The position numbers and the translations under genes were made by a program. This document shows, in pieces, positions 1 to 64,000 of a stretch of 64,000 bases of DNA. This stretch comes from a virus, in IMG/VR virus record IMGVR_UViG_3300032245_001127. One strand, written 5' to 3'. The notes beneath the pieces are model-generated. The model made no database searches, had not been told where the DNA came from, and saw only the letters and a list, made by a program, of their open reading frames with translations. How positions within the stretch are numbered: the stretch's first letter is position 1; each line of letters opens with the position of its first letter.

Positions 1-3000
1 TGTTTATCGACGCCGAGTTTAGAATTAATTGCATTCTATTTACAATTTCTCTTTCTCCGATCACACCTGTTAAACTTGAGTCAACTGCTGGAGCAAGACG
101 AATAGAAATTAATGGAATAGGACGAGTTAAGTCAACTGCACCATTTCCAAATGCGTTTTCACCGATAGTGAATGATGTTCCGTTTGCAATCTCATTCAAG
201 TTTGTAGGTGAAGCTGATGTTGCAGGATATGAAGTCCAAATACGTGAGTTATTTCCTTCAACTCTAACCTGAGCAACATACGATCCGTCTGGAATGTTTG
301 TTCCTGGAGCAGATGTTTCACTAATTAATTGTCCAACTTTTGCTTTTGCGGCATCAGCAGCAGAAACTCCGAAAGAGTACACATAAACACGTCTTGCGTT
401 TAATGTAATTTCTTGGAATGACGATGCTGAAGTTCCTGTAATTGTGTCTGTTGTACCTTGAGCAAATACGAATGGTTTTGAACTACCTGTAAATAAATAT
501 GCTCCGTCATTATCATATGTACCATCCATAATCACCGATGTACCAAAGTGGAATAATGTAGGTGAAGATGATGGACTTACACCATTTTCAATTTCATATC
601 TTCCTGGAAGGTTACCAGATCTAAAGTATGATTCATTTAATTTATTGTTATGTATAAATTCATGATGATAATGAATATGACCTTTTGCATCTTTAGTACC
701 GAAACGTATTTTACCTGCTCCGTACCAAGAATAATCAGCATAACACATTTGTATTTTATGAATATCTAAATTATATCCATTTACACCTGTACCATCGCAT
801 GGATCTATATTCCATTGACTTTGAGGAATTTTCGTGTCAACTCTCTTTGTAATTTTAATATTACTCGCTGTTAATCCACGATAAGGTGGTTGAACTGTTA
901 ATGAGCTGTCAGAATTTACAGCAACAACTCGATAAACTTGACCACGAACTGAAACGTGATCTCCTACAACTAATTGTCCTGTGAATGATGTATTAATACC
1001 TGTAATTCTCTGACTGTTTCTTGTAGCAGTACATGTTCCTGAAAGCTGTAATGTACAAGATCTTCTTACAACACTTAAATTTTGACCATCATACTCAAAG
1101 AAGAAACCATTCGAATCATCGAACATACCTGCTCGAATATAAGAATCTCTCCAACCATTTCTTCCATATTCTGGGAATCCACCAGCTTTTTGTTGAACTG
1201 GGGCTTGTCCTACAGCATATGTAAATGTAGTATTATTTACAATTGATCTTACGTTAAATGTTCCGTTATATACGTTGTTACCGATATCAACAGTAGCAGC
1301 ATCAATTATAATTGAATCGTTTACTCTTAAATTGTGTGGTTCTTGGCACACAACTGTAATCACGTGAATACCACTCACTAAAGAATATGTTAAACTTTGT
1401 GTAGTCTTTAATGGTGAGAAGTTAATCGCGTAAGAGTTTTGAATACCTTTACCAGATTGATATCTAAAGTATTTACGAGATTGACGACAAATACGACTAT
1501 TTGGTGATGTACCAGCAGTAATGTCAACACCTCCGTCAAACGATTTATGTAAAGAATAACCATCAGGTCTTAAATTTACAGCTGTAATAGTAAAATATTG
1601 AGCACTATTAAATGTAGATGGGAATACGTCTGATGATATGTCTAACGTCATTTCAGTATCTGAAGTAATTTTATCAACAATAAATTTTCTCAGTCTATTG
1701 CTAATTAAAATATAGATTGAATCAAATCGTTTAAATTTAGATAAGAATTTAGTTCCAGAACCACTTAAAATTCTTGTATTATTTACTCCAGAAACTGTTC
1801 CAGATTGAACAGCAGTTTTCACAATATTTGTAGTAGATAATGTTTGTGTTTGAGAACTTGCTGCTGGAGATAATTGTACTAATTGTCCTGCAAGTGCAGA
1901 TACATAAGAGTTCGATAATGAAACAGTATATTGATCTCTTACGATTACAAAATAGTCATCTACAGCTGGATCGTTTATGATATCTGTATTTCCATTTCCT
2001 GGAGTGTAAGTAATTCTTTCTCCTGGAAATAAATTGTGTGGAGCATAAGGATTTGATGTTCCAATTACAATTGTATCGTCAGTAGAATTTACTGCACCAC
2101 CAGTTGCTGTTGATCTTGCGTTAAAGCTATATGTTCTTGCTGGAATTTGAAAATCTATTCCGAATGTAAATGAATTAGTCGTAGGAGTTGTTGCGATAGT
2201 GTATATACCATCATATGCTCCTGAAACGTTATTTACAGTGAAATTTTGCGCACCTGAACCAGATGATGATAAAAGAATATCACCAGTAGTTGCTGTTACA
2301 AGGAATCTTATTTCCCACCAGTTTGTCATTCCTGGAACAACTCTGTTCACACTAGCTGTTGGAGAAGCTGTAACAACTACTCCTAATGGTGATCCTGTTA
2401 AGAATGCTGATATGTTTTTAGAAACCCAAGTTGGTTCATCTAAGTATGAGCTAGTGTTTTGACCATTGATAACACCAATATTATAATTGATATTATCAGC
2501 GAATTTAATTGTAACGTATCTTGTTGTTCCTGAGAAATATCCTCTAAATTGAACACCTACAATTTCAGCATTATTTGGTACAACACCAAGAGGAGTTTCT
2601 ATATTTACTGTGAAAGATTGATTCGCAGAAATAGAAGTGCTTCCGAATGAAGATGTTGTTGCAGATGCAGATCCAGAAACAATGTTAGAATCTCTAATGA
2701 CTAATCTTGAGTCATTTACAAATGAAAGAGCATAAACTGTTCCAGATGTTAAACCACCAATGACTGTTCCTGCTGTTGTATATGTTGCAAGAGCACTTCC
2801 TTGTATTTTGTGGTTACGAATATAAATTGTATTATATAACGGATTTGTTTTTTCTGAAGATATAGTAAATTCTATTGGATAAGAAGCTATATCATTTGTG
2901 AAAGGAGCAATTCTTGATGTTAATCTTATATAATTTGATGATATAACATTAACGTCACATTGAACTGATGCTGATGTGATTGGCACAAACGCACCAGAAG

Positions 3001-5218
3001 AATCAACGAAACCAAATCTGTTTGTTGTTGAATAACCAGAACCTGTAACTGCAAGAGTTACAACTTCATTATTTACAAGTCCATGACTCGGCACATATAA
3101 TAAATTTTTAAATGCTGTTAAATCGTTTGCGAATCCATAAAAAATATTTGATGAAGAAGTGAAATCTACATAACCTGGATCGTTATAATCTACTGTTATT
3201 GCACCATAACTGTTTGTAGATGTTGAAAGTGCAACATATGGTATATTTCCAGTTCCATATCTTCCATTGTTTACTGTATTTGATTGGTAAGAATATGCAT
3301 CTGAAGCTCCGTTTGTTGATGATGCACCATTTGAACGACCTTGAAATGCAATCAATTTATTTCCTGAAACTCCACCTCTTCCGAATGATGATGAAGCCAA
3401 ATCAGAACCAGAATGTGCGTCATTAATTGCTGTTGGAACATCGTCTACAGACAAATAGTATTCATGGTAGTAGGATGATGTTGGATTACCAAATTTATCT
3501 CTGTTAATCGCACTAAATTGATATTGTATATCAATATAATAACTTCCAGAAGATAGATATAAACATCTAGTTACATCTGTATTTGGATATTCGTATGCAG
3601 TATCTGATCCTTTTGCGGCTAATGAATAGTAAATATTATCAGATCCTTGATTTAAATAATTTCTTGCTAAGTAGTAAATGTTTACAGGGCTTCCTGCCAT
3701 GTTTGTACCAGAATGATACAATTGATAAATTATTGCAGCAACTGGAATACGACTACCACCAATAAATGATGTAACGTCCCAAGTAAACGAATTTGTATTT
3801 GAGTTGTTAATACTTCCTGGAGTGTAACTTCCTGTTGTACCTGTTCTTACGTTTCTTGTATAAAAAGGAGTATATCTTAAAGTATCTTTTTTAGCTTCAA
3901 TTTTATAAACTAATCCAAGACGTGGATATCCTTTTGTTAAATCAATTGCTGTTAAATTCATTTTAGAAGCAAGTGTTCCATAATCACTATACAATTCAAA
4001 AGTATTTGCAGTTAAAACTTTAACATAGTAAACTGTTCCGTCAGTCAGACTACCATTTGTAGATGGACTTGCTTCTGTTCCACGAACTTGAGTTTGAAAT
4101 AATAATGCTGCATTATTTGCAAATCCATGAGCATTCCATGTAACTATGTCCGTAGCAGCATCAACATCAGATGCTTGTAAATATTTAACATAAGTTGGTT
4201 CCCAATCCCAAGTTACTACAGGATATTCATACGCAAGAGATGCTGCACCAATTCCTGTATTTGCAGATACACTATTTGATACTGTAAGTGTTGCTGACGA
4301 ATCAATATAAGGACGACCATCAGGAGCAGTTCCAACTGGATTTGAAATTGAAAGTACTTTAGGACCAATTGTTTGTCTTAAATAAATTTTTGTACCAACA
4401 GCTAATCCATGTGTATCTGATGTTCTTACTGTAAGAGTTGATGGACTTGCTGCATTTGTAGAAATTGCACCATCCGCATTCGAAAGATCTATTTGAAGAT
4501 TTGATCCTTCAAAAAATTTTGCAGGAATTACGTTTGTATATGAACCATTTACAATTTTAGTTTCAAAAGCAGTTTGATCTATTTCGTAGTATAATTCGGT
4601 TGCAACAGGAATACCAGTTACAAGGAATGCACCCTCTGCAGTTATATCGCTTACTCCTGATATAATGATTGGATCTCCAACTGCTAAGTTATGAGCAGTA
4701 GTAAAAATACATTTTACTTGTTTTGACCCTGCTGTCATTGTGATAGATACTAATCCTTCAAGTGATGCGTCACCTGCTGTAGAATAAATTGTAGGAATAT
4801 TTAAAACTGTTTGAAGTGTTTCCCATTTTGTAGATTGTGTGCCATATTCAAAGTCTGTATCAATTAAGTTTTCTGGATTTGATACACGCAATTTGTTCAC
4901 TGGGTCGATCATGGCTTCTTCGAAACCAATACGAGCAAATTCTTCTTCTATAAATATTTGTAAATCATCATTGTTTGTTGTCGGACCTAATGCAGCATTT
5001 GATAATGTTCCTCTTAGAACAAATGTAGTTTTTTCTGAACCTGCGTCGTAAATACGATTCGTTACACCTAATGCTGAATCAGCAAAGTTGTAAATAATTT
5101 TATTTGCAGTAACGTTAGTGATTAATAATAAACGTTCAAGAGGTACGTTACCATCAACAGTAACAGAGTTATTTGAAACGCTAATTTCATATTTTGTAGC
5201 AAGTAGTTTTTTAGGCAT
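1..5218 (-). CDS. Large virion structural protein, 3' end outside window (missing from ORF track)
   Basis: ATG at 5218 after AAGGA; reads MPKKLLATKYEISVSNNSVTVDGNVPLERLLLITNVTANKIIYNFAD, later KLRVSNPENLIDTDFEYGTQSTKWE and RQSRKYFRYQSGKG, typical of T4-like cyano/pelagiphage structural proteins; frame spot-checked only. Confidence 0.8.
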   Translation of the reverse strand, partial: MPKKLLATKYEISVSNNSVTVDGNVPLERLLLITNVTANKIIYNFADSALGVTNRIYDAGSEKTTFVLRGTLSNAALGPTTNNDDLQIFIEEEFARIGFEEAMIDPVNKLRVSNPENLIDTDFEYGTQSTKWETLQTVLNIPTIYSTAGDASLEGLVSITMTAGSKQVKCIFTTAHNLAVGDPIIISGVSDITAEGAFLVTGIPVATELYYEIDQTAFETKIVNGSYTNVIPAKFFEGSNLQIDLSNADGAISTNAASPSTLTVRTSDTHGLAVGTKIYLRQTIGPKVLSISNPVGTAPDGRPYIDSSATLTVSNSVSANTGIGAASLAYEYPVVTWDWEPTYVKYLQASDVDAATDIVTWNAHGFANNAALLFQTQVRGTEASPSTNGSLTDGTVYYVKVLTANTFELYSDYGTLASKMNLTAIDLTKGYPRLGLVYKIEAKKDTLRYTPFYTRNVRTGTTGSYTPGSINNSNTNSFTWDVTSFIGGSRIPVAAIIYQLYHSGTNMAGSPVNIYYLARNYLNQGSDNIYYSLAAKGSDTAYEYPNTDVTRCLYLSSGSYYIDIQYQFSAINRDKFGNPTSSYYHEYYLSVDDVPTAINDAHSGSDLASSSFGRGGVSGNKLIAFQGRSNGASSTNGASDAYSYQSNTVNNGRYGTGNIPYVALSTSTNSYGAITVDYNDPGYVDFTSSSNIFYGFANDLTAFKNLLYVPSHGLVNNEVVTLAVTGSGYSTTNRFGFVDSSGAFVPITSASVQCDVNVISSNYIRLTSRIAPFTNDIASYPIEFTISSEKTNPLYNTIYIRNHKIQGSALATYTTAGTVIGGLTSGTVYALSFVNDSRLVIRDSNIVSGSASATTSSFGSTSISANQSFTVNIETPLGVVPNNAEIVGVQFRGYFSGTTRYVTIKFADNINYNIGVINGQNTSSYLDEPTWVSKNISAFLTGSPLGVVVTASPTASVNRVVPGMTNWWEIRFLVTATTGDILLSSSGSGAQNFTVNNVSGAYDGIYTIATTPTTNSFTFGIDFQIPARTYSFNARSTATGGAVNSTDDTIVIGTSNPYAPHNLFPGERITYTPGNGNTDIINDPAVDDYFVIVRDQYTVSLSNSYVSALAGQLVQLSPAASSQTQTLSTTNIVKTAVQSGTVSGVNNTRILSGSGTKFLSKFKRFDSIYILISNRLRKFIVDKITSDTEMTLDISSDVFPSTFNSAQYFTITAVNLRPDGYSLHKSFDGGVDITAGTSPNSRICRQSRKYFRYQSGKGIQNSYAINFSPLKTTQSLTYSLVSGIHVITVVCQEPHNLRVNDSIIIDAATVDIGNNVYNGTFNVRSIVNNTTFTYAVGQAPVQQKAGGFPEYGRNGWRDSYIRAGMFDDSNGFFFEYDGQNLSVVRRSCTLQLSGTCTATRNSQRITGINTSFTGQLVVGDHVSVRGQVYRVVAVNSDSSLTVQPPYRGLTASNIKITKRVDTKIPQSQWNIDPCDGTGVNGYNLDIHKIQMCYADYSWYGAGKIRFGTKDAKGHIHYHHEFIHNNKLNESYFRSGNLPGRYEIENGVSPSSSPTLFHFGTSVIMDGTYDNDGAYLFTGSSKPFVFAQGTTDTITGTSASSFQEITLNARRVYVYSFGVSAADAAKAKVGQLISETSAPGTNIPDGSYVAQVRVEGNNSRIWTSYPATSASPTNLNEIANGTSFTIGENAFGNGAVDLTRPIPLISIRLAPAVDSSLTGVIGEREIVNRMQLILNSASIN

Positions 5219-5234
5219 TTTCTATATTCCTTAT

Positions 5235-5894
5235 TTAATTTAATTCTTCTTTGACATATCTTGGTAAAGCATTCGCATCATGCTTATATACTCCTGTCGG
5301 TGCTGTAATCATATACATTCCTTTAGGATTTCCGCTGATTGTTATATCAGCATCATATACACTTAAACTATGCAACCGATATTTTTCAACAGGTTTTTCG
5401 TTTATATTTAGGTTATCGTCAAGTGCGATAAACTTATATTGTGGGTTTAATTTAAGTATTTTAGGTGTATTTCCTAAAAATTCAGTATATCCGTCCCAAA
5501 TTAATACATCTTTTGGGTCTGAAATACAATAAAACGTACTTTTTTCACTCACAGTTTTTAAACGAACATGTGTTTTACTCGCAGTTGCAAGTATTTCTTC
5601 ATTACTTGGGAGTGGGTTACCAACATAATCGGTTCTTCCATCATACCCTTTCATAATATATGAATAATGAAATCTAAAATTTGGACCCATTATTCCTAAT
5701 TCTTTTTTTGTATCCCAGTCACAAATCGCAACTGCACCCTCTTTAAGTGTTGTAAGTGTGCATAGTTCTACATTTGGGATTCCAATCCATCCTTCTTGTC
5801 CCTTGGTTCCTGTAGCTTTTTGCAATATAAAATTTTCTTTATATTTTGAACAAACTACTTCCCATGACCAATCATCAGGAGTCTTTAATTTCAT
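5235..5894 (-). CDS. Hypothetical protein
   Basis: 219-aa ORF in operon orientation, CTAAATA motif just upstream. Confidence 0.7.
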   Translation of the reverse strand: MKLKTPDDWSWEVVCSKYKENFILQKATGTKGQEGWIGIPNVELCTLTTLKEGAVAICDWDTKKELGIMGPNFRFHYSYIMKGYDGRTDYVGNPLPSNEEILATASKTHVRLKTVSEKSTFYCISDPKDVLIWDGYTEFLGNTPKILKLNPQYKFIALDDNLNINEKPVEKYRLHSLSVYDADITISGNPKGMYMITAPTGVYKHDANALPRYVKEELN

Positions 5895-5911
5895 AATATA
5901 ATATTTAGGTA

Positions 5912-6142
5912 TTATCCACCCAATGCGACGCTCATCGCAGTCGTAATTGATGCTGGATTAATTATATCCCATTTAGATCCGTCGTAAATTTCTTCTCTAC
6001 TTAACGATGTATTAAATCTTATGTCACCAGCTTTTGGAACAAGTGGTCTTTCTTCTGTTGTGCCTTTTGCAAGAGTACTTGCAGTTCCTCTTAATTCTAT
6101 ATTTTTTGAAATCGAATTATTTACTATTTTACTGATTGGCAT
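5912..6142 (-). CDS. Small virion structural protein
   Basis: GTTEERP..GDIRFNT..EIYDGSKW motif common in phage fibre proteins; C-terminal AMSVALG. Confidence 0.65.
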   Translation of the reverse strand: MPISKIVNNSISKNIELRGTASTLAKGTTEERPLVPKAGDIRFNTSLSREEIYDGSKWDIINPASITTAMSVALGG

Positions 6143-6163
6143 ATATATCCCTATTTAGTATTT

Positions 6164-8053
6164 TTAATCGTTCGAAATATACGATATGCTAAATTCTAAA
6201 ACACTCGAAGCAGTTAAATTTGCAATCGTTGCAGCAGAACCATTTGTTAAAACACCTAATGTTGTTGTGTTTGTAATCGCACGAACCAATGGATTCGTAA
6301 ATGATGTGCCATTTGTAACTAGAAGAGTTCCATAGTCAAATACTACGTTTCCTGCTCCATTTGCAATCGTTGGCATTCCACCAATCGTAAACGTTCCAGA
6401 AGCAGTTCCTAATCCAGTAACTGTAATTTTTCCTGATACTTTTACAAGTCGACCAATTTTAATATATTTTGCTTGATTGAATGAATAAGTTATTCCTGTT
6501 CCAGTTGCTGGGATTAAAGTTGGACTAAAATCTCCTTCTTCATAATCATCTAAAACGTTTGGATTATTCGAAGCATTTTGAGTTCCTGGAAATTGTACAT
6601 ATCCGTTTGTAGTTAAATTTCCTGTAATTGCAAGAGCACCAGCATACGTTTGTTGTGTAAGCAATGTAGGATTGTGTGGTGTATATCCTAAATTCGCAAT
6701 CGCAACACCAGCTGCAAGTTTTGAATTTGTAATTGTACTATCTGCAATTTTTGCAGCAGTAACTGCTTGATCTCTTAATGCTGCAGTTGCAATCGCACCA
6801 TCAACATATGAATTTCTTGATACTGTACCGAATCCTAAATGTAATATGTTTACTTTAATTCCAGCAACTAAAGGGCTTGCTAATCGACAAGTTGTTCCAC
6901 CTACAATCGTATAATCTACTGTATCAGTTTGTACAACTCCATTTATTGTAACTAATATTGCTTGTGGAGAAACTGGAACTTTAGACATTGTAAAATCTTG
7001 TTGATTCAACGTACTTACAAATTTATCAACTGTAAAATTTTTTAAATTATCTGCAAGAGCAAGATCCGTTACAGAACCTGCTGATGGAGTTACTTGATAA
7101 TTTGACCCACCTGTGTGTGTAATGTAAATATTTTGTCCTAATTCTGGAATACCATTAAAAACAACTGCTCTAAATCTTAATAGTTCAATACTTGAAATTA
7201 AAAAAGAACCACCTGTTTCATTTTCATAAGTGATAGTATCTGTATCATAATTTACAGTTTTTGGTTCGTTATATACAACAGTTGTTGCTCCAGCACTAAA
7301 ATTTGCTGTTGATGTTTTAATTACATCTATAAAACTTGTTGTAGCATTTGCTATAATTCCTGTTGCTGAACCTTGTGTTATTTTGTCTGAAATTTTTGGA
7401 GACTCAGCTTCTGCTGTAACTGATGTGGCAGTAAAATATTGATTGAAAGCAGTGGTTGGAAGAGTATTACCAACATCAACAAGACCACTCGGATTAAGTG
7501 CATAATATACGTTGTCTGTTGTGTTTCTAAAAATTAAATAATGTGTAGTTGTATCTGTTACAAATGCTCCAGAAGATAATACACCAACAATAGCTGTTGG
7601 TTGATTAACTGAATCAACTCTATTTACTGTAATTTCTGCAACAAGTGTATTTCCTGTAATTGTACGTTGTTGTAATGTTATAGTATCTCCAGAAGCTGAT
7701 GCAAATGCGTTTACACCATTTAACATATCTTTTACAGAATTATATAATACTGAATTTGATGCATAGTTCGCAACACCAGTCGCAGCACTTCCTGTTGGTT
7801 TTCCAATTGTAATATTTCTTATTTGCTTGATTACACCACCAGAAATAATTATTCGATAAACGTCTTGAATTGTGTATGCAGTTACTGGTTGTTGCGGAAC
7901 GTTATCCACAATCGCTAATACATTTGACTCAAATCCTCCAGGAATTTCTTGAGCAAGGACATATTCTTTTTGATATCCTGTGCCAGCAAATTCGTCTCTC
8001 GGACGAAGCTGAGTATTTAATGCTTCTACATTTGAAGAACCAATATATGCCAT
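6164..8053 (-). CDS. Tail fibre-like virion protein
   Basis: MAYIG start, Thr/Gly-rich, VTINGVVQ motif, AVTAAKIAD repeats, C-terminal NVLDDYEEG..YIKIGRLV domain. Confidence 0.75.
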   Translation of the reverse strand: MAYIGSSNVEALNTQLRPRDEFAGTGYQKEYVLAQEIPGGFESNVLAIVDNVPQQPVTAYTIQDVYRIIISGGVIKQIRNITIGKPTGSAATGVANYASNSVLYNSVKDMLNGVNAFASASGDTITLQQRTITGNTLVAEITVNRVDSVNQPTAIVGVLSSGAFVTDTTTHYLIFRNTTDNVYYALNPSGLVDVGNTLPTTAFNQYFTATSVTAEAESPKISDKITQGSATGIIANATTSFIDVIKTSTANFSAGATTVVYNEPKTVNYDTDTITYENETGGSFLISSIELLRFRAVVFNGIPELGQNIYITHTGGSNYQVTPSAGSVTDLALADNLKNFTVDKFVSTLNQQDFTMSKVPVSPQAILVTINGVVQTDTVDYTIVGGTTCRLASPLVAGIKVNILHLGFGTVSRNSYVDGAIATAALRDQAVTAAKIADSTITNSKLAAGVAIANLGYTPHNPTLLTQQTYAGALAITGNLTTNGYVQFPGTQNASNNPNVLDDYEEGDFSPTLIPATGTGITYSFNQAKYIKIGRLVKVSGKITVTGLGTASGTFTIGGMPTIANGAGNVVFDYGTLLVTNGTSFTNPLVRAITNTTTLGVLTNGSAATIANLTASSVLEFSISYISND

Positions 8054-8061
8054 GAATTTTT

Positions 8062-8385
8062 TTAGATGTCTTCTAAAATACTCGCAATCGCATCAATTGA
8101 TGTTGATGTATTACTTACTACTTTTAGAGCATCTGTATTTGTTAAAACTATTTTTTGACCAGAAATAATTTGTAAAGTGCCACCAGTTGGAACTGGAGCA
8201 TTTTTTACAAGATAATAATCTGAGCCTGAACGAGATATATAAGCATTGACTGTAACTGCAGCATTCGAAGTATTACATACATCCAACTCAATTACAATTG
8301 AATTTTTTGAAGCTGGAGCTGAATACATCGTAACTGGAGTCGTACCAATATCTCGTTGTAATGCGTTTTTAAAGACGTTTGCCAT
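8062..8385 (-). CDS. Conserved small virion protein
   Basis: MANVFKN beta-rich family common next to fibre genes. Confidence 0.65.
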   Translation of the reverse strand: MANVFKNALQRDIGTTPVTMYSAPASKNSIVIELDVCNTSNAAVTVNAYISRSGSDYYLVKNAPVPTGGTLQIISGQKIVLTNTDALKVVSNTSTSIDAIASILEDI

Positions 8386-8388
8386 TGT

Positions 8389-8598
8389 TTATCCTAATGC
8401 TATTGTTATCGCTACTGAGTATTCGCGTGTTTCGTTTACTGCTGACACTAAATCTGGTTCTGCATTCGATAAAAGTGCAAGATCACCAATATAGTCTTCT
8501 TGATTATTTGTTTTGGTAATTACTGAATTTGTTTGAACACGCCATTGATCGAACGTATTCGCTTGTGATACAGTATTTACGACAGCTTGTTTTGCCAT
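8389..8598 (-). CDS. Small structural protein
   Basis: NTFDQWRVQTN..IGDL..LVSAVNE motif; C-terminal AITIALG. Confidence 0.55.
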   Translation of the reverse strand: MAKQAVVNTVSQANTFDQWRVQTNSVITKTNNQEDYIGDLALLSNAEPDLVSAVNETREYSVAITIALG

Positions 8599-8600
8599 AC

Positions 8601-8819
8601 TTATTTTTTCTCTTTAGTTAATTGAGTTAATAAAGATCTTATCTCGAATAACTCACTTTTGATAGTATTTATTTCACTCTGCATCATTCTTTCTCTACTT
8701 AATGCATTTTCTTGTATTTTTATATAGTTTTCATATTCAGAAGTATTCGTATTAATTACTCCATTTGAATAAGAATCTCTTATATATGCTGGATAATCAG
8801 ATACTCTATACTTTGTCAT
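8601..8819 (-). CDS. Conserved hypothetical coiled-coil protein
   Basis: RD..SNGVINT..EI..IKSELFEIRSLL, in structural operon. Confidence 0.6.
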   Translation of the reverse strand: MTKYRVSDYPAYIRDSYSNGVINTNTSEYENYIKIQENALSRERMMQSEINTIKSELFEIRSLLTQLTKEKK

Positions 8820-8823
8820 ATAC

Positions 8824-11800
8824 TTAACTATAAGAAATTACTCTTAAATTCTTTACTTTAGGCACATAAACTGAATTACTTGATTTAAATACAATTTTAA
8901 TTTGTATATTTTTATATGCTGATAATGACTCTAATGTATGTATTCTTTCTTTAAATACGTCAATTGAATCTTTTGAAGATGCTGTAAATCCTGTATCAAT
9001 CCATCTTAATTTAGATAATACTACTTCATCATTCCATGTTCGATAGTATAATTTTAAATTAGTATTTATAGGTATATTTGCATCAAATAATATCTTAAGA
9101 TTATTTGCTGGATTTGTTAATGTCAATGTTCTTGTAATGTAATTCGCTAAATTAGTTGCACCTGTTGGAGCAAAATCACTTACATATGCATCATATTGTT
9201 TAATTGACCATGACGCACAAGTTCTTCGTATTGCCATTTTAGTAGTTGTAATTGTAGTCGTTGCATTTCCTGTAAGTGTAATTGTTCCAGATGTTACAGA
9301 AGCAACAGTTCCTACTACTTTTTTCTCTAATCTTTGTTTCGATCCACCATCTGGTGTAACTGTCTCATATAAAGTAGTTGAAATTAATATATCACCAGCA
9401 GCAATTCTTGAAGTGTTATCAGCTGAAGATGATACTGAAGTAGAAGATGAGCTTGAAGATTGTGTTCCTTCTAAATCAAATTCAAGCCAATCATGTACTA
9501 CATCCAAATATATTGTATTTGTTGTTGGAAGTGAAGAGAATGCTGAATTAAATGTTACAGTAACTTTATTTCCATCAGCTGAACCTGCATAACGATCAAG
9601 AGATCTTTCCTCTACTACGTTTGCAATATTATATGTTCCATTAATTCCTGTGCGTACAGAATTTAATATTAAGTCAGCACCAATTTGTGTGTTTGCTAAT
9701 AAATTATCAGCAGCATCAATCCATGTAACTAATTGACCATTTCCTGAATTATTGTTTGATATTTCTACAACACCACGAGATACTATTTCATATGCAACAC
9801 CACTTGCATTTGTTGCAAGAGCATTCGCAGTTAATACGATTGTAGTTGCGTTTGTTATTGAAGAAATTACACCAATCGCAGTATTTCCTACACGAATCGT
9901 ATCACCAACTCTTGCTTCAGTAGTAAATAAAGTTCCTGAACCACTTACTGAAGTTGAAGAAGTGCTTGTTGTAATTGTTCCTGTTCCAGTTATAAATGTA
10001 TCAGCATCAGTTACTGTATTCGAAACTAATATGTTTCGGTCGTCAATTCCTGATACGTTTAGATTAGCTGATGATTTATCATCAATTGAATTTGATATCG
10101 CATAAACACTCATCTTTTGTAAATCAATTACAGGCGATAAATTTGCGTTTGTTGAGAATAGTCTTGCACGAATCTTTAATGATGGTCTCTTTAATAGTGG
10201 TGATGTGCTCACTACTGTTTGATTTTCGTATGATTTAATAATTTTTCTTGAATTGAAATAATAGTTTTCATTCGCAACAATCGGTAAAAAGTCAGTTGCT
10301 ACATTTGCCGAGTCAGAAGCTGATATATAATATTCAATTTTAGTATCTGTAAATGTTAAATCATTTGTTTTTAAATACAATGCATCAAGATTTAATTGAC
10401 GTGAACATCTTACATTTGTTCCACCATAATTACCTTTAATAAAGTTTGCAGTTGTTCCAGTTAATAAATTTGTACTATTCGGATCAGTTGTTTGTAATTG
10501 AACCACGAAAGAATCTTTTGTCAATCCTTCTGCTAAAACTAAGTGAGATCCATTTAATAATGTATTTGGCGCACCATTTACTCCATCTGCACCATAAATT
10601 CCTACAGGAACACCAGAAATAACAGCAATATCGTTAAATGTGAATCCATGATTTCTTGCTTTTACTCTTACATGTGGTGAGTTGGGTGTAAATTCAAAAG
10701 GATTTTCATCTAAATTAAATGTAATTGGTGGGTTTGCTTTTAATTCTACATCAGCGATCACTCCTGTATCAAAAGTGCAAGAGTATAATCTAAACTTCAT
10801 ATCTAATAATGGATTAATTTGAAACTCTGAAGAGTTTTGTGAAAGATATAAAGATCCAGTTAATGGCTGTTGAGTAATAATATTTGTAGTTTGTAAATCT
10901 GTTTTACCCAGTTCAGAAATAAAAATTTTAGCTCCAGGTTCGTCTGTTCTTACAACAATTGCATATGTTTCGTTATCTTGTAAATAAACTGGTGCTAAAA
11001 ATTTAAAGTTAGTTGCAACCGATCCATTTGATGATATATTAATTTCGTTTGGATTTTTTGTAATTGTTGTAAATGGTACTACTCTTGAAGATGGAACACC
11101 ATTATTTGTAACACGCAATTCTACTATAATTGGTCTATTACCTGCTTCTTCAAAATATAAATCAACTGAAGAAACAAAAGCACCACCTTTAGATGATACC
11201 ACAAATGTTTGCGCAATCGGATCGTGTCCTCTTCTAATTGTATAAAGAAGACGAGTTGTAGTTGTTGTTCTTCTTGCAGGTATTTCTTCAAATAAACGAT
11301 CTTGAACGAATCTTACATCTCTTGAGTTTACGATTGTTCTTTCTTTTGAAAGTGTAGTTCCTGAAGCAATATAAGTTGCAGATCCTTTAGAATCGAAATC
11401 AAATTCACTATTTGAAACGTTATCAATTAATTTAAATGTACGTTCTCCTGTTCTAAAATTAGGAGAAGGAATAGTAAACACACCGCAAATAGATCCATTT
11501 ACATCAGTTCTTAATTGACTTCCAGTTGTTTTTAAAGTAGGTGGAGTTGATGCGTCAGTGCTTCCATTAATACTTGTAATTGTAACTCGGTTTCTTGCAC
11601 CATTTCCTATATCTACTTCACCAACTAATACGTCACCGATAGCAAATCCTCTTTTAATATTAATCATGTGAAGATCACGAACAGTTGACGATGTACGATA
11701 TCCTTCAAAATTTGCAACAGCACTTGCTTGAAGACGTTGTAATTTACCACCATCTCCTGCAGCATATGCAGTTGTTGAATATGCATCAAAAGGATATATT

Positions 11801-14800
11801 AGCGATCCATCAATATTTTCTAATGTAATCGTTGTTCCTGATACTGCTTTTACTCTAAAGATTTTTAAATTTAATTGTTTTGAATGATTCGATCCATACG
11901 TTACAATTGTAGAAGTAATATTATTCTCAATTACATTCGATGTAACTGCTGGGTTTGCTCGAACAGCATCAAAGTTATACATGTGTACATGATGTCCTGG
12001 ACGAATACCAGAAGCACTTGATACTGTAAGTGTAAATGAACTGTCGCCAAGAGCATTTGTAACATTTGCAATTGTTAAAACTCGAGTCGCCGTATGTTCT
12101 TCGTTCTTTAATACATCACCGAAATAAAATGCTGGTTGTGATATACCATTCGCATCAGTTCTTGCTGGTGAATCTGATAAAACTGATTGAATAGTTGATT
12201 GTACGTTAAAGTTTAAATCTGCAGCACCAACTACTTTAGTTACACGGAAAACGTCAGCAGGTTTTATATAACTTGCATCAACTCTTGTATTATCAAAGAA
12301 AGCATAAAAATTCGTATCAGGTTTTAAATTCCAACCAACAAATGCAACTGGTCTTGTTCTTATAAAAGGAATATAAGATACATCTACAACTCTATCACCA
12401 TAATTAATAGAATTTGTTGTTCCTGAAAGAGATGTACGTATTCCCTCTCTTGATTGTGTTCCTGTTTGTGTAGTAATTGTTTCTTGAAATCCTGCGTTCC
12501 ATGTTTCGTAATTTCTTACTTGATCAGTTGAACCTGTCCAGTTATATGACCATTCATTCCACTGCGTTCCCATTACTCCTGCTTTTTCAGCAAGGAATCG
12601 AATCGCATCATATCCATTATTATCCGTTACTTGTAAATCAGGACGACGATCTGTTTCTTTCCAGAAATCTCCTTCTGGTGTTAATTCTATTTCTCCTTTG
12701 AAAGCACCAATCTTATATGGATTTACATCGATAGTTCTTGATGCGTTTGGATTAAATATGAAAGATGATTCTGTATATGGTAATGTAATTAAATCATTCG
12801 TTCTTTGATAATCTCTACTTGCTCTTTGTGGACCTGAATCTAGATTTTCAATTACATCTAATGCATCAGTAAAGTGCATTGGTCTTAATTCATTTTTCGC
12901 TGAATCAACTGCGATACGATAATCTGGATGTTGTACGTTTCCTACACCATGACCACTAAATTGATCAACAAGGAATCCGTTCTTAAATCTGTCTAATCCT
13001 GTAGTTGCTGATTTAATTGAATATGATTCAGTTTCTTTTTCTAAAAGAGTTAAACTTGTATAATATTCTAAATTTGAAATTCTTTTTTCTAAGAATCCAA
13101 TATCTCTCATCGTATAACGACGATTATCTCTTTTAAATAATACTACATCAGATGCTAATTTAGTATAAGCTGGTAAAAACACAGATCCTAATATCATTCC
13201 AGTTTTTGGATCTTCAGGTTGTTTTGGTTCTAATGCTGGCACTCCAGTTAATATATTAAAGTTTCCGACGCTATCAAGAACTATTTTATCCCAACGAGGA
13301 AGATAGTTTGCGATACTTGTATTAAAATCTGTTCCAATTTTTGGTATGCTTGGTGAAAATGTATTTAATCCTTCAATCACTGGACGATAATCAATTACGT
13401 CATGTAAAAATACAGTTGATGTAGTACCATCTGGGTTCGTAGATTTAAAAGATGGTATTTGATCGTAAGAAATAGTTGAACTATAACTATCTACTGAGAA
13501 ATAATTTCCTGTTCCACTATATGTGAAATATCTATAAGATACTCTTAAAGCACCTGTTGGAACACCTGCTCCTTCTTTTAAAACTAAAGCACCTTTTTGA
13601 TAATGTGTAGTTCTTTGACCATTATCTAATGTGAAACGATCTGTAATATCTACAGCCCCAGATGAAGAATATGCTGAATAGTTTCCTGGAGTCATACTTA
13701 CAGAAACGATATTAAATATATCTGCATGTGGTAATATAACTGATTTTGCAGTTACGTTAATCGCAGAAACTATATCTGCAGTTGTAGATGTAAGTGTTTT
13801 AATTTTTTCTCTTGCAGATACACCAGTTTGTAATATGCTTGTAATTAATGTGTAACTTCTTGCATTAGATAATCCTGAAATTGTAACTGTCTTACGATTT
13901 GAATCGTTATCAAATGCAATAGTTGAAGCAGAAATGTTTACAACTGTTTTTGCTACGTTATCAAATAATGTATAGTTAGTTAAATCTGAATCTGATAAAA
14001 AGAATTCTGTTGGGGTTGTGAGAGTATGAACCCACTCACCACCTGCGTTTGTTGTTGCAGTAATAGTTCTTCGAATCGTATGAGTTGAAGAAAGTACACT
14101 ATCTTGTGCAGTTGCTGAATCGTATCCACGTAATGTTTTAGTGTTTTCAATTCCTGTATCAAATACTAATGATGTATATTCAGGATTATAAACTGCAGTC
14201 GCACCACGAGCATAAACAACTCCTGTGTAATTTGCAGCTAAATTTCGATCAAGAGTTAAAGAAGTTGGAGATGCAATCGATAGTACATGACCAACAAATG
14301 TATTTGAAGTTGTAAGTAATACCGCATCACCCACTTTATATTCATCTTGAAATCTTGTTCCAACTCCTGTAAGAGTTGCAGCACCAGAAGTTCCTGATAC
14401 TGTTCCTAATAGTGGAACTAATGTCCCTGCAGTATTTTGATCAGTTGTACAATAGAAATTAATTACACCAGTCGCACCAACATCAGTAATCCATTTTACA
14501 TCTCTTTCAATGTTATATCCACTTTCTAATTTAATATCAAAAAGAGAAAGTTTAAATTCTGGTGATGAATAACTTGAAGAATGTAATTGAATAGAACGAA
14601 GTCTTGCTGTTCCGATTAAACCTGTTTTTCCTGAATTTGTTGTTGTTCCGATTGTTGGTGCAGATACGTGCATTGTTGAACCATTCCACAAATAAACTAA
14701 TCCATAAGTATCAACAGCTGGTAATCCAATCACACCTTCTACTAAAACATAATTTCCTACAGATGTTCCGATTGGTTGATCGTCAAGTCTTGATACGTGA

Positions 14801-16029
14801 CCATTTTCAATTCCATTAATTGGTCTTGCACGATTAATACTTAAATATTGAGAAATTGTGCTTTCAACTTCATATCCTTCGATATATGCTTTTCCTGGAT
14901 CTACAACGATTGCAACTTTGTCTGCACTTCCATATGTAACACCAGAAACTGGAGTCGCTGGACTCGCAGGGAACACACCTCTATTTGTTCCTGATATTAA
15001 ATGTTCTCTTGCTGTTAAATTAAATTTTGTTACTTCATAGCTACCAGATTCATCAAAAGTTCTTCTTGCGAATGTTTTTTCTATTTCAGCATATGATGTT
15101 TTTTCAACTTTGTGTTGAATAATACCATCTTTTACACGTAATAATTCTACAAATTTAATTGTGTCTGTAGAATCTATCGTTAATCTTTTTAGTGATAAAT
15201 TAATTTTATAACGATGAGCTCCTGGAGCAGCATAGTTATTACTTCCTTGAGCATTATCATTTAATGTTGAATCTTGTTCAGGTGTTACGATAGATTCAGT
15301 AACTTCAAACCCAACACGAGCAGTTACTGTGTTTGTAAATCTTCCAATATAAAGATGTAGTTCTTCAGTTGTAACAAAAAAGCCATCAATATAATAAATT
15401 CCTTGTTCAACTTCAACAGATGTTGCATATCCTAATACGTCTGTTGTTGAATTATTTGTATAAACTGTACCAGCAATACCAGTGTCACCGAATGTTCGAA
15501 TGGTAACTGATATATCTGTAGTTTGATTTGCTGTTAATCTATAATTGGCTGCTGTTGTGTTATCACTTGCGTATGCAGTAATAATTTCTCCTGGAATGAA
15601 ACGTTTAGTCGTTCCATCATCAGCAGTATCTTGAATTTTATAATAAAGAGTTGCAACATCGCTATCTCCTTCTACCATACATCCGCATTCAGATGTATCA
15701 AGTACTACTGCTTTTACACCAGAAGTTTGTCCAGTAATAACTTTATCTCTAAAAGATGTTAGATAAGATGATACGTTTGTATTTCCGAAAAGATCTTGAA
15801 GTTTTGCAAAATGAATTGTATTATCATAGTTCACTGCTCCAGGAACAACCATCGATCCATTTTTGAATATATGGTTTCCAAATCTACTTATTTGATTTTG
15901 AAGAAGTGTTTGAAGTTGAGTTAATTCTCGTGCTTGAACAGCATATCCTGGACGAAACAATACACGAAGAAACTGTTTCGTTTCATCGTAATCGTCAAAA
16001 TAAGGTGTTACATTGAAATTTATACTCAT
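8824..16029 (-). CDS. DUF4815/VrlC-like large virion structural protein
   Basis: PYFDDYDETKQFLRVLFRPGYAVQARELTQLQT N-terminus; NRRYTMRDIG.LEKRI..LEYY; DRFKNGFLVD; DPIAQTF. Confidence 0.9.
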   Translation of the reverse strand: MSINFNVTPYFDDYDETKQFLRVLFRPGYAVQARELTQLQTLLQNQISRFGNHIFKNGSMVVPGAVNYDNTIHFAKLQDLFGNTNVSSYLTSFRDKVITGQTSGVKAVVLDTSECGCMVEGDSDVATLYYKIQDTADDGTTKRFIPGEIITAYASDNTTAANYRLTANQTTDISVTIRTFGDTGIAGTVYTNNSTTDVLGYATSVEVEQGIYYIDGFFVTTEELHLYIGRFTNTVTARVGFEVTESIVTPEQDSTLNDNAQGSNNYAAPGAHRYKINLSLKRLTIDSTDTIKFVELLRVKDGIIQHKVEKTSYAEIEKTFARRTFDESGSYEVTKFNLTAREHLISGTNRGVFPASPATPVSGVTYGSADKVAIVVDPGKAYIEGYEVESTISQYLSINRARPINGIENGHVSRLDDQPIGTSVGNYVLVEGVIGLPAVDTYGLVYLWNGSTMHVSAPTIGTTTNSGKTGLIGTARLRSIQLHSSSYSSPEFKLSLFDIKLESGYNIERDVKWITDVGATGVINFYCTTDQNTAGTLVPLLGTVSGTSGAATLTGVGTRFQDEYKVGDAVLLTTSNTFVGHVLSIASPTSLTLDRNLAANYTGVVYARGATAVYNPEYTSLVFDTGIENTKTLRGYDSATAQDSVLSSTHTIRRTITATTNAGGEWVHTLTTPTEFFLSDSDLTNYTLFDNVAKTVVNISASTIAFDNDSNRKTVTISGLSNARSYTLITSILQTGVSAREKIKTLTSTTADIVSAINVTAKSVILPHADIFNIVSVSMTPGNYSAYSSSGAVDITDRFTLDNGQRTTHYQKGALVLKEGAGVPTGALRVSYRYFTYSGTGNYFSVDSYSSTISYDQIPSFKSTNPDGTTSTVFLHDVIDYRPVIEGLNTFSPSIPKIGTDFNTSIANYLPRWDKIVLDSVGNFNILTGVPALEPKQPEDPKTGMILGSVFLPAYTKLASDVVLFKRDNRRYTMRDIGFLEKRISNLEYYTSLTLLEKETESYSIKSATTGLDRFKNGFLVDQFSGHGVGNVQHPDYRIAVDSAKNELRPMHFTDALDVIENLDSGPQRASRDYQRTNDLITLPYTESSFIFNPNASRTIDVNPYKIGAFKGEIELTPEGDFWKETDRRPDLQVTDNNGYDAIRFLAEKAGVMGTQWNEWSYNWTGSTDQVRNYETWNAGFQETITTQTGTQSREGIRTSLSGTTNSINYGDRVVDVSYIPFIRTRPVAFVGWNLKPDTNFYAFFDNTRVDASYIKPADVFRVTKVVGAADLNFNVQSTIQSVLSDSPARTDANGISQPAFYFGDVLKNEEHTATRVLTIANVTNALGDSSFTLTVSSASGIRPGHHVHMYNFDAVRANPAVTSNVIENNITSTIVTYGSNHSKQLNLKIFRVKAVSGTTITLENIDGSLIYPFDAYSTTAYAAGDGGKLQRLQASAVANFEGYRTSSTVRDLHMINIKRGFAIGDVLVGEVDIGNGARNRVTITSINGSTDASTPPTLKTTGSQLRTDVNGSICGVFTIPSPNFRTGERTFKLIDNVSNSEFDFDSKGSATYIASGTTLSKERTIVNSRDVRFVQDRLFEEIPARRTTTTTRLLYTIRRGHDPIAQTFVVSSKGGAFVSSVDLYFEEAGNRPIIVELRVTNNGVPSSRVVPFTTITKNPNEINISSNGSVATNFKFLAPVYLQDNETYAIVVRTDEPGAKIFISELGKTDLQTTNIITQQPLTGSLYLSQNSSEFQINPLLDMKFRLYSCTFDTGVIADVELKANPPITFNLDENPFEFTPNSPHVRVKARNHGFTFNDIAVISGVPVGIYGADGVNGAPNTLLNGSHLVLAEGLTKDSFVVQLQTTDPNSTNLLTGTTANFIKGNYGGTNVRCSRQLNLDALYLKTNDLTFTDTKIEYYISASDSANVATDFLPIVANENYYFNSRKIIKSYENQTVVSTSPLLKRPSLKIRARLFSTNANLSPVIDLQKMSVYAISNSIDDKSSANLNVSGIDDRNILVSNTVTDADTFITGTGTITTSTSSTSVSGSGTLFTTEARVGDTIRVGNTAIGVISSITNATTIVLTANALATNASGVAYEIVSRGVVEISNNNSGNGQLVTWIDAADNLLANTQIGADLILNSVRTGINGTYNIANVVEERSLDRYAGSADGNKVTVTFNSAFSSLPTTNTIYLDVVHDWLEFDLEGTQSSSSSSTSVSSSADNTSRIAAGDILISTTLYETVTPDGGSKQRLEKKVVGTVASVTSGTITLTGNATTTITTTKMAIRRTCASWSIKQYDAYVSDFAPTGATNLANYITRTLTLTNPANNLKILFDANIPINTNLKLYYRTWNDEVVLSKLRWIDTGFTASSKDSIDVFKERIHTLESLSAYKNIQIKIVFKSSNSVYVPKVKNLRVISYS

Positions 16030-16068
16030 GCTATTTTCTGTTATATAAAAAGAACCGAACTAAATCGA

Positions 16069-17472
16069 TTACATTTCAACTATGATTTTAATATCTTCGA
16101 TTTGGTCTATCGCACGATTAATCGGTCTTCTATTCTCAACGTAGATAACATCGCCACTGTCAGCTTGAATTTCTGGATTTGTTAATGCTCCAGAAGTAAA
16201 TGTTACAGCGACTGGTGTTACTCCATCAGAAGCATACATCGTAATCGTTTCACTAGATTGAAATGATGCACCAGTTGGATTGTCTGTACGAGTTTGAATA
16301 TAACGAATTAAATTGCTCGCTGTATTGATTGATACGATACGACCTTTTGCGTTTGATGTACCACCTGATATAATTCGATCAACTAATGGTGTTCCAACAA
16401 GAGATGAATATGCAACTTGTTTTGTTGCTGTTCTTGTTGAAAGAGTCGCAACGTTTGTAGTACCAAAGTTATAAGGATCACGAACTAATGTAATACGACG
16501 ATAGTCATTGTCAACTGGGAAGTCGCCAGAACCATCATTGTATTCTAATCTTACGTTCATCATTACATAAAATGCACCTAATTCTTTTACTGAATCAGAA
16601 CCATGTCCACCTTTTGGTGAAATGATTGCAGATGCTGCAGCATTCGCTCCAGAACCACCTGAGAAAGAAACAGTTGCATATGTGTAACCAGAACCACCAG
16701 ATGTAATTGTTACACCAGTGATTGTGTTACTTCCTGGATCTCTTACAGCTGTTGCTGTTGCACCAGTACCATCACCAATAATAGTTACTAATGGTGTTCC
16801 TGAGTATCCTGAACCAGCATTTGTTACTTTTATAAAATCAATTCTTCCGTCGACGGCAGCTTGTTCAACAAGATATTGATTATAGTAAGCATCTGTAGAT
16901 CCTGGATTAGATCCGATCTTTTTAACTGGAATAAAATCTGTAGAAACAAATTTTAAAACGTTTGCTGGAGAAACTGTGAACATATATTTCCACTTATAAC
17001 TGTCCGCAGTTGTAATAATTGATGTGCCTGTTCCTGTTGGTTTTGTAGTTGAAGCAGCACCACTATTATTTGAAATACATTTATAAACATTGTATTCGTC
17101 TGTAATTACATAATAGTTTGCATCAAATAAAGTTGCAGGTGTTGTTGCTCCACCAGAGTCAATGTTTACACCAGCAGTAGTTCCATTGTAATCGTGGCGA
17201 TACATATCATAATATTTTCCTGAAGTCCAATCACGTCTTGGAATAGAAAGGATTACATCAGATGCTTGAACTCGCTTTAAAGCGATCATATCATCCCAGT
17301 AATATAATTCGTCTGATACTGTATCTTTTGGTGTATCTGGTAAATTGTCGTCAGTCCATGATTGTGGTCTTCCGATACCAAGATATATATTTGTTGCTGA
17401 AGATTCGTCAAAACCCTCTAAAAATGATTGCGCATTATGAATGCGAAATTTATTTGAAATAATTGCTGCCAT
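16069..17472 (-). CDS. gp8: Baseplate wedge subunit gp8
   Basis: YNVYKCISN, DSYKWKYMF, PKGGHGSD, IYVENRRPINR; position before gp7. Confidence 0.9.
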   Translation of the reverse strand: MAAIISNKFRIHNAQSFLEGFDESSATNIYLGIGRPQSWTDDNLPDTPKDTVSDELYYWDDMIALKRVQASDVILSIPRRDWTSGKYYDMYRHDYNGTTAGVNIDSGGATTPATLFDANYYVITDEYNVYKCISNNSGAASTTKPTGTGTSIITTADSYKWKYMFTVSPANVLKFVSTDFIPVKKIGSNPGSTDAYYNQYLVEQAAVDGRIDFIKVTNAGSGYSGTPLVTIIGDGTGATATAVRDPGSNTITGVTITSGGSGYTYATVSFSGGSGANAAASAIISPKGGHGSDSVKELGAFYVMMNVRLEYNDGSGDFPVDNDYRRITLVRDPYNFGTTNVATLSTRTATKQVAYSSLVGTPLVDRIISGGTSNAKGRIVSINTASNLIRYIQTRTDNPTGASFQSSETITMYASDGVTPVAVTFTSGALTNPEIQADSGDVIYVENRRPINRAIDQIEDIKIIVEM

Positions 17473-17490
17473 GTTTGTTTTCCTGTAATT

Positions 17491-20109
17491 TTAAGTATAT
17501 AAATCAAATTTAAGAGTATCGACATCCCATTTATATTCTGTTGTATCGAACTCAACACTGTCTGCGTCAAACGTATATGTATCATCCCATGTAAAACGAG
17601 CATCGTCTGTGGAGAATCTTAATGCCGATGCAGGTAATCTAATGATACCTATTTCTGACTCAATTGCAAAATTGACTTTTCTATATGGACTATTTAGTAC
17701 ATCTGAAACAGTCAAACTACCAAAATCTTTAATTTGTGTATTTCCAATCCCCCAGTAGTTATAATTAGGATTCGGATACGTATTAATTACTCCATACGTC
17801 GAAGTAGTATAAGCAGGTGTTCCGTCTATATTTGCGTATTTTGTACCAAATACCGATGGTTTATGCGTAAATTTGTATCTTTCAAGATCAACTAGATTGG
17901 CTCCTGCTCTTCTTGCAGAACCATCAAAAGCTGGACTTGATCTTTCAACTAAATTCGTTTGATTCGAACGATATAATACTTGATCAGTAACCTTTGAACG
18001 AGTAATAATCGTTTTTGCCTGCTCGAATCCAATTACTTCAGGTCTTAGATCAAGTAAATGAATTTGATCAATAGGCAAGTTCGGGAAGTTAAGAATTGGT
18101 AAAAATTCACTCGAACTAATACTTATATTTAGGTGACTCACTATGAAATCTGTTAAATAAAGTGTTATTTGTTCTTTATTTGCAGAAGCATAGACTTCAT
18201 AAGCAGTTCTATAATTTCCAACTGCTCGCATTTTAGCATCAATAATTTTTCGAACTGTATAGTTAATTGAGCTTGAATGAATAGATGCTCGAGAAGTTGC
18301 AGTAGATTTAAGTTTTACTTCTCCGAAAAGTGCTAATCCGATTGGATGCAATAGTTTTTTAACTGCATCACGATATTGATTAATACTTTGTCCTACTTTA
18401 ATTACATATGAATAATCTTGATAATATAGTGAATCTTGAATTCTTTTGCTTGATTCTGATATCTTTCCGTCTGTATTACTAAATCCACCAATTTGTTTTC
18501 CGACGGCACCAACACTAGCTCGAATAGATGGATTATTTACAGAAGTAATTACTGCAGTGGTATTCGAAACTGTACCTCGAATATCCATATGTTTTATAAA
18601 ATAGCCCGATTCTTCACGAACAAATATATCTTCATCTTCATCAAGTAAATAGCCTGAACCATCTTCGAGTAAATAACCACCGAATGATGTAGATTCTTTT
18701 AATTTAATTAAATGTAAATCCCCATCAATATTTTCAAGAATACCAGAAGCATTTTGTTGTTTCTCTGAAAGGAATTTTTCTCCACTCTCTAATAATAAAT
18801 TATCATCTAGGCTGGTTTCTAAACCTAACTTTTGTGGAAGCGAAACGATCGATTCACCAACAATAAAATTTCCTGATGGGTTTTTAATTACAGCATAGGT
18901 TGGTATTTGTAAATTTGGAGGATTAATGTAATTAAACCCAGATTCTGGAACTACAATACTTGAAATTGTTCCAATATCATTTGACTCTGCTAATACTTTA
19001 CCACCAGTTCTTCCTGCTCCAGTTGGTAATGAAACTTTAGGAAGTCGATTGTAAAAAAATCCACCATTAATAACAGTTACTTTTTTGATCGGTCCAGAAT
19101 TAGAAGTTTCGATATCTAATTCTCCTAATGACTCACTTAAAATTTTACCTCCACCTTCAAGTAATAAACTATCTCTATCTATTTCTGTTATATTTGCGAC
19201 TGCACTTAAACTTGGAGAATTTTCTGGTCCACCAGTTCCAGTATTATCGAAAAGAATAGGATCGCCAATTAAATATCCAGTTCCTCTATTTGCAATTGTA
19301 ATATTTGTTACAGATCCTGGAAGAATAGTTGCTACTTCAGCACGAGCAAGTGCTCCTGTTGAAGATATAAATCCGATTAAATCACCAACTGTATAATAAG
19401 ATCCTCCACTTGTAATATCAAAATCATTAATGATAGATAAAACGTTACAACTAACAACCGAATTGTCAATATTAGATCTTGATGTAATCGTAAAAGATTC
19501 AGAATCCGTTTGAGAGTAAAAAACTCCAGTAATACTATCTTCTGATAAAGTTAATTCTGAAATAGTTGTTCCTAGATAATCAAATTCTGTAACGTTTTCA
19601 ACTCGAGCTGTTGCAATCTGTACACTACCATCTTGATAGTTTCTTGTTTGAGTGATTGTTTGTCCAACGATATTTCTCGCGTCCCCAATAATTGAAGTTG
19701 CTCTTAAAATGTTTCTTTGACTCCATTTACCATCAGAAACACGAAGCATATCGATTTTAGGATAATATACTTCTGCGTCTTCATTAAAAAGTATTCGGAA
19801 TAAAAACTTATAAGAGTTCTCTGTACCTTTACTTAAATATAAATTCTTAATATTTTTAGCTAAGAATCTTTTATTTGAAATTATATCTTGTGGGATTGGT
19901 GCAAGTATTTCTTTTTTAAAATAGTCTATAAAAAAATCTACTGTATTATCGATATCTTTAATATCTTCAAGATTAGATTGTGGATAAAAGTTTTCAAGCC
20001 ACTCGTAGTATGCTTTAAGAAAATCTACAAATTTAGTATTTTCTTCACGAATAAATTCGGGAACTTGTTTTGATACTACTGTTGATGCTTTCGCTTTTAC
20101 GTATGCCAT
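17491..20109 (-). CDS. gp7: Baseplate wedge subunit gp7
   Basis: QVPEFIRE..FLKAYYEWLE, YLSKGTENSYKFLFR, IQDSLYYQDYSYV, VKKLLHPIG. Confidence 0.85.
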   Translation of the reverse strand: MAYVKAKASTVVSKQVPEFIREENTKFVDFLKAYYEWLENFYPQSNLEDIKDIDNTVDFFIDYFKKEILAPIPQDIISNKRFLAKNIKNLYLSKGTENSYKFLFRILFNEDAEVYYPKIDMLRVSDGKWSQRNILRATSIIGDARNIVGQTITQTRNYQDGSVQIATARVENVTEFDYLGTTISELTLSEDSITGVFYSQTDSESFTITSRSNIDNSVVSCNVLSIINDFDITSGGSYYTVGDLIGFISSTGALARAEVATILPGSVTNITIANRGTGYLIGDPILFDNTGTGGPENSPSLSAVANITEIDRDSLLLEGGGKILSESLGELDIETSNSGPIKKVTVINGGFFYNRLPKVSLPTGAGRTGGKVLAESNDIGTISSIVVPESGFNYINPPNLQIPTYAVIKNPSGNFIVGESIVSLPQKLGLETSLDDNLLLESGEKFLSEKQQNASGILENIDGDLHLIKLKESTSFGGYLLEDGSGYLLDEDEDIFVREESGYFIKHMDIRGTVSNTTAVITSVNNPSIRASVGAVGKQIGGFSNTDGKISESSKRIQDSLYYQDYSYVIKVGQSINQYRDAVKKLLHPIGLALFGEVKLKSTATSRASIHSSSINYTVRKIIDAKMRAVGNYRTAYEVYASANKEQITLYLTDFIVSHLNISISSSEFLPILNFPNLPIDQIHLLDLRPEVIGFEQAKTIITRSKVTDQVLYRSNQTNLVERSSPAFDGSARRAGANLVDLERYKFTHKPSVFGTKYANIDGTPAYTTSTYGVINTYPNPNYNYWGIGNTQIKDFGSLTVSDVLNSPYRKVNFAIESEIGIIRLPASALRFSTDDARFTWDDTYTFDADSVEFDTTEYKWDVDTLKFDLYT

Positions 20110-20111
20110 GT

Positions 20112-21959
20112 CTATCTACTAGATGTAAATATAAAGTCTTTACCTGAACTTGATTCGCCTGATGCTATTTTATCTGCAATTACATTTACAATAATATCTT
20201 GTTCACGAATAAAAGACAACTGATTTCTTACTGATATAACATCATATGAATTAGGTTCAGCTGTAAACACAATTTTTCCAAATGAATTTCCACTTGAAAT
20301 ATTGATGCTGTCTAATTGAATTTTTCCTGTAGTATAATCAACTGTTCCAATGTAATTTGGAGTATATACTTTTGCGTTTGAAGCTGTTAAATAATACAAT
20401 CTTAAATTTCCAATAGTATTATCTTCAATAAAGTAAGTATAATTGCTTCCTGCTATATTAAATCCAGAAGATGTAACTGCTGCAAAAGAATTTTGAGCAT
20501 TGGTATTATGATATAATGGATTATTTAATTTGATTGTATATTTTGTTGTATTATTAAAACTTGGTGTAAGTTCGTATTTAAGTTTAATTTTTGTTATATT
20601 CGAAACGATACTATCTTCAGAATTATCAATTAACTTAGATAAAGCTGATTCTCTAAAAATAGAATCAAAACGATTCAAATTAGTTGTATTGTAATTTTCA
20701 ATCACATCAGATACAAGTGTTTTAATAGTATCTGCACCACGTGTAGTTGCTTTTGGATTGTAATATACTGTTGAATCTACATTAATATAAAGTATTTCAG
20801 CATCAACTATTTCTGGTAATATAGAAACTAAATTTTTACTTTTTACAATATTTGTTATAATATCAGTTTTAGTAGATTGAGTAAGTGTAGTTCCTGTTTT
20901 TGGTTTAATACAAATAAATGCTTTTCCATAAATTGGTGGATCGTTTTCTTCGCCACCCCAAACAGAAATAGCATCAACGTTATTATATAATTTTGGTATA
21001 ATTACTTTATAATCATCAGCTGTTACTGCACGATTTTGAGCAGCATAATATCTTGGCGCATTGTATTTAATACTTTCGATAGATTCTGGTTCAGTTCCAC
21101 CAGCAGCTGGAGATGTTGTTGTGATTGTAACGTTTGCTGTATTTGTAAATGCGTTTCCTGTATAAGTGAATACACGTGAGTCGTTTGCTGCATTCTCATT
21201 GCATGAAAAATAATCTAAAGTTACAATCGAACCATTTGTTGGCTTATAACCAATTAAACCATCTCCAAAATAAATTTCGAATAAACCATCATCTCTTTCT
21301 TTTAAAAAATAAACTCTTGAATTTGCACTAACAGAAGTAAACCCATCATTTAAATTATAGATAGTTGTTGCTGCAGAGTTAGGATCTTCTTGAACTAATA
21401 CTTTTAATGTCGTAGTGTCTATTTTTGGATTCGGAAGAACATATGAAACGTTATTTCCAACTGTATATGTTCGAATTAAATTTGTTCCTTCGATTAATGT
21501 TACGTTCGAAAAAAGATATGTATTTAAAACAGATCTAGTTGTAGTAATTGCAGACTCTGTATTAAAATTATAATTAGTGCCATTATAGTTAGTACGGAAT
21601 ATTGTTCCTCTCGGAAGAACTATGGATGTTGGATTTCCTGATACGTTAGAAACTGAAATATTTACTGTTGCTTTTGCAGCAATTGAAGACTTTGGAATAT
21701 ACCCAAGCATTTTTGCTAATGATACTACAGAAGATCTTTTTACTGCTGAATCAAGAAACATCTCATTTACACTTAAATTATAATATAAAGCATTATAATG
21801 TGTATTATAAGCAAGAACATCCAAAAGAACTGACATTCCAGATCCTTCGAAATTATAGTCAGTAAATTCAGGTTGAGTTTTTAAATAGTTTTTTAAATTA
21901 CTTTTAATTTCGTCAAAATCTAATTCTGTTACTTTAATATTTTTATTTTGTGTTGCCAT
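20112..21959 (-). CDS. gp6: Baseplate wedge subunit gp6
   Basis: ELDFDEIK..FTDYNFEGSG..LAYNTHYNA; AQNRAVTADDY; VWGGEEN. Confidence 0.95.
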   Translation of the reverse strand: MATQNKNIKVTELDFDEIKSNLKNYLKTQPEFTDYNFEGSGMSVLLDVLAYNTHYNALYYNLSVNEMFLDSAVKRSSVVSLAKMLGYIPKSSIAAKATVNISVSNVSGNPTSIVLPRGTIFRTNYNGTNYNFNTESAITTTRSVLNTYLFSNVTLIEGTNLIRTYTVGNNVSYVLPNPKIDTTTLKVLVQEDPNSAATTIYNLNDGFTSVSANSRVYFLKERDDGLFEIYFGDGLIGYKPTNGSIVTLDYFSCNENAANDSRVFTYTGNAFTNTANVTITTTSPAAGGTEPESIESIKYNAPRYYAAQNRAVTADDYKVIIPKLYNNVDAISVWGGEENDPPIYGKAFICIKPKTGTTLTQSTKTDIITNIVKSKNLVSILPEIVDAEILYINVDSTVYYNPKATTRGADTIKTLVSDVIENYNTTNLNRFDSIFRESALSKLIDNSEDSIVSNITKIKLKYELTPSFNNTTKYTIKLNNPLYHNTNAQNSFAAVTSSGFNIAGSNYTYFIEDNTIGNLRLYYLTASNAKVYTPNYIGTVDYTTGKIQLDSINISSGNSFGKIVFTAEPNSYDVISVRNQLSFIREQDIIVNVIADKIASGESSSGKDFIFTSSR

Positions 21960-22351
21960 TATCGTGTTCTTTCTAGAGTTAAATTCAATTCAATTGGTGT
22001 AAAGGTATTAATGATTTTAAAGATTATCTTTACATCAACATAATTTTCATCAGGACGAATATTTACTATTACGTCAATTAGATCTGCTCTTGGTTCAAAA
22101 TTACGAATTACATCAACAATACTTCTTTTTAATAATGCTTTAGTCATTGGAGTTGCAGGTTCGAACAACAATGCGCGAACTTGAGATCCTATTTCACTAT
22201 GAAATGGTCGCTCGTAATTTCTTGTTAATACAAGATTTTTAATACTTTGTTTTACAGCAGTTTCATCGTATTTACGTGATATATCTCCATTTACTGGATG
22301 AGCAGTAAAATTTAAATCTAAATCGATGAATGTTCTTGAGTTATTTGCCAT
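21959..22351 (-). CDS. gp25: Baseplate wedge subunit gp25
   Basis: DLDLNF..AVKQSIKNLVLT..ERPF..FEPR; start moved to ATG 22351, downstream of a late promoter motif and clear of the PAAR gene. Confidence 0.92.
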   Translation of the reverse strand: MANNSRTFIDLDLNFTAHPVNGDISRKYDETAVKQSIKNLVLTRNYERPFHSEIGSQVRALLFEPATPMTKALLKRSIVDVIRNFEPRADLIDVIVNIRPDENYVDVKIIFKIINTFTPIELNLTLERTR

Positions 22352-22364
22352 AGCATTATTTAGG

Positions 22365-22670
22365 TTATCCACCTATAAAAACTTTGTTACTTCCAGAGCC
22401 TATTTTATCACCACAAGCAATATTATCAAAAGTTCTACTCGCTGGATATCCTTCGATCGTTACTTTCGTTGAACCAGTCGAAACTTTACGTTGAACACCA
22501 GCATGCGTAATTAATAAGCAAGTATGACTAATATAGATTGTTCTATTCGTTTGTACTACTGGTTTTCCCTGAATAGTCGTCTTTAATGAGAACGGACCAC
22601 TCGGAAGTCTTGCTGGCCAACATCCATGACCAGTCGAAAGTGTAGTCGAAATTGCAGCTGGTTTTAACAT
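22365..22670 (-). CDS. PAAR spike tip protein (gp5.4-like)
   Basis: GHGCWP, HTC...H, GSTKVTIEG, ACGD..GSNKVFIGG; directly after gp5. Confidence 0.9.
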   Translation of the reverse strand: MLKPAAISTTLSTGHGCWPARLPSGPFSLKTTIQGKPVVQTNRTIYISHTCLLITHAGVQRKVSTGSTKVTIEGYPASRTFDNIACGDKIGSGSNKVFIGG

Positions 22671-25106
22671 TTAAACCTCTGATATAAGAGTAAAGCCATC
22701 AGCAATCTTTAAATGATCTCGAACTGTAAATGTTTCATATCTATTTCCATCATATTTCCATGATATGTGTAACCAAACTGTTTTTGCGCCAGCATATGAA
22801 AGAACGATTCGATCATATCCATATGGTAAATTTTCAGCTAATGCGATTGCTGCAGCAACATGTTGCGCACGATTCCATCCTGAGAAACGTATATCAACTG
22901 CTTCACCAACATAATGTTGTGAAGATTCTGGTGCTCCTGGAATTTCTTCTTTATTTCTAAACCCATTTAGAATAATTAAATTTGCATATAAATCTTTTGC
23001 TGGTTCAAGAACATATTCGCATAATCCTTTTAAATTACAAACGATTGACGATTTGGTCACACCTAATTGATCGATAATCGGTATTCCACCATTTCGATTA
23101 AGTGCTGCTAATTGTATTCGAGCAGATAATTGAAGACTTGGATCAAAAGTTGTTAAACTATCGATTAATTCGCAATTTCGTGAAGCGATTGATGGAACCA
23201 CACCACCAACTGGAATTGTGTTTGCTCCTAAAGTTCCTAAATCTAAATTTTTACTTAAATATAATCCACGAGTTATTTGTCTTTGTCTGTGTGCGATCGC
23301 ATCTCCTTCGTCTGGAGTTTCATAAAGTAGTTGTTCACGATTACTTCGAGAATTCACAATCAATGGTGAAAACACAGGCATAATTGGAGATTCTACTGCG
23401 TTTTCGTTAATAGCTAATCCAGTTGAAGAATATCCTTCTCCTATTTCTATTTTTGCGCCATCAATTTGAGTTAAATTTTCTCCATTAATTGAGAATGTTC
23501 CTTTAGCTTCCATTAATATATTATTCGCAATTACATTATAATTTCCTGCAACGTTTGCATTTAAATTTCCAGCAATAATTAAATTACAATCATTATTAAT
23601 TTGTATATCTCCTGGACCATCGATTCTTATTTTACCACCATTCTTTACTACGATATCTAATTCGCCATAAACTGTTAAAACCTTTGACCCATTGCTTACT
23701 TCGTAAGTGTTTCGTTCATTTAATACGTATCGATCTCCTGCGACACGATCAGTTAATGTTCCATTTGAATCCCATTCGTGCCAAGATCCTCTACGATGAT
23801 ATAGATTAATACGTTCAGCATTCGGTGTATCGTCCATTTCAAATACATGACCACTTTCTGTTTCAATTACTTTATTAAATGGATATTCAGCATTATAAGG
23901 TACTTCTGGTGCGTCCCATGTACTATAATCAAATCTTTCTAAATTAAATGCACGTGCTGCTTCTTTTTGATACACGGAAGTTTTATCTATATTCTCATGT
24001 CTTGCTAATCTGCTTGTATCTGGTTCGTTAGTATATGTAACATATCCAGATGCAGCACCGAATAATCCAGCATAAACGCCTTTTTTAGTTCCAGCATTAC
24101 CAGAAGAATTGTTTGTGCCTATCGGATCTACATAAGCCGTATTTTCATCAAAAAGTTCTCCACCAAATTTTGGTGTTCCAACTGAAGTGAATTTTTTTGC
24201 TGCAGCAGTTCTTCTTGATTTTTTTGATGAAATTCCACCAAAAGATATTCCTGATAAACTACTTAAAACACTATCAACTCCAATACCACTCGCTAATCCT
24301 GAAATAGCACCAGCAGCACCAGCATAGTCTGCCGAATTAATAAGTGGTAATACTGAAGATGCTTTAAATGCACCAACTCCTAAATCAGAAGCAACATCGA
24401 CTACAGAATCAAACATTTCTTGATTGACTAATCCTCGAACTGAACCTGCAAGATTTGCGGCAACATCATCATTTAAATAATTTTTAAATTCAGAAACAGC
24501 GATTGGTTGATCTACACTTCCAGGATAAGTAGAAGAAACAGGCAATCCTTGCCAAGAAGTTTGACCATAACCAATTGTATATGTGTCGACACCATTTATT
24601 TTAGAAAGAACTGGTGTATCAGAAAAAGGGGTATTCTCTATAATACTATTTACTGTTGCATCTGTAACAGAAAATGTAGAGAAAGGTCTTGCGTCTTGTA
24701 TTTCGAGAGATGCGTTTGAAATTTCACCACTATAAGTTTTCGTTACTCCATCAGAACCAATTCCGATTGAAGATGCAGTATTCACTTTTCGATCAGCAGG
24801 CTTAATAGATAATGTTGTTTCGTTGTTTTGTGGAATCCCTGCAAGTGTTCCGAATATGACTGGAACTTGTTGATCTTTATCTGTAAACCCAATCAATACG
24901 ACACTGCCAAGAGTAATTCCTGTTGGGCTAATTCCTATGCCAGCACTCGCAGCAGAATTAATCGATGAAACAGGCATCGCCCATGGTAAATCTACTGTTG
25001 GAAGTATAGAAACATCTTCGTCATGTACACCAACTACACGTACTTGACATCTTCCTAATTTTAATGGGTCGTTTCTATTTTCAACTCTTCCTATATAAAA
25101 TTGCAT
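22671..25106 (-). CDS. gp5: Baseplate hub spike gp5 with lysozyme-like insert and C-terminal peptidase M15 domain
   Basis: GRVENRNDPLKLGRCQVRVVG OB fold; YPFNKVIETESGHVFEMDDTP..ERI; TIGYG lysozyme-like stretch; SQH..GEAVD..WLHISW. Confidence 0.92.
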   Translation of the reverse strand: MQFYIGRVENRNDPLKLGRCQVRVVGVHDEDVSILPTVDLPWAMPVSSINSAASAGIGISPTGITLGSVVLIGFTDKDQQVPVIFGTLAGIPQNNETTLSIKPADRKVNTASSIGIGSDGVTKTYSGEISNASLEIQDARPFSTFSVTDATVNSIIENTPFSDTPVLSKINGVDTYTIGYGQTSWQGLPVSSTYPGSVDQPIAVSEFKNYLNDDVAANLAGSVRGLVNQEMFDSVVDVASDLGVGAFKASSVLPLINSADYAGAAGAISGLASGIGVDSVLSSLSGISFGGISSKKSRRTAAAKKFTSVGTPKFGGELFDENTAYVDPIGTNNSSGNAGTKKGVYAGLFGAASGYVTYTNEPDTSRLARHENIDKTSVYQKEAARAFNLERFDYSTWDAPEVPYNAEYPFNKVIETESGHVFEMDDTPNAERINLYHRRGSWHEWDSNGTLTDRVAGDRYVLNERNTYEVSNGSKVLTVYGELDIVVKNGGKIRIDGPGDIQINNDCNLIIAGNLNANVAGNYNVIANNILMEAKGTFSINGENLTQIDGAKIEIGEGYSSTGLAINENAVESPIMPVFSPLIVNSRSNREQLLYETPDEGDAIAHRQRQITRGLYLSKNLDLGTLGANTIPVGGVVPSIASRNCELIDSLTTFDPSLQLSARIQLAALNRNGGIPIIDQLGVTKSSIVCNLKGLCEYVLEPAKDLYANLIILNGFRNKEEIPGAPESSQHYVGEAVDIRFSGWNRAQHVAAAIALAENLPYGYDRIVLSYAGAKTVWLHISWKYDGNRYETFTVRDHLKIADGFTLISEV

Positions 25107-26377
25107 TATGCTAACTCCGTAATTCCACTAATTAAACTGTCTTTAATTAATTCTATTGTACACACATGTTCCTTTGTACTTATATCGTGATTAATTGATG
25201 CAATTAAATAACGACCAGAATACATTGGATCAACTGTATCCATATCAGAAGAAGAAATGGGTGCTGATCTAAACGTTTTCATTGTAACAACTTTCCCAAC
25301 TGTATAATCTGTTCTTCCAGGAACTGTAATTTGTAATCTAAATCCTTGGGCAGTTGCAATCGCTGCGTTTCTTAATAAAAAAGAATCTGTATTGCTTACA
25401 TCTTCAAATCCATTATGCATTGCTGTATGTTTAATTGAGTTATATGAAGATGAATATGGTGCTGAGATTACATTCGCTGACATTAATGGATTGCTATTTA
25501 AATGAGGTAATTTAGAGAAATCTTCAACTGAATCGTAATATTTTCTTTTAAATCTTTTTGTAATTAAATCATAAGTTGTCATTGTTGAGTTAAACATACC
25601 TTTTGTTAAACGATCGATAAAATCAAATCCTTTTGGCATGGTTAATTCTTTTGCTCTCTTATAATCTTCTTCTACATCTCGAATCGACTCTCCTTTAGAA
25701 TTAGGAGTTCGATCGTAATTATCAACTATAAAATTTTGTAATGGTTCTTGTTTATATAAGCTGTTTAATGAAATAAAATTAAATCCGTCTCTATTTTCGA
25801 AAAACAAATAACTAGAGATACCATCTTTATTGATACTTTTTTCAGCAGTATAATTTAATGCTCGAATAGGACTCCAATGATTACATATAAACTTAATTCC
25901 ATTAGAAGAAGTTTCGATATTGTATTGTTTATTTGTAGATAATCCATCATTATCGCCACGAATTAAACGATATGCTATATCTGAACAATAACCTGATTGA
26001 GCATTGGTTAATCTTAGATTCATATCTTTAATCGCTTCAATTGATATAAAATAAAGATTGTAAAGAGATTCTCTATCTTTTAATGAAATTTTATCAGATA
26101 GTTTATATACATAAAAACGACCTTTAAGAATTCGAGAATCTCCTTCGAAAGTTGGAGTAGAAACGTGTATGTCTACAAATTCTTCGCCGATTAATGGAAG
26201 TTGATTAATTAAATCTAAAGATTCTTTGATTGTTATTTTACCTGATATAAATGGAGAGAATAGATCTTCATAAATGGATATAGACGCCATTAATTGACGT
26301 ATATCAACCACACCAGTTTTACCGATTAAACTTAAATCATGTATTTCAACATCACCTGCAAATTTTAATTGTTCCAT
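25106..26377 (-). CDS. Baseplate hub protein (gp27-like)
   Basis: IYEDLFSPFISG, YLFFENRDGFNF, VPG...VG, YSGRYLI..INH; between gp53 and gp5. Confidence 0.7.
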   Translation of the reverse strand: MEQLKFAGDVEIHDLSLIGKTGVVDIRQLMASISIYEDLFSPFISGKITIKESLDLINQLPLIGEEFVDIHVSTPTFEGDSRILKGRFYVYKLSDKISLKDRESLYNLYFISIEAIKDMNLRLTNAQSGYCSDIAYRLIRGDNDGLSTNKQYNIETSSNGIKFICNHWSPIRALNYTAEKSINKDGISSYLFFENRDGFNFISLNSLYKQEPLQNFIVDNYDRTPNSKGESIRDVEEDYKRAKELTMPKGFDFIDRLTKGMFNSTMTTYDLITKRFKRKYYDSVEDFSKLPHLNSNPLMSANVISAPYSSSYNSIKHTAMHNGFEDVSNTDSFLLRNAAIATAQGFRLQITVPGRTDYTVGKVVTMKTFRSAPISSSDMDTVDPMYSGRYLIASINHDISTKEHVCTIELIKDSLISGITELA

Positions 26378-26380
26378 AAA

Positions 26381-26872
26381 TTATTGTATTAAACTATTTA
26401 ATTCATTTACTACTCGATTAATTAATGATGGTGCAATTAACTTAATTCTTCTTTTTGCGTCGTTAAGTGATATTTCATAATCTCTATTTGTAACTGCAGA
26501 TGCTCCAGCGACAGTACTATCAACTACAAATCCATCTTTTCTATATTCTCTAATCGCATATGGGTTTTGATATTTACGATTAATATGTTCTTCTAATTGT
26601 GCCCACTCAAGTGGGAAATCATTATATACATCATATCGTTCATTTGCAAGCATGATCACCCAATGTAATGAAGCATTACCATATACTTTTTCTGCAAGTA
26701 TTTCTGGTGTTTCACCATCTTTCATATCATAGTATTCCCATAAGGTAATATTTGATAATACTTCTTTTCTTACTCTTACATTTTGAGTAATATCAGAAAC
26801 TACTTTAAAAACATCAACATTTTTTTCTCTTAAAGTATAATATATTTTTGGAAATTTTTTAAAATAAGACAT
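26381..26872 (-). CDS. gp53: Baseplate wedge subunit gp53
   Basis: YFKKFPKI; GETPEILAEKVYG..HWVI; YEISLNDAKRRI. Confidence 0.92.
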   Translation of the reverse strand: MSYFKKFPKIYYTLREKNVDVFKVVSDITQNVRVRKEVLSNITLWEYYDMKDGETPEILAEKVYGNASLHWVIMLANERYDVYNDFPLEWAQLEEHINRKYQNPYAIREYRKDGFVVDSTVAGASAVTNRDYEISLNDAKRRIKLIAPSLINRVVNELNSLIQ

Positions 26873-28065
26873 TAGAATGTATCCACAATAGTTGAATTGA
26901 TAGTAGTGTTAGTTGTTCCTTTTCTCGATACTTCGCCAGTTGCTTCCAATACTTCTTTCGTAATAATAGCAACTTCTTTAAAGTTAAGAGTCATTTGAAC
27001 TCCTGTTGGTGCACCATTTGCGAATGTATTATATTGACCATTTGGTGCATAATTAACATTCATACTCTCAAGAACAGCTGACGTATGTTTATGAATAAAT
27101 TTATTTTCTTTTCCAGCATGTACGTAGAATATGTCAAATTCAGCTGGATATACAAATAAAAATCCATCTGTATCTTTTAATTCTGGATGCATGTGATATT
27201 TAAATTCATCGATAATGTTTTTTACATTCTCAGATTCTTTTTCATTTCTTGGATAAAAGTCATAGATATAACTAAATGTTCTAAAAGGAACTCCTTCGAA
27301 TATTTGTTCTTTTTTTGGATTTACAGCGATCGTGCTCATCTTACCAAGAATTTTACCAGTTTCTCCCATTCCTGCTAATACTGCTGCTCCAATTAAATCT
27401 GCATTTTTCTTTAATACATCTCCAACATTATTCTTCGCTGGACTTGTTGTTGCTCCTTTTAATGCTTCAGCCACATCACTTCCACCTCTGGAAATCATTT
27501 CAAATACATTCGTATCTAATTCGCCATAAGTTACACCATAATTAATCGAAAGATTGTTTGGTACATGTAAAGCGATTGCACTCTGAAGTCTTTTTCTTGG
27601 TTTTGTAAATTGTTTATCACCTGCATCTATATTTGATCCAACAGATCTTGCTGCGTTTTCTTTTGCGGCAGTTGCAGCAACCCCACCAACTCCGAGTGTA
27701 CCTAATACAGCACCTCTTGTGCCAGTGCCTAGTACAGAACCAATCAGTCCACCAGAAACTGCTGCTTTAAGCATTGCGCCAGTAACTGCTTGATTTGCTG
27801 TAAGTTTTGCTCCAGAAAGTGCTCCACCAATTCTTGAAGTAACTTCTGGTATTGTTGTTCCGCGATCGTCAGATTTTGTAAATTTGCTATCTTCTGTAAT
27901 GTTAATATAAAACATTACATATTGATCACCATAAGGATTTTTTCCAGCATTTGTAGAAAGTAGATCAATAGGATACGAGTAGTTGCTTACTCGATATTGA
28001 TCTTGTACGAATGGCGATGTAGCCATTGATGTAGTATCAGAGAGTATTTTTTTAGTTAATTCCAT
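26872..28065 (-). CDS. gp48: Baseplate tail tube cap gp48
   Basis: NPKKEQIFEGVPFRTFSY..FYPRNEKE..FKYHMHP, YPAEFDI. Confidence 0.88.
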   Translation of the reverse strand: MELTKKILSDTTSMATSPFVQDQYRVSNYSYPIDLLSTNAGKNPYGDQYVMFYINITEDSKFTKSDDRGTTIPEVTSRIGGALSGAKLTANQAVTGAMLKAAVSGGLIGSVLGTGTRGAVLGTLGVGGVAATAAKENAARSVGSNIDAGDKQFTKPRKRLQSAIALHVPNNLSINYGVTYGELDTNVFEMISRGGSDVAEALKGATTSPAKNNVGDVLKKNADLIGAAVLAGMGETGKILGKMSTIAVNPKKEQIFEGVPFRTFSYIYDFYPRNEKESENVKNIIDEFKYHMHPELKDTDGFLFVYPAEFDIFYVHAGKENKFIHKHTSAVLESMNVNYAPNGQYNTFANGAPTGVQMTLNFKEVAIITKEVLEATGEVSRKGTTNTTINSTIVDTF

Positions 28066-28072
28066 AGAGTGC

Positions 28073-28109
28073 TATAAATAGTTATTATTACTATTATTTC
28101 ATTATTTAG
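28073..28109. promoter_or_regulatory. Pair of late promoters at the divergent junction (TATAAATA + strand 28073-28080; CTAAATA - strand 28103-28109)
   Basis: Exact T4 late consensus and its variant in the gp48/gp4 intergenic gap. Confidence 0.65.
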
Positions 28110-28111
28110 GT

Positions 28112-28555
28112 ATGTTTCATAAAAGAAAGTATAAACCAATACATCCAGAGAAATATGCAGGTGATCCTACTTGTATTATTCTAAGAAGTTCATGGGAATC
28201 AAGATTTGCATCTTGGTGCGATAGAACACCATCGGTGATTTCATGGAAAAGTGAAGAAATAGTCGTACCCTATCGATCCCCAATCGATAATCGTCTTCAT
28301 CGTTATTTTATTGATTTTTCAGTCTCTGTAAGAGAGAAAGATACAAATACTCTTCGAACATATTTAGTTGAAATTAAGCCAGAATCTCAAACAAAACCAC
28401 CCAAATTTCCTGGACGCCAAACTAGATCATATCTAACAGAATGTAACACTTTCCTTGTAAATTCAGCTAAATGGAAAGCAGCAACAGAATATGCCAAAGA
28501 TAGAGGGCAACATTTTATCATATTAACAGAAAAGCATTTAGGGTTGGCAACCTAA
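28112..28555 (+). CDS. gp4: Head completion nuclease gp4
   Basis: RSSWE..F..WCD..W.SEE..VPY..HRYFIDF..EIKP..N.AKW.AA. Confidence 0.95.
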   Translation: MFHKRKYKPIHPEKYAGDPTCIILRSSWESRFASWCDRTPSVISWKSEEIVVPYRSPIDNRLHRYFIDFSVSVREKDTNTLRTYLVEIKPESQTKPPKFPGRQTRSYLTECNTFLVNSAKWKAATEYAKDRGQHFIILTEKHLGLAT

Positions 28556-28563
28556 ATAGTGCT

Positions 28564-29154
28564 ATGGCAACTAGAATAACAGCACAAACAATCTTCGATA
28601 GATATCGTCAAGATCCCAGTATAAAGAATAAAACTCTTAACTGGTTTCAAAGACAGGTAAATATATTGCAAAAAGATCGAATACAGCCAAACGTATTAGT
28701 TCGTGGCGATAAAGAAAATCGACCTACTTCGCGAATTGTTCCTGGAAACCTTTATATGTTCTTTTATGATCCAAAAGGTAAAGAAGAACTTCCTTATTAT
28801 GATCGATTTCCTTTAGTGTTTCCTTATGATGCATCTGCGGATGGATTTATAGGTTTAAATATGCATTATCTTCCATATCAACTACGAGTTCGATTATTAG
28901 ATCGTTTGTTAGATTATTCTTCAAATAGAAAAATGGATAGCACGACTAGATTAAGATATAGCTGGGCAACTATAAGATCAGCAAGTAAAATGGCACTAGC
29001 CAAACCATGTATTAAATCTTACTTAACAAATCACGTTCAGTCTTCAATGTTAAGAGTTGCTCCTGAAAATTGGTTCACAGCAATGATGTTACCAGTTGAA
29101 AGATTTACGAAAAATAAAAACAACGTCTGGGCAGACAGCATAGGAATGATTTAA
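28564..29154 (+). CDS. gp2: DNA end protector gp2
   Basis: GNLYMFFYDPK..LPYYDRFPLV..GLNMHYLP. Confidence 0.95.
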   Translation: MATRITAQTIFDRYRQDPSIKNKTLNWFQRQVNILQKDRIQPNVLVRGDKENRPTSRIVPGNLYMFFYDPKGKEELPYYDRFPLVFPYDASADGFIGLNMHYLPYQLRVRLLDRLLDYSSNRKMDSTTRLRYSWATIRSASKMALAKPCIKSYLTNHVQSSMLRVAPENWFTAMMLPVERFTKNKNNVWADSIGMI

Positions 29155-30014
29155 TGTCAATATTCGATATTTTCGGAACTACAGAAGCACCACAAAAAGA
29201 AGGAGATATTCGTCAGTTTGTGGCATCAGTTAAAAAAGAAGGTCTTGCTCTTACAAATCGTTTTAGTGCTCGTGTTGGATTGCCTAAGACTCTTCAAGGA
29301 AGAGGTTATACAACAGAAACATCTAAAAAGTTATTTTTATATTGTGACACTGCAACTCTTCCAGGAATTGCATATAGTACATTTCAAGCAAGAACTTATG
29401 GAGAAATTCGTGAGATGCCGTATGAAAGAACTTTTGATCCAGTAGTTTTAACTTTTTATGTGGATAATTCTTTTATAGTTAAAGGATTCTTTGAAGATTG
29501 GCAGAATTCTATACAAAATAACGTAACTAGAGAAATTCAATTTTACGATAATTATACTACATTAGTCGATATATTTGTTTATGATGTTGCAAACAACTCA
29601 AGATATCTTTGTCGTTTACATGAAGCATATCCTAAAATTGTAGCACCAATTCAAATGGATTATGCGAGTAAAGATGTAATGAAATTAAATGTTACAATAC
29701 AATATAAGTATTGGACAAGTCAAGCATTCGCTGCACCAGATACTAAACAAAGAGGATGGATTAGTAAAATATTCGGTGATTCGGTAGAAGATGCTGTAGG
29801 AACAATTACAAACTCATTACCAATTCCAAGCGATTACTTTGGAAATTTTAATCAATTCCAAGAAACTTATAATGATTTATCGAATGGAAATAATATAGGA
29901 AATACATTTAATAATTCAATTAATAGTGCAACTCCTGCAATATATAATACGCAACCAACTTTTACGAATGAAACACTTGCGCAAGTAGCAGGAACCACAT
30001 TCAGAGTAGTTTAA
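29154..30014 (+). CDS. gp54: Baseplate tail tube initiator gp54 (gp19-like fold)
   Basis: CDTATLPG, YG..REMPY, LTFYVD..FEDWQ, EAYPK. Confidence 0.75.
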   Translation: MSIFDIFGTTEAPQKEGDIRQFVASVKKEGLALTNRFSARVGLPKTLQGRGYTTETSKKLFLYCDTATLPGIAYSTFQARTYGEIREMPYERTFDPVVLTFYVDNSFIVKGFFEDWQNSIQNNVTREIQFYDNYTTLVDIFVYDVANNSRYLCRLHEAYPKIVAPIQMDYASKDVMKLNVTIQYKYWTSQAFAAPDTKQRGWISKIFGDSVEDAVGTITNSLPIPSDYFGNFNQFQETYNDLSNGNNIGNTFNNSINSATPAIYNTQPTFTNETLAQVAGTTFRVV

Positions 30015-30015
30015 T

Positions 30016-30255
30016 ATGAAAGTTTTTATAATGACTATTCTTATGTGTCATGTGGACGCGACAAATTCATTTTATTATACTTCTATGATTGAAGAACCTA
30101 GAATAGAATATAGTACATATGAAGAATGCGTAGATGCAGGAAAAATTAAAAGAAGAGATATGTTAAAATCTTCTTTAAAATATCCTGATTTAGAAATATT
30201 TGACGTAATTATAAAATGCAAAAATTCGATTGAATCGCAAGAGGATTTAATATGA
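30016..30255 (+). CDS. Hypothetical protein
   Basis: 79-aa ORF coupled to neighbours. Confidence 0.6.
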   Translation: MKVFIMTILMCHVDATNSFYYTSMIEEPRIEYSTYEECVDAGKIKRRDMLKSSLKYPDLEIFDVIIKCKNSIESQEDLI

Positions 30256-30677
30256 CAAAACTTGATGATAAATTAAGTGAAACATTTAAAACAGAAGCTG
30301 TTGAAGTAGTTCCACAGCCATTTAAAAAGGAGTCATCTTATGAGAACATTACCGACTCTAAGACTAAAGTTAATAATGATTTTAATACTTCTCGTTCTAA
30401 TTTGCATAACCTTTTAGAAAGAGGAGAAGAAGCATTAATACATGCTTTAGAAATAGCAAAACAATCAGAACATCCAAGAGCATTTGAAGTTGTTGGAAAT
30501 ATGATTAAACAACTTGCTGACGTAAACCAACAACTAATGGATTTACATAATCAGCAAAAAAAGATTGAAGAACCAACTTCTTCATCTGGAAAGCAGATAA
30601 CAAATAACTCGATCTTTGTAGGATCGACTGCTGAATTGAATAAGATAATAGGAAAATATAAACAAGACGGAGAATAA
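30252..30677 (+). CDS. gp16: Terminase small subunit gp16
   Basis: SEHPRAFEV..IKQLAD; NNSIFVGSTAEL. Confidence 0.92.
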   Translation: MTKLDDKLSETFKTEAVEVVPQPFKKESSYENITDSKTKVNNDFNTSRSNLHNLLERGEEALIHALEIAKQSEHPRAFEVVGNMIKQLADVNQQLMDLHNQQKKIEEPTSSSGKQITNNSIFVGSTAELNKIIGKYKQDGE

Positions 30678-30681
30678 TATT

Positions 30682-31413
30682 ATGGCTTTGCCAATGAATA
30701 CGACACCAATTTATACGTTGGTGGTACCATCTACAAAACGTGAACATCGCTTTAAACCATTTGTTGTAAAACAAGAAAAGGCATTATTAATTGCGATGCA
30801 ATCTGAAAACGAAAAGGTGATGGTAGATACTTTAAAAAGTATCATTTCAGATTGTGTACTTGATATAAATGTAAACGAACTTTCAATGTTTGATCTAGAA
30901 TATATATTCTGTTCTTTACGTGGTAAGTCCGTTGGAGAAGAAGTAGAATTAATTGCTCGTTGTAATTCAAAAGAATGTGAAACCAACGATAAAGCAAAAA
31001 CGTTAATTAAATTAAATATAATGGATATCCCAGTGGTTACTGGTGAAGGACATTCTAAAAAAATTCCTTTATTTAATGATGTAGGTGTGATAATGAAATA
31101 TCCATCAATCGATACGTTAATTAAACTAAGTGAGTTTAAAAAAGAAAAATCAGCAGATACTGATTTAATCTTTAAGATAATTGCTGATTGTATTGAAAGT
31201 ATATATGATGGTGTTCAAATATATCCTACAAAGGATCAAACACCAGCTGAAGTGCAAACGTTTTTAGATAATTTAACAAATGAACAGTTTGCTAAAATAC
31301 AAAATTTCTTTACAACAATGCCGAAACTGACAAAGACAATTGAATTTACATGTTCGGTATGTAATAAAGCACAAACTCGTAAAATAGAAGGATTAGCAAA
31401 TTTTTTTTCGTAA
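30682..31413 (+). CDS. gp26: Baseplate hub assembly protein gp26
   Basis: MALP..P.Y..PS..FKPFVVKQEK.LL, FDLEYIF..LRGKSVGE, MKYP, FFTTMPKL, CSVC..EGLANFF. Confidence 0.93.
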   Translation: MALPMNTTPIYTLVVPSTKREHRFKPFVVKQEKALLIAMQSENEKVMVDTLKSIISDCVLDINVNELSMFDLEYIFCSLRGKSVGEEVELIARCNSKECETNDKAKTLIKLNIMDIPVVTGEGHSKKIPLFNDVGVIMKYPSIDTLIKLSEFKKEKSADTDLIFKIIADCIESIYDGVQIYPTKDQTPAEVQTFLDNLTNEQFAKIQNFFTTMPKLTKTIEFTCSVCNKAQTRKIEGLANFFS

Positions 31414-31598
31414 TGCTCAGCCATGAGTCATTAGTGAACTTCTATAAAACGAATTTCGCATTAATGCAGTATCACAAATATACGATGACTGAGCTTGATG
31501 AACAGTTACCCTTTGAAAGAGAAGTTTATATAAGTATGTTGATAAAACATCTAGAAGAAGAAAAACAAAGAAACGAACAAAGAAAGTTAAAATCGTAA
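31413..31598 (+). CDS. gp51: Baseplate hub assembly catalyst gp51
   Basis: YKTNFALMQYHKY...PFEREVY. Confidence 0.9.
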   Translation: MLSHESLVNFYKTNFALMQYHKYTMTELDEQLPFEREVYISMLIKHLEEEKQRNEQRKLKS

Positions 31599-33101
31599 AT
31601 GGCACTCGCAGCAGTACTAGAGCAACAACAAACGCAAACGAATAAACCGATCCCAACTACATTAGTTGATTCGGCAGGTCGTCCATTGTCTATTGTCGAA
31701 GAACTTCAAAAATCAACTAAAACTCCGACTCGAGAAGATACAATCGAAGCAAACTCTCAATTAGCAAAACAAACTCAATTATTAGAAATTATTGCGAATG
31801 CTGTAAGTGGAAAAGGTTCTGCTGGTTATAGCGATTCTAAATCAAAATCAAAAGAAGATAATTCAAAGATGTTTTCTGCAGCCACAGGTGGAATCGTAGG
31901 TGCAATTACTGTAATGTTATTAAACACAATCAAATTTCTCGGTTCATTCGTACTCCGTGCAGTTCCGCAAATTGGAAAATTATTGTTAGCGACAGTGGCA
32001 AGATTTGGTTTATTAATACCAACATTAGTTATTGGTGTTTTTAAAGGATTATTTGATTCAATTAAATTAGCTTTCTCAGGAGCAGATTTTGGTGATGTGG
32101 TAACAGAATTTGTATCAAGTTTAATCAATTTCCTTTCATTCGGTTTTATTTCAAAAGAAACTGTAAAGAATGGTATTTCTATTCTTACGAATGCAGTTAA
32201 AGATTATATTATTGATCCTATAATGAATTTATTCTCTTCAATTGAGAACTTTTTTAAAACAAACATATTTGATCCGATTGAACAAGCATTTAAACCAATA
32301 GTAGATTTTTTCACAAACATTAAAAACACTATATTAAACTTCTTTGAAGGATTGTCGATTCCAGAAATTAAATTTACTATTCCGATCGTAAATAAAGAAG
32401 TAAGTATCGGTCCGTTTTCTCCATTTAAAAAATCGCCAACAGTGGCTCCACAATCTTCGCCAACTCTTCCTGCGCCATCAAATACAGAAGGAGTTTCTGC
32501 AGATCTTTCAGGACAAACTGCACCAATCACACCAGTATTTACGAAACCAATCGTTCCGAGCGCATCTCCGATAAAAATGAATAGAATGCCTACTGAAGAA
32601 GCAAAGAATATATTGGACAAAAATAAAGGTTTAGAGGATGCAATGAACATTCGAATGAATGGATTAATGATGAGTGCTTCAATGTCAGGTGGTCAATTAA
32701 AAGATGAAAAAATACAAGCTGCTCTTTCTGAAATTGGGTCAAAAGAAGAAGTACAAGCATATCTTACAGTAAACAAAGATAAAATTTCTCGAATCCAAAA
32801 ATATGCTAATGAAGAAAGTTTACAAGGAATTTCAGGATCAGAAGTAAAAAATACAAAAGCCCAAGAAGCTGGAAAAATAACTCCAGCACCAAGTACAACT
32901 GGAACAGATCTTACGAATAAAACAATCGCTGCTGAAGAAGCAAAAAGTTCTTTGAGTGGCACTACAAATGTAGCATCAACACCAATTACAACGATTAATA
33001 ATGCACCAACACAACAAACAACATTATTTGGTAAATCGCCAAGAAATGATGAGTCATCGATTAATCGTTACATAGATCGATCATATGGTGTCAACATTTA
33101 A
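31599..33101 (+). CDS. Putative tape measure / hub protein (gp29-like)
   Basis: Follows gp26-gp51; hydrophobic segments and amphipathic helical repeats, low-complexity tail. Confidence 0.6.
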   Translation: MALAAVLEQQQTQTNKPIPTTLVDSAGRPLSIVEELQKSTKTPTREDTIEANSQLAKQTQLLEIIANAVSGKGSAGYSDSKSKSKEDNSKMFSAATGGIVGAITVMLLNTIKFLGSFVLRAVPQIGKLLLATVARFGLLIPTLVIGVFKGLFDSIKLAFSGADFGDVVTEFVSSLINFLSFGFISKETVKNGISILTNAVKDYIIDPIMNLFSSIENFFKTNIFDPIEQAFKPIVDFFTNIKNTILNFFEGLSIPEIKFTIPIVNKEVSIGPFSPFKKSPTVAPQSSPTLPAPSNTEGVSADLSGQTAPITPVFTKPIVPSASPIKMNRMPTEEAKNILDKNKGLEDAMNIRMNGLMMSASMSGGQLKDEKIQAALSEIGSKEEVQAYLTVNKDKISRIQKYANEESLQGISGSEVKNTKAQEAGKITPAPSTTGTDLTNKTIAAEEAKSSLSGTTNVASTPITTINNAPTQQTTLFGKSPRNDESSINRYIDRSYGVNI

Positions 33102-33708
33102 AGATTATACTTCTGCGAAAGAGACTTATGGGAATGGTTGGCTAACAATATTTGATATTGATGATACTCTATTTCATACTACTGCTTCAGTACTCGTAAA
33201 GAATCGTGACGGAGAAATTGTTCGATCACTCACATCAGCTGAATTCAATACCTATTCGCTCGCAACAGGTGAAACTTTCGATTTTTCTGAATTTAAAGAC
33301 GCTGAAAAATTTTATAAAGAATCAAAACCCATCGGTCGTATGTTGCAACGTGCAAAGTTAATTCTCGCAGCATCTGAAAAATATCCATTATCAAGAGTCA
33401 TCATTATCACTGCAAGAACTGATTTCGATAGTAAGAGTATATTTCTTAAAACGTTTAAAAAATATGGATTTAATATCGATAAGGTGAGAGTTGAGAGAGC
33501 AGGAAATATAACGAGTGGAACGAGTGCTTCGAAAAAAGCGATGATTACTCGAAAGTATTTGGAATCGAAGAATTTCAGTAAAGTAAGAATTTTTGATGAT
33601 GATATATCGAATCTAATGGCGATATTGAAACTGAGAAGAGAATTTCCACTCATTTCTTTCAATGCATATCTAGCAAAGAAAGATGGATCTGTTAAAACAA
33701 TCTCTTAG
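33085..33708 (+). CDS. HAD-superfamily phosphatase
   Basis: FDIDDT motif I, ITAR motif II, K, FDDD motif IV. Confidence 0.8.
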   Translation: MVSTFKDYTSAKETYGNGWLTIFDIDDTLFHTTASVLVKNRDGEIVRSLTSAEFNTYSLATGETFDFSEFKDAEKFYKESKPIGRMLQRAKLILAASEKYPLSRVIIITARTDFDSKSIFLKTFKKYGFNIDKVRVERAGNITSGTSASKKAMITRKYLESKNFSKVRIFDDDISNLMAILKLRREFPLISFNAYLAKKDGSVKTIS

Positions 33709-33740
33709 AATTATAATCTCGTATCAAACCCAACAGGGTT

Positions 33741-33769
33741 ATTTTAATGCTTTAAATCTTGGAAGTAAA
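33741..33769 (-). promoter_or_regulatory. Sigma70-like promoter with TCCAAG box, pointing antisense into the late operon
   Basis: TTTACT-tccaagatttaaagcat-TAAAAT, 17-bp spacer. Confidence 0.5.
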
Positions 33770-33807
33770 TAGATAACTTTCCAAGATTCGAAACTTTATT
33801 CCAAGAC

Positions 33808-34089
33808 TTATTCTTTTCTTCGATGCTTAATCCACTCATTAAATAACGTATCTATTACTTCTTGATGAGAAGCTGGTTCAAAGTTATTTAATATTTTACT
33901 CGTATATACTACTTTTTCAAATTGTTCTCTTAATACGTTTTTTACAATCTTCTTCTCTTTATTTAAAGAGAAAGACGTATATACTAAACCGATAATCAAT
34001 GCCCAGCTAAAAATAAGAACTAAAATGAGAACGGATTTAAAACCTCCGTTCCCATAATCGTTTCCAGATGGCATAGAATTTCTACTCAC
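33808..34089 (-). CDS. Hypothetical membrane protein
   Basis: One hydrophobic segment; overlaps gp32 stop. Confidence 0.65.
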   Translation of the reverse strand: MSRNSMPSGNDYGNGGFKSVLILVLIFSWALIIGLVYTSFSLNKEKKIVKNVLREQFEKVVYTSKILNNFEPASHQEVIDTLFNEWIKHRRKE

Positions 34090-34975
34090 TGTTTGCTATT
34101 CCTTGAAAATAAGAAAGAACATCTTCTTCTTCTTTTTTCTTAGTTGTTGTTGCAACTGGTTTTTTTGGAGCATTATATTCTTCGTCTATTTCAGAAATAG
34201 ATGCTGCATTCTTAACCGATCCATTTGTATCATTTAATACTTCATTTAATTTACGAGATAATTCTTCGTAAGATTTAAACTGATCTTTTGCTACGAATGG
34301 TGATAATTTATATTGTTTACTTACTAGATCTAATAATTTTTTCTCATCACTTGCATATAATGCTGCTGGTTCTAAGAAAGCTGATTGATCGTAGTTCGAA
34401 TAGCCATCAACCTTACGCATTCTAATTCTAAAGTCTGCACCATTCCATAAATCAAACACGTTTACAGGTTTTTCGTCTTCGAAAGTAGGTCTTGCTTTAT
34501 CCATAATCTTATCGAAGATTTTTTTACCAAACTTAAACAATTTTACTTGTCCTTCGTTTTCTGGATGTTTAGGATCGCTTACAACTAAAATGTTTGTAAT
34601 ATAACCTAATCTTCTTTTTTGTTTACGAGCAATTTCTTTATTGCTTTCGATACCTGAGTTCCATAATTTACTATTTAATTCAGATACTGGATCTTTCTCA
34701 CCAATAGTAGTAAGTGAATTTTCAATATACCATTTTCCTGTTGGTCCTTGAAAACCATGATTAAATATTCTTACCCATGGTAATTCGTCGCCCTCTACTC
34801 TTGGTAGAAAACGAATTACAGCTGTTGCGTTACCAGCTTTATCTGGTTCTAATTTCCAAAAACGATTGTCAGTTTTTGAATCTGAATTTGCTGTGGGATT
34901 TGATATTTTTTCGTACTCGTTTGATATTTTAGAAAAATCAGAGGTACTCATTGATTTTAATTTTTGTATATCCAT
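34082..34975 (-). CDS. gp32: ssDNA-binding protein gp32
   Basis: DNRFWK..DKAGN..VIRFLP, HGFQGPTGKWYIENSLTT, FGKKIFDKI, acidic C-tail. Confidence 0.97.
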   Translation of the reverse strand: MDIQKLKSMSTSDFSKISNEYEKISNPTANSDSKTDNRFWKLEPDKAGNATAVIRFLPRVEGDELPWVRIFNHGFQGPTGKWYIENSLTTIGEKDPVSELNSKLWNSGIESNKEIARKQKRRLGYITNILVVSDPKHPENEGQVKLFKFGKKIFDKIMDKARPTFEDEKPVNVFDLWNGADFRIRMRKVDGYSNYDQSAFLEPAALYASDEKKLLDLVSKQYKLSPFVAKDQFKSYEELSRKLNEVLNDTNGSVKNAASISEIDEEYNAPKKPVATTTKKKEEEDVLSYFQGIANSE

Positions 34976-35009
34976 ATGTATTTCCTTGTATTTGTATGTT
35001 ACGTTGTAT

Positions 35010-35038
35010 ATTGTATATTAATTTATCTTGTAAGTAAA
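35010..35038 (-). promoter_or_regulatory. gp32 promoter with TACAAG box
   Basis: TTTACT-tacaagataaattaata-TACAAT. Confidence 0.65.
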
Positions 35039-35061
35039 GTGGGCAATTGCTCGCCCACTTT
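35036..35061 (-). terminator. Intrinsic terminator-like hairpin
   Basis: AAAGTGGGC / GCCCACTTT inverted repeat just after the 35073 stop. Confidence 0.7.
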
Positions 35062-35072
35062 GGAAAGTGAAA

Positions 35073-35285
35073 CTACTTTTTAGCAGGTTCTACTTTTTTA
35101 TCATCTTTTTTTGGACAAACAACTGGTTTATTAGTTTTTTTGTCGATGATTGCTTTACCATCTTTATCTTTTTCTACGCATACTGCAGCTGGAGCTTTTG
35201 GCTCTTCCTTTTTAGGTGCTGGTGTTTGTGCAGAAACAGATGCAGTAAATAATACTGCAGATAATAATACTAAAAGATTTTTCAT
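35073..35285 (-). CDS. Small secreted Lys-rich protein
   Basis: Signal peptide MKNLLVLLSAVLFTASVSA; two Cys; own promoter and terminator. Confidence 0.75.
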   Translation of the reverse strand: MKNLLVLLSAVLFTASVSAQTPAPKKEEPKAPAAVCVEKDKDGKAIIDKKTNKPVVCPKKDDKKVEPAKK

Positions 35286-35310
35286 TATATATCCTTTTGT
35301 TTATAATATA

Positions 35311-35339
35311 ATTATACCATAATATAACTTGCAAAGCAA
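35311..35339 (-). promoter_or_regulatory. Sigma70-like promoter with TGCAAG box
   Basis: TTGCTT-tgcaagttatattatgg-TATAAT. Confidence 0.7.
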
Positions 35340-35368
35340 GTGTAGTTTCCTTTGGTCACGTTGTTAAA

Positions 35369-35983
35369 CTACAAAAGATCAACGTTTTTTTTCATATCTA
35401 TAACAAATTTGTTATAAACGTCTTCGACTTTTTTACGATCGAATTTCACAAATCGTTCTGCCTTAATGATGCGACGACACTCATCGGCAAATATGATATT
35501 GGTTTGAGTTTTCCAATTATCAAAAAACGAATTAAAAGCATTTAGGATTACAATCGTCTGTACTTTTATATGATTTCCTATATGCAGTTTCATTAATTCT
35601 GGTATTTGCATCGTACTTCCAGAAAATGAATATAAATTATCACTCTTAGTTGTAAGAGAATTAAGAATCGTATTACAATCTTCTTTAAAAACGTGAGTAA
35701 TAGATTCTTTTGTTTTTATCCAATCTTTATGCAAATCGTCAGCAACACTGCTATGATAAACAACAGCATCATGTCCGACAGCAAAATTGGAAACAAAATA
35801 CTCCACTGCGTCACTCGGTTTTTTAAATTTTCTACCAAGTTTTTCAAATAAAGACTTATCATTGCGAACATTATATTTCTCCTTATATCCTTTTATAGCA
35901 CCATTTTTTTTAAATACATCATAGTCAGTTGTAAAATGTAACTTACTTGCAATGTATATCTTATAAACAGAATAGCCATCCAT
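35369..35983 (-). CDS. gp59: Helicase loader gp59
   Basis: YKIYIASKLHFTTDYD..RNDK..FEKL..YFVSNF; next to gp32/gp33. Confidence 0.88.
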   Translation of the reverse strand: MDGYSVYKIYIASKLHFTTDYDVFKKNGAIKGYKEKYNVRNDKSLFEKLGRKFKKPSDAVEYFVSNFAVGHDAVVYHSSVADDLHKDWIKTKESITHVFKEDCNTILNSLTTKSDNLYSFSGSTMQIPELMKLHIGNHIKVQTIVILNAFNSFFDNWKTQTNIIFADECRRIIKAERFVKFDRKKVEDVYNKFVIDMKKNVDLL

Positions 35984-36216
35984 TATATATTTAGTTTGGC
36001 TGTTCGAGGGAGTAAATTCTTATCCATAGCATTTGCTTCAATCTTTTGCTTAAGAGAACCCTGTATTAAATTTTTAAGAGAATCTACTTCAATATCATTT
36101 TCAGCAGCATATTCTAATACAGCATCTAAATGATTATAGAATTCATAGTTGTTTTTATCTTGAACTTTTAACTCAATAAATTGAGAGAAAGATTTATGAT
36201 CTGAGAACTTTAACAT
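35983..36216 (-). CDS. gp33: Late transcription coactivator gp33
   Basis: FSQFIE..LDAVLEY..NDIE..LKQKIEANA...NLLP. Confidence 0.88.
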   Translation of the reverse strand: MLKFSDHKSFSQFIELKVQDKNNYEFYNHLDAVLEYAAENDIEVDSLKNLIQGSLKQKIEANAMDKNLLPRTAKLNI

Positions 36217-36547
36217 TATCTATTTCTAATTTTGTATCTTCCTTTACTGATGGAATATAGTTTGGGTTTTTAAAAAGTTTAATCTTATGTTGAATTGTGT
36301 TGATTGCTTCTTTATAAACTTCTAATTCGTTATATTTTTTGTGATATAATTGCCAAATAGGTGAACTTCTATTCGGATCTAGATCCATTTGTGTTGAGAA
36401 TATGTCTAGATATTTTGAGAACCATTTATTGAGTCTTCGAACTTGGATAGTCAAGTCTACATAAAGATACTCTAATTTAGTAATATCTTTATGCAGACAG
36501 TAATTTAAAATTTTAGTTTTAATCTTATCTTCAGTTAATATAGTCAT
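36194..36547 (-). CDS. Hypothetical protein
   Basis: 117-aa ORF with upstream promoter. Confidence 0.65.
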   Translation of the reverse strand: MTILTEDKIKTKILNYCLHKDITKLEYLYVDLTIQVRRLNKWFSKYLDIFSTQMDLDPNRSSPIWQLYHKKYNELEVYKEAINTIQHKIKLFKNPNYIPSVKEDTKLEIDNVKVLRS

Positions 36548-36557
36548 AGCAACGTCT

Positions 36558-36586
36558 ATTGTATAATATTTTATCGTGTAAGTAAA
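36558..36586 (-). promoter_or_regulatory. Sigma70-like promoter (TACACG box variant)
   Basis: TTTACT-tacacgataaaatatta-TACAAT. Confidence 0.6.
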
Positions 36587-36589
36587 GAA

Positions 36590-36838
36590 TTATTTTTCAA
36601 GATTGTTAAGTTTTTGTTTCTTTTCAGGCATTTCATTCCATCTCACCATTCGTTCCATTTGCATACCAAAAAGTGTTTCTTTTTTCATTTTTATATAACC
36701 ATTGGCAACTAATTGATTAATTGTCCAATCAATTATTTTTGGAACTTCTTTATCTCTATTTCCTCTACCGAACCAATAACCAAGACCAAACAATCCAGTA
36801 CCTATCATTAACAATGGAATAGCAATTTCTTCTATCAT
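36590..36838 (-). CDS. Hypothetical membrane protein
   Basis: N-terminal hydrophobic helix. Confidence 0.65.
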   Translation of the reverse strand: MIEEIAIPLLMIGTGLFGLGYWFGRGNRDKEVPKIIDWTINQLVANGYIKMKKETLFGMQMERMVRWNEMPEKKQKLNNLEK

Positions 36839-36839
36839 A

Positions 36840-37202
36840 TTATCCTCTTCTCATTTTAGATATTTCTTGTGCTTGTTCATCGCTTATAATTGGAACTGCA
36901 TTTGATTTATGCATCGTTGCAATCCCTTTAATTAATGTACCTGTGTAGACTTTACTCTCAGCTTTAGGTGTAGAACCTGTAATATTATGATTAGTATTAT
37001 ATGGAACGTTTCGAAGTGGTATATCAAATTTTGCTGGGGTTTTATCTTCAGTTTTTTTAGCTGATAATTGACTCGAGTGTAACCCTCGCGATTTAAGCCA
37101 TTCTTCATGGTTCAAATTTGCTTGTCTATTTTTTTTAGAACTTTTCATAGATGCACGAGGGTTTAAATTTAAACTCGTATAATATATTGGCATCAAAGGC
37201 AT
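36840..37202 (-). CDS. Conserved T4-like phage hypothetical protein
   Basis: YTG..IKGIATMHKSNAVP..ISKMRR motif. Confidence 0.75.
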   Translation of the reverse strand: MPLMPIYYTSLNLNPRASMKSSKKNRQANLNHEEWLKSRGLHSSQLSAKKTEDKTPAKFDIPLRNVPYNTNHNITGSTPKAESKVYTGTLIKGIATMHKSNAVPIISDEQAQEISKMRRG

Positions 37203-37223
37203 AATATAAAAATTTAGTAAGTA

Positions 37224-37496
37224 TTAATATCCTACTTTAATTGATCCAGCAGGTGGTGTTGGGTCGAAAGTGTGTGGTTGAATTTCAGCAGATGTATGCA
37301 CGTTTACTTCTGGATTTTCTGGAACTTTATATGGTTCCGCAACCACTAAATTTTCTTCTAACACATCAATAATTTCATATTGATTTACTGATGGATTTTC
37401 AGCAAAGAATGCTCTTGCATTTGCTTCACTGTCAGATATGATTGTATGCGTTCTTTTGCCTTTAAGAATGAATACATATCTTTTTTTTTCTGCCAT
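37224..37496 (-). CDS. Hypothetical protein
   Basis: AAGGAG RBS; CTAAATA at 37546-37552. Confidence 0.7.
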   Translation of the reverse strand: MAEKKRYVFILKGKRTHTIISDSEANARAFFAENPSVNQYEIIDVLEENLVVAEPYKVPENPEVNVHTSAEIQPHTFDPTPPAGSIKVGY

Positions 37497-37557
37497 AATT
37501 TTAAACTCCTTATTTAATTAATATTAATTGCAATTAATATATTTCTATTTAGGTATA

Positions 37558-37791
37558 TTAATAATTGTTATTATAATATCCAGCTTCAGAAAGTATTTCA
37601 TCTTTTACGTCAGAAGCATCATCATCATAATATGCACCATGATTATAGTCGTTTTCAATACTATCAATTTCATAGGCACTTTTAGATAAAATATTTTTCA
37701 CTTGTTTAATAGAAATGCCAAGTTCATCAGCAATATCATTATTTGAAAGACCTTTATCTTTATATTCATTTACTAATTCAAACATATTCAT
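37558..37791 (-). CDS. Small HTH protein with acidic tail
   Basis: GLSNNDIADELGISIKQVKNIL helix-turn-helix. Confidence 0.7.
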   Translation of the reverse strand: MNMFELVNEYKDKGLSNNDIADELGISIKQVKNILSKSAYEIDSIENDYNHGAYYDDDASDVKDEILSEAGYYNNNY

Positions 37792-37826
37792 ATTATATTT
37801 CCTTTTATTTGTTTAATTCACCCTCT

Positions 37827-37896
37827 ATTCTACTATAAAACCCTCTAAAAGTAAATGCTTCCATAAAATAAAAAAGGTATATAAATCAATGACTTA
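37827..37896 (-). promoter_or_regulatory. Early promoter with upstream IHF-type site
   Basis: TTTACT-N17-TAGAAT (37855-37827); AATCAATGACTTA 37884-37896. Confidence 0.75.
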
Positions 37897-37898
37897 TA

Positions 37899-38096
37899 TT
37901 ATTGATTATAATGAAACTCCATTAAAAGAGTTTTTTTAGTCAATTTTGCTGTTTTATTTGATGCTTTTAAAGAATCCATATATCTCACTGCTTCAACTTG
38001 CAGCACTTCAAAATCTTTATTTTCAAAAACTTGAGATATTTGTTTACCATCACTGGTATTAAAATGCACTATAATTTTTTGAGAATAATTAGACAT
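37899..38096 (-). CDS. Hypothetical protein
   Basis: ORF with GGAG RBS. Confidence 0.6.
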   Translation of the reverse strand: MSNYSQKIIVHFNTSDGKQISQVFENKDFEVLQVEAVRYMDSLKASNKTAKLTKKTLLMEFHYNQ

Positions 38097-38265
38097 TTTC
38101 TCCGAACTTTCCTATACGTTGAATTTGTCCACCCTTTGATAAAAATTCTTGCATCATTTTTTCTCGTTCTTCTTTCGTCATTCTTGGTGGGCTTATATCG
38201 TATTCAGCACCAAATGAAGAAACTCGTTCTTTATTACTTGCTTGTTTTTTTCTTCGTTTTCCCAT
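38089..38265 (-). CDS. Small protein with SutA-like motif (not in ORF track)
   Basis: Hand translation MGKRRKKQ...EREKMMQEFLSKGGQIQRIGKFGENV, 58 aa, fills the gap. Confidence 0.6.
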   Translation of the reverse strand: MGKRRKKQASNKERVSSFGAEYDISPPRMTKEEREKMMQEFLSKGGQIQRIGKFGENV

Positions 38266-38515
38266 GATTATTTTTTTCTTTGATTATTGTTGATTTGCCC
38301 ACTTCATCTTTATATAAAGTATATGAGCCTGTTCTATCAAAATAATATCCATCAACAGTTAAATTAGATTTTACTTTTTTTGCTCTAAATTTTTTACTTT
38401 TAATTATATCTGTTTTAATTAAAGATATTCGATGTGTTGCTGCTTTATACATTCCATCTTGTATATAATCTAAAACATCATTTAAATCATCAACTACTTT
38501 ATTTAAGTCTATCAT
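38234..38515 (-). CDS. Hypothetical protein
   Basis: 93-aa ORF. Confidence 0.6.
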   Translation of the reverse strand: MIDLNKVVDDLNDVLDYIQDGMYKAATHRISLIKTDIIKSKKFRAKKVKSNLTVDGYYFDRTGSYTLYKDEVGKSTIIKEKNNHGKTKKKTSK

Positions 38516-38523
38516 AATGTATC

Positions 38524-38697
38524 CTATTGTATATTGTTTTTTCTTGCAAAGAAAGTTTCAGAATCGTCAATCTCAGATATCCATCTTTTTATTTCAGATT
38601 CTGGTAAAACGTTTTTTGCACCTTTATATTCTACTATAAAGATATCTTCATCCCAAACATTTTTGCCAAAGTTAATTAAATGTTTCTTTTTTACCAT
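38524..38697 (-). CDS. Small hypothetical protein (not in ORF track)
   Basis: MVKKKHLINFGKNVWDEDIF...RKNNIQ, 57 aa, fills the gap. Confidence 0.55.
   Translation of the reverse strand: MVKKKHLINFGKNVWDEDIFIVEYKGAKNVLPESEIKRWISEIDDSETFFARKNNIQ
38526..38554 (-). promoter_or_regulatory. Sigma70-like promoter with TGCAAG box
   Basis: TTTCTT-tgcaagaaaaaacaata-TACAAT. Confidence 0.55.
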
Positions 38698-38957
38698 TTT
38701 TTTTCGAAATATTCTTTAAGTTGAAGTTTTGAAACTTTGCCTTTAAATTTTTTGCAATCTATAAAACTACCCTCGTTGCTATCATATATATCTACAAAAG
38801 TAAGGTTGTGTTTTAAACTATAAAATATCTCAGCAATAAGAATATAGTTTGTATTCATATAATTAGTTACAAAAGAAATTTCTCCTGTTTTTGAAGCATT
38901 TGCGTATGCATCTGCATAGAAATGATCGATTCTTGGATCTACTGATACTGCTCTCAT
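38691..38957 (-). CDS. Hypothetical protein
   Basis: Overlap-coupled ORF. Confidence 0.6.
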   Translation of the reverse strand: MRAVSVDPRIDHFYADAYANASKTGEISFVTNYMNTNYILIAEIFYSLKHNLTFVDIYDSNEGSFIDCKKFKGKVSKLQLKEYFEKKW

Positions 38958-39268
38958 GCTGTTTTTAATTCAGTTGCAAGTTTATCTAATTCTACTTCGT
39001 CATTGTCATTTTCGTCACTAATTACTTTACCGACGAATTCAATTGATTGGCTGTCATAATCAGCATTTACAAAATCTAATGATAGTTGTTCAGAATTTTC
39101 ATCAACAATCGATCTTATTTCATCGTGATTAATTCCACCAAAATCGCTCACTATATCTATTGCTTCATCTCTACTATTTGCTTTTACATAATAAGATGTA
39201 GTAAGAATATGTTGTTGAGTTAATTTATATACATTTTTATTTAAGTCTTTTTTATTTAAATATATCAT
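38954..39268 (-). CDS. Acidic hypothetical protein
   Basis: VKANSRDEA motif; overlap-coupled. Confidence 0.65.
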   Translation of the reverse strand: MIYLNKKDLNKNVYKLTQQHILTTSYYVKANSRDEAIDIVSDFGGINHDEIRSIVDENSEQLSLDFVNADYDSQSIEFVGKVISDENDNDEVELDKLATELKTA

Positions 39269-39642
39269 AATATACCTTTCATATATTCTTCTGGATTCAG
39301 AAGATGTTTATGTTGATTTTCCCACTCTTCTTCTTTTTGAGCAAGAGTTTTTTCATTTTTTAAAGAATTAGCCATCTTTTCAAGTTCACTTAAATTCATT
39401 CTTTTAAAATTTAAATGACGAGGACGATAACCATTCACATCACGAAAACGATCCCAAATATACATTTGTAAATCATATTTCTTTAAATCATCAAGAGTAA
39501 AAATGCCCATATCAGCCCAATCTTTAGGATCTTCAGACATTATACCACCAATAATGCTTTTATCAGCACGAATTTTAGAATTAGAATTTTTGATATAATT
39601 CATTAATTCAGGTGAAATTTTTTTAATCATTCTATCACACAT
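39265..39642 (-). CDS. Conserved early hypothetical protein
   Basis: W.DMGIFT..YIWD.FRDVNGYRPRH motif. Confidence 0.7.
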   Translation of the reverse strand: MCDRMIKKISPELMNYIKNSNSKIRADKSIIGGIMSEDPKDWADMGIFTLDDLKKYDLQMYIWDRFRDVNGYRPRHLNFKRMNLSELEKMANSLKNEKTLAQKEEEWENQHKHLLNPEEYMKGIL

Positions 39643-39764
39643 TATATTTTACCCATCCATTCAGCTATTTTAATAATAGCAACCATTGAAGAATAAGAAA
39701 ATAATACCATGATCGCGAACGCCAATAAAGGTATTTTAATTTCATTAAAAAAGTTTTTCATCAT
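39642..39764 (-). CDS. Small membrane protein (not in ORF track)
   Basis: MMKNFFNEIKIPLLAFAIMVLFSYSSMVAIIKIAEWMGKI, first ORF after promoter. Confidence 0.5.
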   Translation of the reverse strand: MMKNFFNEIKIPLLAFAIMVLFSYSSMVAIIKIAEWMGKI

Positions 39765-39775
39765 ATATACCGACT

Positions 39776-39911
39776 ATTCTAGCATATTTGCCGAATAAAG
39801 TAAATGGTTATGGGGGGATTTATTGAAAAAAAAAGATATATAAATCAATGACTTAGAAAATGGGGTTAAAATAAAATCATTTAAAATCAATGACTTATTC
39901 AACCCCATTTT
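39776..39911 (-). promoter_or_regulatory. Early promoter with two IHF-type sites and an inverted repeat
   Basis: TTTACT-N17-TAGAAT (39804-39776); AATCAATGACTTA at 39843-39855 and 39885-39897; AAAATGGGGTT/AACCCCATTTT. Confidence 0.75.
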
Positions 39912-39916
39912 ATTCA

Positions 39917-40471
39917 TTAGATATTCTTATATTTGTAGAATATATGAGAATCTATTTGAACGATTCGAATTAATCGAGATGCCCATTCTGGATTCACATA
40001 TTCAGCATGATAGTGCGTTGCACCACCTACTAAATCATCATAGTTACCTGTTAGCACTTTGCGTGCCGCAACTATCGAATCATAATATTTTAAAGAACCA
40101 TAATCAATGCGTTCTTTTTTACCATCACACCACCATGAAAATTGGCATCGATGTTTAATTGGAACGATCGCTTGTCTTTGTTCCCAATGCCATTTATTGA
40201 TGGGTCCTTGTTTTACTACTCCGCAAATCGTCTTTGGATATCTTTCATCCTTAGTACGATTCATTGTGACTACACCAACTGCTATTTTACCACGCATGGA
40301 TTCGCCACCTGCTTCGTGATATATATTTTCAACAAGACACTCAAACTCTTCTGCTGAAATGTTTGATGGTCTGTTTTCTTCACCTGAAGCAAACTTAATA
40401 AAAAAAATTGTTAATAACAGAATTACCACTATTGGTAAGATCCTGTGTTGTAACAATGTCTTATTAAACAT
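39917..40471 (-). CDS. SleB-like cell wall hydrolase (Hydrolase_2)
   Basis: CLVENIYHEAGGE..G.IAV..VTMNR..YP.TICGVV, CQFSW.CDGK, GATHYHA; N-terminal TM. Confidence 0.92.
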   Translation of the reverse strand: MFNKTLLQHRILPIVVILLLTIFFIKFASGEENRPSNISAEEFECLVENIYHEAGGESMRGKIAVGVVTMNRTKDERYPKTICGVVKQGPINKWHWEQRQAIVPIKHRCQFSWWCDGKKERIDYGSLKYYDSIVAARKVLTGNYDDLVGGATHYHAEYVNPEWASRLIRIVQIDSHIFYKYKNI

Positions 40472-40495
40472 TCATTACTCCTTTTTTCTTGCACC

Positions 40496-40559
40496 ATTCT
40501 ACTATAAAAAAACGCAAAAAGCAAGGTAAAAATTACAATGACAAGCTAAGTCATTGATT
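40496..40559 (-). promoter_or_regulatory. Early promoter with inverted IHF-type site
   Basis: TTGCTT-N17-TAGAAT (40524-40496); TAAGTCATTGATT 40547-40559. Confidence 0.7.
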
Positions 40560-40634
40560 TTAAATGCTTTTATTTTTTAGGAAATGATGTAGTTTAAATT
40601 AATAACGCATTGTATTAATAATACAGTATTTACA

Positions 40635-40931
40635 CTACATGTATCTGTCCATTAGCTTTTTTTGTTTATGCCAGCGAACTCTTGCTGCTTCTTTAGCTAA
40701 TTTTCTCTTCTCGCTTGGTTTCGAATATGCTTGACGATCACGTATTTCTTTAATGATCCCAGCACGATCTACTTTCTTTTTGAATCGTCGGATGGCTTGT
40801 TCTAATTTTCCTTCCTCCACGAAAACAGTAATTCCTGTTTCTTTTGGTCGAACATAGTTCGAACGTTTATCTCGTGTAGGATCAAAATTTTGACGATCTC
40901 TAGACCGAAAGTTTTTATTATATGGCTTCAT
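40635..40931 (-). CDS. rpsU: Ribosomal protein bS21 with N-terminal extension
   Basis: V.VEEGKLEQAIRRFKKKV...GII.E.RDR.AYSKPSEKRK..K.AA. Confidence 0.9.
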   Translation of the reverse strand: MKPYNKNFRSRDRQNFDPTRDKRSNYVRPKETGITVFVEEGKLEQAIRRFKKKVDRAGIIKEIRDRQAYSKPSEKRKLAKEAARVRWHKQKKLMDRYM

Positions 40932-41072
40932 TTATTCCATTGTTAAGTTCACGTGAATTCTATAATAATTGAGATATAGCAATTCCACATTGTTTATTTA
41001 GTCTATTATATACTAAAATATCTTGGAAATATACTACTTCCACGTTAATAAAAAGAGCTTAAATTAATGATT

Positions 41073-41552
41073 TTAGAGTAATTTCGCAATTACTGTAACA
41101 AGAGCAACTAATTCTCTTATAGATTCTTCGTCTTTTGGTAATGATATATTTGCTTTTGAATGAGCATTTTTTACTGATTTATCGAATCTTCCTGCAACTG
41201 CGATTGCGTATCTTACCTGTGCTTCTAAATCAGAAGACTCATTATCTTGAGAACAAAGTAAATCTGTTCGAGTAATAAAATCTTCAGTTGCTTCTGCTGA
41301 CATTCGAATTATATCATCTCTTAAATCGGCTTGTCTATCGTCAAACATTGTTTGAGATATATCATGTAATAGATCTGGAGATTTAAGAGTAAATGCAGTT
41401 GCTAATGCAATAGTATTTACAAATGTTCGATCTTTGTTCGATAATCCTAATAATCTTGATTTGTATTCGTCGACAAATGATGGGATGCCCTCTGAATAAT
41501 TTATCCACCAAGGAGCAATCGGTTCCATTTGTTCATTTATTATTTCATTCAT
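41073..41552 (-). CDS. Hypothetical all-alpha protein
   Basis: Overlaps aminotransferase stop; no clear catalytic motif. Confidence 0.6.
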   Translation of the reverse strand: MNEIINEQMEPIAPWWINYSEGIPSFVDEYKSRLLGLSNKDRTFVNTIALATAFTLKSPDLLHDISQTMFDDRQADLRDDIIRMSAEATEDFITRTDLLCSQDNESSDLEAQVRYAIAVAGRFDKSVKNAHSKANISLPKDEESIRELVALVTVIAKLL

Positions 41553-42778
41553 AAGTTTTCTATCTCCTCTTTTCTAGTTGTTAAACATAAAGTCGTTCTC
41601 GCTTTTAATTCGTCAAAATATTCGTCATCTACAATCAGTGGCAAAATTAGTTTAATCATTTTATGAGAAGTAGTTGCTGCCATTCCAGCATTACTTAAAT
41701 GATATAAACCAATAGGGGTTGCAATGGGATTAGTTTGAATTGATCTCCAGCAACCTTTACCAATTATAGATGTCGCAAGTTTTTCATTCACAAGGAATGT
41801 TTCTAATTCTTTTATCTTTTTACCAATGTAATTTTGATGATCTATTGTTAAATAACCTTTAGAATTTAATATCTCAATTACTCTATTTGCAAGTTCTACT
41901 CCGTACATGTTTGGTTGCCAAGTGTGCCCCCAATCCCAATTCTTTTTACGAACTCCTTTTGTAACTTTTTCATTCGCTAATGCTGCACTTAATGGAACCA
42001 TTCCATTTGTTAATGCTTTTCCGATTGTTACAATATCTGGAGTTACTCCATAATATGTATGTGTAAAAAGTGTTCCTACTTTACCACCATATCCTGCTAC
42101 ATCATCAACAATCATTAATATATTAAATTCATCACAAATTTGTCGAACAGTTTTCCAAAATTCTTGACTATATGGTGCAATCGTTTCATTCCAAGGCATA
42201 CTTTCCATTATACATCCACCAATAGTTGGATTTGCTTGTAAAGTGGTAATAAAAGAATCGGTAAGCATTGTTTCGTGTTCTATACGTTCAGCGTCCGTGT
42301 ACCATTCTTTACCACGAATCATCTTAACACGACTTAGTTCTTTGCTCGGAAGCATATCATTTTTAAATTGTCGATTTAAATATGTAGTTCCATGATAGCA
42401 AGGATAAAAACTTACTAAATGTGTTTTTGGTCTTCCAATATTTACCCAATAAGTATCATGCATATAAATGGCAGCTTCGTTTGCATCTGAGCCTGAAACT
42501 GCATAAGCGATACTTTCCATATTTGCAGTAGAACAAAGCGTCTCATTTAGTTTTTCAACAGCTTCACTTGTTTCACCACTATTCCCACGAATAAAATCTA
42601 TTTTATTTTTTGAAAATATATCTCTTAAATCTTCAGCTTGATAACCTAAACCGAAAGCAGCATTACCAGATTGTATTTCTAAATGTGGAGGTGCATTTAA
42701 ATAATGTACCCAATATTTTTCTGTAAAGGCAATTTCTTTAATATGTTCTTGAGTGCTATTTGGTTTTAATTCAATCAT
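41549..42778 (-). CDS. Class III PLP-dependent aminotransferase
   Basis: SGSDANEAA, YHGTT, DDVAG.GGKVG, PDIVTIGKALTNG, WGHTW; start moved to MIELK at 42778. Confidence 0.9.
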   Translation of the reverse strand: MIELKPNSTQEHIKEIAFTEKYWVHYLNAPPHLEIQSGNAAFGLGYQAEDLRDIFSKNKIDFIRGNSGETSEAVEKLNETLCSTANMESIAYAVSGSDANEAAIYMHDTYWVNIGRPKTHLVSFYPCYHGTTYLNRQFKNDMLPSKELSRVKMIRGKEWYTDAERIEHETMLTDSFITTLQANPTIGGCIMESMPWNETIAPYSQEFWKTVRQICDEFNILMIVDDVAGYGGKVGTLFTHTYYGVTPDIVTIGKALTNGMVPLSAALANEKVTKGVRKKNWDWGHTWQPNMYGVELANRVIEILNSKGYLTIDHQNYIGKKIKELETFLVNEKLATSIIGKGCWRSIQTNPIATPIGLYHLSNAGMAATTSHKMIKLILPLIVDDEYFDELKARTTLCLTTRKEEIENL

Positions 42779-42866
42779 AAGTAACAAAAAATGGATACGA
42801 CAGCTAATAACCAACCAATAATAATTAGCACTAACCAAATATTAGGTTTATGTTGTTTTATATTCA

Positions 42867-43544
42867 TTATAAATTTTTTAATTTTCTATATGTTTCTCTT
42901 AACTTTATATAATCTTTTATATAATCATTTCTTTTAGCATCAAAGATTAATACTGATAGTGGATTTTGTACAAGCATTATAATTTTAATATTTGGTACAG
43001 GAATTTTAGTATGTTCTTCAAACATAACAGCATATGCAGCAGTCTGCATAAAATAACCTTTAATTTTATCTGCTGTTTTGCTTTTATTGCTTGTTTTAAA
43101 ATCAATTACACATAATGATTTATCATATTCAGCTATACAATCTACAGTACCAGCAGAAGTTAAATGGTCACTATACATTGGTGTTTCTAATGCATAGATA
43201 TTATCTATTTTATTCAAATAAGGAATTAATAGTTTAAATTCATGCGATTCAAATATAGACTCATCAATACCATCATTTAATAGATACGATTCGCAAAGAT
43301 TATGAATAGAAGTTCCTCTTCTCATCGCTTTACCAGATATTGCGTTTGCCTTTTCATTCCCAATTGATGCTCGCCATGCTGCGATTCCTGCTGCAGATTC
43401 TAAAGATGTCACACTCGTAACTGATGGATATTTCTTTCCTGTTGGTGTTAAATAGGTTCGAGTAGATCCTTCTATTTTTTCTAATTTAGGAAATGATGTT
43501 GATATATGAGTGTACCACTTTTTAGTGGTAAGTGTAGTGGTCAT
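42867..43544 (-). CDS. PD-(D/E)XK exonuclease
   Basis: YPSVT, RGTSIH, AGTVDCIAEY, IDFKTS, YFMQTAAYA. Confidence 0.9.
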   Translation of the reverse strand: MTTTLTTKKWYTHISTSFPKLEKIEGSTRTYLTPTGKKYPSVTSVTSLESAAGIAAWRASIGNEKANAISGKAMRRGTSIHNLCESYLLNDGIDESIFESHEFKLLIPYLNKIDNIYALETPMYSDHLTSAGTVDCIAEYDKSLCVIDFKTSNKSKTADKIKGYFMQTAAYAVMFEEHTKIPVPNIKIIMLVQNPLSVLIFDAKRNDYIKDYIKLRETYRKLKNL

Positions 43545-43711
43545 TACAATTTAGTTCCAAATACTGAATATTCGTTTTCTTCTTCATTAGTGTCGTAAGT
43601 AAGTTTAATTCCTTTTAAACCCTTTTCTTTTAGTTCTTTGTCTTTCGGAGACTCTTCAACAGTACCCTCTTCCCATTGTAAATCTTCGCCGTTTAAATAT
43701 AATTTAGTCAT
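43544..43711 (-). CDS. Small acidic protein (not in ORF track)
   Basis: MTKLYLNGEDLQWEEG...SVFGTKL, 55 aa, overlaps both neighbours. Confidence 0.6.
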   Translation of the reverse strand: MTKLYLNGEDLQWEEGTVEESPKDKELKEKGLKGIKLTYDTNEEENEYSVFGTKL

Positions 43712-44324
43712 GTGATAATACCTCTATTGCATGGTTATAATGTTTTACTCGATCTTCCAATCCAATAGTTCCACCATTAATTTTTTTGGTCATCATTACT
43801 AGATCGCCAGTATCAGCAAAGTCATTTAAATTGTTCTTATGCCAAAACCAACATGCCGAAGTAACAGCACCATCAAACGTCATAAGATAGTCAGCTAATT
43901 CTTCAACAGGAAACTCTATACTTTTAGCGAATGCAGTATAATTATTCTTGCCAGTTAATTGGATTAATCCTCTTCCACAATATAACCAGCCATCTCCAGA
44001 TTCTTCTGGACCATTACCCATTCTATTCGCATAAACTCTATTCGCAATCGCTTCTGGTTTACGAGCATAATCCATTACATTACTTTCATTAAAGTATTTT
44101 GGAAATGTTTTTAATAAACCTTTATCGCTATAATTAAGATTTTCTTGTAAAAATTTATATTTGCCTGATTCATGAGAAGTTTGAGCAAGGAATGCTGCCA
44201 CTCTATTTAAGTTATCAATTCCATATTTTGGTAAAATCGTATTTAACGAAAGAAACCAATCTGAAATGTATTCGTTAGGACCGATGATTGAATTTAATTT
44301 AGATTCTGTAAAATTTATTTCCAT
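43704..44324 (-). CDS. Glycoside hydrolase family 19 endolysin
   Basis: AAFLAQTSHES, ENLNYS, IANRVYANRMGNG, GRGLIQLTGKNNY, INGG.IGLEDR. Confidence 0.93.
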   Translation of the reverse strand: MEINFTESKLNSIIGPNEYISDWFLSLNTILPKYGIDNLNRVAAFLAQTSHESGKYKFLQENLNYSDKGLLKTFPKYFNESNVMDYARKPEAIANRVYANRMGNGPEESGDGWLYCGRGLIQLTGKNNYTAFAKSIEFPVEELADYLMTFDGAVTSACWFWHKNNLNDFADTGDLVMMTKKINGGTIGLEDRVKHYNHAIEVLSHD

Positions 44325-44443
44325 TTTAATTTGTTTTTAATTGCTCGTATTAAATGAATTCCAAATAAAGCAACTATAATCATCAATAATATTATAGTAG
44401 ATGTCATTTCAATCGTAAAAATGATTGCGTCATATAAATCCAT
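44315..44443 (-). CDS. Small single-TM protein upstream of endolysin (not in ORF track)
   Basis: MDLYDAIIFTIEMTSTIILLMIIVALFGIHLIRAIKNKLKWK. Confidence 0.5.
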   Translation of the reverse strand: MDLYDAIIFTIEMTSTIILLMIIVALFGIHLIRAIKNKLKWK

Positions 44444-44444
44444 A

Positions 44445-44705
44445 TTATAAATCCGTTGTTTTATTTAATACTGATCCTGGAGTTTTCTTATGTATTTTGT
44501 TTAACACTTCTTTAAAATCTTTCTTTCTTCCTTTTGCTGCACCAGTATTTCCAGTTGCATTCCATGGTGCTATGGTTCCAGGAAATTTAGTAAAAATTTG
44601 AATAATGTTTTTATTCTTTTTTAAATATTTTTCTAATTCTTCATACTTCATTTCTTGTTCAAACGTTTCACCAGTTTTTGTATTTTCAAAACTATATATT
44701 GGCAT
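44445..44705 (-). CDS. FmdB-like conserved phage protein
   Basis: MPIYSF.N.KTGE.FE..FKEVL.KI...PGS. Confidence 0.7.
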   Translation of the reverse strand: MPIYSFENTKTGETFEQEMKYEELEKYLKKNKNIIQIFTKFPGTIAPWNATGNTGAAKGRKKDFKEVLNKIHKKTPGSVLNKTTDL

Positions 44706-45264
44706 GTTCTAATCCTTTACTTTTATTTAGATACCAATCTGGAATAGATCTATTAGTCCATTTAGCGAAGTATGCTTTTGCAACTCTATAATAATTATGA
44801 TAAGATTGAATAGAGTTATTTGGAACTATACATTGTGGAAAATGTTTCATTGCTGGTGGTGGTTCTGAAAAAGATAAAACTGGAATATTTTTTGGAGTAA
44901 TAGATAAAGCATCTTTTAATTTAGAATAGGTGCTGTGTATTTTATTATATCGATGAGTATATTCATTACATAAAGAAACCCATAATGTATAAAGATATTC
45001 ATAATGAGTTTTACTCTCACGAACCCATATAGCACTCGGATGATTTTTCATTGTTGCTTTATACAACACATCATTCATTGTTGGGTGATTATAGGAAGTG
45101 TATTTGCGATTATTGATAGATTTTGAATTTACAGGATTGCCGTCTAGAACGCGATGCGCAGTCGACAATAACTGCGCATATTCTATAATCATTTTAACTA
45201 CATGCTTATCGCAGTGCATTGTCGCACAAATTTGTGGATTTTTATCTAGAAAAAATATATTCAT
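44692..45264 (-). CDS. denV: Pyrimidine-dimer DNA glycosylase family protein
   Basis: MNIFFLD..HCDKHVVKMIIEYAQLLSTAH, NHPSAIW, EYTHRY.K.H. Confidence 0.8.
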   Translation of the reverse strand: MNIFFLDKNPQICATMHCDKHVVKMIIEYAQLLSTAHRVLDGNPVNSKSINNRKYTSYNHPTMNDVLYKATMKNHPSAIWVRESKTHYEYLYTLWVSLCNEYTHRYNKIHSTYSKLKDALSITPKNIPVLSFSEPPPAMKHFPQCIVPNNSIQSYHNYYRVAKAYFAKWTNRSIPDWYLNKSKGLEHANI

Positions 45265-45281
45265 AATATAAATTTATTTCA

Positions 45282-45401
45282 TTAGTGTTTAAATATATTG
45301 TATATAAAATATAAACATAGTATAGCAGAAATATATAATATAATTAATTCATTAAAATTAGATGACGAAGGAAATAACAAATTACTTTGCATAATTGCCA
45401 T
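45282..45401 (-). CDS. Small membrane peptide (not in ORF track)
   Basis: AAGGAG RBS; MAIMQSNLLF..IILYISAILCLYFIYNIFKH; CTAAATA at 45441-45447. Confidence 0.45.
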   Translation of the reverse strand: MAIMQSNLLFPSSSNFNELIILYISAILCLYFIYNIFKH

Positions 45402-45460
45402 AAGTAACTCCTTTTTTAATTCATCATATAAAGAACGTATTATTTAGTCAAAAATATGTT

Positions 45461-45724
45461 TTAATGTAAATGTTTTTTATGCATAATATCAGTCATTCCA
45501 AAGGGTTTTGCTGATCTACCAACTTCAACTACTGAATCTAAAAATTTTTCATAATCTTCTGGAGTTAAAGCTGATTTATACAAACGAATTGCGATCGCAA
45601 GCATTGTGCTCGAAACTAATTGACTTGCTGATTCATTATCTTTATGTTCAATTAATATATTCATTGCAGACATAAAAAGTTCATCAAATATTTTTTGCTG
45701 TAATATATCTTCTTCCATAGACAT
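45461..45724 (-). CDS. Hypothetical protein (probable start 45718)
   Basis: 87-aa ORF; -10 box abuts the first ATG. Confidence 0.65.
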   Translation of the reverse strand: MSMEEDILQQKIFDELFMSAMNILIEHKDNESASQLVSSTMLAIAIRLYKSALTPEDYEKFLDSVVEVGRSAKPFGMTDIMHKKHLH

Positions 45725-45753
45725 ATTTTATAATAAAAAACCTTGCAAGTAAA
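45725..45753 (-). promoter_or_regulatory. Sigma70-like promoter with TGCAAG box
   Basis: TTTACT-tgcaaggttttttatta-TAAAAT. Confidence 0.6.
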
Positions 45754-45758
45754 GTTCT

Positions 45759-46373
45759 TTATATGTTAAAATATTTACCCTCTATTTCCATCACTGCAGT
45801 TACTCTCCAATGTCCTGGATTAGTTGCATTATTTACTAATTGATGTTGAATATCATGTCCATTAAATGCTCTAAATTCTCCAGTTTTCCAAACTCTTTTA
45901 ACTCCATCAAATATTAATGCTTGATTTTCTGGATCTGGTATATCAATTCCAAAACTTACTGTATATCCACTAATTGATGGATCTCCAACACTTTGACGTA
46001 TCCAATCCCAAACATAACCATCATGATGGACTGGAAGCATTTTTCCTGGACGAATAAAATTAATACACATATCAATCATTCCTTCAATTTGAAATGCTGC
46101 TTTCATACTTCGATTCCAACCCAAACTCCATTTTTCTTGTACTTTTCGACCATCTATTACAGGAAGAGCCTTAAAACCCCCTTTATTCGCTTCAGGCATT
46201 GCGTATCTTTCGTCTGCGTTCACAGTATCAGTTTCTATACTAAAATTGTTTCTCCATGCTGCATAATCGTTTAAAAGGGCTTGCATGAGCTTTTGCAATG
46301 CACCATAATCTTTATATTGTATTGGATCACCTAACCACATAATTCCTCCTTTATAAAGCCCACTCTGTTTCAT
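45759..46373 (-). CDS. Asp/Asn beta-hydroxylase-like Fe(II)/2OG dioxygenase
   Basis: PGKMLPVHHD..W.TGEFRAFNG..QH.LVN..WRVT. Confidence 0.8.
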   Translation of the reverse strand: MKQSGLYKGGIMWLGDPIQYKDYGALQKLMQALLNDYAAWRNNFSIETDTVNADERYAMPEANKGGFKALPVIDGRKVQEKWSLGWNRSMKAAFQIEGMIDMCINFIRPGKMLPVHHDGYVWDWIRQSVGDPSISGYTVSFGIDIPDPENQALIFDGVKRVWKTGEFRAFNGHDIQHQLVNNATNPGHWRVTAVMEIEGKYFNI

Positions 46374-46926
46374 TTGTATCTACAATTGCAGACACTCTCC
46401 AATTTCCAGTTTTATTCCAAACTTTATGCATATAATTTCTTCCATCAAAAGCAACTATTTCGTTATTTGCATATGCTCTTGGAGCTGAATCGTTTTCAAA
46501 TTCTATTCCAAGTATTTTCGGATCATTGCTTGGCATATCAATACCGATTGCAATAGTCCAGCCTTTTACAGCATGACCAACTGATTCTTCAATTCTTTGC
46601 CAACTACCAAAATCTTTATGTAATGGTAATCCACCAAATGGTGTAATGAAATTTACTATTGACTGAAATACTCCAGGAATTTCTTTTAAAACTGCAGTAG
46701 AACGATGCCAGTCATTAGGTACAGCTTTTGTTCCTTGTATAAGTGGAATAGCCCACCAAGAATCTGCATGTTCATGTTCTGCGTTTGGATATTCGTAACG
46801 AAAAACATTAATTCCTTTTTCTTTAATATTATGATTCCTTGAAAATGAAAAATAATCTGCTTGTAAAGCAACTGATAACGATTTTAACATTTCATAATGT
46901 TTGAATTTTTTTGGATCTATCCACAT
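46351..46926 (-). CDS. Asp/Asn beta-hydroxylase-like dioxygenase
   Basis: LPLHKD..EIVAFDG..MHKVWNKTGNWRV. Confidence 0.8.
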   Translation of the reverse strand: MWIDPKKFKHYEMLKSLSVALQADYFSFSRNHNIKEKGINVFRYEYPNAEHEHADSWWAIPLIQGTKAVPNDWHRSTAVLKEIPGVFQSIVNFITPFGGLPLHKDFGSWQRIEESVGHAVKGWTIAIGIDMPSNDPKILGIEFENDSAPRAYANNEIVAFDGRNYMHKVWNKTGNWRVSAIVDTNETEWAL

Positions 46927-46927
46927 A

Positions 46928-47647
46928 TTATTCTCCTGTATAAGTAGCCCATCTATTTTGTAAATAATAGAGGTCTGAATTTTTTAAATTATATTGCGTA
47001 TATTCTAAATCTATAATTGCTGTAACACGCCAGTCGTTGCTATGATTATATACATCATGATAATGTGTTTTTCCTTCGAAAGAAACCCACTCACCAGTAT
47101 TCCAACCTTTTTTTTCTGGTACTCCAGTGTATTTATTTTTAAAAACAAATCCCATATTAGTAGCATTAGTTGCTAATCCTAATACATTACTGAATCCATT
47201 TAGTGGTCTTCCTATATCTTTTTCAATTCTTTTCCATCCACCTGTATCATCATGAGATGGTAATTCTGATTTTGGTTTTACAAAATTAACAATAAATTGT
47301 ACTATTCCTGGAAGTTTTAAAGCCAATTCTGCTGACTCTTTCCAGTCTTCAAAATTTTTCATTTTCTTATTTCCGCAATCAGTAAATACTGCATCGCAAA
47401 ACCAATATTCGTTTGGATTATGTCGATCTTCAATAGATTCTGGTCTATGGTATAGATCGTCGCCACCTTTTACATGAGCATAATCTGGATAGACGTCATG
47501 GTGTTCAAATTTTTGAACTTGAATACGTTTTGCATATGCTTCATTTGTACCATATTTAAGTTTCCATTTTTCAAAGTCTGATTGTATTACTTTGCCTAAA
47601 AACATTAAATCGTCATAATTTTTATATAATTTAGTATCAATCCACAT
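46928..47647 (-). CDS. Asp/Asn beta-hydroxylase-like dioxygenase
   Basis: LPSHDD..GEWVSFEG..YHDVYNHSNDWRV. Confidence 0.8.
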   Translation of the reverse strand: MWIDTKLYKNYDDLMFLGKVIQSDFEKWKLKYGTNEAYAKRIQVQKFEHHDVYPDYAHVKGGDDLYHRPESIEDRHNPNEYWFCDAVFTDCGNKKMKNFEDWKESAELALKLPGIVQFIVNFVKPKSELPSHDDTGGWKRIEKDIGRPLNGFSNVLGLATNATNMGFVFKNKYTGVPEKKGWNTGEWVSFEGKTHYHDVYNHSNDWRVTAIIDLEYTQYNLKNSDLYYLQNRWATYTGE

Positions 47648-47651
47648 AATT

Positions 47652-48695
47652 CTATTCTCCCTTTGAATCCTCTATCATTTCTTCTGCATGTAATTCTATA
47701 TAATTCATTATATTATGATATTCTTGATATTCTATAAAATATTGTTTTAATAAATTAATCGTTTTAGATCCTAAATTGTTCCAATAAAAAAGCAATTCAT
47801 CGTCTGGTATTGAATCAACATAATGTTTTATTCCACCATTATCTGTTAAATATTTAACATTCGAAAGAATATGTTTATAGATAATGCTTTCATTTTCTGA
47901 ATCTACAACTATATTTATCTCTCTCATAGTTGGTTCTTTTAAAGTTACATAATGATCGTTTTCTAATTTAATTGTCGGATGTGGTTTTGCAGGTAATATA
48001 ATTGTTTCTTTATTACCATTAATAATAATTTCTTTTAATCTCTCATTAATAAAATGTTTTTTATCAATATCTATAACTGCTGTAATTCTCCACTCATTCG
48101 TGTCATTCCACATACTATGACCAGCTTCTTTACCATCAAAACAAACTATTTCTCCTGCTAGTGGATATTTTTGAATTCCTTCGACATCCATTCCTACTGT
48201 TTTTTCATTTTTGTTTTTCATTCCAGAAAATAATGTAACAACCGCACTATAACCATCTACTTTTCTTTTTAATTGTTCTTCAATACGATCCCAATTACTT
48301 GTATCTTTATGTGGAGTTATTTTACCATGTGGTTTGATAAAATTTATAAGTATTTGATACACTCCATTTAATTTACTCAATGCTTCCCAAGATTTAGGAA
48401 AAACTATTTTATCCCAAACTCTATTATAATAACATGGAATAGTTTTCCAATCATCTGCATGTTTAAATTCTAAATTATTTGAAGGAACTTCAGTCAATTC
48501 GCCAACATATTGTTTTGGTACAATCGTTAAACGGCTAATTTTAGTTTTTGCTTTATCTCCAGTACCATAAGCACTTAATGCATCTGTTTCTATATTATGT
48601 TTTTGTACCCAAGCTAATATATCTTGTTGTAAGTATGGAACTATTTTTTCTAAATCAGAATAATGATTATAATTTTTTATATTAATCCAAGACAT
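47652..48695 (-). CDS. Asp/Asn beta-hydroxylase-like dioxygenase fused to a gp26-like C-terminal domain
   Basis: ITPHKD..GEIVCFDG..HSMWNDTNEWRI; extra ~120 aa aligning by eye with gp26. Confidence 0.75.
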   Translation of the reverse strand: MSWINIKNYNHYSDLEKIVPYLQQDILAWVQKHNIETDALSAYGTGDKAKTKISRLTIVPKQYVGELTEVPSNNLEFKHADDWKTIPCYYNRVWDKIVFPKSWEALSKLNGVYQILINFIKPHGKITPHKDTSNWDRIEEQLKRKVDGYSAVVTLFSGMKNKNEKTVGMDVEGIQKYPLAGEIVCFDGKEAGHSMWNDTNEWRITAVIDIDKKHFINERLKEIIINGNKETIILPAKPHPTIKLENDHYVTLKEPTMREINIVVDSENESIIYKHILSNVKYLTDNGGIKHYVDSIPDDELLFYWNNLGSKTINLLKQYFIEYQEYHNIMNYIELHAEEMIEDSKGE

Positions 48696-49770
48696 TTCTT
48701 CGTTCCCCTTTTCTTTTTATATCAAGTGTTAAACAATGAACACCACCATCCCAAAAACCACCTTGTCTTTGATTTGCCACATGTAATTTAATTCCGTGCG
48801 ATTTAAAAAATTCTTCTAATTTTGGTTGATGGTTGCTTACAACTATGTTCGATTCATCTACCACTACGACATTACTATCAAAAGCAACTTCTTGTGCGAA
48901 TCCACGCCACTCAGATATCCATTCTTTAATCCATTCAATACTATATTTTCCTTCTGAAGCTGTCATTCGATGATCGTATTGTATCATATCTATATTTGTA
49001 ATTAAATGACCAAAAGAATGTACATTTATATTTTTATTTTTTAATATAGCTTCTGGTACATAATTTATATCTGTACAAAAACAAGTAGTGTCATTAGTCA
49101 TAAAAAAGAACTGATCGATATGTCCCCAACCACGATGTGGCTTATTTACGTTATCAATAAATTTTGTAGAAGGAATATTTCTTTTCATCCAATCTAATCC
49201 TAATGCTGTTCCAGGACCAGCTGAATTTACAATTATTGAATCGCCAACTTTATACATTGTTGCAGTATGCCATAATATTCTATTCACCAAATCTCTTCCA
49301 TATCTGTCGCCACCATGTGTAAACCATTGAGTGTCAGGTGGAAAATCTTTAAGTAATGGAACTGGTGTGCTTATCCAGTTATAAGAATTTTTTGTGTACT
49401 TTTCTAAAAATATATTATAAAATGCTAATGACTCTAACCATCGATCAGCCATTGAAGTATATGCTGAATAGATTGTATTTCCATAAACAATATAGGAATC
49501 TCTTGGAACAATTGGTGCGATAGGATTTTTAATTTTAAATTTAGGAAGTTTTAAATTACTTTCAAACGGAAGTATTTCTGGACGATAAACCTTTACATTT
49601 AAAGATTCAAATACTTTTTGCATATTATCTAAATCTTCTTTAGTTTCAAGAATAATGGGTTCTAACACACGCATTACTTCTGCACTTACAAATGATTTAT
49701 AATAATCAGGTGTAGGAATATTTCCTACTATAATTTCCTCTAAAGGATCATAATCTGTCCAAACACTCAT
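48682..49770 (-). CDS. Amidinotransferase (glycine/inosamine type)
   Basis: YDPLEEIIVG, PRD, GHID, GGVHCLTLD catalytic His/Cys. Confidence 0.9.
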   Translation of the reverse strand: MSVWTDYDPLEEIIVGNIPTPDYYKSFVSAEVMRVLEPIILETKEDLDNMQKVFESLNVKVYRPEILPFESNLKLPKFKIKNPIAPIVPRDSYIVYGNTIYSAYTSMADRWLESLAFYNIFLEKYTKNSYNWISTPVPLLKDFPPDTQWFTHGGDRYGRDLVNRILWHTATMYKVGDSIIVNSAGPGTALGLDWMKRNIPSTKFIDNVNKPHRGWGHIDQFFFMTNDTTCFCTDINYVPEAILKNKNINVHSFGHLITNIDMIQYDHRMTASEGKYSIEWIKEWISEWRGFAQEVAFDSNVVVVDESNIVVSNHQPKLEEFFKSHGIKLHVANQRQGGFWDGGVHCLTLDIKRKGERRNVLD

Positions 49771-49776
49771 AATAAT

Positions 49777-50256
49777 TTATTTAGGTTGATAATCTTTACC
49801 CCATACATCTTTAAGATAATTCTCATCCCAAAAACTATAATAATTTGTTTTAATTAGAGAATCTCTTGCTTCATTTAATTCTTTTTTAGGTTGGCATAAC
49901 ATAAAATTATAATAACCATTATTTGTTTGTACGCCATTTATAAATGTTTTACGATCTTTATGGTCAGCTAAAAACACTAAATCTGGAAATTTGTTCGCAT
50001 AGAAAGAACACCAAGAATCCATATATTCAGGTGTAATGTTTAAATTTGTAACTGTATATACTTTAATTCTTCGAATATTCTCAACAGATGGAGCTATAAA
50101 ATTTTCGTCCATATGTAAATATTCTGGAGTTGGTACACCAATACCTTTACTAAAAGGACAAATAGAATGACCATCGAGTGCTTGACGAGGAATTTTAATC
50201 CTCGCCAGCCACTCTTGTAATGCTTCTTTTGGTGTTATATTATGCTTGTCGTACAA
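49777..50256 (-). CDS. Hypothetical protein (DUF1415-like CPF motif)
   Basis: W...I..P...L.G.SICPF; DH; L..AR..L..T.YY..W. Confidence 0.55.
   Translation of the reverse strand: MYDKHNITPKEALQEWLARIKIPRQALDGHSICPFSKGIGVPTPEYLHMDENFIAPSVENIRRIKVYTVTNLNITPEYMDSWCSFYANKFPDLVFLADHKDRKTFINGVQTNNGYYNFMLCQPKKELNEARDSLIKTNYYSFWDENYLKDVWGKDYQPK
49778..49784 (-). promoter_or_regulatory. Late promoter motif CTAAATA
   Basis: 7 nt before amidinotransferase ATG; same geometry as before gp25 and gp2. Confidence 0.5.
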
Positions 50257-50731
50257 GATATTGATCCTTCATTGAAATAGGATCAAAATATTCTATAATC
50301 ATACTTTTCACCATTTCAATATCAAAAGTTTTACATGAAAACAAATCAAAATACATATCACCATTTATATCTAAAAAGTGTATAGTTAATGAACTTGTTG
50401 TCAATGGTTGTATTACTGTCCATCCAGCAATTTCTGGCTTTTCAGCAAAGTGTGTAATCCATGGGGTTCCCCATGCATTCATGTTTATTCTTTTTAATAA
50501 ATCCACTACGAAAGTTTCTAGAATTTTAGGTTCATTAAAATTCTTTTTACATCCTTTCGCATCTAATATTAAATGATATCCCCATGATTGAATAGCAGTA
50601 TTTGCATATTTTTCATGGAATACTCTGCCCACATTATTATTTCCACTGTTCTCAAGTGAAGAAGGAACAGATTTTATTTTTGAAGTTTCGCGTTGGGGAA
50701 ACTCCTGTAGATTTAACTTTGCTTGAGTCAT
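50240..50731 (-). CDS. speD: S-adenosylmethionine decarboxylase-like pyruvoyl proenzyme
   Basis: WGYHLILDAKGC, GWTVIQPLTTSSLTIHF, YFDLFSCK.FD. Confidence 0.82.
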   Translation of the reverse strand: MTQAKLNLQEFPQRETSKIKSVPSSLENSGNNNVGRVFHEKYANTAIQSWGYHLILDAKGCKKNFNEPKILETFVVDLLKRINMNAWGTPWITHFAEKPEIAGWTVIQPLTTSSLTIHFLDINGDMYFDLFSCKTFDIEMVKSMIIEYFDPISMKDQYLVRQA

Positions 50732-50734
50732 CTT

Positions 50735-51910
50735 TTACTTATTTACCTCTATTACTTGCGACATACATTTTCCTCCGAAACCGAAAGAATTATTTAATGT
50801 ACGCAAGACTTTTTTGTTTGTTTTTAAATTCTCACGAACCAAAATTCCTTTTGTATCGCAAGATGCCTGTTTTAAATTTTGTATATGTGGAATAATTCCC
50901 TCTTTCATTGAAATGATTGAGTAAATGCATTCTAATATACCAGCTGCAGCAAGAGTGTGTCCTATTTTGGATTTTGGAGCCCAAATAGGTTTTTCACCTA
51001 CGAAACTGACTACTGTTTCATACTCGATTGGATCACCAATTGGTGTAGAAGTTGCGTGCGCACACACAAAATCTATATCATTCACATGACCCATTGCTTT
51101 AGACATAGAAATACGAGCACCTCGTCCATCATTTGCAGGACTCGTCATATCAAGTGCATCACTCGCCATACCACAAGGATATAAAGTTGCATGCACTGTA
51201 CTGCCATATTTCTTGACCATTTTTTCACTTTGTAATATAAGTACACCACATCCATCTCCCATCAGAAATCCTGAACGAGAATCATCGAAAGGCATACTTG
51301 TATTCGCAACTGCACCTAAGGTGTTAAAATATTTAATCGCCATAGGAAAACAACCTGCATCTGCACCTCCTACAATGACATATTCATATTCATCGCAGAG
51401 ACGCATTCCATAATCAATAGTTACAAGTCCAGTTGAACAACTCGCGAAAGTTGCAGCACTTAGACCCATAAATTTGTAATGAGAAGTAATATGAGAACAT
51501 CCCATGTCTGGAATACGATTAGCACTCTTACGTGGGTTTACTCTTTTATTACTTTTCGTCGGCAAATACAACTCATCTAAAAATTCTGTATCATTTGACA
51601 CAGTTGATAGAAGAGTTGCCACATCGTAGTGATGTGGTAATTTTGACATAATCAGTGCATCATTCACAGCATGCAACATCATTTTCTGTGCATTTGTTAA
51701 TGAACGTAACATCTTATTGTCAAATTCTTTTGGTATAATACAAGTATTAGGATCAAATATTGCTCCTCTATATACTTTACTATTGTCCGCAATCAGTTCT
51801 GGTATATCTTTAGAATAATCATTATTATCTAACATTCGATTAAAACAATCTTTAGGATTATTCCCAAGACTATCAATCATACCATAACCTACAACATAAA
51901 TTTTATTCAT
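50735..51910 (-). CDS. fabF: Beta-ketoacyl-ACP synthase (FabF/FabB-like)
   Basis: ASCSTG, AHATST, KSKIGHTLAAAG, NNSFGFGG: intact Cys-His-His triad. Confidence 0.93.
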   Translation of the reverse strand: MNKIYVVGYGMIDSLGNNPKDCFNRMLDNNDYSKDIPELIADNSKVYRGAIFDPNTCIIPKEFDNKMLRSLTNAQKMMLHAVNDALIMSKLPHHYDVATLLSTVSNDTEFLDELYLPTKSNKRVNPRKSANRIPDMGCSHITSHYKFMGLSAATFASCSTGLVTIDYGMRLCDEYEYVIVGGADAGCFPMAIKYFNTLGAVANTSMPFDDSRSGFLMGDGCGVLILQSEKMVKKYGSTVHATLYPCGMASDALDMTSPANDGRGARISMSKAMGHVNDIDFVCAHATSTPIGDPIEYETVVSFVGEKPIWAPKSKIGHTLAAAGILECIYSIISMKEGIIPHIQNLKQASCDTKGILVRENLKTNKKVLRTLNNSFGFGGKCMSQVIEVNK

Positions 51911-52553
51911 CGTTTACTTCATCATTAATTATAAAATTCTTCATACTATTTAGTGCATCGTCCCACTCAAGAGGTTTCGGATAAGTCAACCCATCAACGT
52001 TTATAGACTCGTTTGAGTTTAATTTGTAAAACCAAGCACAAATTACATGACGATAATTAGAGCCATTTTCTATGTTGTGTGGCTGTCCAGTATTTGCTAA
52101 TATGGGTTCATTCGGCAATATAGTATGTCTTGCTATTTCTTTTTTTAAATTAAAATCAGGAAATTTCATCGTCGGACCACTGTCATTAGTTGTAATAGTA
52201 TCATACCATGACGGATCTTTTACGTCATACCAAACCATTGAATGATCGTTAGTTGGACAATAACACCATATAATTTTAACAATATTGTCTATCCAATCGT
52301 CATTATCAGTATGTACATACATACGATAATTCGGTTTACTTGAAAATCTTTCTATTCTTAATACACCCAATCCTATATTTTTTGCCCAATCAATTAAACT
52401 TGGATTAATTAAATGTCTTTCTCCATAATGATCTGCGTATTTTGCATCAATCGATTGATCTTTTTCTTTTGGAAAAACATAATCGTTTGTAAATGGATGT
52501 TCAAATGGTAATTTTAATTTACGAAATGAACGATTTAAGTTTTGTAATTGCAT
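51903..52553 (-). CDS. Cupin-fold Fe(II) dioxygenase-like, family B
   Basis: VHTD..PILANTGQPHNIEN...R. Confidence 0.7.
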   Translation of the reverse strand: MQLQNLNRSFRKLKLPFEHPFTNDYVFPKEKDQSIDAKYADHYGERHLINPSLIDWAKNIGLGVLRIERFSSKPNYRMYVHTDNDDWIDNIVKIIWCYCPTNDHSMVWYDVKDPSWYDTITTNDSGPTMKFPDFNLKKEIARHTILPNEPILANTGQPHNIENGSNYRHVICAWFYKLNSNESINVDGLTYPKPLEWDDALNSMKNFIINDEVNDE

Positions 52554-53097
52554 AATCCCATTCTATGTTAATATTTGTATAATTAAACCAAGTTAAACTT
52601 ACTGCCCATCTTGTACTGCTAGTAGCATTAGTCATTGAATGTGGTACTCCAATGTTCACTAATGATGGAAATTTTATTTCAGATCTATGTAATAAATTAC
52701 ATTCATCATCTTTCCAGTTGAGTGCGTATGGTGTTGTTGAAATAGCATATGCTTCTTTTTCTGTTCCTGGAGCAACAATTGAATGTTTTTTAGGATTTTT
52801 TGGTTGCCACCATTCCATATAAGAACCTGATTCTTCACAAAATTGCCAATTAATCGCAACTGAATCGCTCAATTGTTCGCCATCAACATGGATAGGTAAT
52901 CGAAAAGCAGGAGGTGAAATAAAAACATCTGCATTCTTTAATATAAATCCTTTTAATTCAAACCAATCTATTAATTCTTTATCAATTAAATTTTTTGGTA
53001 TTGGAAAATGTCCTTTTTTTGGAAGTAGTTTTTTCCAATCTTCTACGTTAAATAATTTTTTAAATGGCAAATTTAAATGAACGCAATATTTGTTCAT
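52519..53097 (-). CDS. Cupin-fold Fe(II) dioxygenase-like, family B
   Basis: IHVDG..PSLVNIGVPHSMTN....RWAVS. Confidence 0.7.
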   Translation of the reverse strand: MNKYCVHLNLPFKKLFNVEDWKKLLPKKGHFPIPKNLIDKELIDWFELKGFILKNADVFISPPAFRLPIHVDGEQLSDSVAINWQFCEESGSYMEWWQPKNPKKHSIVAPGTEKEAYAISTTPYALNWKDDECNLLHRSEIKFPSLVNIGVPHSMTNATSSTRWAVSLTWFNYTNINIEWDYAITKLKSFIS

Positions 53098-53777
53098 ATT
53101 ATATAATCCTTAAATAATTCTATTGCTTCAGGCATTGTAACAATATCTTGTAATATCTTTGCATTTACAGCTTTATCTCTTTCGATTGCGATTGTTTCAA
53201 GTGGCATACCTTTTAATATTGCTTCATTTGTAGTAAATACATCTTTAATTAAAATTTTATCAAATACACAAGATAAACATTTTCTTGGACTAAATGTAGT
53301 TTTTACATTATGTGGTTGCCCAACTTGTACTATTGCTACATCTATATCTGCAGAATCAATTAAATCAACTTCTTCAGGATACCAATATAAATCTTTTGTA
53401 TTAATTGGTCTTGCATCTTGATTAGCATATAGCACTCCTTCTCTTTTTGCCTTTGCTTCTTTATGTGGAGAAAACCAATTCATTAAACTATTTCCTCTAG
53501 GATTATATGCAAAATTTAATTTAAACTCATCATGTAATTCATTTCCATCTATATGAATAGGCATAGAATGATTTGCAGGATTTAAAAATAATTCTATGTC
53601 AGTAATGCTTAATCCTATTGTTTCTAACCATAACAAATATTCTGGATTATGATATTTTATTTCAACCCAAATTTTAGTTTGTTTTGTAAACGAATATGAC
53701 TGCATCCAATCCATTCCTTCTTTTGTTAATGGTTCTGGAATATTTTCTTTATTTAAATGTTTAAAATTAAATGACAT
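53094..53777 (-). CDS. Cupin-fold Fe(II) dioxygenase-like, family B
   Basis: IHIDG..KLNF..VQVGQPHNV....RKCLS. Confidence 0.7.
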   Translation of the reverse strand: MSFNFKHLNKENIPEPLTKEGMDWMQSYSFTKQTKIWVEIKYHNPEYLLWLETIGLSITDIELFLNPANHSMPIHIDGNELHDEFKLNFAYNPRGNSLMNWFSPHKEAKAKREGVLYANQDARPINTKDLYWYPEEVDLIDSADIDVAIVQVGQPHNVKTTFSPRKCLSCVFDKILIKDVFTTNEAILKGMPLETIAIERDKAVNAKILQDIVTMPEAIELFKDYII

Positions 53778-54369
53778 ATTTTTTAAAAACTTCTAATCCT
53801 TCTTCCATATTCATTCCACCAAGATCTATAAATTCTTGTTCTCGTTTTAATCCTTCTTTCCAAATACTAATATTAAATAATTCAAGTGGTTCAGATCCAT
53901 TAATAACTTGATGTGGTACTCCTACACAAACTAAAGATGGACTTCCTGTAGTTTGATTTGCTTTTTCTTCAACTTCATTTTCTTTAAATTGAAGACTGTA
54001 TGGACTATTCGCATTATTTGATACATTATCGCTAACTCCTGAAGTTAATGGTTCAAAAAATCTGAATGAATGTTTTCCACCAAATGCCCAATTAAATTTT
54101 GCTTTGTGGCAATATCGAGAGCCATCAATATGAATACCCATAGCAAAATTCGGTTGAAAATAAAAGTATTCACAACCAACTATAAGATATCCGTATGATT
54201 TAAAAAAAGAATGTGCTACTGAACTTGCAGCTGATGGTGGTAGATCTAATCCATAATTTTGAACTAATGGATCTTTCTCTATTTCTTTTAATGCTATTTC
54301 TCTATATGATTCTAAACCGAATGGTGTTGGTGATTTAAAGGGTAATGACAAATCGACGATGTATTTCAT
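53767..54369 (-). CDS. Cupin-fold Fe(II) dioxygenase-like, family B
   Basis: IHIDG..KFNW..PSLVCVGVPHQVIN; distal Arg absent. Confidence 0.7.
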   Translation of the reverse strand: MKYIVDLSLPFKSPTPFGLESYREIALKEIEKDPLVQNYGLDLPPSAASSVAHSFFKSYGYLIVGCEYFYFQPNFAMGIHIDGSRYCHKAKFNWAFGGKHSFRFFEPLTSGVSDNVSNNANSPYSLQFKENEVEEKANQTTGSPSLVCVGVPHQVINGSEPLELFNISIWKEGLKREQEFIDLGGMNMEEGLEVFKKYVI

Positions 54370-54372
54370 AAT

Positions 54373-55179
54373 TTAATTAATTTGTAAATGCTGTAAACGA
54401 GGATATACTTCATCCCATCTACCAATAGAATCTTTTCCAATTAATTTAAGTGAATAACTTAAACAAACTCTCGGACCAGATGTAGTATTTACAACATTAT
54501 GATATATACCAATATTTGTTAATGATGGTTGTGTTAAATCGAATGATAAATTGTGTTGATGAACCATACGAGGACTGTTAGGACCATCTGATAATGCTAC
54601 TTCTTTTACGATATAGTATTTTACATCATGATCTCCTGGAACATTATCTTTTGTTGATTCGTCTATGCTAAAATAATTTTGTTGGCTTAATCCATCTTGT
54701 TTAAAACAATAAACGAAATTAAGTTTAGTTGATTGCTGCCAAGCATCTTTATGAGCACCCAACCACATATTTGCTGGTGTAATAAAAATATCCCAATGAG
54801 CAATTTCTAATCCAACATCTTTTAATACACGTATAAATCTTGGATGTATAAAGTCTTCATTTACATCATTATCGATAATATCGATGCAACTATACCAAAA
54901 TGGCAATTTATCATGCCATTTAATGATTGGTTCTTTAGAAGTATATGATGCTTCTTTTAAATTTCTTTCCCATTTAAGTGGATGGATTAAATATTCGATT
55001 GCTTGAATTTCTTTTGGTATAACTTTCTCATCAAACCAATATGGTGGTATTGGAAGTGAATCAAACCATTCCTGAGATGTATATGGTCTTGTAAAACCTG
55101 CTGGCATTTGTAACCTTACTGCATAAGGTGGACAACTATTGCCTATGTGTGTTTCTGGATAAATTGTAAATATACTCAT
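54373..55179 (-). CDS. Cupin-fold Fe(II) dioxygenase-like, family B
   Basis: AHKD..KLNF..PSLTNIGIYHNVVN....RVCLS. Confidence 0.7.
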   Translation of the reverse strand: MSIFTIYPETHIGNSCPPYAVRLQMPAGFTRPYTSQEWFDSLPIPPYWFDEKVIPKEIQAIEYLIHPLKWERNLKEASYTSKEPIIKWHDKLPFWYSCIDIIDNDVNEDFIHPRFIRVLKDVGLEIAHWDIFITPANMWLGAHKDAWQQSTKLNFVYCFKQDGLSQQNYFSIDESTKDNVPGDHDVKYYIVKEVALSDGPNSPRMVHQHNLSFDLTQPSLTNIGIYHNVVNTTSGPRVCLSYSLKLIGKDSIGRWDEVYPRLQHLQIN

Positions 55180-55184
55180 GCTAC

Positions 55185-55191
55185 TATTTAG
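55185..55191 (-). promoter_or_regulatory. Late promoter motif CTAAATA
   Basis: AACCTAAATAGTAGCATG, near-identical to AACCTAAATAGTGCTATG before gp2. Confidence 0.6.
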
Positions 55192-55192
55192 G

Positions 55193-55981
55193 TTAATTTA
55201 AAACTAAATCGGATAAAATAGGATAAATTGCTTTCCAATGTGTGTAGTTATCACCATAGTATTCAGCTTTAAAAAGACCAATTTTATAAGATAAACAAAT
55301 TCTTACGCCACTACTTTTATTTATTACATTATGCATTCTTCCTACATTAGTTAATGATGGTTGTGTCCAATCATTAGATAAATTGTGTTCGTAAATAAGT
55401 TTATCATTTTCATCATAATAGTTTTGTTGACTTAATCCACTTTTATCAAAACAATATACAAAATTTAATTTAGTACATTCATATGTAGTATCTTGGTGCG
55501 TTCTTAACCAACCATTGGGACCAGAAATAAAAATATCCCAACCAAGCAATTTAAGTTTTCTAGAATTTAAAAAAGAAGTAAAACGAGGAGACACTAACTC
55601 ATCACACACGTTATTATCTACAATATCGATACTATCTTCCCAGTCTTCAGGTGCTCCAATATATGGTATTTTCATTCTATTTTCAGAATAACTTATTTTA
55701 GAATAACTAGAAAATTTTTCAATATCATCTTTAGATTGAGTATATCTTACACCAGATGTATAACCTGATTCGTTGATAGTTGTTTTATTCCAGACTATTT
55801 CTTTTGAATAATTATGAATTGTAGGATGAAGTATTAAAGAATATGGTTTATATTCTTTTCTTGGATTAATTTCCCATTTTTTTGGATATGGAAGTAACGA
55901 AAACCAAGATTCCAAAGAATATGGTTTTAAAAATGGTTTTGGTAATTGCAGACGAACTGCATATGGTTCATAACTAATCAT
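55193..55981 (-). CDS. Cupin-fold Fe(II) dioxygenase-like, family B
   Basis: THQD..KLNF..PSLTNVGRMHNVIN....RICLS. Confidence 0.7.
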   Translation of the reverse strand: MISYEPYAVRLQLPKPFLKPYSLESWFSLLPYPKKWEINPRKEYKPYSLILHPTIHNYSKEIVWNKTTINESGYTSGVRYTQSKDDIEKFSSYSKISYSENRMKIPYIGAPEDWEDSIDIVDNNVCDELVSPRFTSFLNSRKLKLLGWDIFISGPNGWLRTHQDTTYECTKLNFVYCFDKSGLSQQNYYDENDKLIYEHNLSNDWTQPSLTNVGRMHNVINKSSGVRICLSYKIGLFKAEYYGDNYTHWKAIYPILSDLVLN

Positions 55982-55989
55982 ATTAATTT

Positions 55990-56066
55990 TGGCTCACTCG
56001 GCAAGACTCGAACTTGCAACCTCCAGATTCGTAGTCTGGCATTCTATCCAATTGAACTACGAGTGA
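55990..56066 (-). tRNA. tRNA-Arg(ACG)
   Basis: Acceptor TCACTCG/CGAGTGA, anticodon arm CCAGA-CTACGAA-TCTGG, T arm GCAAG-TTCGAGT-CTTGC, encoded CCA. Confidence 0.96.
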
Positions 56067-56076
56067 ATAAAATAGA

Positions 56077-56232
56077 TTATGGTGTTGGTATGACTATACT
56101 TTTTAATCCATCTACAATTTTGTCCATCGGTGTAGTAACTTCCTTTGGAGTATTTGTACAAGAAATTAAAAAAAATGCTATAATTGTTATTGTAGCAAAA
56201 AATATAGCAGTTTTATATAAAGTTTTATCCAT
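56077..56232 (-). CDS. Small putative lipoprotein (not in ORF track)
   Basis: MDKTLYKTAIFFATITIIAFFLIS-C lipobox, 51 aa. Confidence 0.55.
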   Translation of the reverse strand: MDKTLYKTAIFFATITIIAFFLISCTNTPKEVTTPMDKIVDGLKSIVIPTP

Positions 56233-57079
56233 TTAATTCACTCGTTAATGTTCGATTAATTTGAACTAGATTTAATTTTTCTGCAAGTTCTAGTACTCTT
56301 GCAGTCGGATCGCTTATTCCATCTCCAAAACTATAATCCATTGGTTTATAGTGATGATACTCGTGTTGTCCTTCTCCGAAATTGATAAATGCTCCACCGA
56401 TTGGATCTAATGAAACTATATCTTTTGGCTTTTCCCCAGAATGACTTACTGCGTTTGTTATTCCCATTCCATGAATACCAAATACAACAGCAATTGCTGC
56501 ACCAATAATTACAGGTAATCCACCTAATATTCCTAAATGAACTTTAGCTAATTCTGAAAATACAAAAAGAGATACCCAAAAAAGAATTAAAGTTTGTACT
56601 GCTTTAAAATGATATCGTAATGCAATTGTATTTCTATGCAATCCTGCTGTCATTTTTGGTGGAACATCTTCTTTTCGCCAATCCCATAAATGAAAATAAG
56701 ATCGCCAAAATCCTATTCTCCACGGACTATGTGGATCTTTATCAGTATCTAAGTAACTATGATGCATTCTATGCAGTGCTGCCCAACCAAGTGGTGTTCC
56801 AATACCAGAATATATTGCAAATATATTAGATAAATGTTCTAATGTTTTACTTTTAAATTTTACTGAACCATGTGCGAGTGCACGATGCGCATATCCTGAT
56901 ACTGCAAATGCGCCAATAAACCAAAAACTGATCGCAACAAAAATTGTAGTAATTGTTCCATATTTAAAAGCAAGCAATGCCAAATAATGTACAAAAATAT
57001 AATAAGTCAATCTTAAATAAAGATTGTTTCGAGTAGATATATCTTTAAAAAAAGATTTAAACTTTGTTAGATTTAACAT
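56225..57079 (-). CDS. Delta-9-type membrane fatty acid desaturase
   Basis: His boxes HRALAH, HRMHH, HEYHH; DTDKDPHSP. Confidence 0.92.
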   Translation of the reverse strand: MLNLTKFKSFFKDISTRNNLYLRLTYYIFVHYLALLAFKYGTITTIFVAISFWFIGAFAVSGYAHRALAHGSVKFKSKTLEHLSNIFAIYSGIGTPLGWAALHRMHHSYLDTDKDPHSPWRIGFWRSYFHLWDWRKEDVPPKMTAGLHRNTIALRYHFKAVQTLILFWVSLFVFSELAKVHLGILGGLPVIIGAAIAVVFGIHGMGITNAVSHSGEKPKDIVSLDPIGGAFINFGEGQHEYHHYKPMDYSFGDGISDPTARVLELAEKLNLVQINRTLTSELNG

Positions 57080-57620
57080 ACGTATTCCAATATTGTCCTT
57101 TAATAAGCAATTTTCTTGATTTACTTTGAGTGATATATGTTAAGACTTGTAATTTTATATTCGAATTAATTGACTTAGATATAAAACTAGATTTAACATT
57201 CGGAAGTAATTCTTTTAATTTAGTAATTAATATGCGTCTTCCTATACCTTTAACTCTTTTAGATTTATCATTATCGTTTTCTTCAAACAATTTAACTGTC
57301 TCAGTAAATATAACTGATGCATAATTTGAAGTGCTTTCTCTTTTACGAGTAATATAATTATCTAAATTGATTCCACATTCTTTTAGAAGTTTAGCGAAAC
57401 CAACAGCACCATAATCATCAAATCCATGACACATAGTAAAATCGTGTAAATTAGCAATACACATATACATCATGTCTTTAGTATTTTGCTGAAATTTAGA
57501 TTTTTGTATTAATTTCTCAATACCATATAATTCTTCTGGTGTTGGTCTTCTATAATATCCGCAATCAGTAATAATCGGCTTAATTGGATTATTATTTAGA
57601 TTCTCTTTTTTCACCATCAT
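57057..57620 (-). CDS. Hypothetical protein
   Basis: 187-aa ORF. Confidence 0.65.
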   Translation of the reverse strand: MMVKKENLNNNPIKPIITDCGYYRRPTPEELYGIEKLIQKSKFQQNTKDMMYMCIANLHDFTMCHGFDDYGAVGFAKLLKECGINLDNYITRKRESTSNYASVIFTETVKLFEENDNDKSKRVKGIGRRILITKLKELLPNVKSSFISKSINSNIKLQVLTYITQSKSRKLLIKGQYWNTYVKSNKV

Positions 57621-57829
57621 TAATCTTTAAATGGCATACCATCTATTGCTTCTGATGTCGTTTTCTCAGCTTGTTTATGAATGATACGTTTTAAATTTTC
57701 TATATCTTCGTTCATTCTATCAATCACATCTTTTAAATCGTGAATAACGAATGATTGTCTTGCAATTTGTTTTTCTTGCAAGTCAATTTTCTTTTTATAT
57801 TCTTCTATTTTTATTACGTTGTCGTTCAT
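57620..57829 (-). CDS. Coiled-coil hypothetical protein
   Basis: TAATG-coupled ORF. Confidence 0.6.
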   Translation of the reverse strand: MNDNVIKIEEYKKKIDLQEKQIARQSFVIHDLKDVIDRMNEDIENLKRIIHKQAEKTTSEAIDGMPFKD

Positions 57830-58137
57830 TAATTATAAGATGCTATATTATTCTCATCTACGAATATTTCTAGATCTTCTTTCATCGTTAAATAGTTAGG
57901 ATCATTAAAGATTAAATCAGCATCTTCAAATGCTGAAATTCTTTTTGCGAACTCATTACTTACTGTTGTTGGTTTTGCCATCACTTCATAAATTCCATCT
58001 TCAGTAGAAAGTACATCTGAAATGATTCCATTAGTATAATCTTTCCAAACACCATTTACAACTTTTAATAAAGTAATTCTATGTGGTGTTGGAGCATAAT
58101 TAGTTATACCAAATGTTGCGTATCCTATTTTGTCCAT
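57829..58137 (-). CDS. Hypothetical protein
   Basis: GAGG RBS, coupled to the next gene. Confidence 0.65.
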   Translation of the reverse strand: MDKIGYATFGITNYAPTPHRITLLKVVNGVWKDYTNGIISDVLSTEDGIYEVMAKPTTVSNEFAKRISAFEDADLIFNDPNYLTMKEDLEIFVDENNIASYN

Positions 58138-58292
58138 TTTAAATATCCTCTAATTTTCTCTTAAGATTATTTAAAGTTCTTCTCGTATCTTTTATATCGT
58201 GTTTAATATCTATAAGTAAAAAGCCACAATATACGAAAGTGCATACAAAAATTATAACAAGAGCGACAGATAAGAAAAAAAATATATCCATA

Positions 58293-58499
58293 TTATCTAC
58301 CCTCCTCTGATGCTATTTGTAAATCTAATGCAACTTCAGCCATCGCTTGTTGTGCGTCATTTAAATCAAACTCTGGATCTTGTAATTTATCAAATATATC
58401 CTTAGCTTGTCTTTCACCATGTTTTTTGGCGAATTCTTCTCTAGATAATACGAATGCATCGTCTTCCATTTCCATTACCCAATTTTTAACTTGTCCCAT
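58293..58499 (-). CDS. Acidic early protein
   Basis: MGQVKNWVMEMEDDA; AGGAG RBS; first gene after IHF-linked promoter. Confidence 0.7.
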   Translation of the reverse strand: MGQVKNWVMEMEDDAFVLSREEFAKKHGERQAKDIFDKLQDPEFDLNDAQQAMAEVALDLQIASEEGR

Positions 58500-58532
58500 A
58501 ATATAACTCCTATTTTATTTGTTTATGAGTAT

Positions 58533-58602
58533 ATTTTAGCATATTTTAGCTATAAAGTAAATACTTCTGCAAAATAAAAAAGATATATAAATCAATGACT
58601 TA
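58533..58602 (-). promoter_or_regulatory. Early promoter with upstream IHF-type site
   Basis: TTTACT-N17-TAAAAT (58561-58533); AATCAATGACTTA 58590-58602. Confidence 0.75.
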
Positions 58603-58809
58603 GTCATCATATTGACTTACATGTCTCTCGGAATTCTTAATATTATCTATTTTTCTCTTTAATTCGTCTATATATGACTTAACTACTCCACCCAATTTAT
58701 TCGCATCAGATTGAAGTCTATCAACATCCGCACAAATAGATTTAAAACTTACTATTTTATTTTTTCTAACGTATTTTTTAGATTTTAAAAAGAATGTTTT
58801 ATTTGTCAT
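58600..58809 (-). CDS. Hypothetical protein
   Basis: Coupled ORF. Confidence 0.55.
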   Translation of the reverse strand: MTNKTFFLKSKKYVRKNKIVSFKSICADVDRLQSDANKLGGVVKSYIDELKRKIDNIKNSERHVSQYDD

Positions 58810-59237
58810 TAATGTATGCTAGTTGACTCTTCTTTATCAAGTAGTCCAGTCTCATAGTTGATTTTCTGTAAATTGTTTGGAGCATCTTTATTTGTATGAA
58901 TATCCCATGATGTTCCAGTAGAATCTTTGACACAATAACGAGGATAAGTGTTATCTATATCATCGACTTTAACTTTTATATGTACTCTTTGATCTTCAAT
59001 ATTTGCGACATTATCGAAACCTGATAAAACGTTTGGCGAATCATGATTGATTAAATCTTGTCTTGATTTATCTAATACGAAAAACACTGAATTGACACAA
59101 TATCTTATGATTGGATCTTCAAACAACTCATCAATATTATCTACAGTTGTTTTTAATTGGAATCCATTTATATCAATATGACAAACTTCGTTTCGCAAAG
59201 TAGCGAATTTAGTTCGTATTTTCGGAACTAATTTCAT
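58809..59237 (-). CDS. Hypothetical protein
   Basis: 142-aa ORF. Confidence 0.65.
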   Translation of the reverse strand: MKLVPKIRTKFATLRNEVCHIDINGFQLKTTVDNIDELFEDPIIRYCVNSVFFVLDKSRQDLINHDSPNVLSGFDNVANIEDQRVHIKVKVDDIDNTYPRYCVKDSTGTSWDIHTNKDAPNNLQKINYETGLLDKEESTSIH

Positions 59238-59243
59238 AATAAT

Positions 59244-59501
59244 TTATTTTGGTTGCTTTTTTGGAACTCTTACTAATGTTTCTATTTTAGTTGTTTTGTC
59301 AATCTTAGGATATTTAACAGTATATAAATCGTTTTCCCATATTCCATTATCTTTATGGAACAGAGTAAATTCATTCGTTTCTAATTTATTTGTAACAGAT
59401 GAACGATGTACTGTTGTTAATTTATTTTCTTCCCAACCACGTATTTCAGCTGGATAAGATTTATTTGTAGACTTTTCTACAATATTACTTATTTTTAACA
59501 T
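59244..59501 (-). CDS. Hypothetical protein
   Basis: 85-aa ORF with GGA RBS. Confidence 0.6.
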   Translation of the reverse strand: MLKISNIVEKSTNKSYPAEIRGWEENKLTTVHRSSVTNKLETNEFTLFHKDNGIWENDLYTVKYPKIDKTTKIETLVRVPKKQPK

Positions 59502-59505
59502 TTTC

Positions 59506-59904
59506 CTATGTTAGTGATGGAAGTAACATTTTTGCTACTTCTTTAGTTATGTTATTATACAATTTAGTTAATGATTGATCTTTAATTGCAAGAATAATTT
59601 TTGCTTCTTTTGGATCTACACTTTCTAATAATTGAATAAACAAAGATTCTCTTTTTAAAGCAGGTAAATCTGCTCTTCTAAAGATATAAAACTTTTTTGC
59701 TTCCATATATAAATTAGATGCTGCCATTCCTGATGGTTCAACAGCTGATTTATATGGTGGGGTTGTTTCTGGTAATAACCATTTTAAATTAATATCAAAA
59801 TTATTTTGTAATATTAATTTTAATGCTGTGTTTGATTTATAGTTATTAATCTTAGTTATATCGTTATTTATCTCTTCTAAGATTTCCCAAATATACTTCG
59901 TCAT
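59506..59904 (-). CDS. Conserved T4-like protein next to rnh
   Basis: W.LPE..PPY, KRE.LFIQLLE.VDPKEA....IKD. Confidence 0.75.
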   Translation of the reverse strand: MTKYIWEILEEINNDITKINNYKSNTALKLILQNNFDINLKWLLPETTPPYKSAVEPSGMAASNLYMEAKKFYIFRRADLPALKRESLFIQLLESVDPKEAKIILAIKDQSLTKLYNNITKEVAKMLLPSLT

Positions 59905-60767
59905 TAAAACTCCTCTATTTCTTGTAATAATAAATTACAACGATTATTCATAAGATAAGTGTATATACTCATCTTATCACCCTTTGGTTTGTTATTCAAG
60001 TACACTTCCATTATATTTTTAGTAATATCTTCAGGGATTTTATCAAGATTTACTAACGCTTCATTCCTTTCCCAATTACGTCTTTGCTCATCATTCTCAC
60101 AAGCATTAATACCTTTACTGAAAAAAGGTGTAAGTCTTTTTTTAGTAATTGGTCGCTGACGTGCATCAGGTTGAGTGAATATATCGTCAGGAGATAATAT
60201 ATTAGGAATACCATCTCCAGCATCACCACGCACTATATGTTCTATAATAAAATTATCAAGTTCATCATATCTTAATGTAACTTTTTTCTTTTGTATTGGT
60301 GAAAATTGTTCTACGTTACCATGTTTTTGTAACTGTTTAAAATCTTTATCAGAAGATATTATAATATGTTTTTCTAATGGATAGGATTTAACTAATATCG
60401 CAATCACATCATCAGCTTCTGTGTTATCTAAATGCATCACTTTGTATGGAAAATATTCAACTAAATCTTTTCTTATTTCTGACATTGTATCGAATATTAA
60501 TTTCCAATCTAAACCACTATCTTCTCTCGCTTGTTTACGATGTGCTTTATATAAAGGAAATACTCTTTTTCTCCAATAGTCTTTACCATCTGCACAAACT
60601 ACTAATTCTCCATAGTCAGCATATTTCTTTTTATAAAATTTAAGAGTAGAAATAACAGCATGTCTTATAATATTTTTTACAGAATTAGCATCACCACCTT
60701 TAACTAAATCAGGTTTAAATGATAATATATTTGAAATTGCTACTTGTGAATAATCTATAAGAATCAT
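59904..60767 (-). CDS. rnh: RNase H / 5'-3' exonuclease
   Basis: MILIDYSQ, YWRK..FP.YKA.RK, EADDVI, SSDKDF.QL, GD.GDGIPN; start moved to MILID. Confidence 0.95.
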   Translation of the reverse strand: MILIDYSQVAISNILSFKPDLVKGGDANSVKNIIRHAVISTLKFYKKKYADYGELVVCADGKDYWRKRVFPLYKAHRKQAREDSGLDWKLIFDTMSEIRKDLVEYFPYKVMHLDNTEADDVIAILVKSYPLEKHIIISSDKDFKQLQKHGNVEQFSPIQKKKVTLRYDELDNFIIEHIVRGDAGDGIPNILSPDDIFTQPDARQRPITKKRLTPFFSKGINACENDEQRRNWERNEALVNLDKIPEDITKNIMEVYLNNKPKGDKMSIYTYLMNNRCNLLLQEIEEF

Positions 60768-61603
60768 ACTGGTAACCAAAATCTATCTATTTTACCTTTA
60801 GTCTCTACAAACTTAGATGCTTCTACGATTGTACCATCAGAAAGAGATTGTTTATATCCTAAGTCTGCCATAAATTTACATAAATCATTCGCTTCATAAC
60901 CTGCTCTTCGACACATATTCTCTTGTATTTCAGTTTGAATAACTGGTCTGTATTTTTTTATAGTTTCTAAACCACCTTTAATTACTTGAAACTCTAATCC
61001 TTCTACATCTATTTTAATTCCATCTACATCTTTAAATTCAAAACTATCTAATGTTTTAGTATAAACAAATTGTGGTGCAGTTCTTTTAGAACGACTTGCT
61101 GCCTTTTTAATCCAACCCTTTTTAGTTAATTTCTTTCCATTAAAATCTAATTCTAAATGGTTATGCCCAGAAGATTTATTATGATCGATAATAGTCGCTC
61201 TTCCCTCAACATCACTAAGAGCATAAGGAAATACTTCTATATCTCCAGTTAGTGTAAGATCTGCGTAAATTTTTTTCTTTTTATCGATTGCGTACCATCC
61301 TTTAGGAGAAGAATTCTTTACTTTATTTAATTCTATATTTTTAAGTAACCATTCTCTTAAGTATGAAGTGGGTTCAAAAGTTTTAACTGATTTTGCCCAT
61401 GTAGCATATTCTATTGTATTTGTTCCTAAGTGACCACCTACATCAATAATAGTTCTTGCATTTTTTGTACAAGATCTAAAATATCTCAAATTGTTTACTT
61501 GATAACCAGCAGAAGCAAGTCTTTGTGTATAAAACCCATCACCCTTTTCTACGTGGTATTTTCTTCCAGTCGCAGATGTAATTATAATAGATTCTTTAAC
61601 CAT
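60764..61603 (-). CDS. FkbM-family SAM methyltransferase
   Basis: IIDVGGHLG, FEP, ALSD, IKIDVEGLE..VIKGG. Confidence 0.9.
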   Translation of the reverse strand: MVKESIIITSATGRKYHVEKGDGFYTQRLASAGYQVNNLRYFRSCTKNARTIIDVGGHLGTNTIEYATWAKSVKTFEPTSYLREWLLKNIELNKVKNSSPKGWYAIDKKKKIYADLTLTGDIEVFPYALSDVEGRATIIDHNKSSGHNHLELDFNGKKLTKKGWIKKAASRSKRTAPQFVYTKTLDSFEFKDVDGIKIDVEGLEFQVIKGGLETIKKYRPVIQTEIQENMCRRAGYEANDLCKFMADLGYKQSLSDGTIVEASKFVETKGKIDRFWLPV

Positions 61604-62051
61604 TAAAATCTTCTTCAGTTAAATTATACTGTGTGGCTATTTCTACAGGAAGAATTTCCCAATTAGATTTTATCATTTCAAAAGATTCATCATCACCATT
61701 ATTATACCATCCAACAAACCCTACACTCTGTTCATAATAGTATGCTTCAACATTATATCCATGTTTTTCTACTATATGGTCATAAAAATTTATTGGTGGT
61801 GACCAAGCTGTATCCATTTCAATAGTAATGGAATTTGGAGAATTACGATTATATTCTGTAATAGTTCCTTCCCACTTAGTTCCCCAATTTTCAATGCACC
61901 AATCGTAATCCCATGTATCGTTTTCTTTATTTGGAAATAATTTTTCAAATAGTTGGGATGGTTGTGTTGAATTGCATTCGTGCTCGATGATATCGATTTT
62001 CGAAGGATCTTCGTGTGATATGTTTACTGTATTTGAACACCAATTAGGCAT
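61596..62051 (-). CDS. DUF1281/YubB-like protein
   Basis: MPNWC.N, YDWC.ENWGTKW, DTAWSPP. Confidence 0.8.
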   Translation of the reverse strand: MPNWCSNTVNISHEDPSKIDIIEHECNSTQPSQLFEKLFPNKENDTWDYDWCIENWGTKWEGTITEYNRNSPNSITIEMDTAWSPPINFYDHIVEKHGYNVEAYYYEQSVGFVGWYNNGDDESFEMIKSNWEILPVEIATQYNLTEEDFNG

Positions 62052-62062
62052 AATATTTAATA

Positions 62063-62091
62063 ATTATATACTATTATATCTTGCAAAGCAA
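62063..62091 (-). promoter_or_regulatory. Sigma70-like promoter with TGCAAG box
   Basis: TTGCTT-tgcaagatataatagta-TATAAT. Confidence 0.7.
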
Positions 62092-63312
62092 TTATTGTTT
62101 TTCAAAGAAAACACGTAATCTTTTTCGTAATTCAAAGAAATACTCGTCATCTGCCAATAAATTGCAAATAATTTTTATTGCTCCTGTTTGTGTTGTTGTT
62201 GCAGTTAAACCAGCTTTTACAAAATTAGAAATGCTCTGAAATCCTAGACCTACTTTAGTGTCAAGAGCAAGAAATAACCCAGATGCTCTCATGTTTGTTA
62301 CAAAACCATCTGCCTTTAATTCTTCTCCAATTAATGTTAATTTTTCTACAATATTTTTACCTTTTTCGAATAAATTATCTCTTTCAATTATTTCTTTTAC
62401 TTTTTTCATTGCACCTATACCAGCCATATTTGGTTGCCAAGTATGTCCCCATTCCCACTCATTCACTTTTAATACTGAACCAATTCTTTCGTTTCCAAGT
62501 GCTGCTCCATGTGGTGCATATCCTGCAGTTAATGCTTTACCAATTGCTGTAATATCTGGTTTAATATTATATCCTGCAGTACTATATCCAAAATAAGATA
62601 ATGATTTACCCCAACATATTGCTACATCATCTGTAATCATATTAATATTATAACGAGTACAAAGTTCTCGAACTGTTTTCCACCAATTTTCACTGTATGG
62701 TAATATTCCATGAATCCAAGGACATGTTTCCATTACAAAGGCACCAATAGTTTTTGAATCTCTTTCAAAACGTTTTACTAATAATTCTAATGACGTTTTT
62801 TCTGCTTTTTCTCTTTCAGTATAAAATTGCCATGTTGGCGCATTTACAGAACGAATACGATTGTGCGGAAACTCCATTGCGTATGGATTGCCCATTGCTC
62901 TTGTTAAATGAGTTGTTCCATGATATCCTGGAGCCATAGTAATAATTAATTCTTTTTCTGGATTTACTCTTTTCCAATAAAGATCATTCATATGAATTGC
63001 AGCTTCAACTGCACTACTTCCTGAGATAGCCCAAGCTAAAACATCAAATTTACCAGCATTCATCGCAAATTGTGCCATTGCTTTCGTATCAGCTTCAGTT
63101 TCTCCAGTATTTCCACGAATAAAAGTTACATTCTTTAATTTATCATTCATTGCTTCTATAATCTCAGTATTATTATAACCAAGTGTATAGGCACTGTTGC
63201 CTGATTGCATGTCTAATAGTTTTGTGCCATCAGACATTACTATCCAATATCTGTCAGTTTTTACAACTGTTTTTTCTATTTCTCCGTGAGAAATATTTCT
63301 TAATTCATACAT
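62092..63312 (-). CDS. Class III PLP-dependent aminotransferase (paralogue of 41549-42778)
   Basis: SGSSAVEAA, YHGTT, DDVA..WGK, PDITAIGKALTAG, WGHTWQPNM. Confidence 0.9.
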   Translation of the reverse strand: MYELRNISHGEIEKTVVKTDRYWIVMSDGTKLLDMQSGNSAYTLGYNNTEIIEAMNDKLKNVTFIRGNTGETEADTKAMAQFAMNAGKFDVLAWAISGSSAVEAAIHMNDLYWKRVNPEKELIITMAPGYHGTTHLTRAMGNPYAMEFPHNRIRSVNAPTWQFYTEREKAEKTSLELLVKRFERDSKTIGAFVMETCPWIHGILPYSENWWKTVRELCTRYNINMITDDVAICWGKSLSYFGYSTAGYNIKPDITAIGKALTAGYAPHGAALGNERIGSVLKVNEWEWGHTWQPNMAGIGAMKKVKEIIERDNLFEKGKNIVEKLTLIGEELKADGFVTNMRASGLFLALDTKVGLGFQSISNFVKAGLTATTTQTGAIKIICNLLADDEYFFELRKRLRVFFEKQ

Positions 63313-63416
63313 TATTTTATTTTTCTCTTAATTGATTTTTTACCCATACTATAACCCATACCAAATGCTAAAGCAATAAAGCTCGCAATTAATAATGTGT
63401 GCCAAATATAAAACAT
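63312..63416 (-). CDS. Small membrane peptide (not in ORF track)
   Basis: MFYIWHTLLIASFIALAFGMGYSMGKKSIKRKIK, fills the gap. Confidence 0.5.
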   Translation of the reverse strand: MFYIWHTLLIASFIALAFGMGYSMGKKSIKRKIK

Positions 63417-63417
63417 A

Positions 63418-63987
63418 TTACTCCTTTGCTTCTAGTTCAACTGTTGGAAAATGAATATAATCTTCATATTCAATTGCATATTTAATCATATCTGCAACGT
63501 TATGTACTGTAAGTTTTTTTCCAGTATATTCGTTCGCTAATGGTGTTTCTACCCAAGATGGTCTAATCATTGTAACTTTAAATGGAGTGTGTAACTTTTG
63601 TATTCTTCTTGTTTCTTTATCTAATAATTTTTTATATTTCCAATAATCATTAAATCCATATTGTACTTCACTTTCTTCATCCCAATAAGAAGTAGCCATA
63701 CTTCCAATTACAATACAAAGTTTTTTTGAAGTTCCATAAAGTTCATGTAATTCTTTTAAACAAGAATGTTGTTCTCCTGTATGTGCGTTTAATACAATAT
63801 GAGTTGCGTCTTTACAGTTTGAAATAAATGATGAATAGGTTGTTTGTTCGTGAAGATTTTGTGAAGATTTAATATCATAACCAATAACTTGCCAATTAGA
63901 TTGTCCAGAATAATAATTATAAATTGTATTTCCGATTGTTCCTAAATGACCAGTAATGACCATTTTATAATTACCAAGTTTTTCCAT
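63418..63987 (-). CDS. Short-chain dehydrogenase/reductase
   Basis: ITGHLGTIG, LNA, IGS, Y...K, IRPSWVETP. Confidence 0.8.
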   Translation of the reverse strand: MEKLGNYKMVITGHLGTIGNTIYNYYSGQSNWQVIGYDIKSSQNLHEQTTYSSFISNCKDATHIVLNAHTGEQHSCLKELHELYGTSKKLCIVIGSMATSYWDEESEVQYGFNDYWKYKKLLDKETRRIQKLHTPFKVTMIRPSWVETPLANEYTGKKLTVHNVADMIKYAIEYEDYIHFPTVELEAKE

Positions 63988-64000
63988 ATAATATTTTTAT

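Follow-up and report, generated by a model that had tools for sequence, protein, structure and literature searches.

Whether a dense run of enzyme genes in a viral genome encodes one dedicated biosynthetic pathway, or has been assembled from separately inherited parts, is the question raised by this locus. The window, a stretch of 64,000 nucleotides from the viral record IMGVR_UViG_3300032245_001127, carries at 45759-57079 on the minus strand 16 protein-encoding genes and a tRNA-Arg gene, which abut or overlap one another (Table 1). The first-pass annotation had described a run of 14 co-oriented, mostly overlapping genes followed by a tRNA, and every one of these ORFs was recovered where it had been placed, on the minus strand; seven of the 13 junctions overlap, the remaining gaps are of at most 13 nt, and ARAGORN identified the tRNA beyond the JmjC/cupin-like genes. 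This enzyme-dense block of a freshwater T4-like phage is confirmed as genuine and is kept in relatives. With moderate confidence we interpret it as a mosaic of separately inherited cassettes, and not as a single pathway.

The phage is a T4-like pelagimyophage, of the SAR11-infecting kind, resembling the freshwater PMP-D group, as it carries T4-like core genes, encodes a bS21 homologue within the window, and matches by gene list the PMP-D phages, or 'fonsimyophages' (Zaragoza-Solas et al. 2020, PMC7029224). Both are T4-like with approximately 31% GC, and both have fabF, a stearoyl-CoA-type (SCD-type) desaturase, speH, AspH and S21, the last two being PMP-D core genes; the PMP-D study lists genes but describes neither an island nor linkage patterns, and AMT, CPF and the six JmjC-like paralogues are absent from its account. 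Pond and freshwater metagenomes contain near-identical DNA. The rnh-denV region that houses the block is plastic; it is a replication/AMG region away from the structural genes, and plastic regions of T4-like marine phages contain many 2OG oxygenases and radical-SAM genes (PMC7029224).

Table 1. Features of the block and of its surroundings in the window
Feature	Position	Strand	Basis
AT1, class-III (omega) aminotransferase, outside block	41549-42838	-	NCBIfam argD/bioA-type
A1, AspH-like oxygenase paralogue	45759-46373	-	Pfam AspH below cut-off; BLASTP; alignment
A2, AspH-like oxygenase paralogue	46351-46926	-	Pfam AspH below cut-off; BLASTP; alignment
A3, AspH-like oxygenase paralogue	46928-47647	-	Pfam AspH below cut-off; BLASTP; alignment
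A4, AspH-like 2OG oxygenase, ~130-aa C-terminal extension	47652-48695	-	Pfam Asp_Arg_Hydrox; alignment
AMT, pentein-fold amidinotransferase-like enzyme	48682-49770	-	PDB matches; motif table; invariants
CPF, small alpha/beta sandwich, candidate thiolate-haem oxygenase	49777-50256	-	phrog_10325; model; invariants
SPED, class-1b AdoMetDC-type pyruvoyl decarboxylase	50240-50731	-	Pfam; phrog_3125; residues
KS, divergent FabF/FabB-type beta-ketoacyl synthase	50735-51910	-	Pfam; NCBIfam; PDB; motifs
C1, JmjC/cupin-like oxygenase paralogue	51903-52553	-	BLASTP; HxD..H
C2, JmjC/cupin-like oxygenase paralogue (modelled)	52519-53097	-	AlphaFold; Foldseek
C3, JmjC/cupin-like oxygenase paralogue	53094-53777	-	BLASTP; HxD..H
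C4, JmjC/cupin-like oxygenase paralogue	53767-54369	-	HxD..H kept; Arg after second His not evident
C5, JmjC/cupin-like oxygenase paralogue	54373-55179	-	BLASTP; HxD..H
C6, JmjC/cupin-like 2OG-Fe(II) oxygenase paralogue	55193-55981	-	BLASTP E 7e-53 to C5; HxD..H
tRNA-Arg (ACG)	55990-56066	-	ARAGORN
51-aa peptide, signal sequence and lipobox-like LISC	56077-56232	-	ORF; motif by eye
DES, membrane acyl desaturase, delta-9 (SCD1/DesC-like) type	56225-57079	-	PDB 4ymk; three His boxes
FkbM-type methyltransferase	60764-61603	-	Pfam Methyltransf_21 E 1.1e-17
AT2, class-III aminotransferase paralogue	62092-63312	-	NCBIfam; BLASTP
SDR-like Rossmann protein (putative)	63418-63987	-	GxxGxxG / YxxxK reading only

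The oxygenases of the block represent two families. The four genes that had been called AspH-like hydroxylases are paralogous (mutual BLASTP E 1e-14 to 1e-28) and share an invariant H-x-D...H motif and an invariant Arg. Just A4 (26.3 bits) exceeds the Pfam Asp_Arg_Hydrox cut-off of 22.6; for A2, every one of the nearest named Atlas clusters is a viral AspH-domain cluster (score 0.89), which is taken as a lead only. The six cupin HxD..H paralogues that had been proposed were likewise substantiated, being chained by BLASTP matches (E 7e-53 to 1e-3) with an H-x-D...H motif that is invariant across all six in the alignment. A Foldseek search with the AlphaFold model of C2 (pLDDT 91.2) retrieved MINA53 (4bu2, E 1.5e-5) as well as NO66, YcfD and FIH at a TM of about 0.5, and on this model the family is predicted to adopt a JmjC/cupin fold resembling the JmjC ribosomal oxygenases. 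The 2OG-Fe(II) arrays of T4-like cyanophages and pelagimyophages similarly comprise tandem paralogues that, together with auxiliary genes, fill a variable region separating core modules; here, in contrast, two families flank KS, SPED, CPF and AMT, and in marine relatives radical-SAM arrays occupy the oxygenase positions.

AMT shows full-length similarity to the amidinotransferases HsvA (5wpi, E 3.3e-19), StrB1 (1bwd), AGAT (1jdw) and SxtG (6u1r), with E values from 3e-19 to 5e-15 at about 25% identity, while no match was found in Pfam or NCBIfam. It shares with these enzymes the C-terminal GGxHC nucleophile motif (GGVHC) and the His and Asp of the GHxD motif (GHID), whereas the Asp of the canonical FDAAD motif is replaced by His (WHTAT in AMT, FHAAN) or Glu in all phage sequences compared. 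The amidinotransferase assignment is consequently upheld as to similarity but not as to the canonical triad, and because this triad Asp is absent AMT may not be a transferase.

The adjoining CPF protein (159 aa) belongs to an almost exclusively viral family whose sole invariant Cys is Cys33, within an invariant Cys33-Pro34. Its confident model (pLDDT 89.7) gave no match in Foldseek, and its best PDB fold match, the guanidine hydroxylase AglA (9ub3), is weak, at Z 5.5 over 140 of the 159 residues where Z values of 7-8 are common for models without a real match. DUF6875, renamed cytochrome P422, a thiolate-haem family (bioRxiv 10.64898/2025.12.11.692455), is a weak, sub-threshold Pfam match in 4 of 16 family members. 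In AglA the haem is ligated by Cys44 in a four-strand sandwich (PMC12866846), and CPF has in common with the YqcI/YcgG guanidine N-hydroxylases, to which AglA belongs, and with P422 a small four-strand alpha/beta sandwich in which a single conserved N-terminal Cys opens a helix; it is, however, shorter (about 240 aa in the AglA/P422 kind). CPF is also genomically tied to a guanidino-group enzyme, in parallel to the guanidine chemistry of AglA. We regard CPF as a probable thiolate-haem oxygenase of small size, akin to AglA and P422; its invariant Cys, the AglA fold match and the AMT neighbourhood suggest a phage-specific guanidine-tailoring cassette, to which no product is assigned.

SPED, annotated earlier as an AdoMetDC-like enzyme, was verified as such by Pfam AdoMet_dc (E 8.7e-13) and by its self-processing Ser, His (+5) and Cys (+20), which are in register with S63/H68/C83 of the Thermotoga maritima enzyme (PMC10407285). 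Phage homologues of SpeD either act as AdoMetDC or have been neofunctionalised into pyruvoyl ODC/ADC (Li et al. 2023, PMC9992855, PMC10407285); SPED shares with them the class-1b fold and the Ser/His/Cys residues, but differs in having T-S-S instead of E-S-H at the cleavage site and an N-terminal extension of 45 aa. Homologues from freshwater myophages, the source also of SPED, have been demonstrated to be ornithine decarboxylases (PMC9992855). Its closest cultured relative is the SpeD of a Sinorhizobium phage (35% identity), and as a bona fide Sinorhizobium phage AdoMetDC is placed in the ODC clade (PMC9992855), SPED may have either activity.

KS had been presented as FabF with an intact triad. 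The Cys-His-His triad, Lys and GFGG motif can be read from the sequence, and both Pfam ketoacyl-synt domains (N, E 2e-23; C, E 2e-21) and PDB FabF (E 1e-39) are matched, but with 205 bits against NCBIfam fabF it does not reach the equivalog cut-off of 494. Despite these shared features KS is just 25-30% identical to bacterial FabF/FabB and is a member of a large phage/metagenome family (53-60% identity) lacking a partner ACP; neither a PP-binding carrier protein nor FabI was found in a complete 144.8-kb relative. The desaturase was corroborated by its match to SCD1 (4ymk, E 8.4e-6) and three His boxes, its NCBIfam DesA_fam match (E 2.7e-9) being under the cut-off; it is 72-74% identical in relatives, and its L028 homologue clears the Pfam FA_desaturase cut-off. 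Like the cyanophage and pelagiphage desaturases (Roitman et al. 2017, PMC5776448; FA_desaturase of Pelagibacter phage Mosig, whose neighbours likewise include an AspH-domain gene and an aminotransferase), DES is a phage-encoded membrane enzyme with His boxes, yet it is only 27% identical to the Mosig copy, is paired with KS and is predicted to be of the delta-9 type. The small lipoprotein is an ORF with a signal sequence, 71-94% conserved in relatives and without a family match in Pfam and PHROG profile searches, although its designation as a lipoprotein depends on a lipobox read by eye.

Outside the block, the two class-III aminotransferases (35% identical to each other) and the FkbM methyltransferase reported as neighbours were recovered by NCBIfam and Pfam, respectively, while the putative SDR, called from its GxxGxxG / YxxxK motifs, has no match in Pfam, NCBIfam or PDB sequences. 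These genes are set apart from the block by rnh, denV and small ORFs. In other lineages the AT1 family adjoins AMT, and SDR-like homologues flank AMT in L041, L042 and L060 (BLASTP 1.6e-8, 4.6e-7 and 5.8e-5).

The entire block occurs in the same order in about 15 relatives (KS 86-88% identical) and in L027, but synteny extends just as well to the flanking genes and is therefore hardly informative in either direction; inside this close clade the block may be a functional unit. In more distant phages the linkage is split. A marine clade with KS at 56% identity has the order rnh..FabI..DES-x-C-C-x-KS..denV, and AMT and CPF were not found in its 131-kb and 117-kb records, an absence which, for AMT, is not proof as the distant records are 43-73% complete; elsewhere KS is found by itself next to uvsX and gp41 (L020, L025). 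KS or SpeD lies within eight genes of AMT in just one of 22 AMT lineages, whereas CPF is near AMT in eight of them, whose AMT identity is only 24-44% and which differ in gene orientation and context. The arrangements include C - AT - AMT - CPF beside a tail-fibre gene (L113), C..SDR-CPF-AMT-AT (L041, L042) and DES..C-x-AT-2OG-AMT-SDR (L060), and C - AT - AMT(-CPF) is found in at least four lineages. Genes for CPF, class-III aminotransferases, SDR-like proteins and 2OG oxygenases (JmjC-like or other) thus recur around AMT in several divergent phage lineages and different genome contexts. The earlier contention that these are not scattered metabolic genes accordingly applies to an AMT-centred tailoring set and not to one unit of 14-16 genes.

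These patterns speak against the single dedicated pathway first envisaged, in which KS, DES, the decarboxylase, AMT, the aminotransferases, SDR and ten oxygenases would jointly make a hydroxylated guanidino- or polyamine-acyl compound for virions or the host envelope. The tight, co-oriented packing, the synteny in about 15-16 related contigs and the joining of desaturase, C, AT, 2OG oxygenase, AMT and SDR-like genes in L060 agree with such a pathway, as does the AspH family's inclusion of lipid hydroxylases such as LpxO. It is nevertheless distinctly unlikely: KS travels with the desaturase (and FabI) without AMT and CPF in the 117-131 kb of sequence covered, or alone, the aminotransferase, SDR-like and FkbM genes are split off by core genes and small ORFs, and there is no carrier protein, adenylation/ligase gene or anything else capable of coupling acyl chains with amines.

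An unlikely alternative is that the oxygenases hydroxylate phage structural proteins or host or phage ribosomal proteins, with AMT modifying the amines of proteins or peptides. In fold, the C family comes closest to hydroxylases of ribosomal proteins and ankyrins; AspH enzymes as a family hydroxylate proteins, and the phage has a bS21 gene of its own. Other phages offer circumstantial hints: the cassette adjoins the tail-fibre gene of L113 or, in L093-L105 and S-PM2, baseplate genes, and a glycine amidinotransferase and a 2OG oxygenase were detected in virions purified from cyanophage S-SCSM2R, although these were considered by the authors to be possibly carried in virions or high-expression remnants (PMC12801897). 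Fold likeness at this TM does not settle the substrate, the block here does not adjoin structural genes, and class-III aminotransferases, SpeD and KS are enzymes that act on small molecules. We likewise give little credence to a mere accumulation of unrelated auxiliary genes in a hypervariable region, no two of them sharing a pathway. The gene content of such plastic regions is in keeping with it, as are the radical-SAM arrays flanking AMT in nine of 22 lineages, the others with nothing recognisable around AMT, and the position of CPF beside gp25-gp6, with no adjacent AMT, in cultured cyanophages; the CPF-AMT adjacency and the C - AT - AMT(-CPF) combination, recurring as described, argue against it.

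What the analysis establishes is the identity of the genes, their folds and paralogy, and how they are linked across phages; the substrates, the haem cofactor and the reaction order that follow are predictions. Under the mosaic interpretation, the first cassette would concern lipids and comprise the desaturase, the small lipoprotein, JmjC-like oxygenases and KS. As the clade encodes no carrier protein, KS would presumably elongate acyl chains on host ACP, while DES may remodel membrane acyl chains during infection. The second, for guanidine/amine tailoring, would consist of SPED, CPF and AMT, to which other phages directly add 2OG oxygenases (JmjC-like or other), the class-III aminotransferase and the SDR-like protein. 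We infer an order in which a carbon is hydroxylated, oxidised and transaminated, an amidino group is moved from arginine, and the new guanidine is possibly N-oxygenated; the decarboxylase might dispose of ornithine, the by-product, or else provide a diamine as acceptor. The four AspH-like oxygenases would form a third cassette, an array of their own for which no substrate is proposed.

The boundaries between cassettes are not clean, as oxygenases of the C family accompany both the lipid and the guanidine cassette and, in L060, a desaturase lies five genes from AMT.

The first-pass annotation had described an enzyme-dense, contiguous and co-oriented gene block, and this block is real: 16 ORFs and one tRNA occupy positions 45759-57079 of the window, all on the minus strand, with neighbours that overlap or leave gaps of no more than 13 nt. 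All-against-all BLASTP established that its oxygenase genes form two distinct paralogue families, here called C (JmjC/cupin-like) and A (AspH-like), and that two class III aminotransferases encoded outside the block, AT1 and AT2, are a paralogue pair with 35% identity. A megablast search of the block against GenBank phages returned no match. Directly downstream lie genes for a denV-type pyrimidine-dimer glycosylase, a GH19 chitinase-like lysozyme and a PD-(D/E)XK nuclease, an order that is kept in relatives.

Features of the enzyme block, in order of transcription, and of other genes discussed in the text
Feature	Coordinates	Strand	Place in transcription order
DES (desaturase)	56225-57079	minus	first
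51-aa lipobox peptide		minus	second, after DES
tRNA-Arg(ACG)		minus	third, after lipobox peptide
C6 to C1 (six paralogues)	55981 down to 51903	minus	after tRNA-Arg(ACG)
KS (ketosynthase)	50735-51910	minus	after C1
SPED (SpeD-type decarboxylase)	50240-50731	minus	after KS
CPF (small Cys-Pro protein)	49777-50256	minus	after SPED
AMT (amidinotransferase-like)	48682-49770	minus	after CPF
A4 to A1 (four paralogues)	48695 down to 45759	minus	last, after AMT
A4	47652-48695	minus
denV-type, GH19 and PD-(D/E)XK genes	42867-45264	minus
AT1 (class III aminotransferase)	41549-42838
AT2 (class III aminotransferase)	62092-63312
bS21 homologue	40635-40931	minus

A sigma-70 promoter scan yielded fewer sites than were obtained in shuffled sequence, and no convincing internal terminators were found in the block. 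The motif CTAAATA occurs 18 times in the window, on both strands (for example at 5902, 6152, 28103, 28558, 35988, 44724, 49778, 51947 and 55185), and half of these copies (9 of 18) precede a gene start by 45 nt or less, as compared to 4.8% for 40 letter-permuted control motifs. Six copies end 4-9 nt before an ATG, and the mRNAs would thus be almost leaderless if CTAAATA were a late promoter. Copies are present upstream of C5, KS and AMT; the island copies are not conserved in relatives with an 87%-identical KS, and for this reason no operon boundaries or timing were drawn from the motif.

The coherence of the block was assessed on 109 viral loci fetched with KS and AMT as queries, onto which all island genes were mapped. 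In about 15 contigs with a KS of 86-88% identity, and in one further locus, L027 (78%), the whole block was found, its order unchanged, in the rnh-denV interval, with three to five C copies and four to six A copies; as the flanks are equally syntenic, this conservation reflects inheritance and not functional unity. A clade with a KS of 53-58% identity displays the arrangement rnh..FabI (adh_short_C2, E 5e-68)..DES-small ORF-C-like-C-like-small ORF-KS..denV, from which locus SPED, CPF, AMT and the A genes are absent, AMT and CPF being absent also from the 131-kb and 117-kb records of this clade. KS stands isolated beside uvsX and gp41 in two loci (L020 and L025). The 78 AMT loci represent 22 lineages at 60% identity, and within eight genes of AMT these lineages carry CPF (8), radical-SAM arrays (9), the C family (4), a class III aminotransferase (3), the A family (3) or an SDR-like gene (2). 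KS or SPED was encountered within that distance in just one lineage, the window's own clade, to which the SPED-AMT link is confined apart from a locus where the two genes are separated by approximately 8 kb (L042). Gene orders centred on AMT include C-AT-AMT-CPF plus a tail-fibre (Mtd_N) gene on a 5.6-kb contig (L113), C-AspH-x-SDR-like-CPF-AMT-AT in L041 and L042, and DES..C-x-AT-2OG-AMT-SDR-like in L060; the SDR-like protein of the window itself had no PDB, Pfam or NCBIfam match. Linkage of the key genes as one cluster is therefore not conserved, KS and AMT being neighbours in a single AMT lineage and DES-C-KS occurring without AMT. The proposal that the whole island serves one dedicated guanidino/polyamine-acyl pathway survives in part: the conserved enzyme block and a recurrent AMT-centred set are borne out, but the unity of KS with AMT is not.

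KS matched both ketosynthase (thiolase-fold) domains, PF00109 with E 2e-23 and PF02801 with E 2.3e-21, and its translation contains ASCSTG, HATSTP, KSKIGH and FGFGG, corresponding to a Cys-His-His triad, a Lys and a GFGG loop in what we take to be the register of E. coli FabF. The annotation of this protein as FabF with an intact triad thus holds for the triad motifs, read by register, but not for the FabF equivalog TIGR03150, against which KS scored 205 bits where the cut-off is 493.75. Identity to cellular or prophage-borne FabF/FabB is only 25-30%, and KS groups with an extensive metagenomic clade whose members are 53-60% identical to it. Judged by its sequence, KS is a divergent FabF-like ketosynthase and not a captured host fabF. 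DES aligns with SCD1 (PDB 4ymk, E 8.4e-6), all three His boxes included, and the DES homologue of a related locus, L028, passes PF00487. KS and DES, with FabI where present, could represent a lipid cassette that would necessarily rely on host ACP; a PP-binding (carrier) protein and FabI are both absent from a complete 144.8-kb relative, and KS presumably acts on the ACP of the host. In the marine clade, with a KS approximately 56% identical, L028 encodes a FabI-type enoyl-ACP reductase (4781-5542, E 5e-68) and a 145-aa cytochrome c-like protein (13038-13475) adjoining MazG-like (PRA-PH) and HD-domain genes. A PP-binding domain was also observed in this clade, within a roughly 330-aa ORF that lies at a distance of about 28 kb from KS (G002:C1:43731-43892 and G003:C1:72826-72987, on two records of the clade).

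SPED was confirmed as an AdoMetDC-like enzyme, with PF02675 at 49 bits (cut-off 25), a match to phrog_3125 at E 4e-19, and a processing Ser, a His at +5 and a Cys at +20 in register with S63, H68 and C83 of the Thermotoga maritima AdoMetDC, residues that are essential in that enzyme (PMC10407285). The cleavage site of SPED reads T-S-S, however, as compared to E-S-H in canonical SpeD, and the score against TIGR03330 was 26.6 bits, under the cut-off of 75.65. Its closest cultured relative is a Sinorhizobium phage SpeD (35% identity), and its relatives include ornithine decarboxylases, arginine decarboxylases and true AdoMetDCs. SpeD homologues of freshwater myophages have been characterized as pyruvoyl ornithine decarboxylases and those of pelagiphages as arginine decarboxylases (PMC9992855). 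SPED could clear the ornithine that arginine-dependent amidino transfer leaves behind, or furnish a diamine acceptor.

AMT displays full-length similarity to HsvA (3.3e-19), StrB1 (1.1e-15), AGAT (1.1e-15) and SxtG (4.8e-15), and C346 (GGVHC) together with H217/D219 (GHID) is invariant among 12 divergent phage sequences. Its assignment as an amidinotransferase is upheld by this similarity and by the Cys and His, but not by the triad Asp: in the HsvA alignment the canonical residue, the first of FDAAD, is missing and WHTAT is found at that spot, the phage AMT family having His at this position, or Glu in one lineage. Among cultured phages, tblastn with AMT detected homologues in Campylobacter phages CP220 and F379 only. 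In marine or jumbo T4-like contigs (L071-L083, L093 and other AMT loci) AMT lies inside radical-SAM arrays, which can number six or more paralogues and hold the place occupied by 2OG oxygenase arrays in freshwater phages; tailoring chemistry may here have been exchanged along anaerobic/aerobic or iron-related lines.

The 159-aa CPF belongs to a family of approximately 2,900 clusters in the protein collection, nearly all viral, which includes S-PM2 p077 ('T4-like GC 824') and of which all among the 120 clusters listed are annotated as hypothetical. Sixteen divergent members share one invariant Cys-Pro (C33-P34) as well as an invariant Trp, Gln, Tyr, Trp and Tyr, and the predicted structure (pLDDT 89.7) consists of a four-strand sheet sandwiched by helices, the Cys opening a short helix. 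Foldseek found no match for this model, and a profile search against PDB sequences gave nothing meaningful. An exhaustive aligner (VIA) run over 48,161 chains placed AglA (9ub3) at the top (Z 5.5, rmsd 4.3, 140 of 159 residues), a score 1.4 Z above the next chain yet within the noise range. AglA is the prototype YqcI/YcgG enzyme, a four-strand sandwich with a Cys44-ligated haem that hydroxylates a guanidine nitrogen (PMC12866846), and alignment offsets suggest that C33 of CPF is the equivalent of Cys44. In addition, 4 of the 16 members match DUF6875 below threshold (best E 0.0012), a family which a 2025 preprint renames cytochrome P422, of the thiolate-haem sandwich type (bioRxiv 10.64898/2025.12.11.692455). 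Each of these lines is weak, but combined with the genomic tie to an enzyme of guanidino groups they make CPF a candidate haem-thiolate oxygenase, our best guess and one to which we give roughly even chances.

For the C and A families, profile searches against PDB sequences gave chance-level matches only, and fold prediction was therefore needed. The C family, which had no family match at the sequence level, retains H70, D72 and H153 (an HxD...H metal triad) in all 21 sequences, and its model (pLDDT 91) is a double-stranded beta-helix for which 40 PDB chains match at E no higher than 1e-3, led by MINA53, NO66 and YcfD and including FIH (JmjC-type hydroxylases, E 1e-5 to 1e-3), as well as cysteine dioxygenases, which are cupins that do not use 2OG. 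The six cupin HxD..H paralogues reported earlier are accordingly supported by the invariant triad and by the JmjC/cupin fold of the predicted structure; in five of them an Arg, the candidate 2-oxoglutarate-binding residue, lies after the second His, and none is evident in C4. In the A family an H-x-D...H motif plus an Arg is invariant, and the claim of four AspH-like hydroxylases stands on these shared residues, but the threshold of PF05118 (22.6 bits) was exceeded by A4 alone (26.3), A1-A3 scoring 16-22 bits; the homologue in L041 reached 40.5 bits, and the named Atlas clusters nearest to the family, a lead only, are all viral AspH-domain proteins. A4 is also longer than A1-A3 at its C-terminus, by about 130 residues (~215-347) that those three lack.

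The preferred reading of the island is thus a mosaic of cassettes. Beside the lipid cassette, AMT and CPF, less often joined by an aminotransferase, the SDR-like protein and JmjC-like oxygenases, could constitute a guanidine/amine-tailoring cassette, and as the C family occurs alongside both cassettes its own assignment is uncertain. The tailoring enzymes might hydroxylate, oxidise, transaminate, amidinate and finally N-oxygenate their substrate, an order for which AglA and streptidine biosynthesis, with its dehydrogenase, aminotransferase and StrB1 reactions, served as models. It is possible, albeit doubtful, that a recurrent set confined to phages, made up of the JmjC-like, class III aminotransferase, SDR-like and Cys-His-His/Glu AMT proteins and of CPF as a miniature thiolate-haem N-oxygenase, represents an undescribed viral pathway that installs, and perhaps N-hydroxylates, a guanidine, the target of which would be a metabolite, lipid or protein during infection. 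In that case CPF would be the first example from a phage of the thiolate-haem enzymes outside the P450s, a class recognised only lately. Alternatively, the oxygenases and the AMT-like enzyme could modify proteins. The folds nearest to the C family are protein hydroxylases, purified virions of S-SCSM2R yielded an amidinotransferase and a 2OG oxygenase (PMC12801897), several phages have the cassette or CPF next to genes for tail fibres or the baseplate, and the cultured pelagiphage Mosig carries AspH-desaturase-aminotransferase beside its tail fibres; we nevertheless regard this explanation as improbable. Within the mosaic, the CPF-AMT(-AT-oxygenase) cassette is the most interesting testable lead.

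The window encodes homologues of gp5, gp6, gp8, gp48-like and gp32, the last approximately 50% identical to the gp32s of Pelagibacter phage HTVC008M and Synechococcus myophages, and has a GC content of about 31%. Its bS21 homologue (PDB bS21, E 2.6e-9) is lengthened at the N-terminus by a basic stretch of about 35 aa. Several studies of ponds and other freshwater have metagenome runs that contain near-identical DNA, and no RNA data set was among the public runs listed for it. Zaragoza-Solas et al. (2020; PMC7029224) described freshwater pelagimyophages, PMP-D, with Ca. Fonsibacter as predicted host, in which speH, fabF, a stearoyl-CoA desaturase and a 2OGFeDO gene are unique to the group and AspH, S21 and peptide deformylase are among the core genes. 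This list agrees with the content of the window phage, part of which has therefore already been published; that study does not describe the island as such, AMT, CPF or the C family. Plastic regions rich in oxygenases are already familiar from aquatic T4-like phages, and the region studied here is a further variant. SAR11/LD12 bacteria and the T4-like phages that infect them rank with the most abundant biological entities in water, and the enzymes of these phages alter the lipids, polyamines and nitrogen-rich metabolites of the host on the scale of ecosystems. The role of oxygenase-rich islands in marine and freshwater myophages is a long-standing puzzle that can now be reduced to a few enzyme assays, as a plausible lipid-remodelling cassette has been separated from a recurrent guanidine-tailoring cassette almost exclusive to phages, and the small Cys-Pro family has been singled out as a candidate haem enzyme.

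A search for exact copies of the tRNA-Arg in 185,579 species genomes gave no match, and no host was assigned from it. The L113 contig (JBBAKF010000125.1) is binned with a Polynucleobacter MAG and is apparently phage DNA filed as bacterial. Likewise, two proteins 97-99% identical to CPF and KS of the window (P0001/P0121) are filed at NCBI under 'bacterium' (EBU71_00220/00210) and are labelled Candidatus Elulimicrobium in nr.

Follow-up and report, generated by a model that had tools for sequence, protein, structure and literature searches.

The window, i.e. the entire stretch of 64,000 nucleotides analysed here, is part of a T4-like myovirus with a G+C content of ~31%. It contains a baseplate module, composed of gp5, gp6, gp8, gp25-like and gp48-like genes as well as a gene for a VrlC/DUF4815 giant protein, and on the plus strand a hub module, in which gp26 is directly followed by a 61-aa gp51_C-like ORF and then by a gene for a tape-measure-like protein. 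The gene content agrees with that of the freshwater pelagimyophage group PMP-D, genes in common being those for ribosomal protein S21, FabF, an AdoMetDC/speH-like enzyme and Asp/Asn beta-hydroxylases (PMC7029224). The S21-like gene is located at 40635-40931 (minus strand), its identity being inferred from the corresponding gene of a 98%-identical contig (L004), and a single tRNA-Arg(ACG) gene (55990-56066, minus strand) belongs to an enzyme island in the same part of the window. These two genes and those for FabF and the AdoMetDC-like enzyme are in line with group PMP-D (PMC7029224). A megablast search of phages with the hydroxylase region of this island returned no match. The nearest record (G001) has one gp26.

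Within the island, a gene on the minus strand encodes a hydroxylase fused to a C-terminal tail. The first 14 nt of this gene lie within the end of the amidinotransferase gene upstream. The locus comprises the following features:

47652-48695, minus strand: whole fused gene (P0001), 347 aa in one continuous frame
48051-48695, minus strand: catalytic domain, residues 1-215, PF05118 Fe(II)/2OG hydroxylase (Pfam, alignments, ESM Atlas)
47994-48050, minus strand: linker, residues 216-234, of low model confidence and differing between lineages
47718-47993, minus strand: gp26-C-like domain, residues 235-326, ~92 residues (hhalign, Pfam, AF2 with Foldseek, ESM Atlas)
47655-47717, minus strand: residues 327-347, which prolong the last helix towards the C-terminus
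45759-47647, minus strand: three untailed paralogous hydroxylase genes (46928-47647, 46351-46926 and 45759-46373)
48682-49770, minus strand: amidinotransferase, 362 aa, directly upstream, ending in GGVHCLT (PDB sequence matches)

The three paralogues align with residues 1-215 of the fused protein and extend no more than 17 residues beyond the ...WR(V/I)TAVID... strand. Since they stop near this strand, the remaining ~130 residues of the fused protein represent an extra tail, which bears out the preliminary description, according to which a tail of ~120 aa is missing from the three paralogues. The gp26-C-like domain has the element order beta-beta-alpha-alpha-beta-beta-alpha-alpha and contains no cysteine. 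Residues 327-347, which are shorter in relatives, stand where gp26 has a zinc-ribbon hairpin. The fused gene combines domains of known families in a new architecture.

Residues 82-211 match PF05118 with 26.3 bits (E 7.7e-6), that is above the Pfam cut-off of 22.6 bits. The related fused protein P0005 also passes this cut-off (23.4 bits), and the three paralogues lie below it (16-22 bits). H129, D131, H193 and R203 are invariant in alignments of 8 paralogues and orthologues and likewise in 11 orthologues. The fused gene encodes a PF05118-type Fe(II)/2-oxoglutarate hydroxylase, in which the H-x-D...H...R set is intact. Almost all of the nearest ESM Atlas clusters (29/30) are viral stand-alone PF05118 proteins. 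The family is divergent. Its profile found only weak matches in the PDB (NgTet1, E 0.056), and a tblastn search of 50,697 phage records with the whole fused protein gave no match. PF05118 covers protein hydroxylases such as AspH and CinX as well as the lipid hydroxylases LpxO and OlsC. Membership in this family does not by itself reveal the substrate, and the designation as a protein hydroxylase in the preliminary description is not supported by it.

The continuous fused ORF is also present in L004, in a 54%-identical lineage (L001-L003, three runs) and in a 36-39%-identical lineage represented by 18 contigs (P0130/132/135/136), and it occupies the same syntenic position in all three lineages. 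An assembly artefact, which the preliminary description had named as an observation that would speak against the fusion, was rejected because the same continuous ORF occurs in independent samples; the fusion is real. A sister lineage (P0129/131/133/134, ~202 aa) carries an untailed orthologue at the same position, and no stand-alone tail-like ORF was found beside the untailed orthologues in contigs of 2-5.8 kb. When the paralogues were used to root a tree of catalytic domains, one branch (support 86/93) separated the fused from the unfused forms. A single gain or a single loss accounts for this distribution; the fusion probably originated once, in a lineage of freshwater T4-type phages resembling pelagimyophages, and was retained thereafter. 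A ~20-residue N-terminal insert (residues ~47-66 of P0001, window ~48498-48557) is common to all tailed orthologues and missing from the untailed ones, indicating that insert and tail were gained or lost together. In the arrays of four to seven tandem hydroxylases, the tail is confined to the first enzyme.

The tail diverges faster than the enzyme: between P0001 and P0005, identity amounts to 33-38% in the tail and to ~62% in the catalytic domain. Relative to L004, the window has seven nonsynonymous changes and one synonymous change in the tail and one nonsynonymous and two synonymous changes in the catalytic part, counts which are too small for an interpretation of dN/dS. The motifs LKEPT, KHY and LKQY are invariant among the tails.

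The genes of the hub module that are relevant for comparison with the tail are:

30682-31413, plus strand: gp26 homologue (PF12322, E 7e-58), of which residues 121-216 (nt 31042-31329) are homologous to the tail
31413-31598, plus strand: gp51_C-like 61-aa ORF, in the -1 frame relative to gp26
31599-33101, plus strand: tape-measure-like protein, 500 aa, candidate partner of gp26-type domains (phrog_4200, E 1.4e-5)

The best matches of this gp26 among isolated phages are cyanomyophage proteins with ~42% identity. A BLASTP comparison of the tail with the gp26 of the window gave no alignment (E 28), which argues that the tail is not a recent gp26 duplication. When the tail was searched against 24,736 Pfam models, the sole match (E <= 10) was PF12322 (T4_baseplate; E 0.0012), spanning profile positions 102-188 of 219 with 19.0 bits, which is below the gathering cut-off of 24.5 bits. 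Against the same model, the 96%-identical relative had E 0.0033; 17.6 bits were obtained for the L004 tail, and the tail of P0005 alone had no T4_baseplate match in Pfam. Profile-profile alignment of three tails with 56 gp26 sequences using hhalign yielded a probability of 84% (P 7e-6, score 40.5) over 103 columns, pairing tail positions 12-115 with gp26 residues 110-215. As a control, 200 column shuffles gave a mean score of 13.4 (sd 2.6, maximum 22.3) and reversed alignments ~13. Upon addition of four more divergent fused relatives, the resulting set of seven tails reached a probability of 93.7% (P 1.9e-7, score 50.2; 150 shuffles, 12.1 ± 2.2, maximum 18.7). Both scores are more than 10 sd above the column shuffles, and the signal rises when divergent tails join, as true homology predicts. 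P0003 and the 33%-identical P0008 align singly in the same register (scores 30.2 and 24.3), and the four most divergent tails alone reach 21.4 against gp26, which is not significant, again in this register over 50 columns. The register (offset ~97) recovers all three segment pairs that had been aligned by eye between the tail and the C-terminal half of gp26, and the profile comparison thereby upholds the resemblance proposed in the preliminary description.

Searches within the window pointed in the same direction. Among 202 stop-to-stop ORFs, the gp26 HMM ranked the fused ORF second after gp26 itself (E 2.9e-4; next ORF, E 0.08), and with the window ORFs as decoys in hhalign, the fused ORF gave the sole long non-self alignment (93 columns, score 30.5), the decoys scoring at most 23 over 14-26 columns. 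The reciprocal test was weak: the tail profile matched the single gp26 sequence with E 0.036 in hmmsearch and lay outside the top 6 in hhalign. Outside the window, tblastn of the tail against the 50,697 phage records returned noise only or no match, a search of PHROGs found nothing, and in an exhaustive phmmer search of 1.84 billion representatives only P0005 was a real relative. P0006 and P0007 from the latter search were rejected as compositional matches. Neither the tail nor the gp26 profile found anything meaningful among PDB sequences, and there is accordingly no solved gp26 structure to compare.

To compare the structures, we used an AF2 model of the tail that was built from three tails only, without any gp26 sequence as input (pLDDT 78, pTM 0.70, core >85), and a model of gp26 (pLDDT 84). 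Foldseek searches of BFVD with the tail model retrieved mainly gp26 proteins annotated as 'baseplate hub subunit / assembly chaperone / assembly catalyst' (E 7e-4 to 0.2, TM 0.44-0.52, rmsd 2.4-4 Å, ~87 columns), originating from Vibrio, Serratia, Proteus, Pseudomonas, Acidovorax, Acinetobacter, Aeromonas and Rhizobium phages; siphovirus tail-assembly and tape-measure chaperones came next in the list. At the hhalign offset, the secondary-structure elements of tail and gp26 agree one for one:

strand: tail E30-32, gp26 E127-131
strand: tail E38-41, gp26 E134-138
helix: tail H46-54, gp26 H143-153
helix: tail H58-67, gp26 H160-170
strand: tail E69-73, gp26 E171-175
strand: tail E79-81, gp26 E180-182
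helix: tail H87-95, gp26 H188-196
helix: tail H99+, gp26 H200-211

Conserved positions that correspond in gp26 and tail are L130/L33, K139/K42, P141/P44, D176/D74, E190/E89, L198/L97 and F210/F109. Beyond the last matched helix, gp26 continues into a cysteine-bearing hairpin and the tail into a long helix. C94, C224 and C227 are invariant in the 56 gp26 sequences, whereas the tail is cysteine-free and has a helix in place of the hairpin. A single-sequence model of residues 237-328 resembles a 116-aa PF12322 cluster in the ESM Atlas (TM 0.59/0.62), and the existence of this cluster indicates that the subdomain occurs alone in some viruses. The models thus lend independent support to the resemblance to gp26 noted in the preliminary description. 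Matches of the tail to solved tail assembly chaperones were weak, both with VIA (3fgx, Z 5.1; 5ir0, Z 4.7; 3klu, Z 3.9) and with Foldseek (HK97 2ob9, E 0.055), all of them too low to be relied on. A weak resemblance to the chalcone-isomerase / fatty-acid-binding protein fold recurred in both models, i.e. in tail residues 26-120 and gp26 residues 120-214, with scores (4doi, Z 4.8 and 3.0; 4dol, Z 3.4 and 3.5; 4doo, Z 3.8) too low for an interpretation.

Taken together, these data confirm that the tail is a real but distant homologue of part of gp26, residues ~235-326 of the fused protein corresponding to gp26 residues ~121-216, and they support the view that it represents the central/C-terminal subdomain of gp26. 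The earlier proposal of a recruited domain resembling the phage's own gp26 therefore holds with regard to gp26 ancestry; the tail is not a recent copy of this gp26, being only ~18% identical to it and lacking the zinc ribbon and the N-terminal chaperone-like domain.

What gp26 does bears on what the tail may do. According to the list of Leiman et al. 2010 (PMC3004832), it is a hub assembly chaperone, and it is uncertain whether virions contain it. Its N-terminal domain (residues 1-94, 30682-30963) resembles solved tail assembly chaperones (3fgx, Z 8.1; HK97 2ob9, Z 6.8; YqbN 3klu, Z 6.7; 5ir0, Z 5.0), suggesting that gp26 may be the T4-type tape-measure chaperone. In this phage, gp26 looks like a two-domain tail assembly chaperone, the second subdomain of which is transplantable as a module. 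To our knowledge, the function of gp26 in T4 has been unclear for decades, and the fusion draws attention to gp26 itself.

The end of gp26 carries a T TTT TTT heptamer located 4 nt before the stop codon (window 31396-31420). In relatives with 60% and 51% identity (L013:2200-2429; L015:2170-2429), the heptamer falls on the invariant FF at the C-terminus of gp26. The -1-frame segment of the 51% relative offers neither ATG nor GTG nor TTG as a start codon, nor was a gene called there. The PHROG 150 (gp26) profile runs on over the gp51_C-like segment in the -1 frame. From the sequence, this arrangement looks like a conserved G/GT-type programmed -1 frameshift, which would yield a gp26-gp51C fusion.

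The fused gene is located 17 kb from the hub genes, inside a biosynthetic-looking island with a ketosynthase gene, an AdoMetDC-like gene and many dioxygenase genes as neighbours. The gene order KAS, AdoMetDC-like gene, ~160-aa gene, amidinotransferase and hydroxylases is conserved in all lineages, including the stop/start overlap, and the fused hydroxylase gene overlaps the amidinotransferase gene in every lineage examined. The amidinotransferase matches HsvA (3e-19) as well as StrB1, AGAT and SxtG (~1e-15) among PDB sequences, and its gene lies two genes from the AdoMetDC-like gene (50240-50731) and three from the FabF-like ketosynthase gene (50735-51910). Upstream of the operon, we noticed a sequence that recurs in the window:

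49778-49786, minus strand: ACCTAAATA, late-promoter-like 9-mer, which precedes the start codon of the amidinotransferase gene by 7 nt

There are nine ACCTAAATA sites in the window as compared to 1.1 expected (5902-5910, 22357-22365, 28103-28111, 28550-28558, 49778-49786, 55185-55193 and three more), each of them on the local coding strand. Most sites precede a start codon by 5-13 nt, and six are positioned just upstream of one. Genes preceded by the motif include gp2-like, gp48-like and other structural genes as well as the amidinotransferase-hydroxylase operon, and ACCTAAATA is a candidate for the late promoter of this phage group. At the operon, the motif shares sequence with the final codons of the upstream gene, and in the P0130 lineage it is missing at this site.

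The gp26-like tail suggests that the hydroxylase is docked on tail-assembly proteins. Given that gp26 appears chaperone-like in its N-terminal domain, in its tape-measure neighbour and in the apparent G/GT-like -1 frameshift, the borrowed subdomain would most likely act as a protein-protein docking module. In this way, it would bring the hydroxylase to whatever the subdomain contacts in gp26, that is the tape-measure/hub assembly intermediate, or to gp26 itself, and the enzyme could then act at the place and time of tail morphogenesis. We assign a probability of roughly 0.4 to this reading, in which the transplanted subdomain docks the hydroxylase on the partner of gp26, i.e. a tape-measure/hub intermediate, or on gp26 itself, late in infection; it is thus a tentative one. 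Docking on the hub or the tape measure is plausible because gp26 looks like a tail assembly chaperone, and the fact that ACCTAAATA is common to structural genes and operon counts for late timing. Several observations count against docking: the sister lineage has an untailed orthologue at the same position; the residues common to tail and gp26 are mostly core positions, leaving no conserved binding surface evident; ACCTAAATA overlaps upstream codons and is absent in the P0130 lineage; and PF05118 includes lipid hydroxylases besides protein hydroxylases. Once docked, the hydroxylase might modify a residue of the hub or the tape measure, or might ride into the particle. The more specific version, according to which the enzyme captured a chaperone piece in order to ride the tail intermediate, where it would hydroxylate a hub or tape-measure residue or be delivered with the tail, appears unlikely to us. 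The earlier interpretation, in which an assembly-chaperone domain links the island to modification of the virion, is thus partly supported: the origin of the domain is supported, whereas virion modification is hypothetical.

Other explanations of the tail have to be weighed against docking. A resemblance to gp26 by chance or convergence, drawing on a small alpha/beta arrangement common in AT-rich phage proteins, would explain why pairwise BLASTP is empty, why the Pfam score stays under the gathering threshold and the P0005 tail alone has no Pfam match, why the four most divergent tails alone reach only 21.4, and why Foldseek E-values are modest and VIA Z-scores against the PDB do not exceed 5.1. 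However, four partly independent lines (Pfam HMM, profile-profile alignment with controls, AF2 with Foldseek, ESMFold with Atlas) agree on region and register and the signal grows with added homologues, so that we regard coincidence as very improbable. Homology granted, the tail might descend from gp26 and yet be an appendage that serves oligomerisation or stabilisation in general and does not target anything specifically. Its much faster evolution as compared to the enzyme domain and its dispensability in the sister lineage would fit, and the long terminal helix seen in the model could form a coiled coil. Yet, an open, confidently folding domain with invariant LKEPT, KHY and LKQY motifs has been kept down to 38% identity, and the substitution counts are far too small to indicate relaxed selection, which makes such an appendage quite unlikely.

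The location of the gene raises a different possibility, namely that the gp26-like domain was recruited for the chemistry of the island itself, where it would recognise a partner or a substrate, without any link to the baseplate. It could hold a peptide or a carrier protein, or else a second enzyme of the island, for example the amidinotransferase or one of the paralogous dioxygenases. Indeed, the distance of 17 kb from the hub module and an island of amidinotransferase, ketosynthase, AdoMetDC-like enzyme and multiple dioxygenases fit a metabolic pathway better than virion assembly. Strict synteny in all lineages and the stop/start overlap of the amidinotransferase gene with the first hydroxylase gene speak for such a co-option, as does the restriction of the tail to this first hydroxylase, and the ~20-residue N-terminal insert of the fused forms hints at an intramolecular or pathway-specific role. 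Moreover, tandem dioxygenase arrays of cyanophages have been read as systems for peptide or secondary-metabolite modification (PMC2938197). On the other hand, no substrate or carrier gene was identified in the island, all relatives of the domain that could be detected are tail-assembly proteins, and the island has the same promoter-like motif as the structural genes; we consider co-option for island chemistry the main rival of docking and somewhat less probable than it.

The large sets of 2OG dioxygenases encoded by T4-like phages from marine and freshwater habitats are unexplained. A member tagged with a tail-assembly domain provides the first concrete, testable handle on where such a phage dioxygenase acts. 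If the more specific version were true, in which the enzyme rides the tail intermediate and hydroxylates a hub or tape-measure residue or is delivered with the tail, this would be the first case of a phage tail modified oxidatively by an enzyme that a chaperone domain targets to it.

When compared with known systems, the tail (residues 235-326) has the fold, the element order and a profile-level signal in common with T4-type gp26 (PF12322, PHROG 150). It differs in lacking the Cys4 zinc ribbon and the N-terminal domain (gp26 residues 1-94), in place of which the hydroxylase is found, and the fused gene lies outside the hub module; moreover, the tail is attached to an enzyme, is ~18% identical to gp26 and stays under the Pfam cut-off. 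Stand-alone Asp/Asn beta-hydroxylases (PF05118) are core genes of pelagimyophages (PMC7029224). As compared to this family, the catalytic domain is above the cut-off and its ligands are intact, and the fused protein adds the C-terminal gp26-like domain and the N-terminal insert of ~20 residues. With respect to tail assembly chaperones of the lambda G/GT type (HK97 2ob9, YqbN 3klu and 3fgx), the match resides in the N-terminal domain of gp26. The gp26 gene is located ahead of the gene for the tape measure and contains a slippery site of the G/GT-like kind, whereas the fused tail matches these chaperones weakly (Z 3.9-5.1; Foldseek E 0.055). A similar scenario is provided by cyanomyophage Syn9, which has 10 dioxygenases, one of them fused to TPR repeats (Iyer et al. 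2010, PMC2938197). In both cases, an island of many tandem 2OG dioxygenases contains one member fused to a protein-interaction module, but the module described here is derived from a tail-assembly protein and the island additionally encodes an amidinotransferase, an AdoMetDC-like enzyme and FabF.
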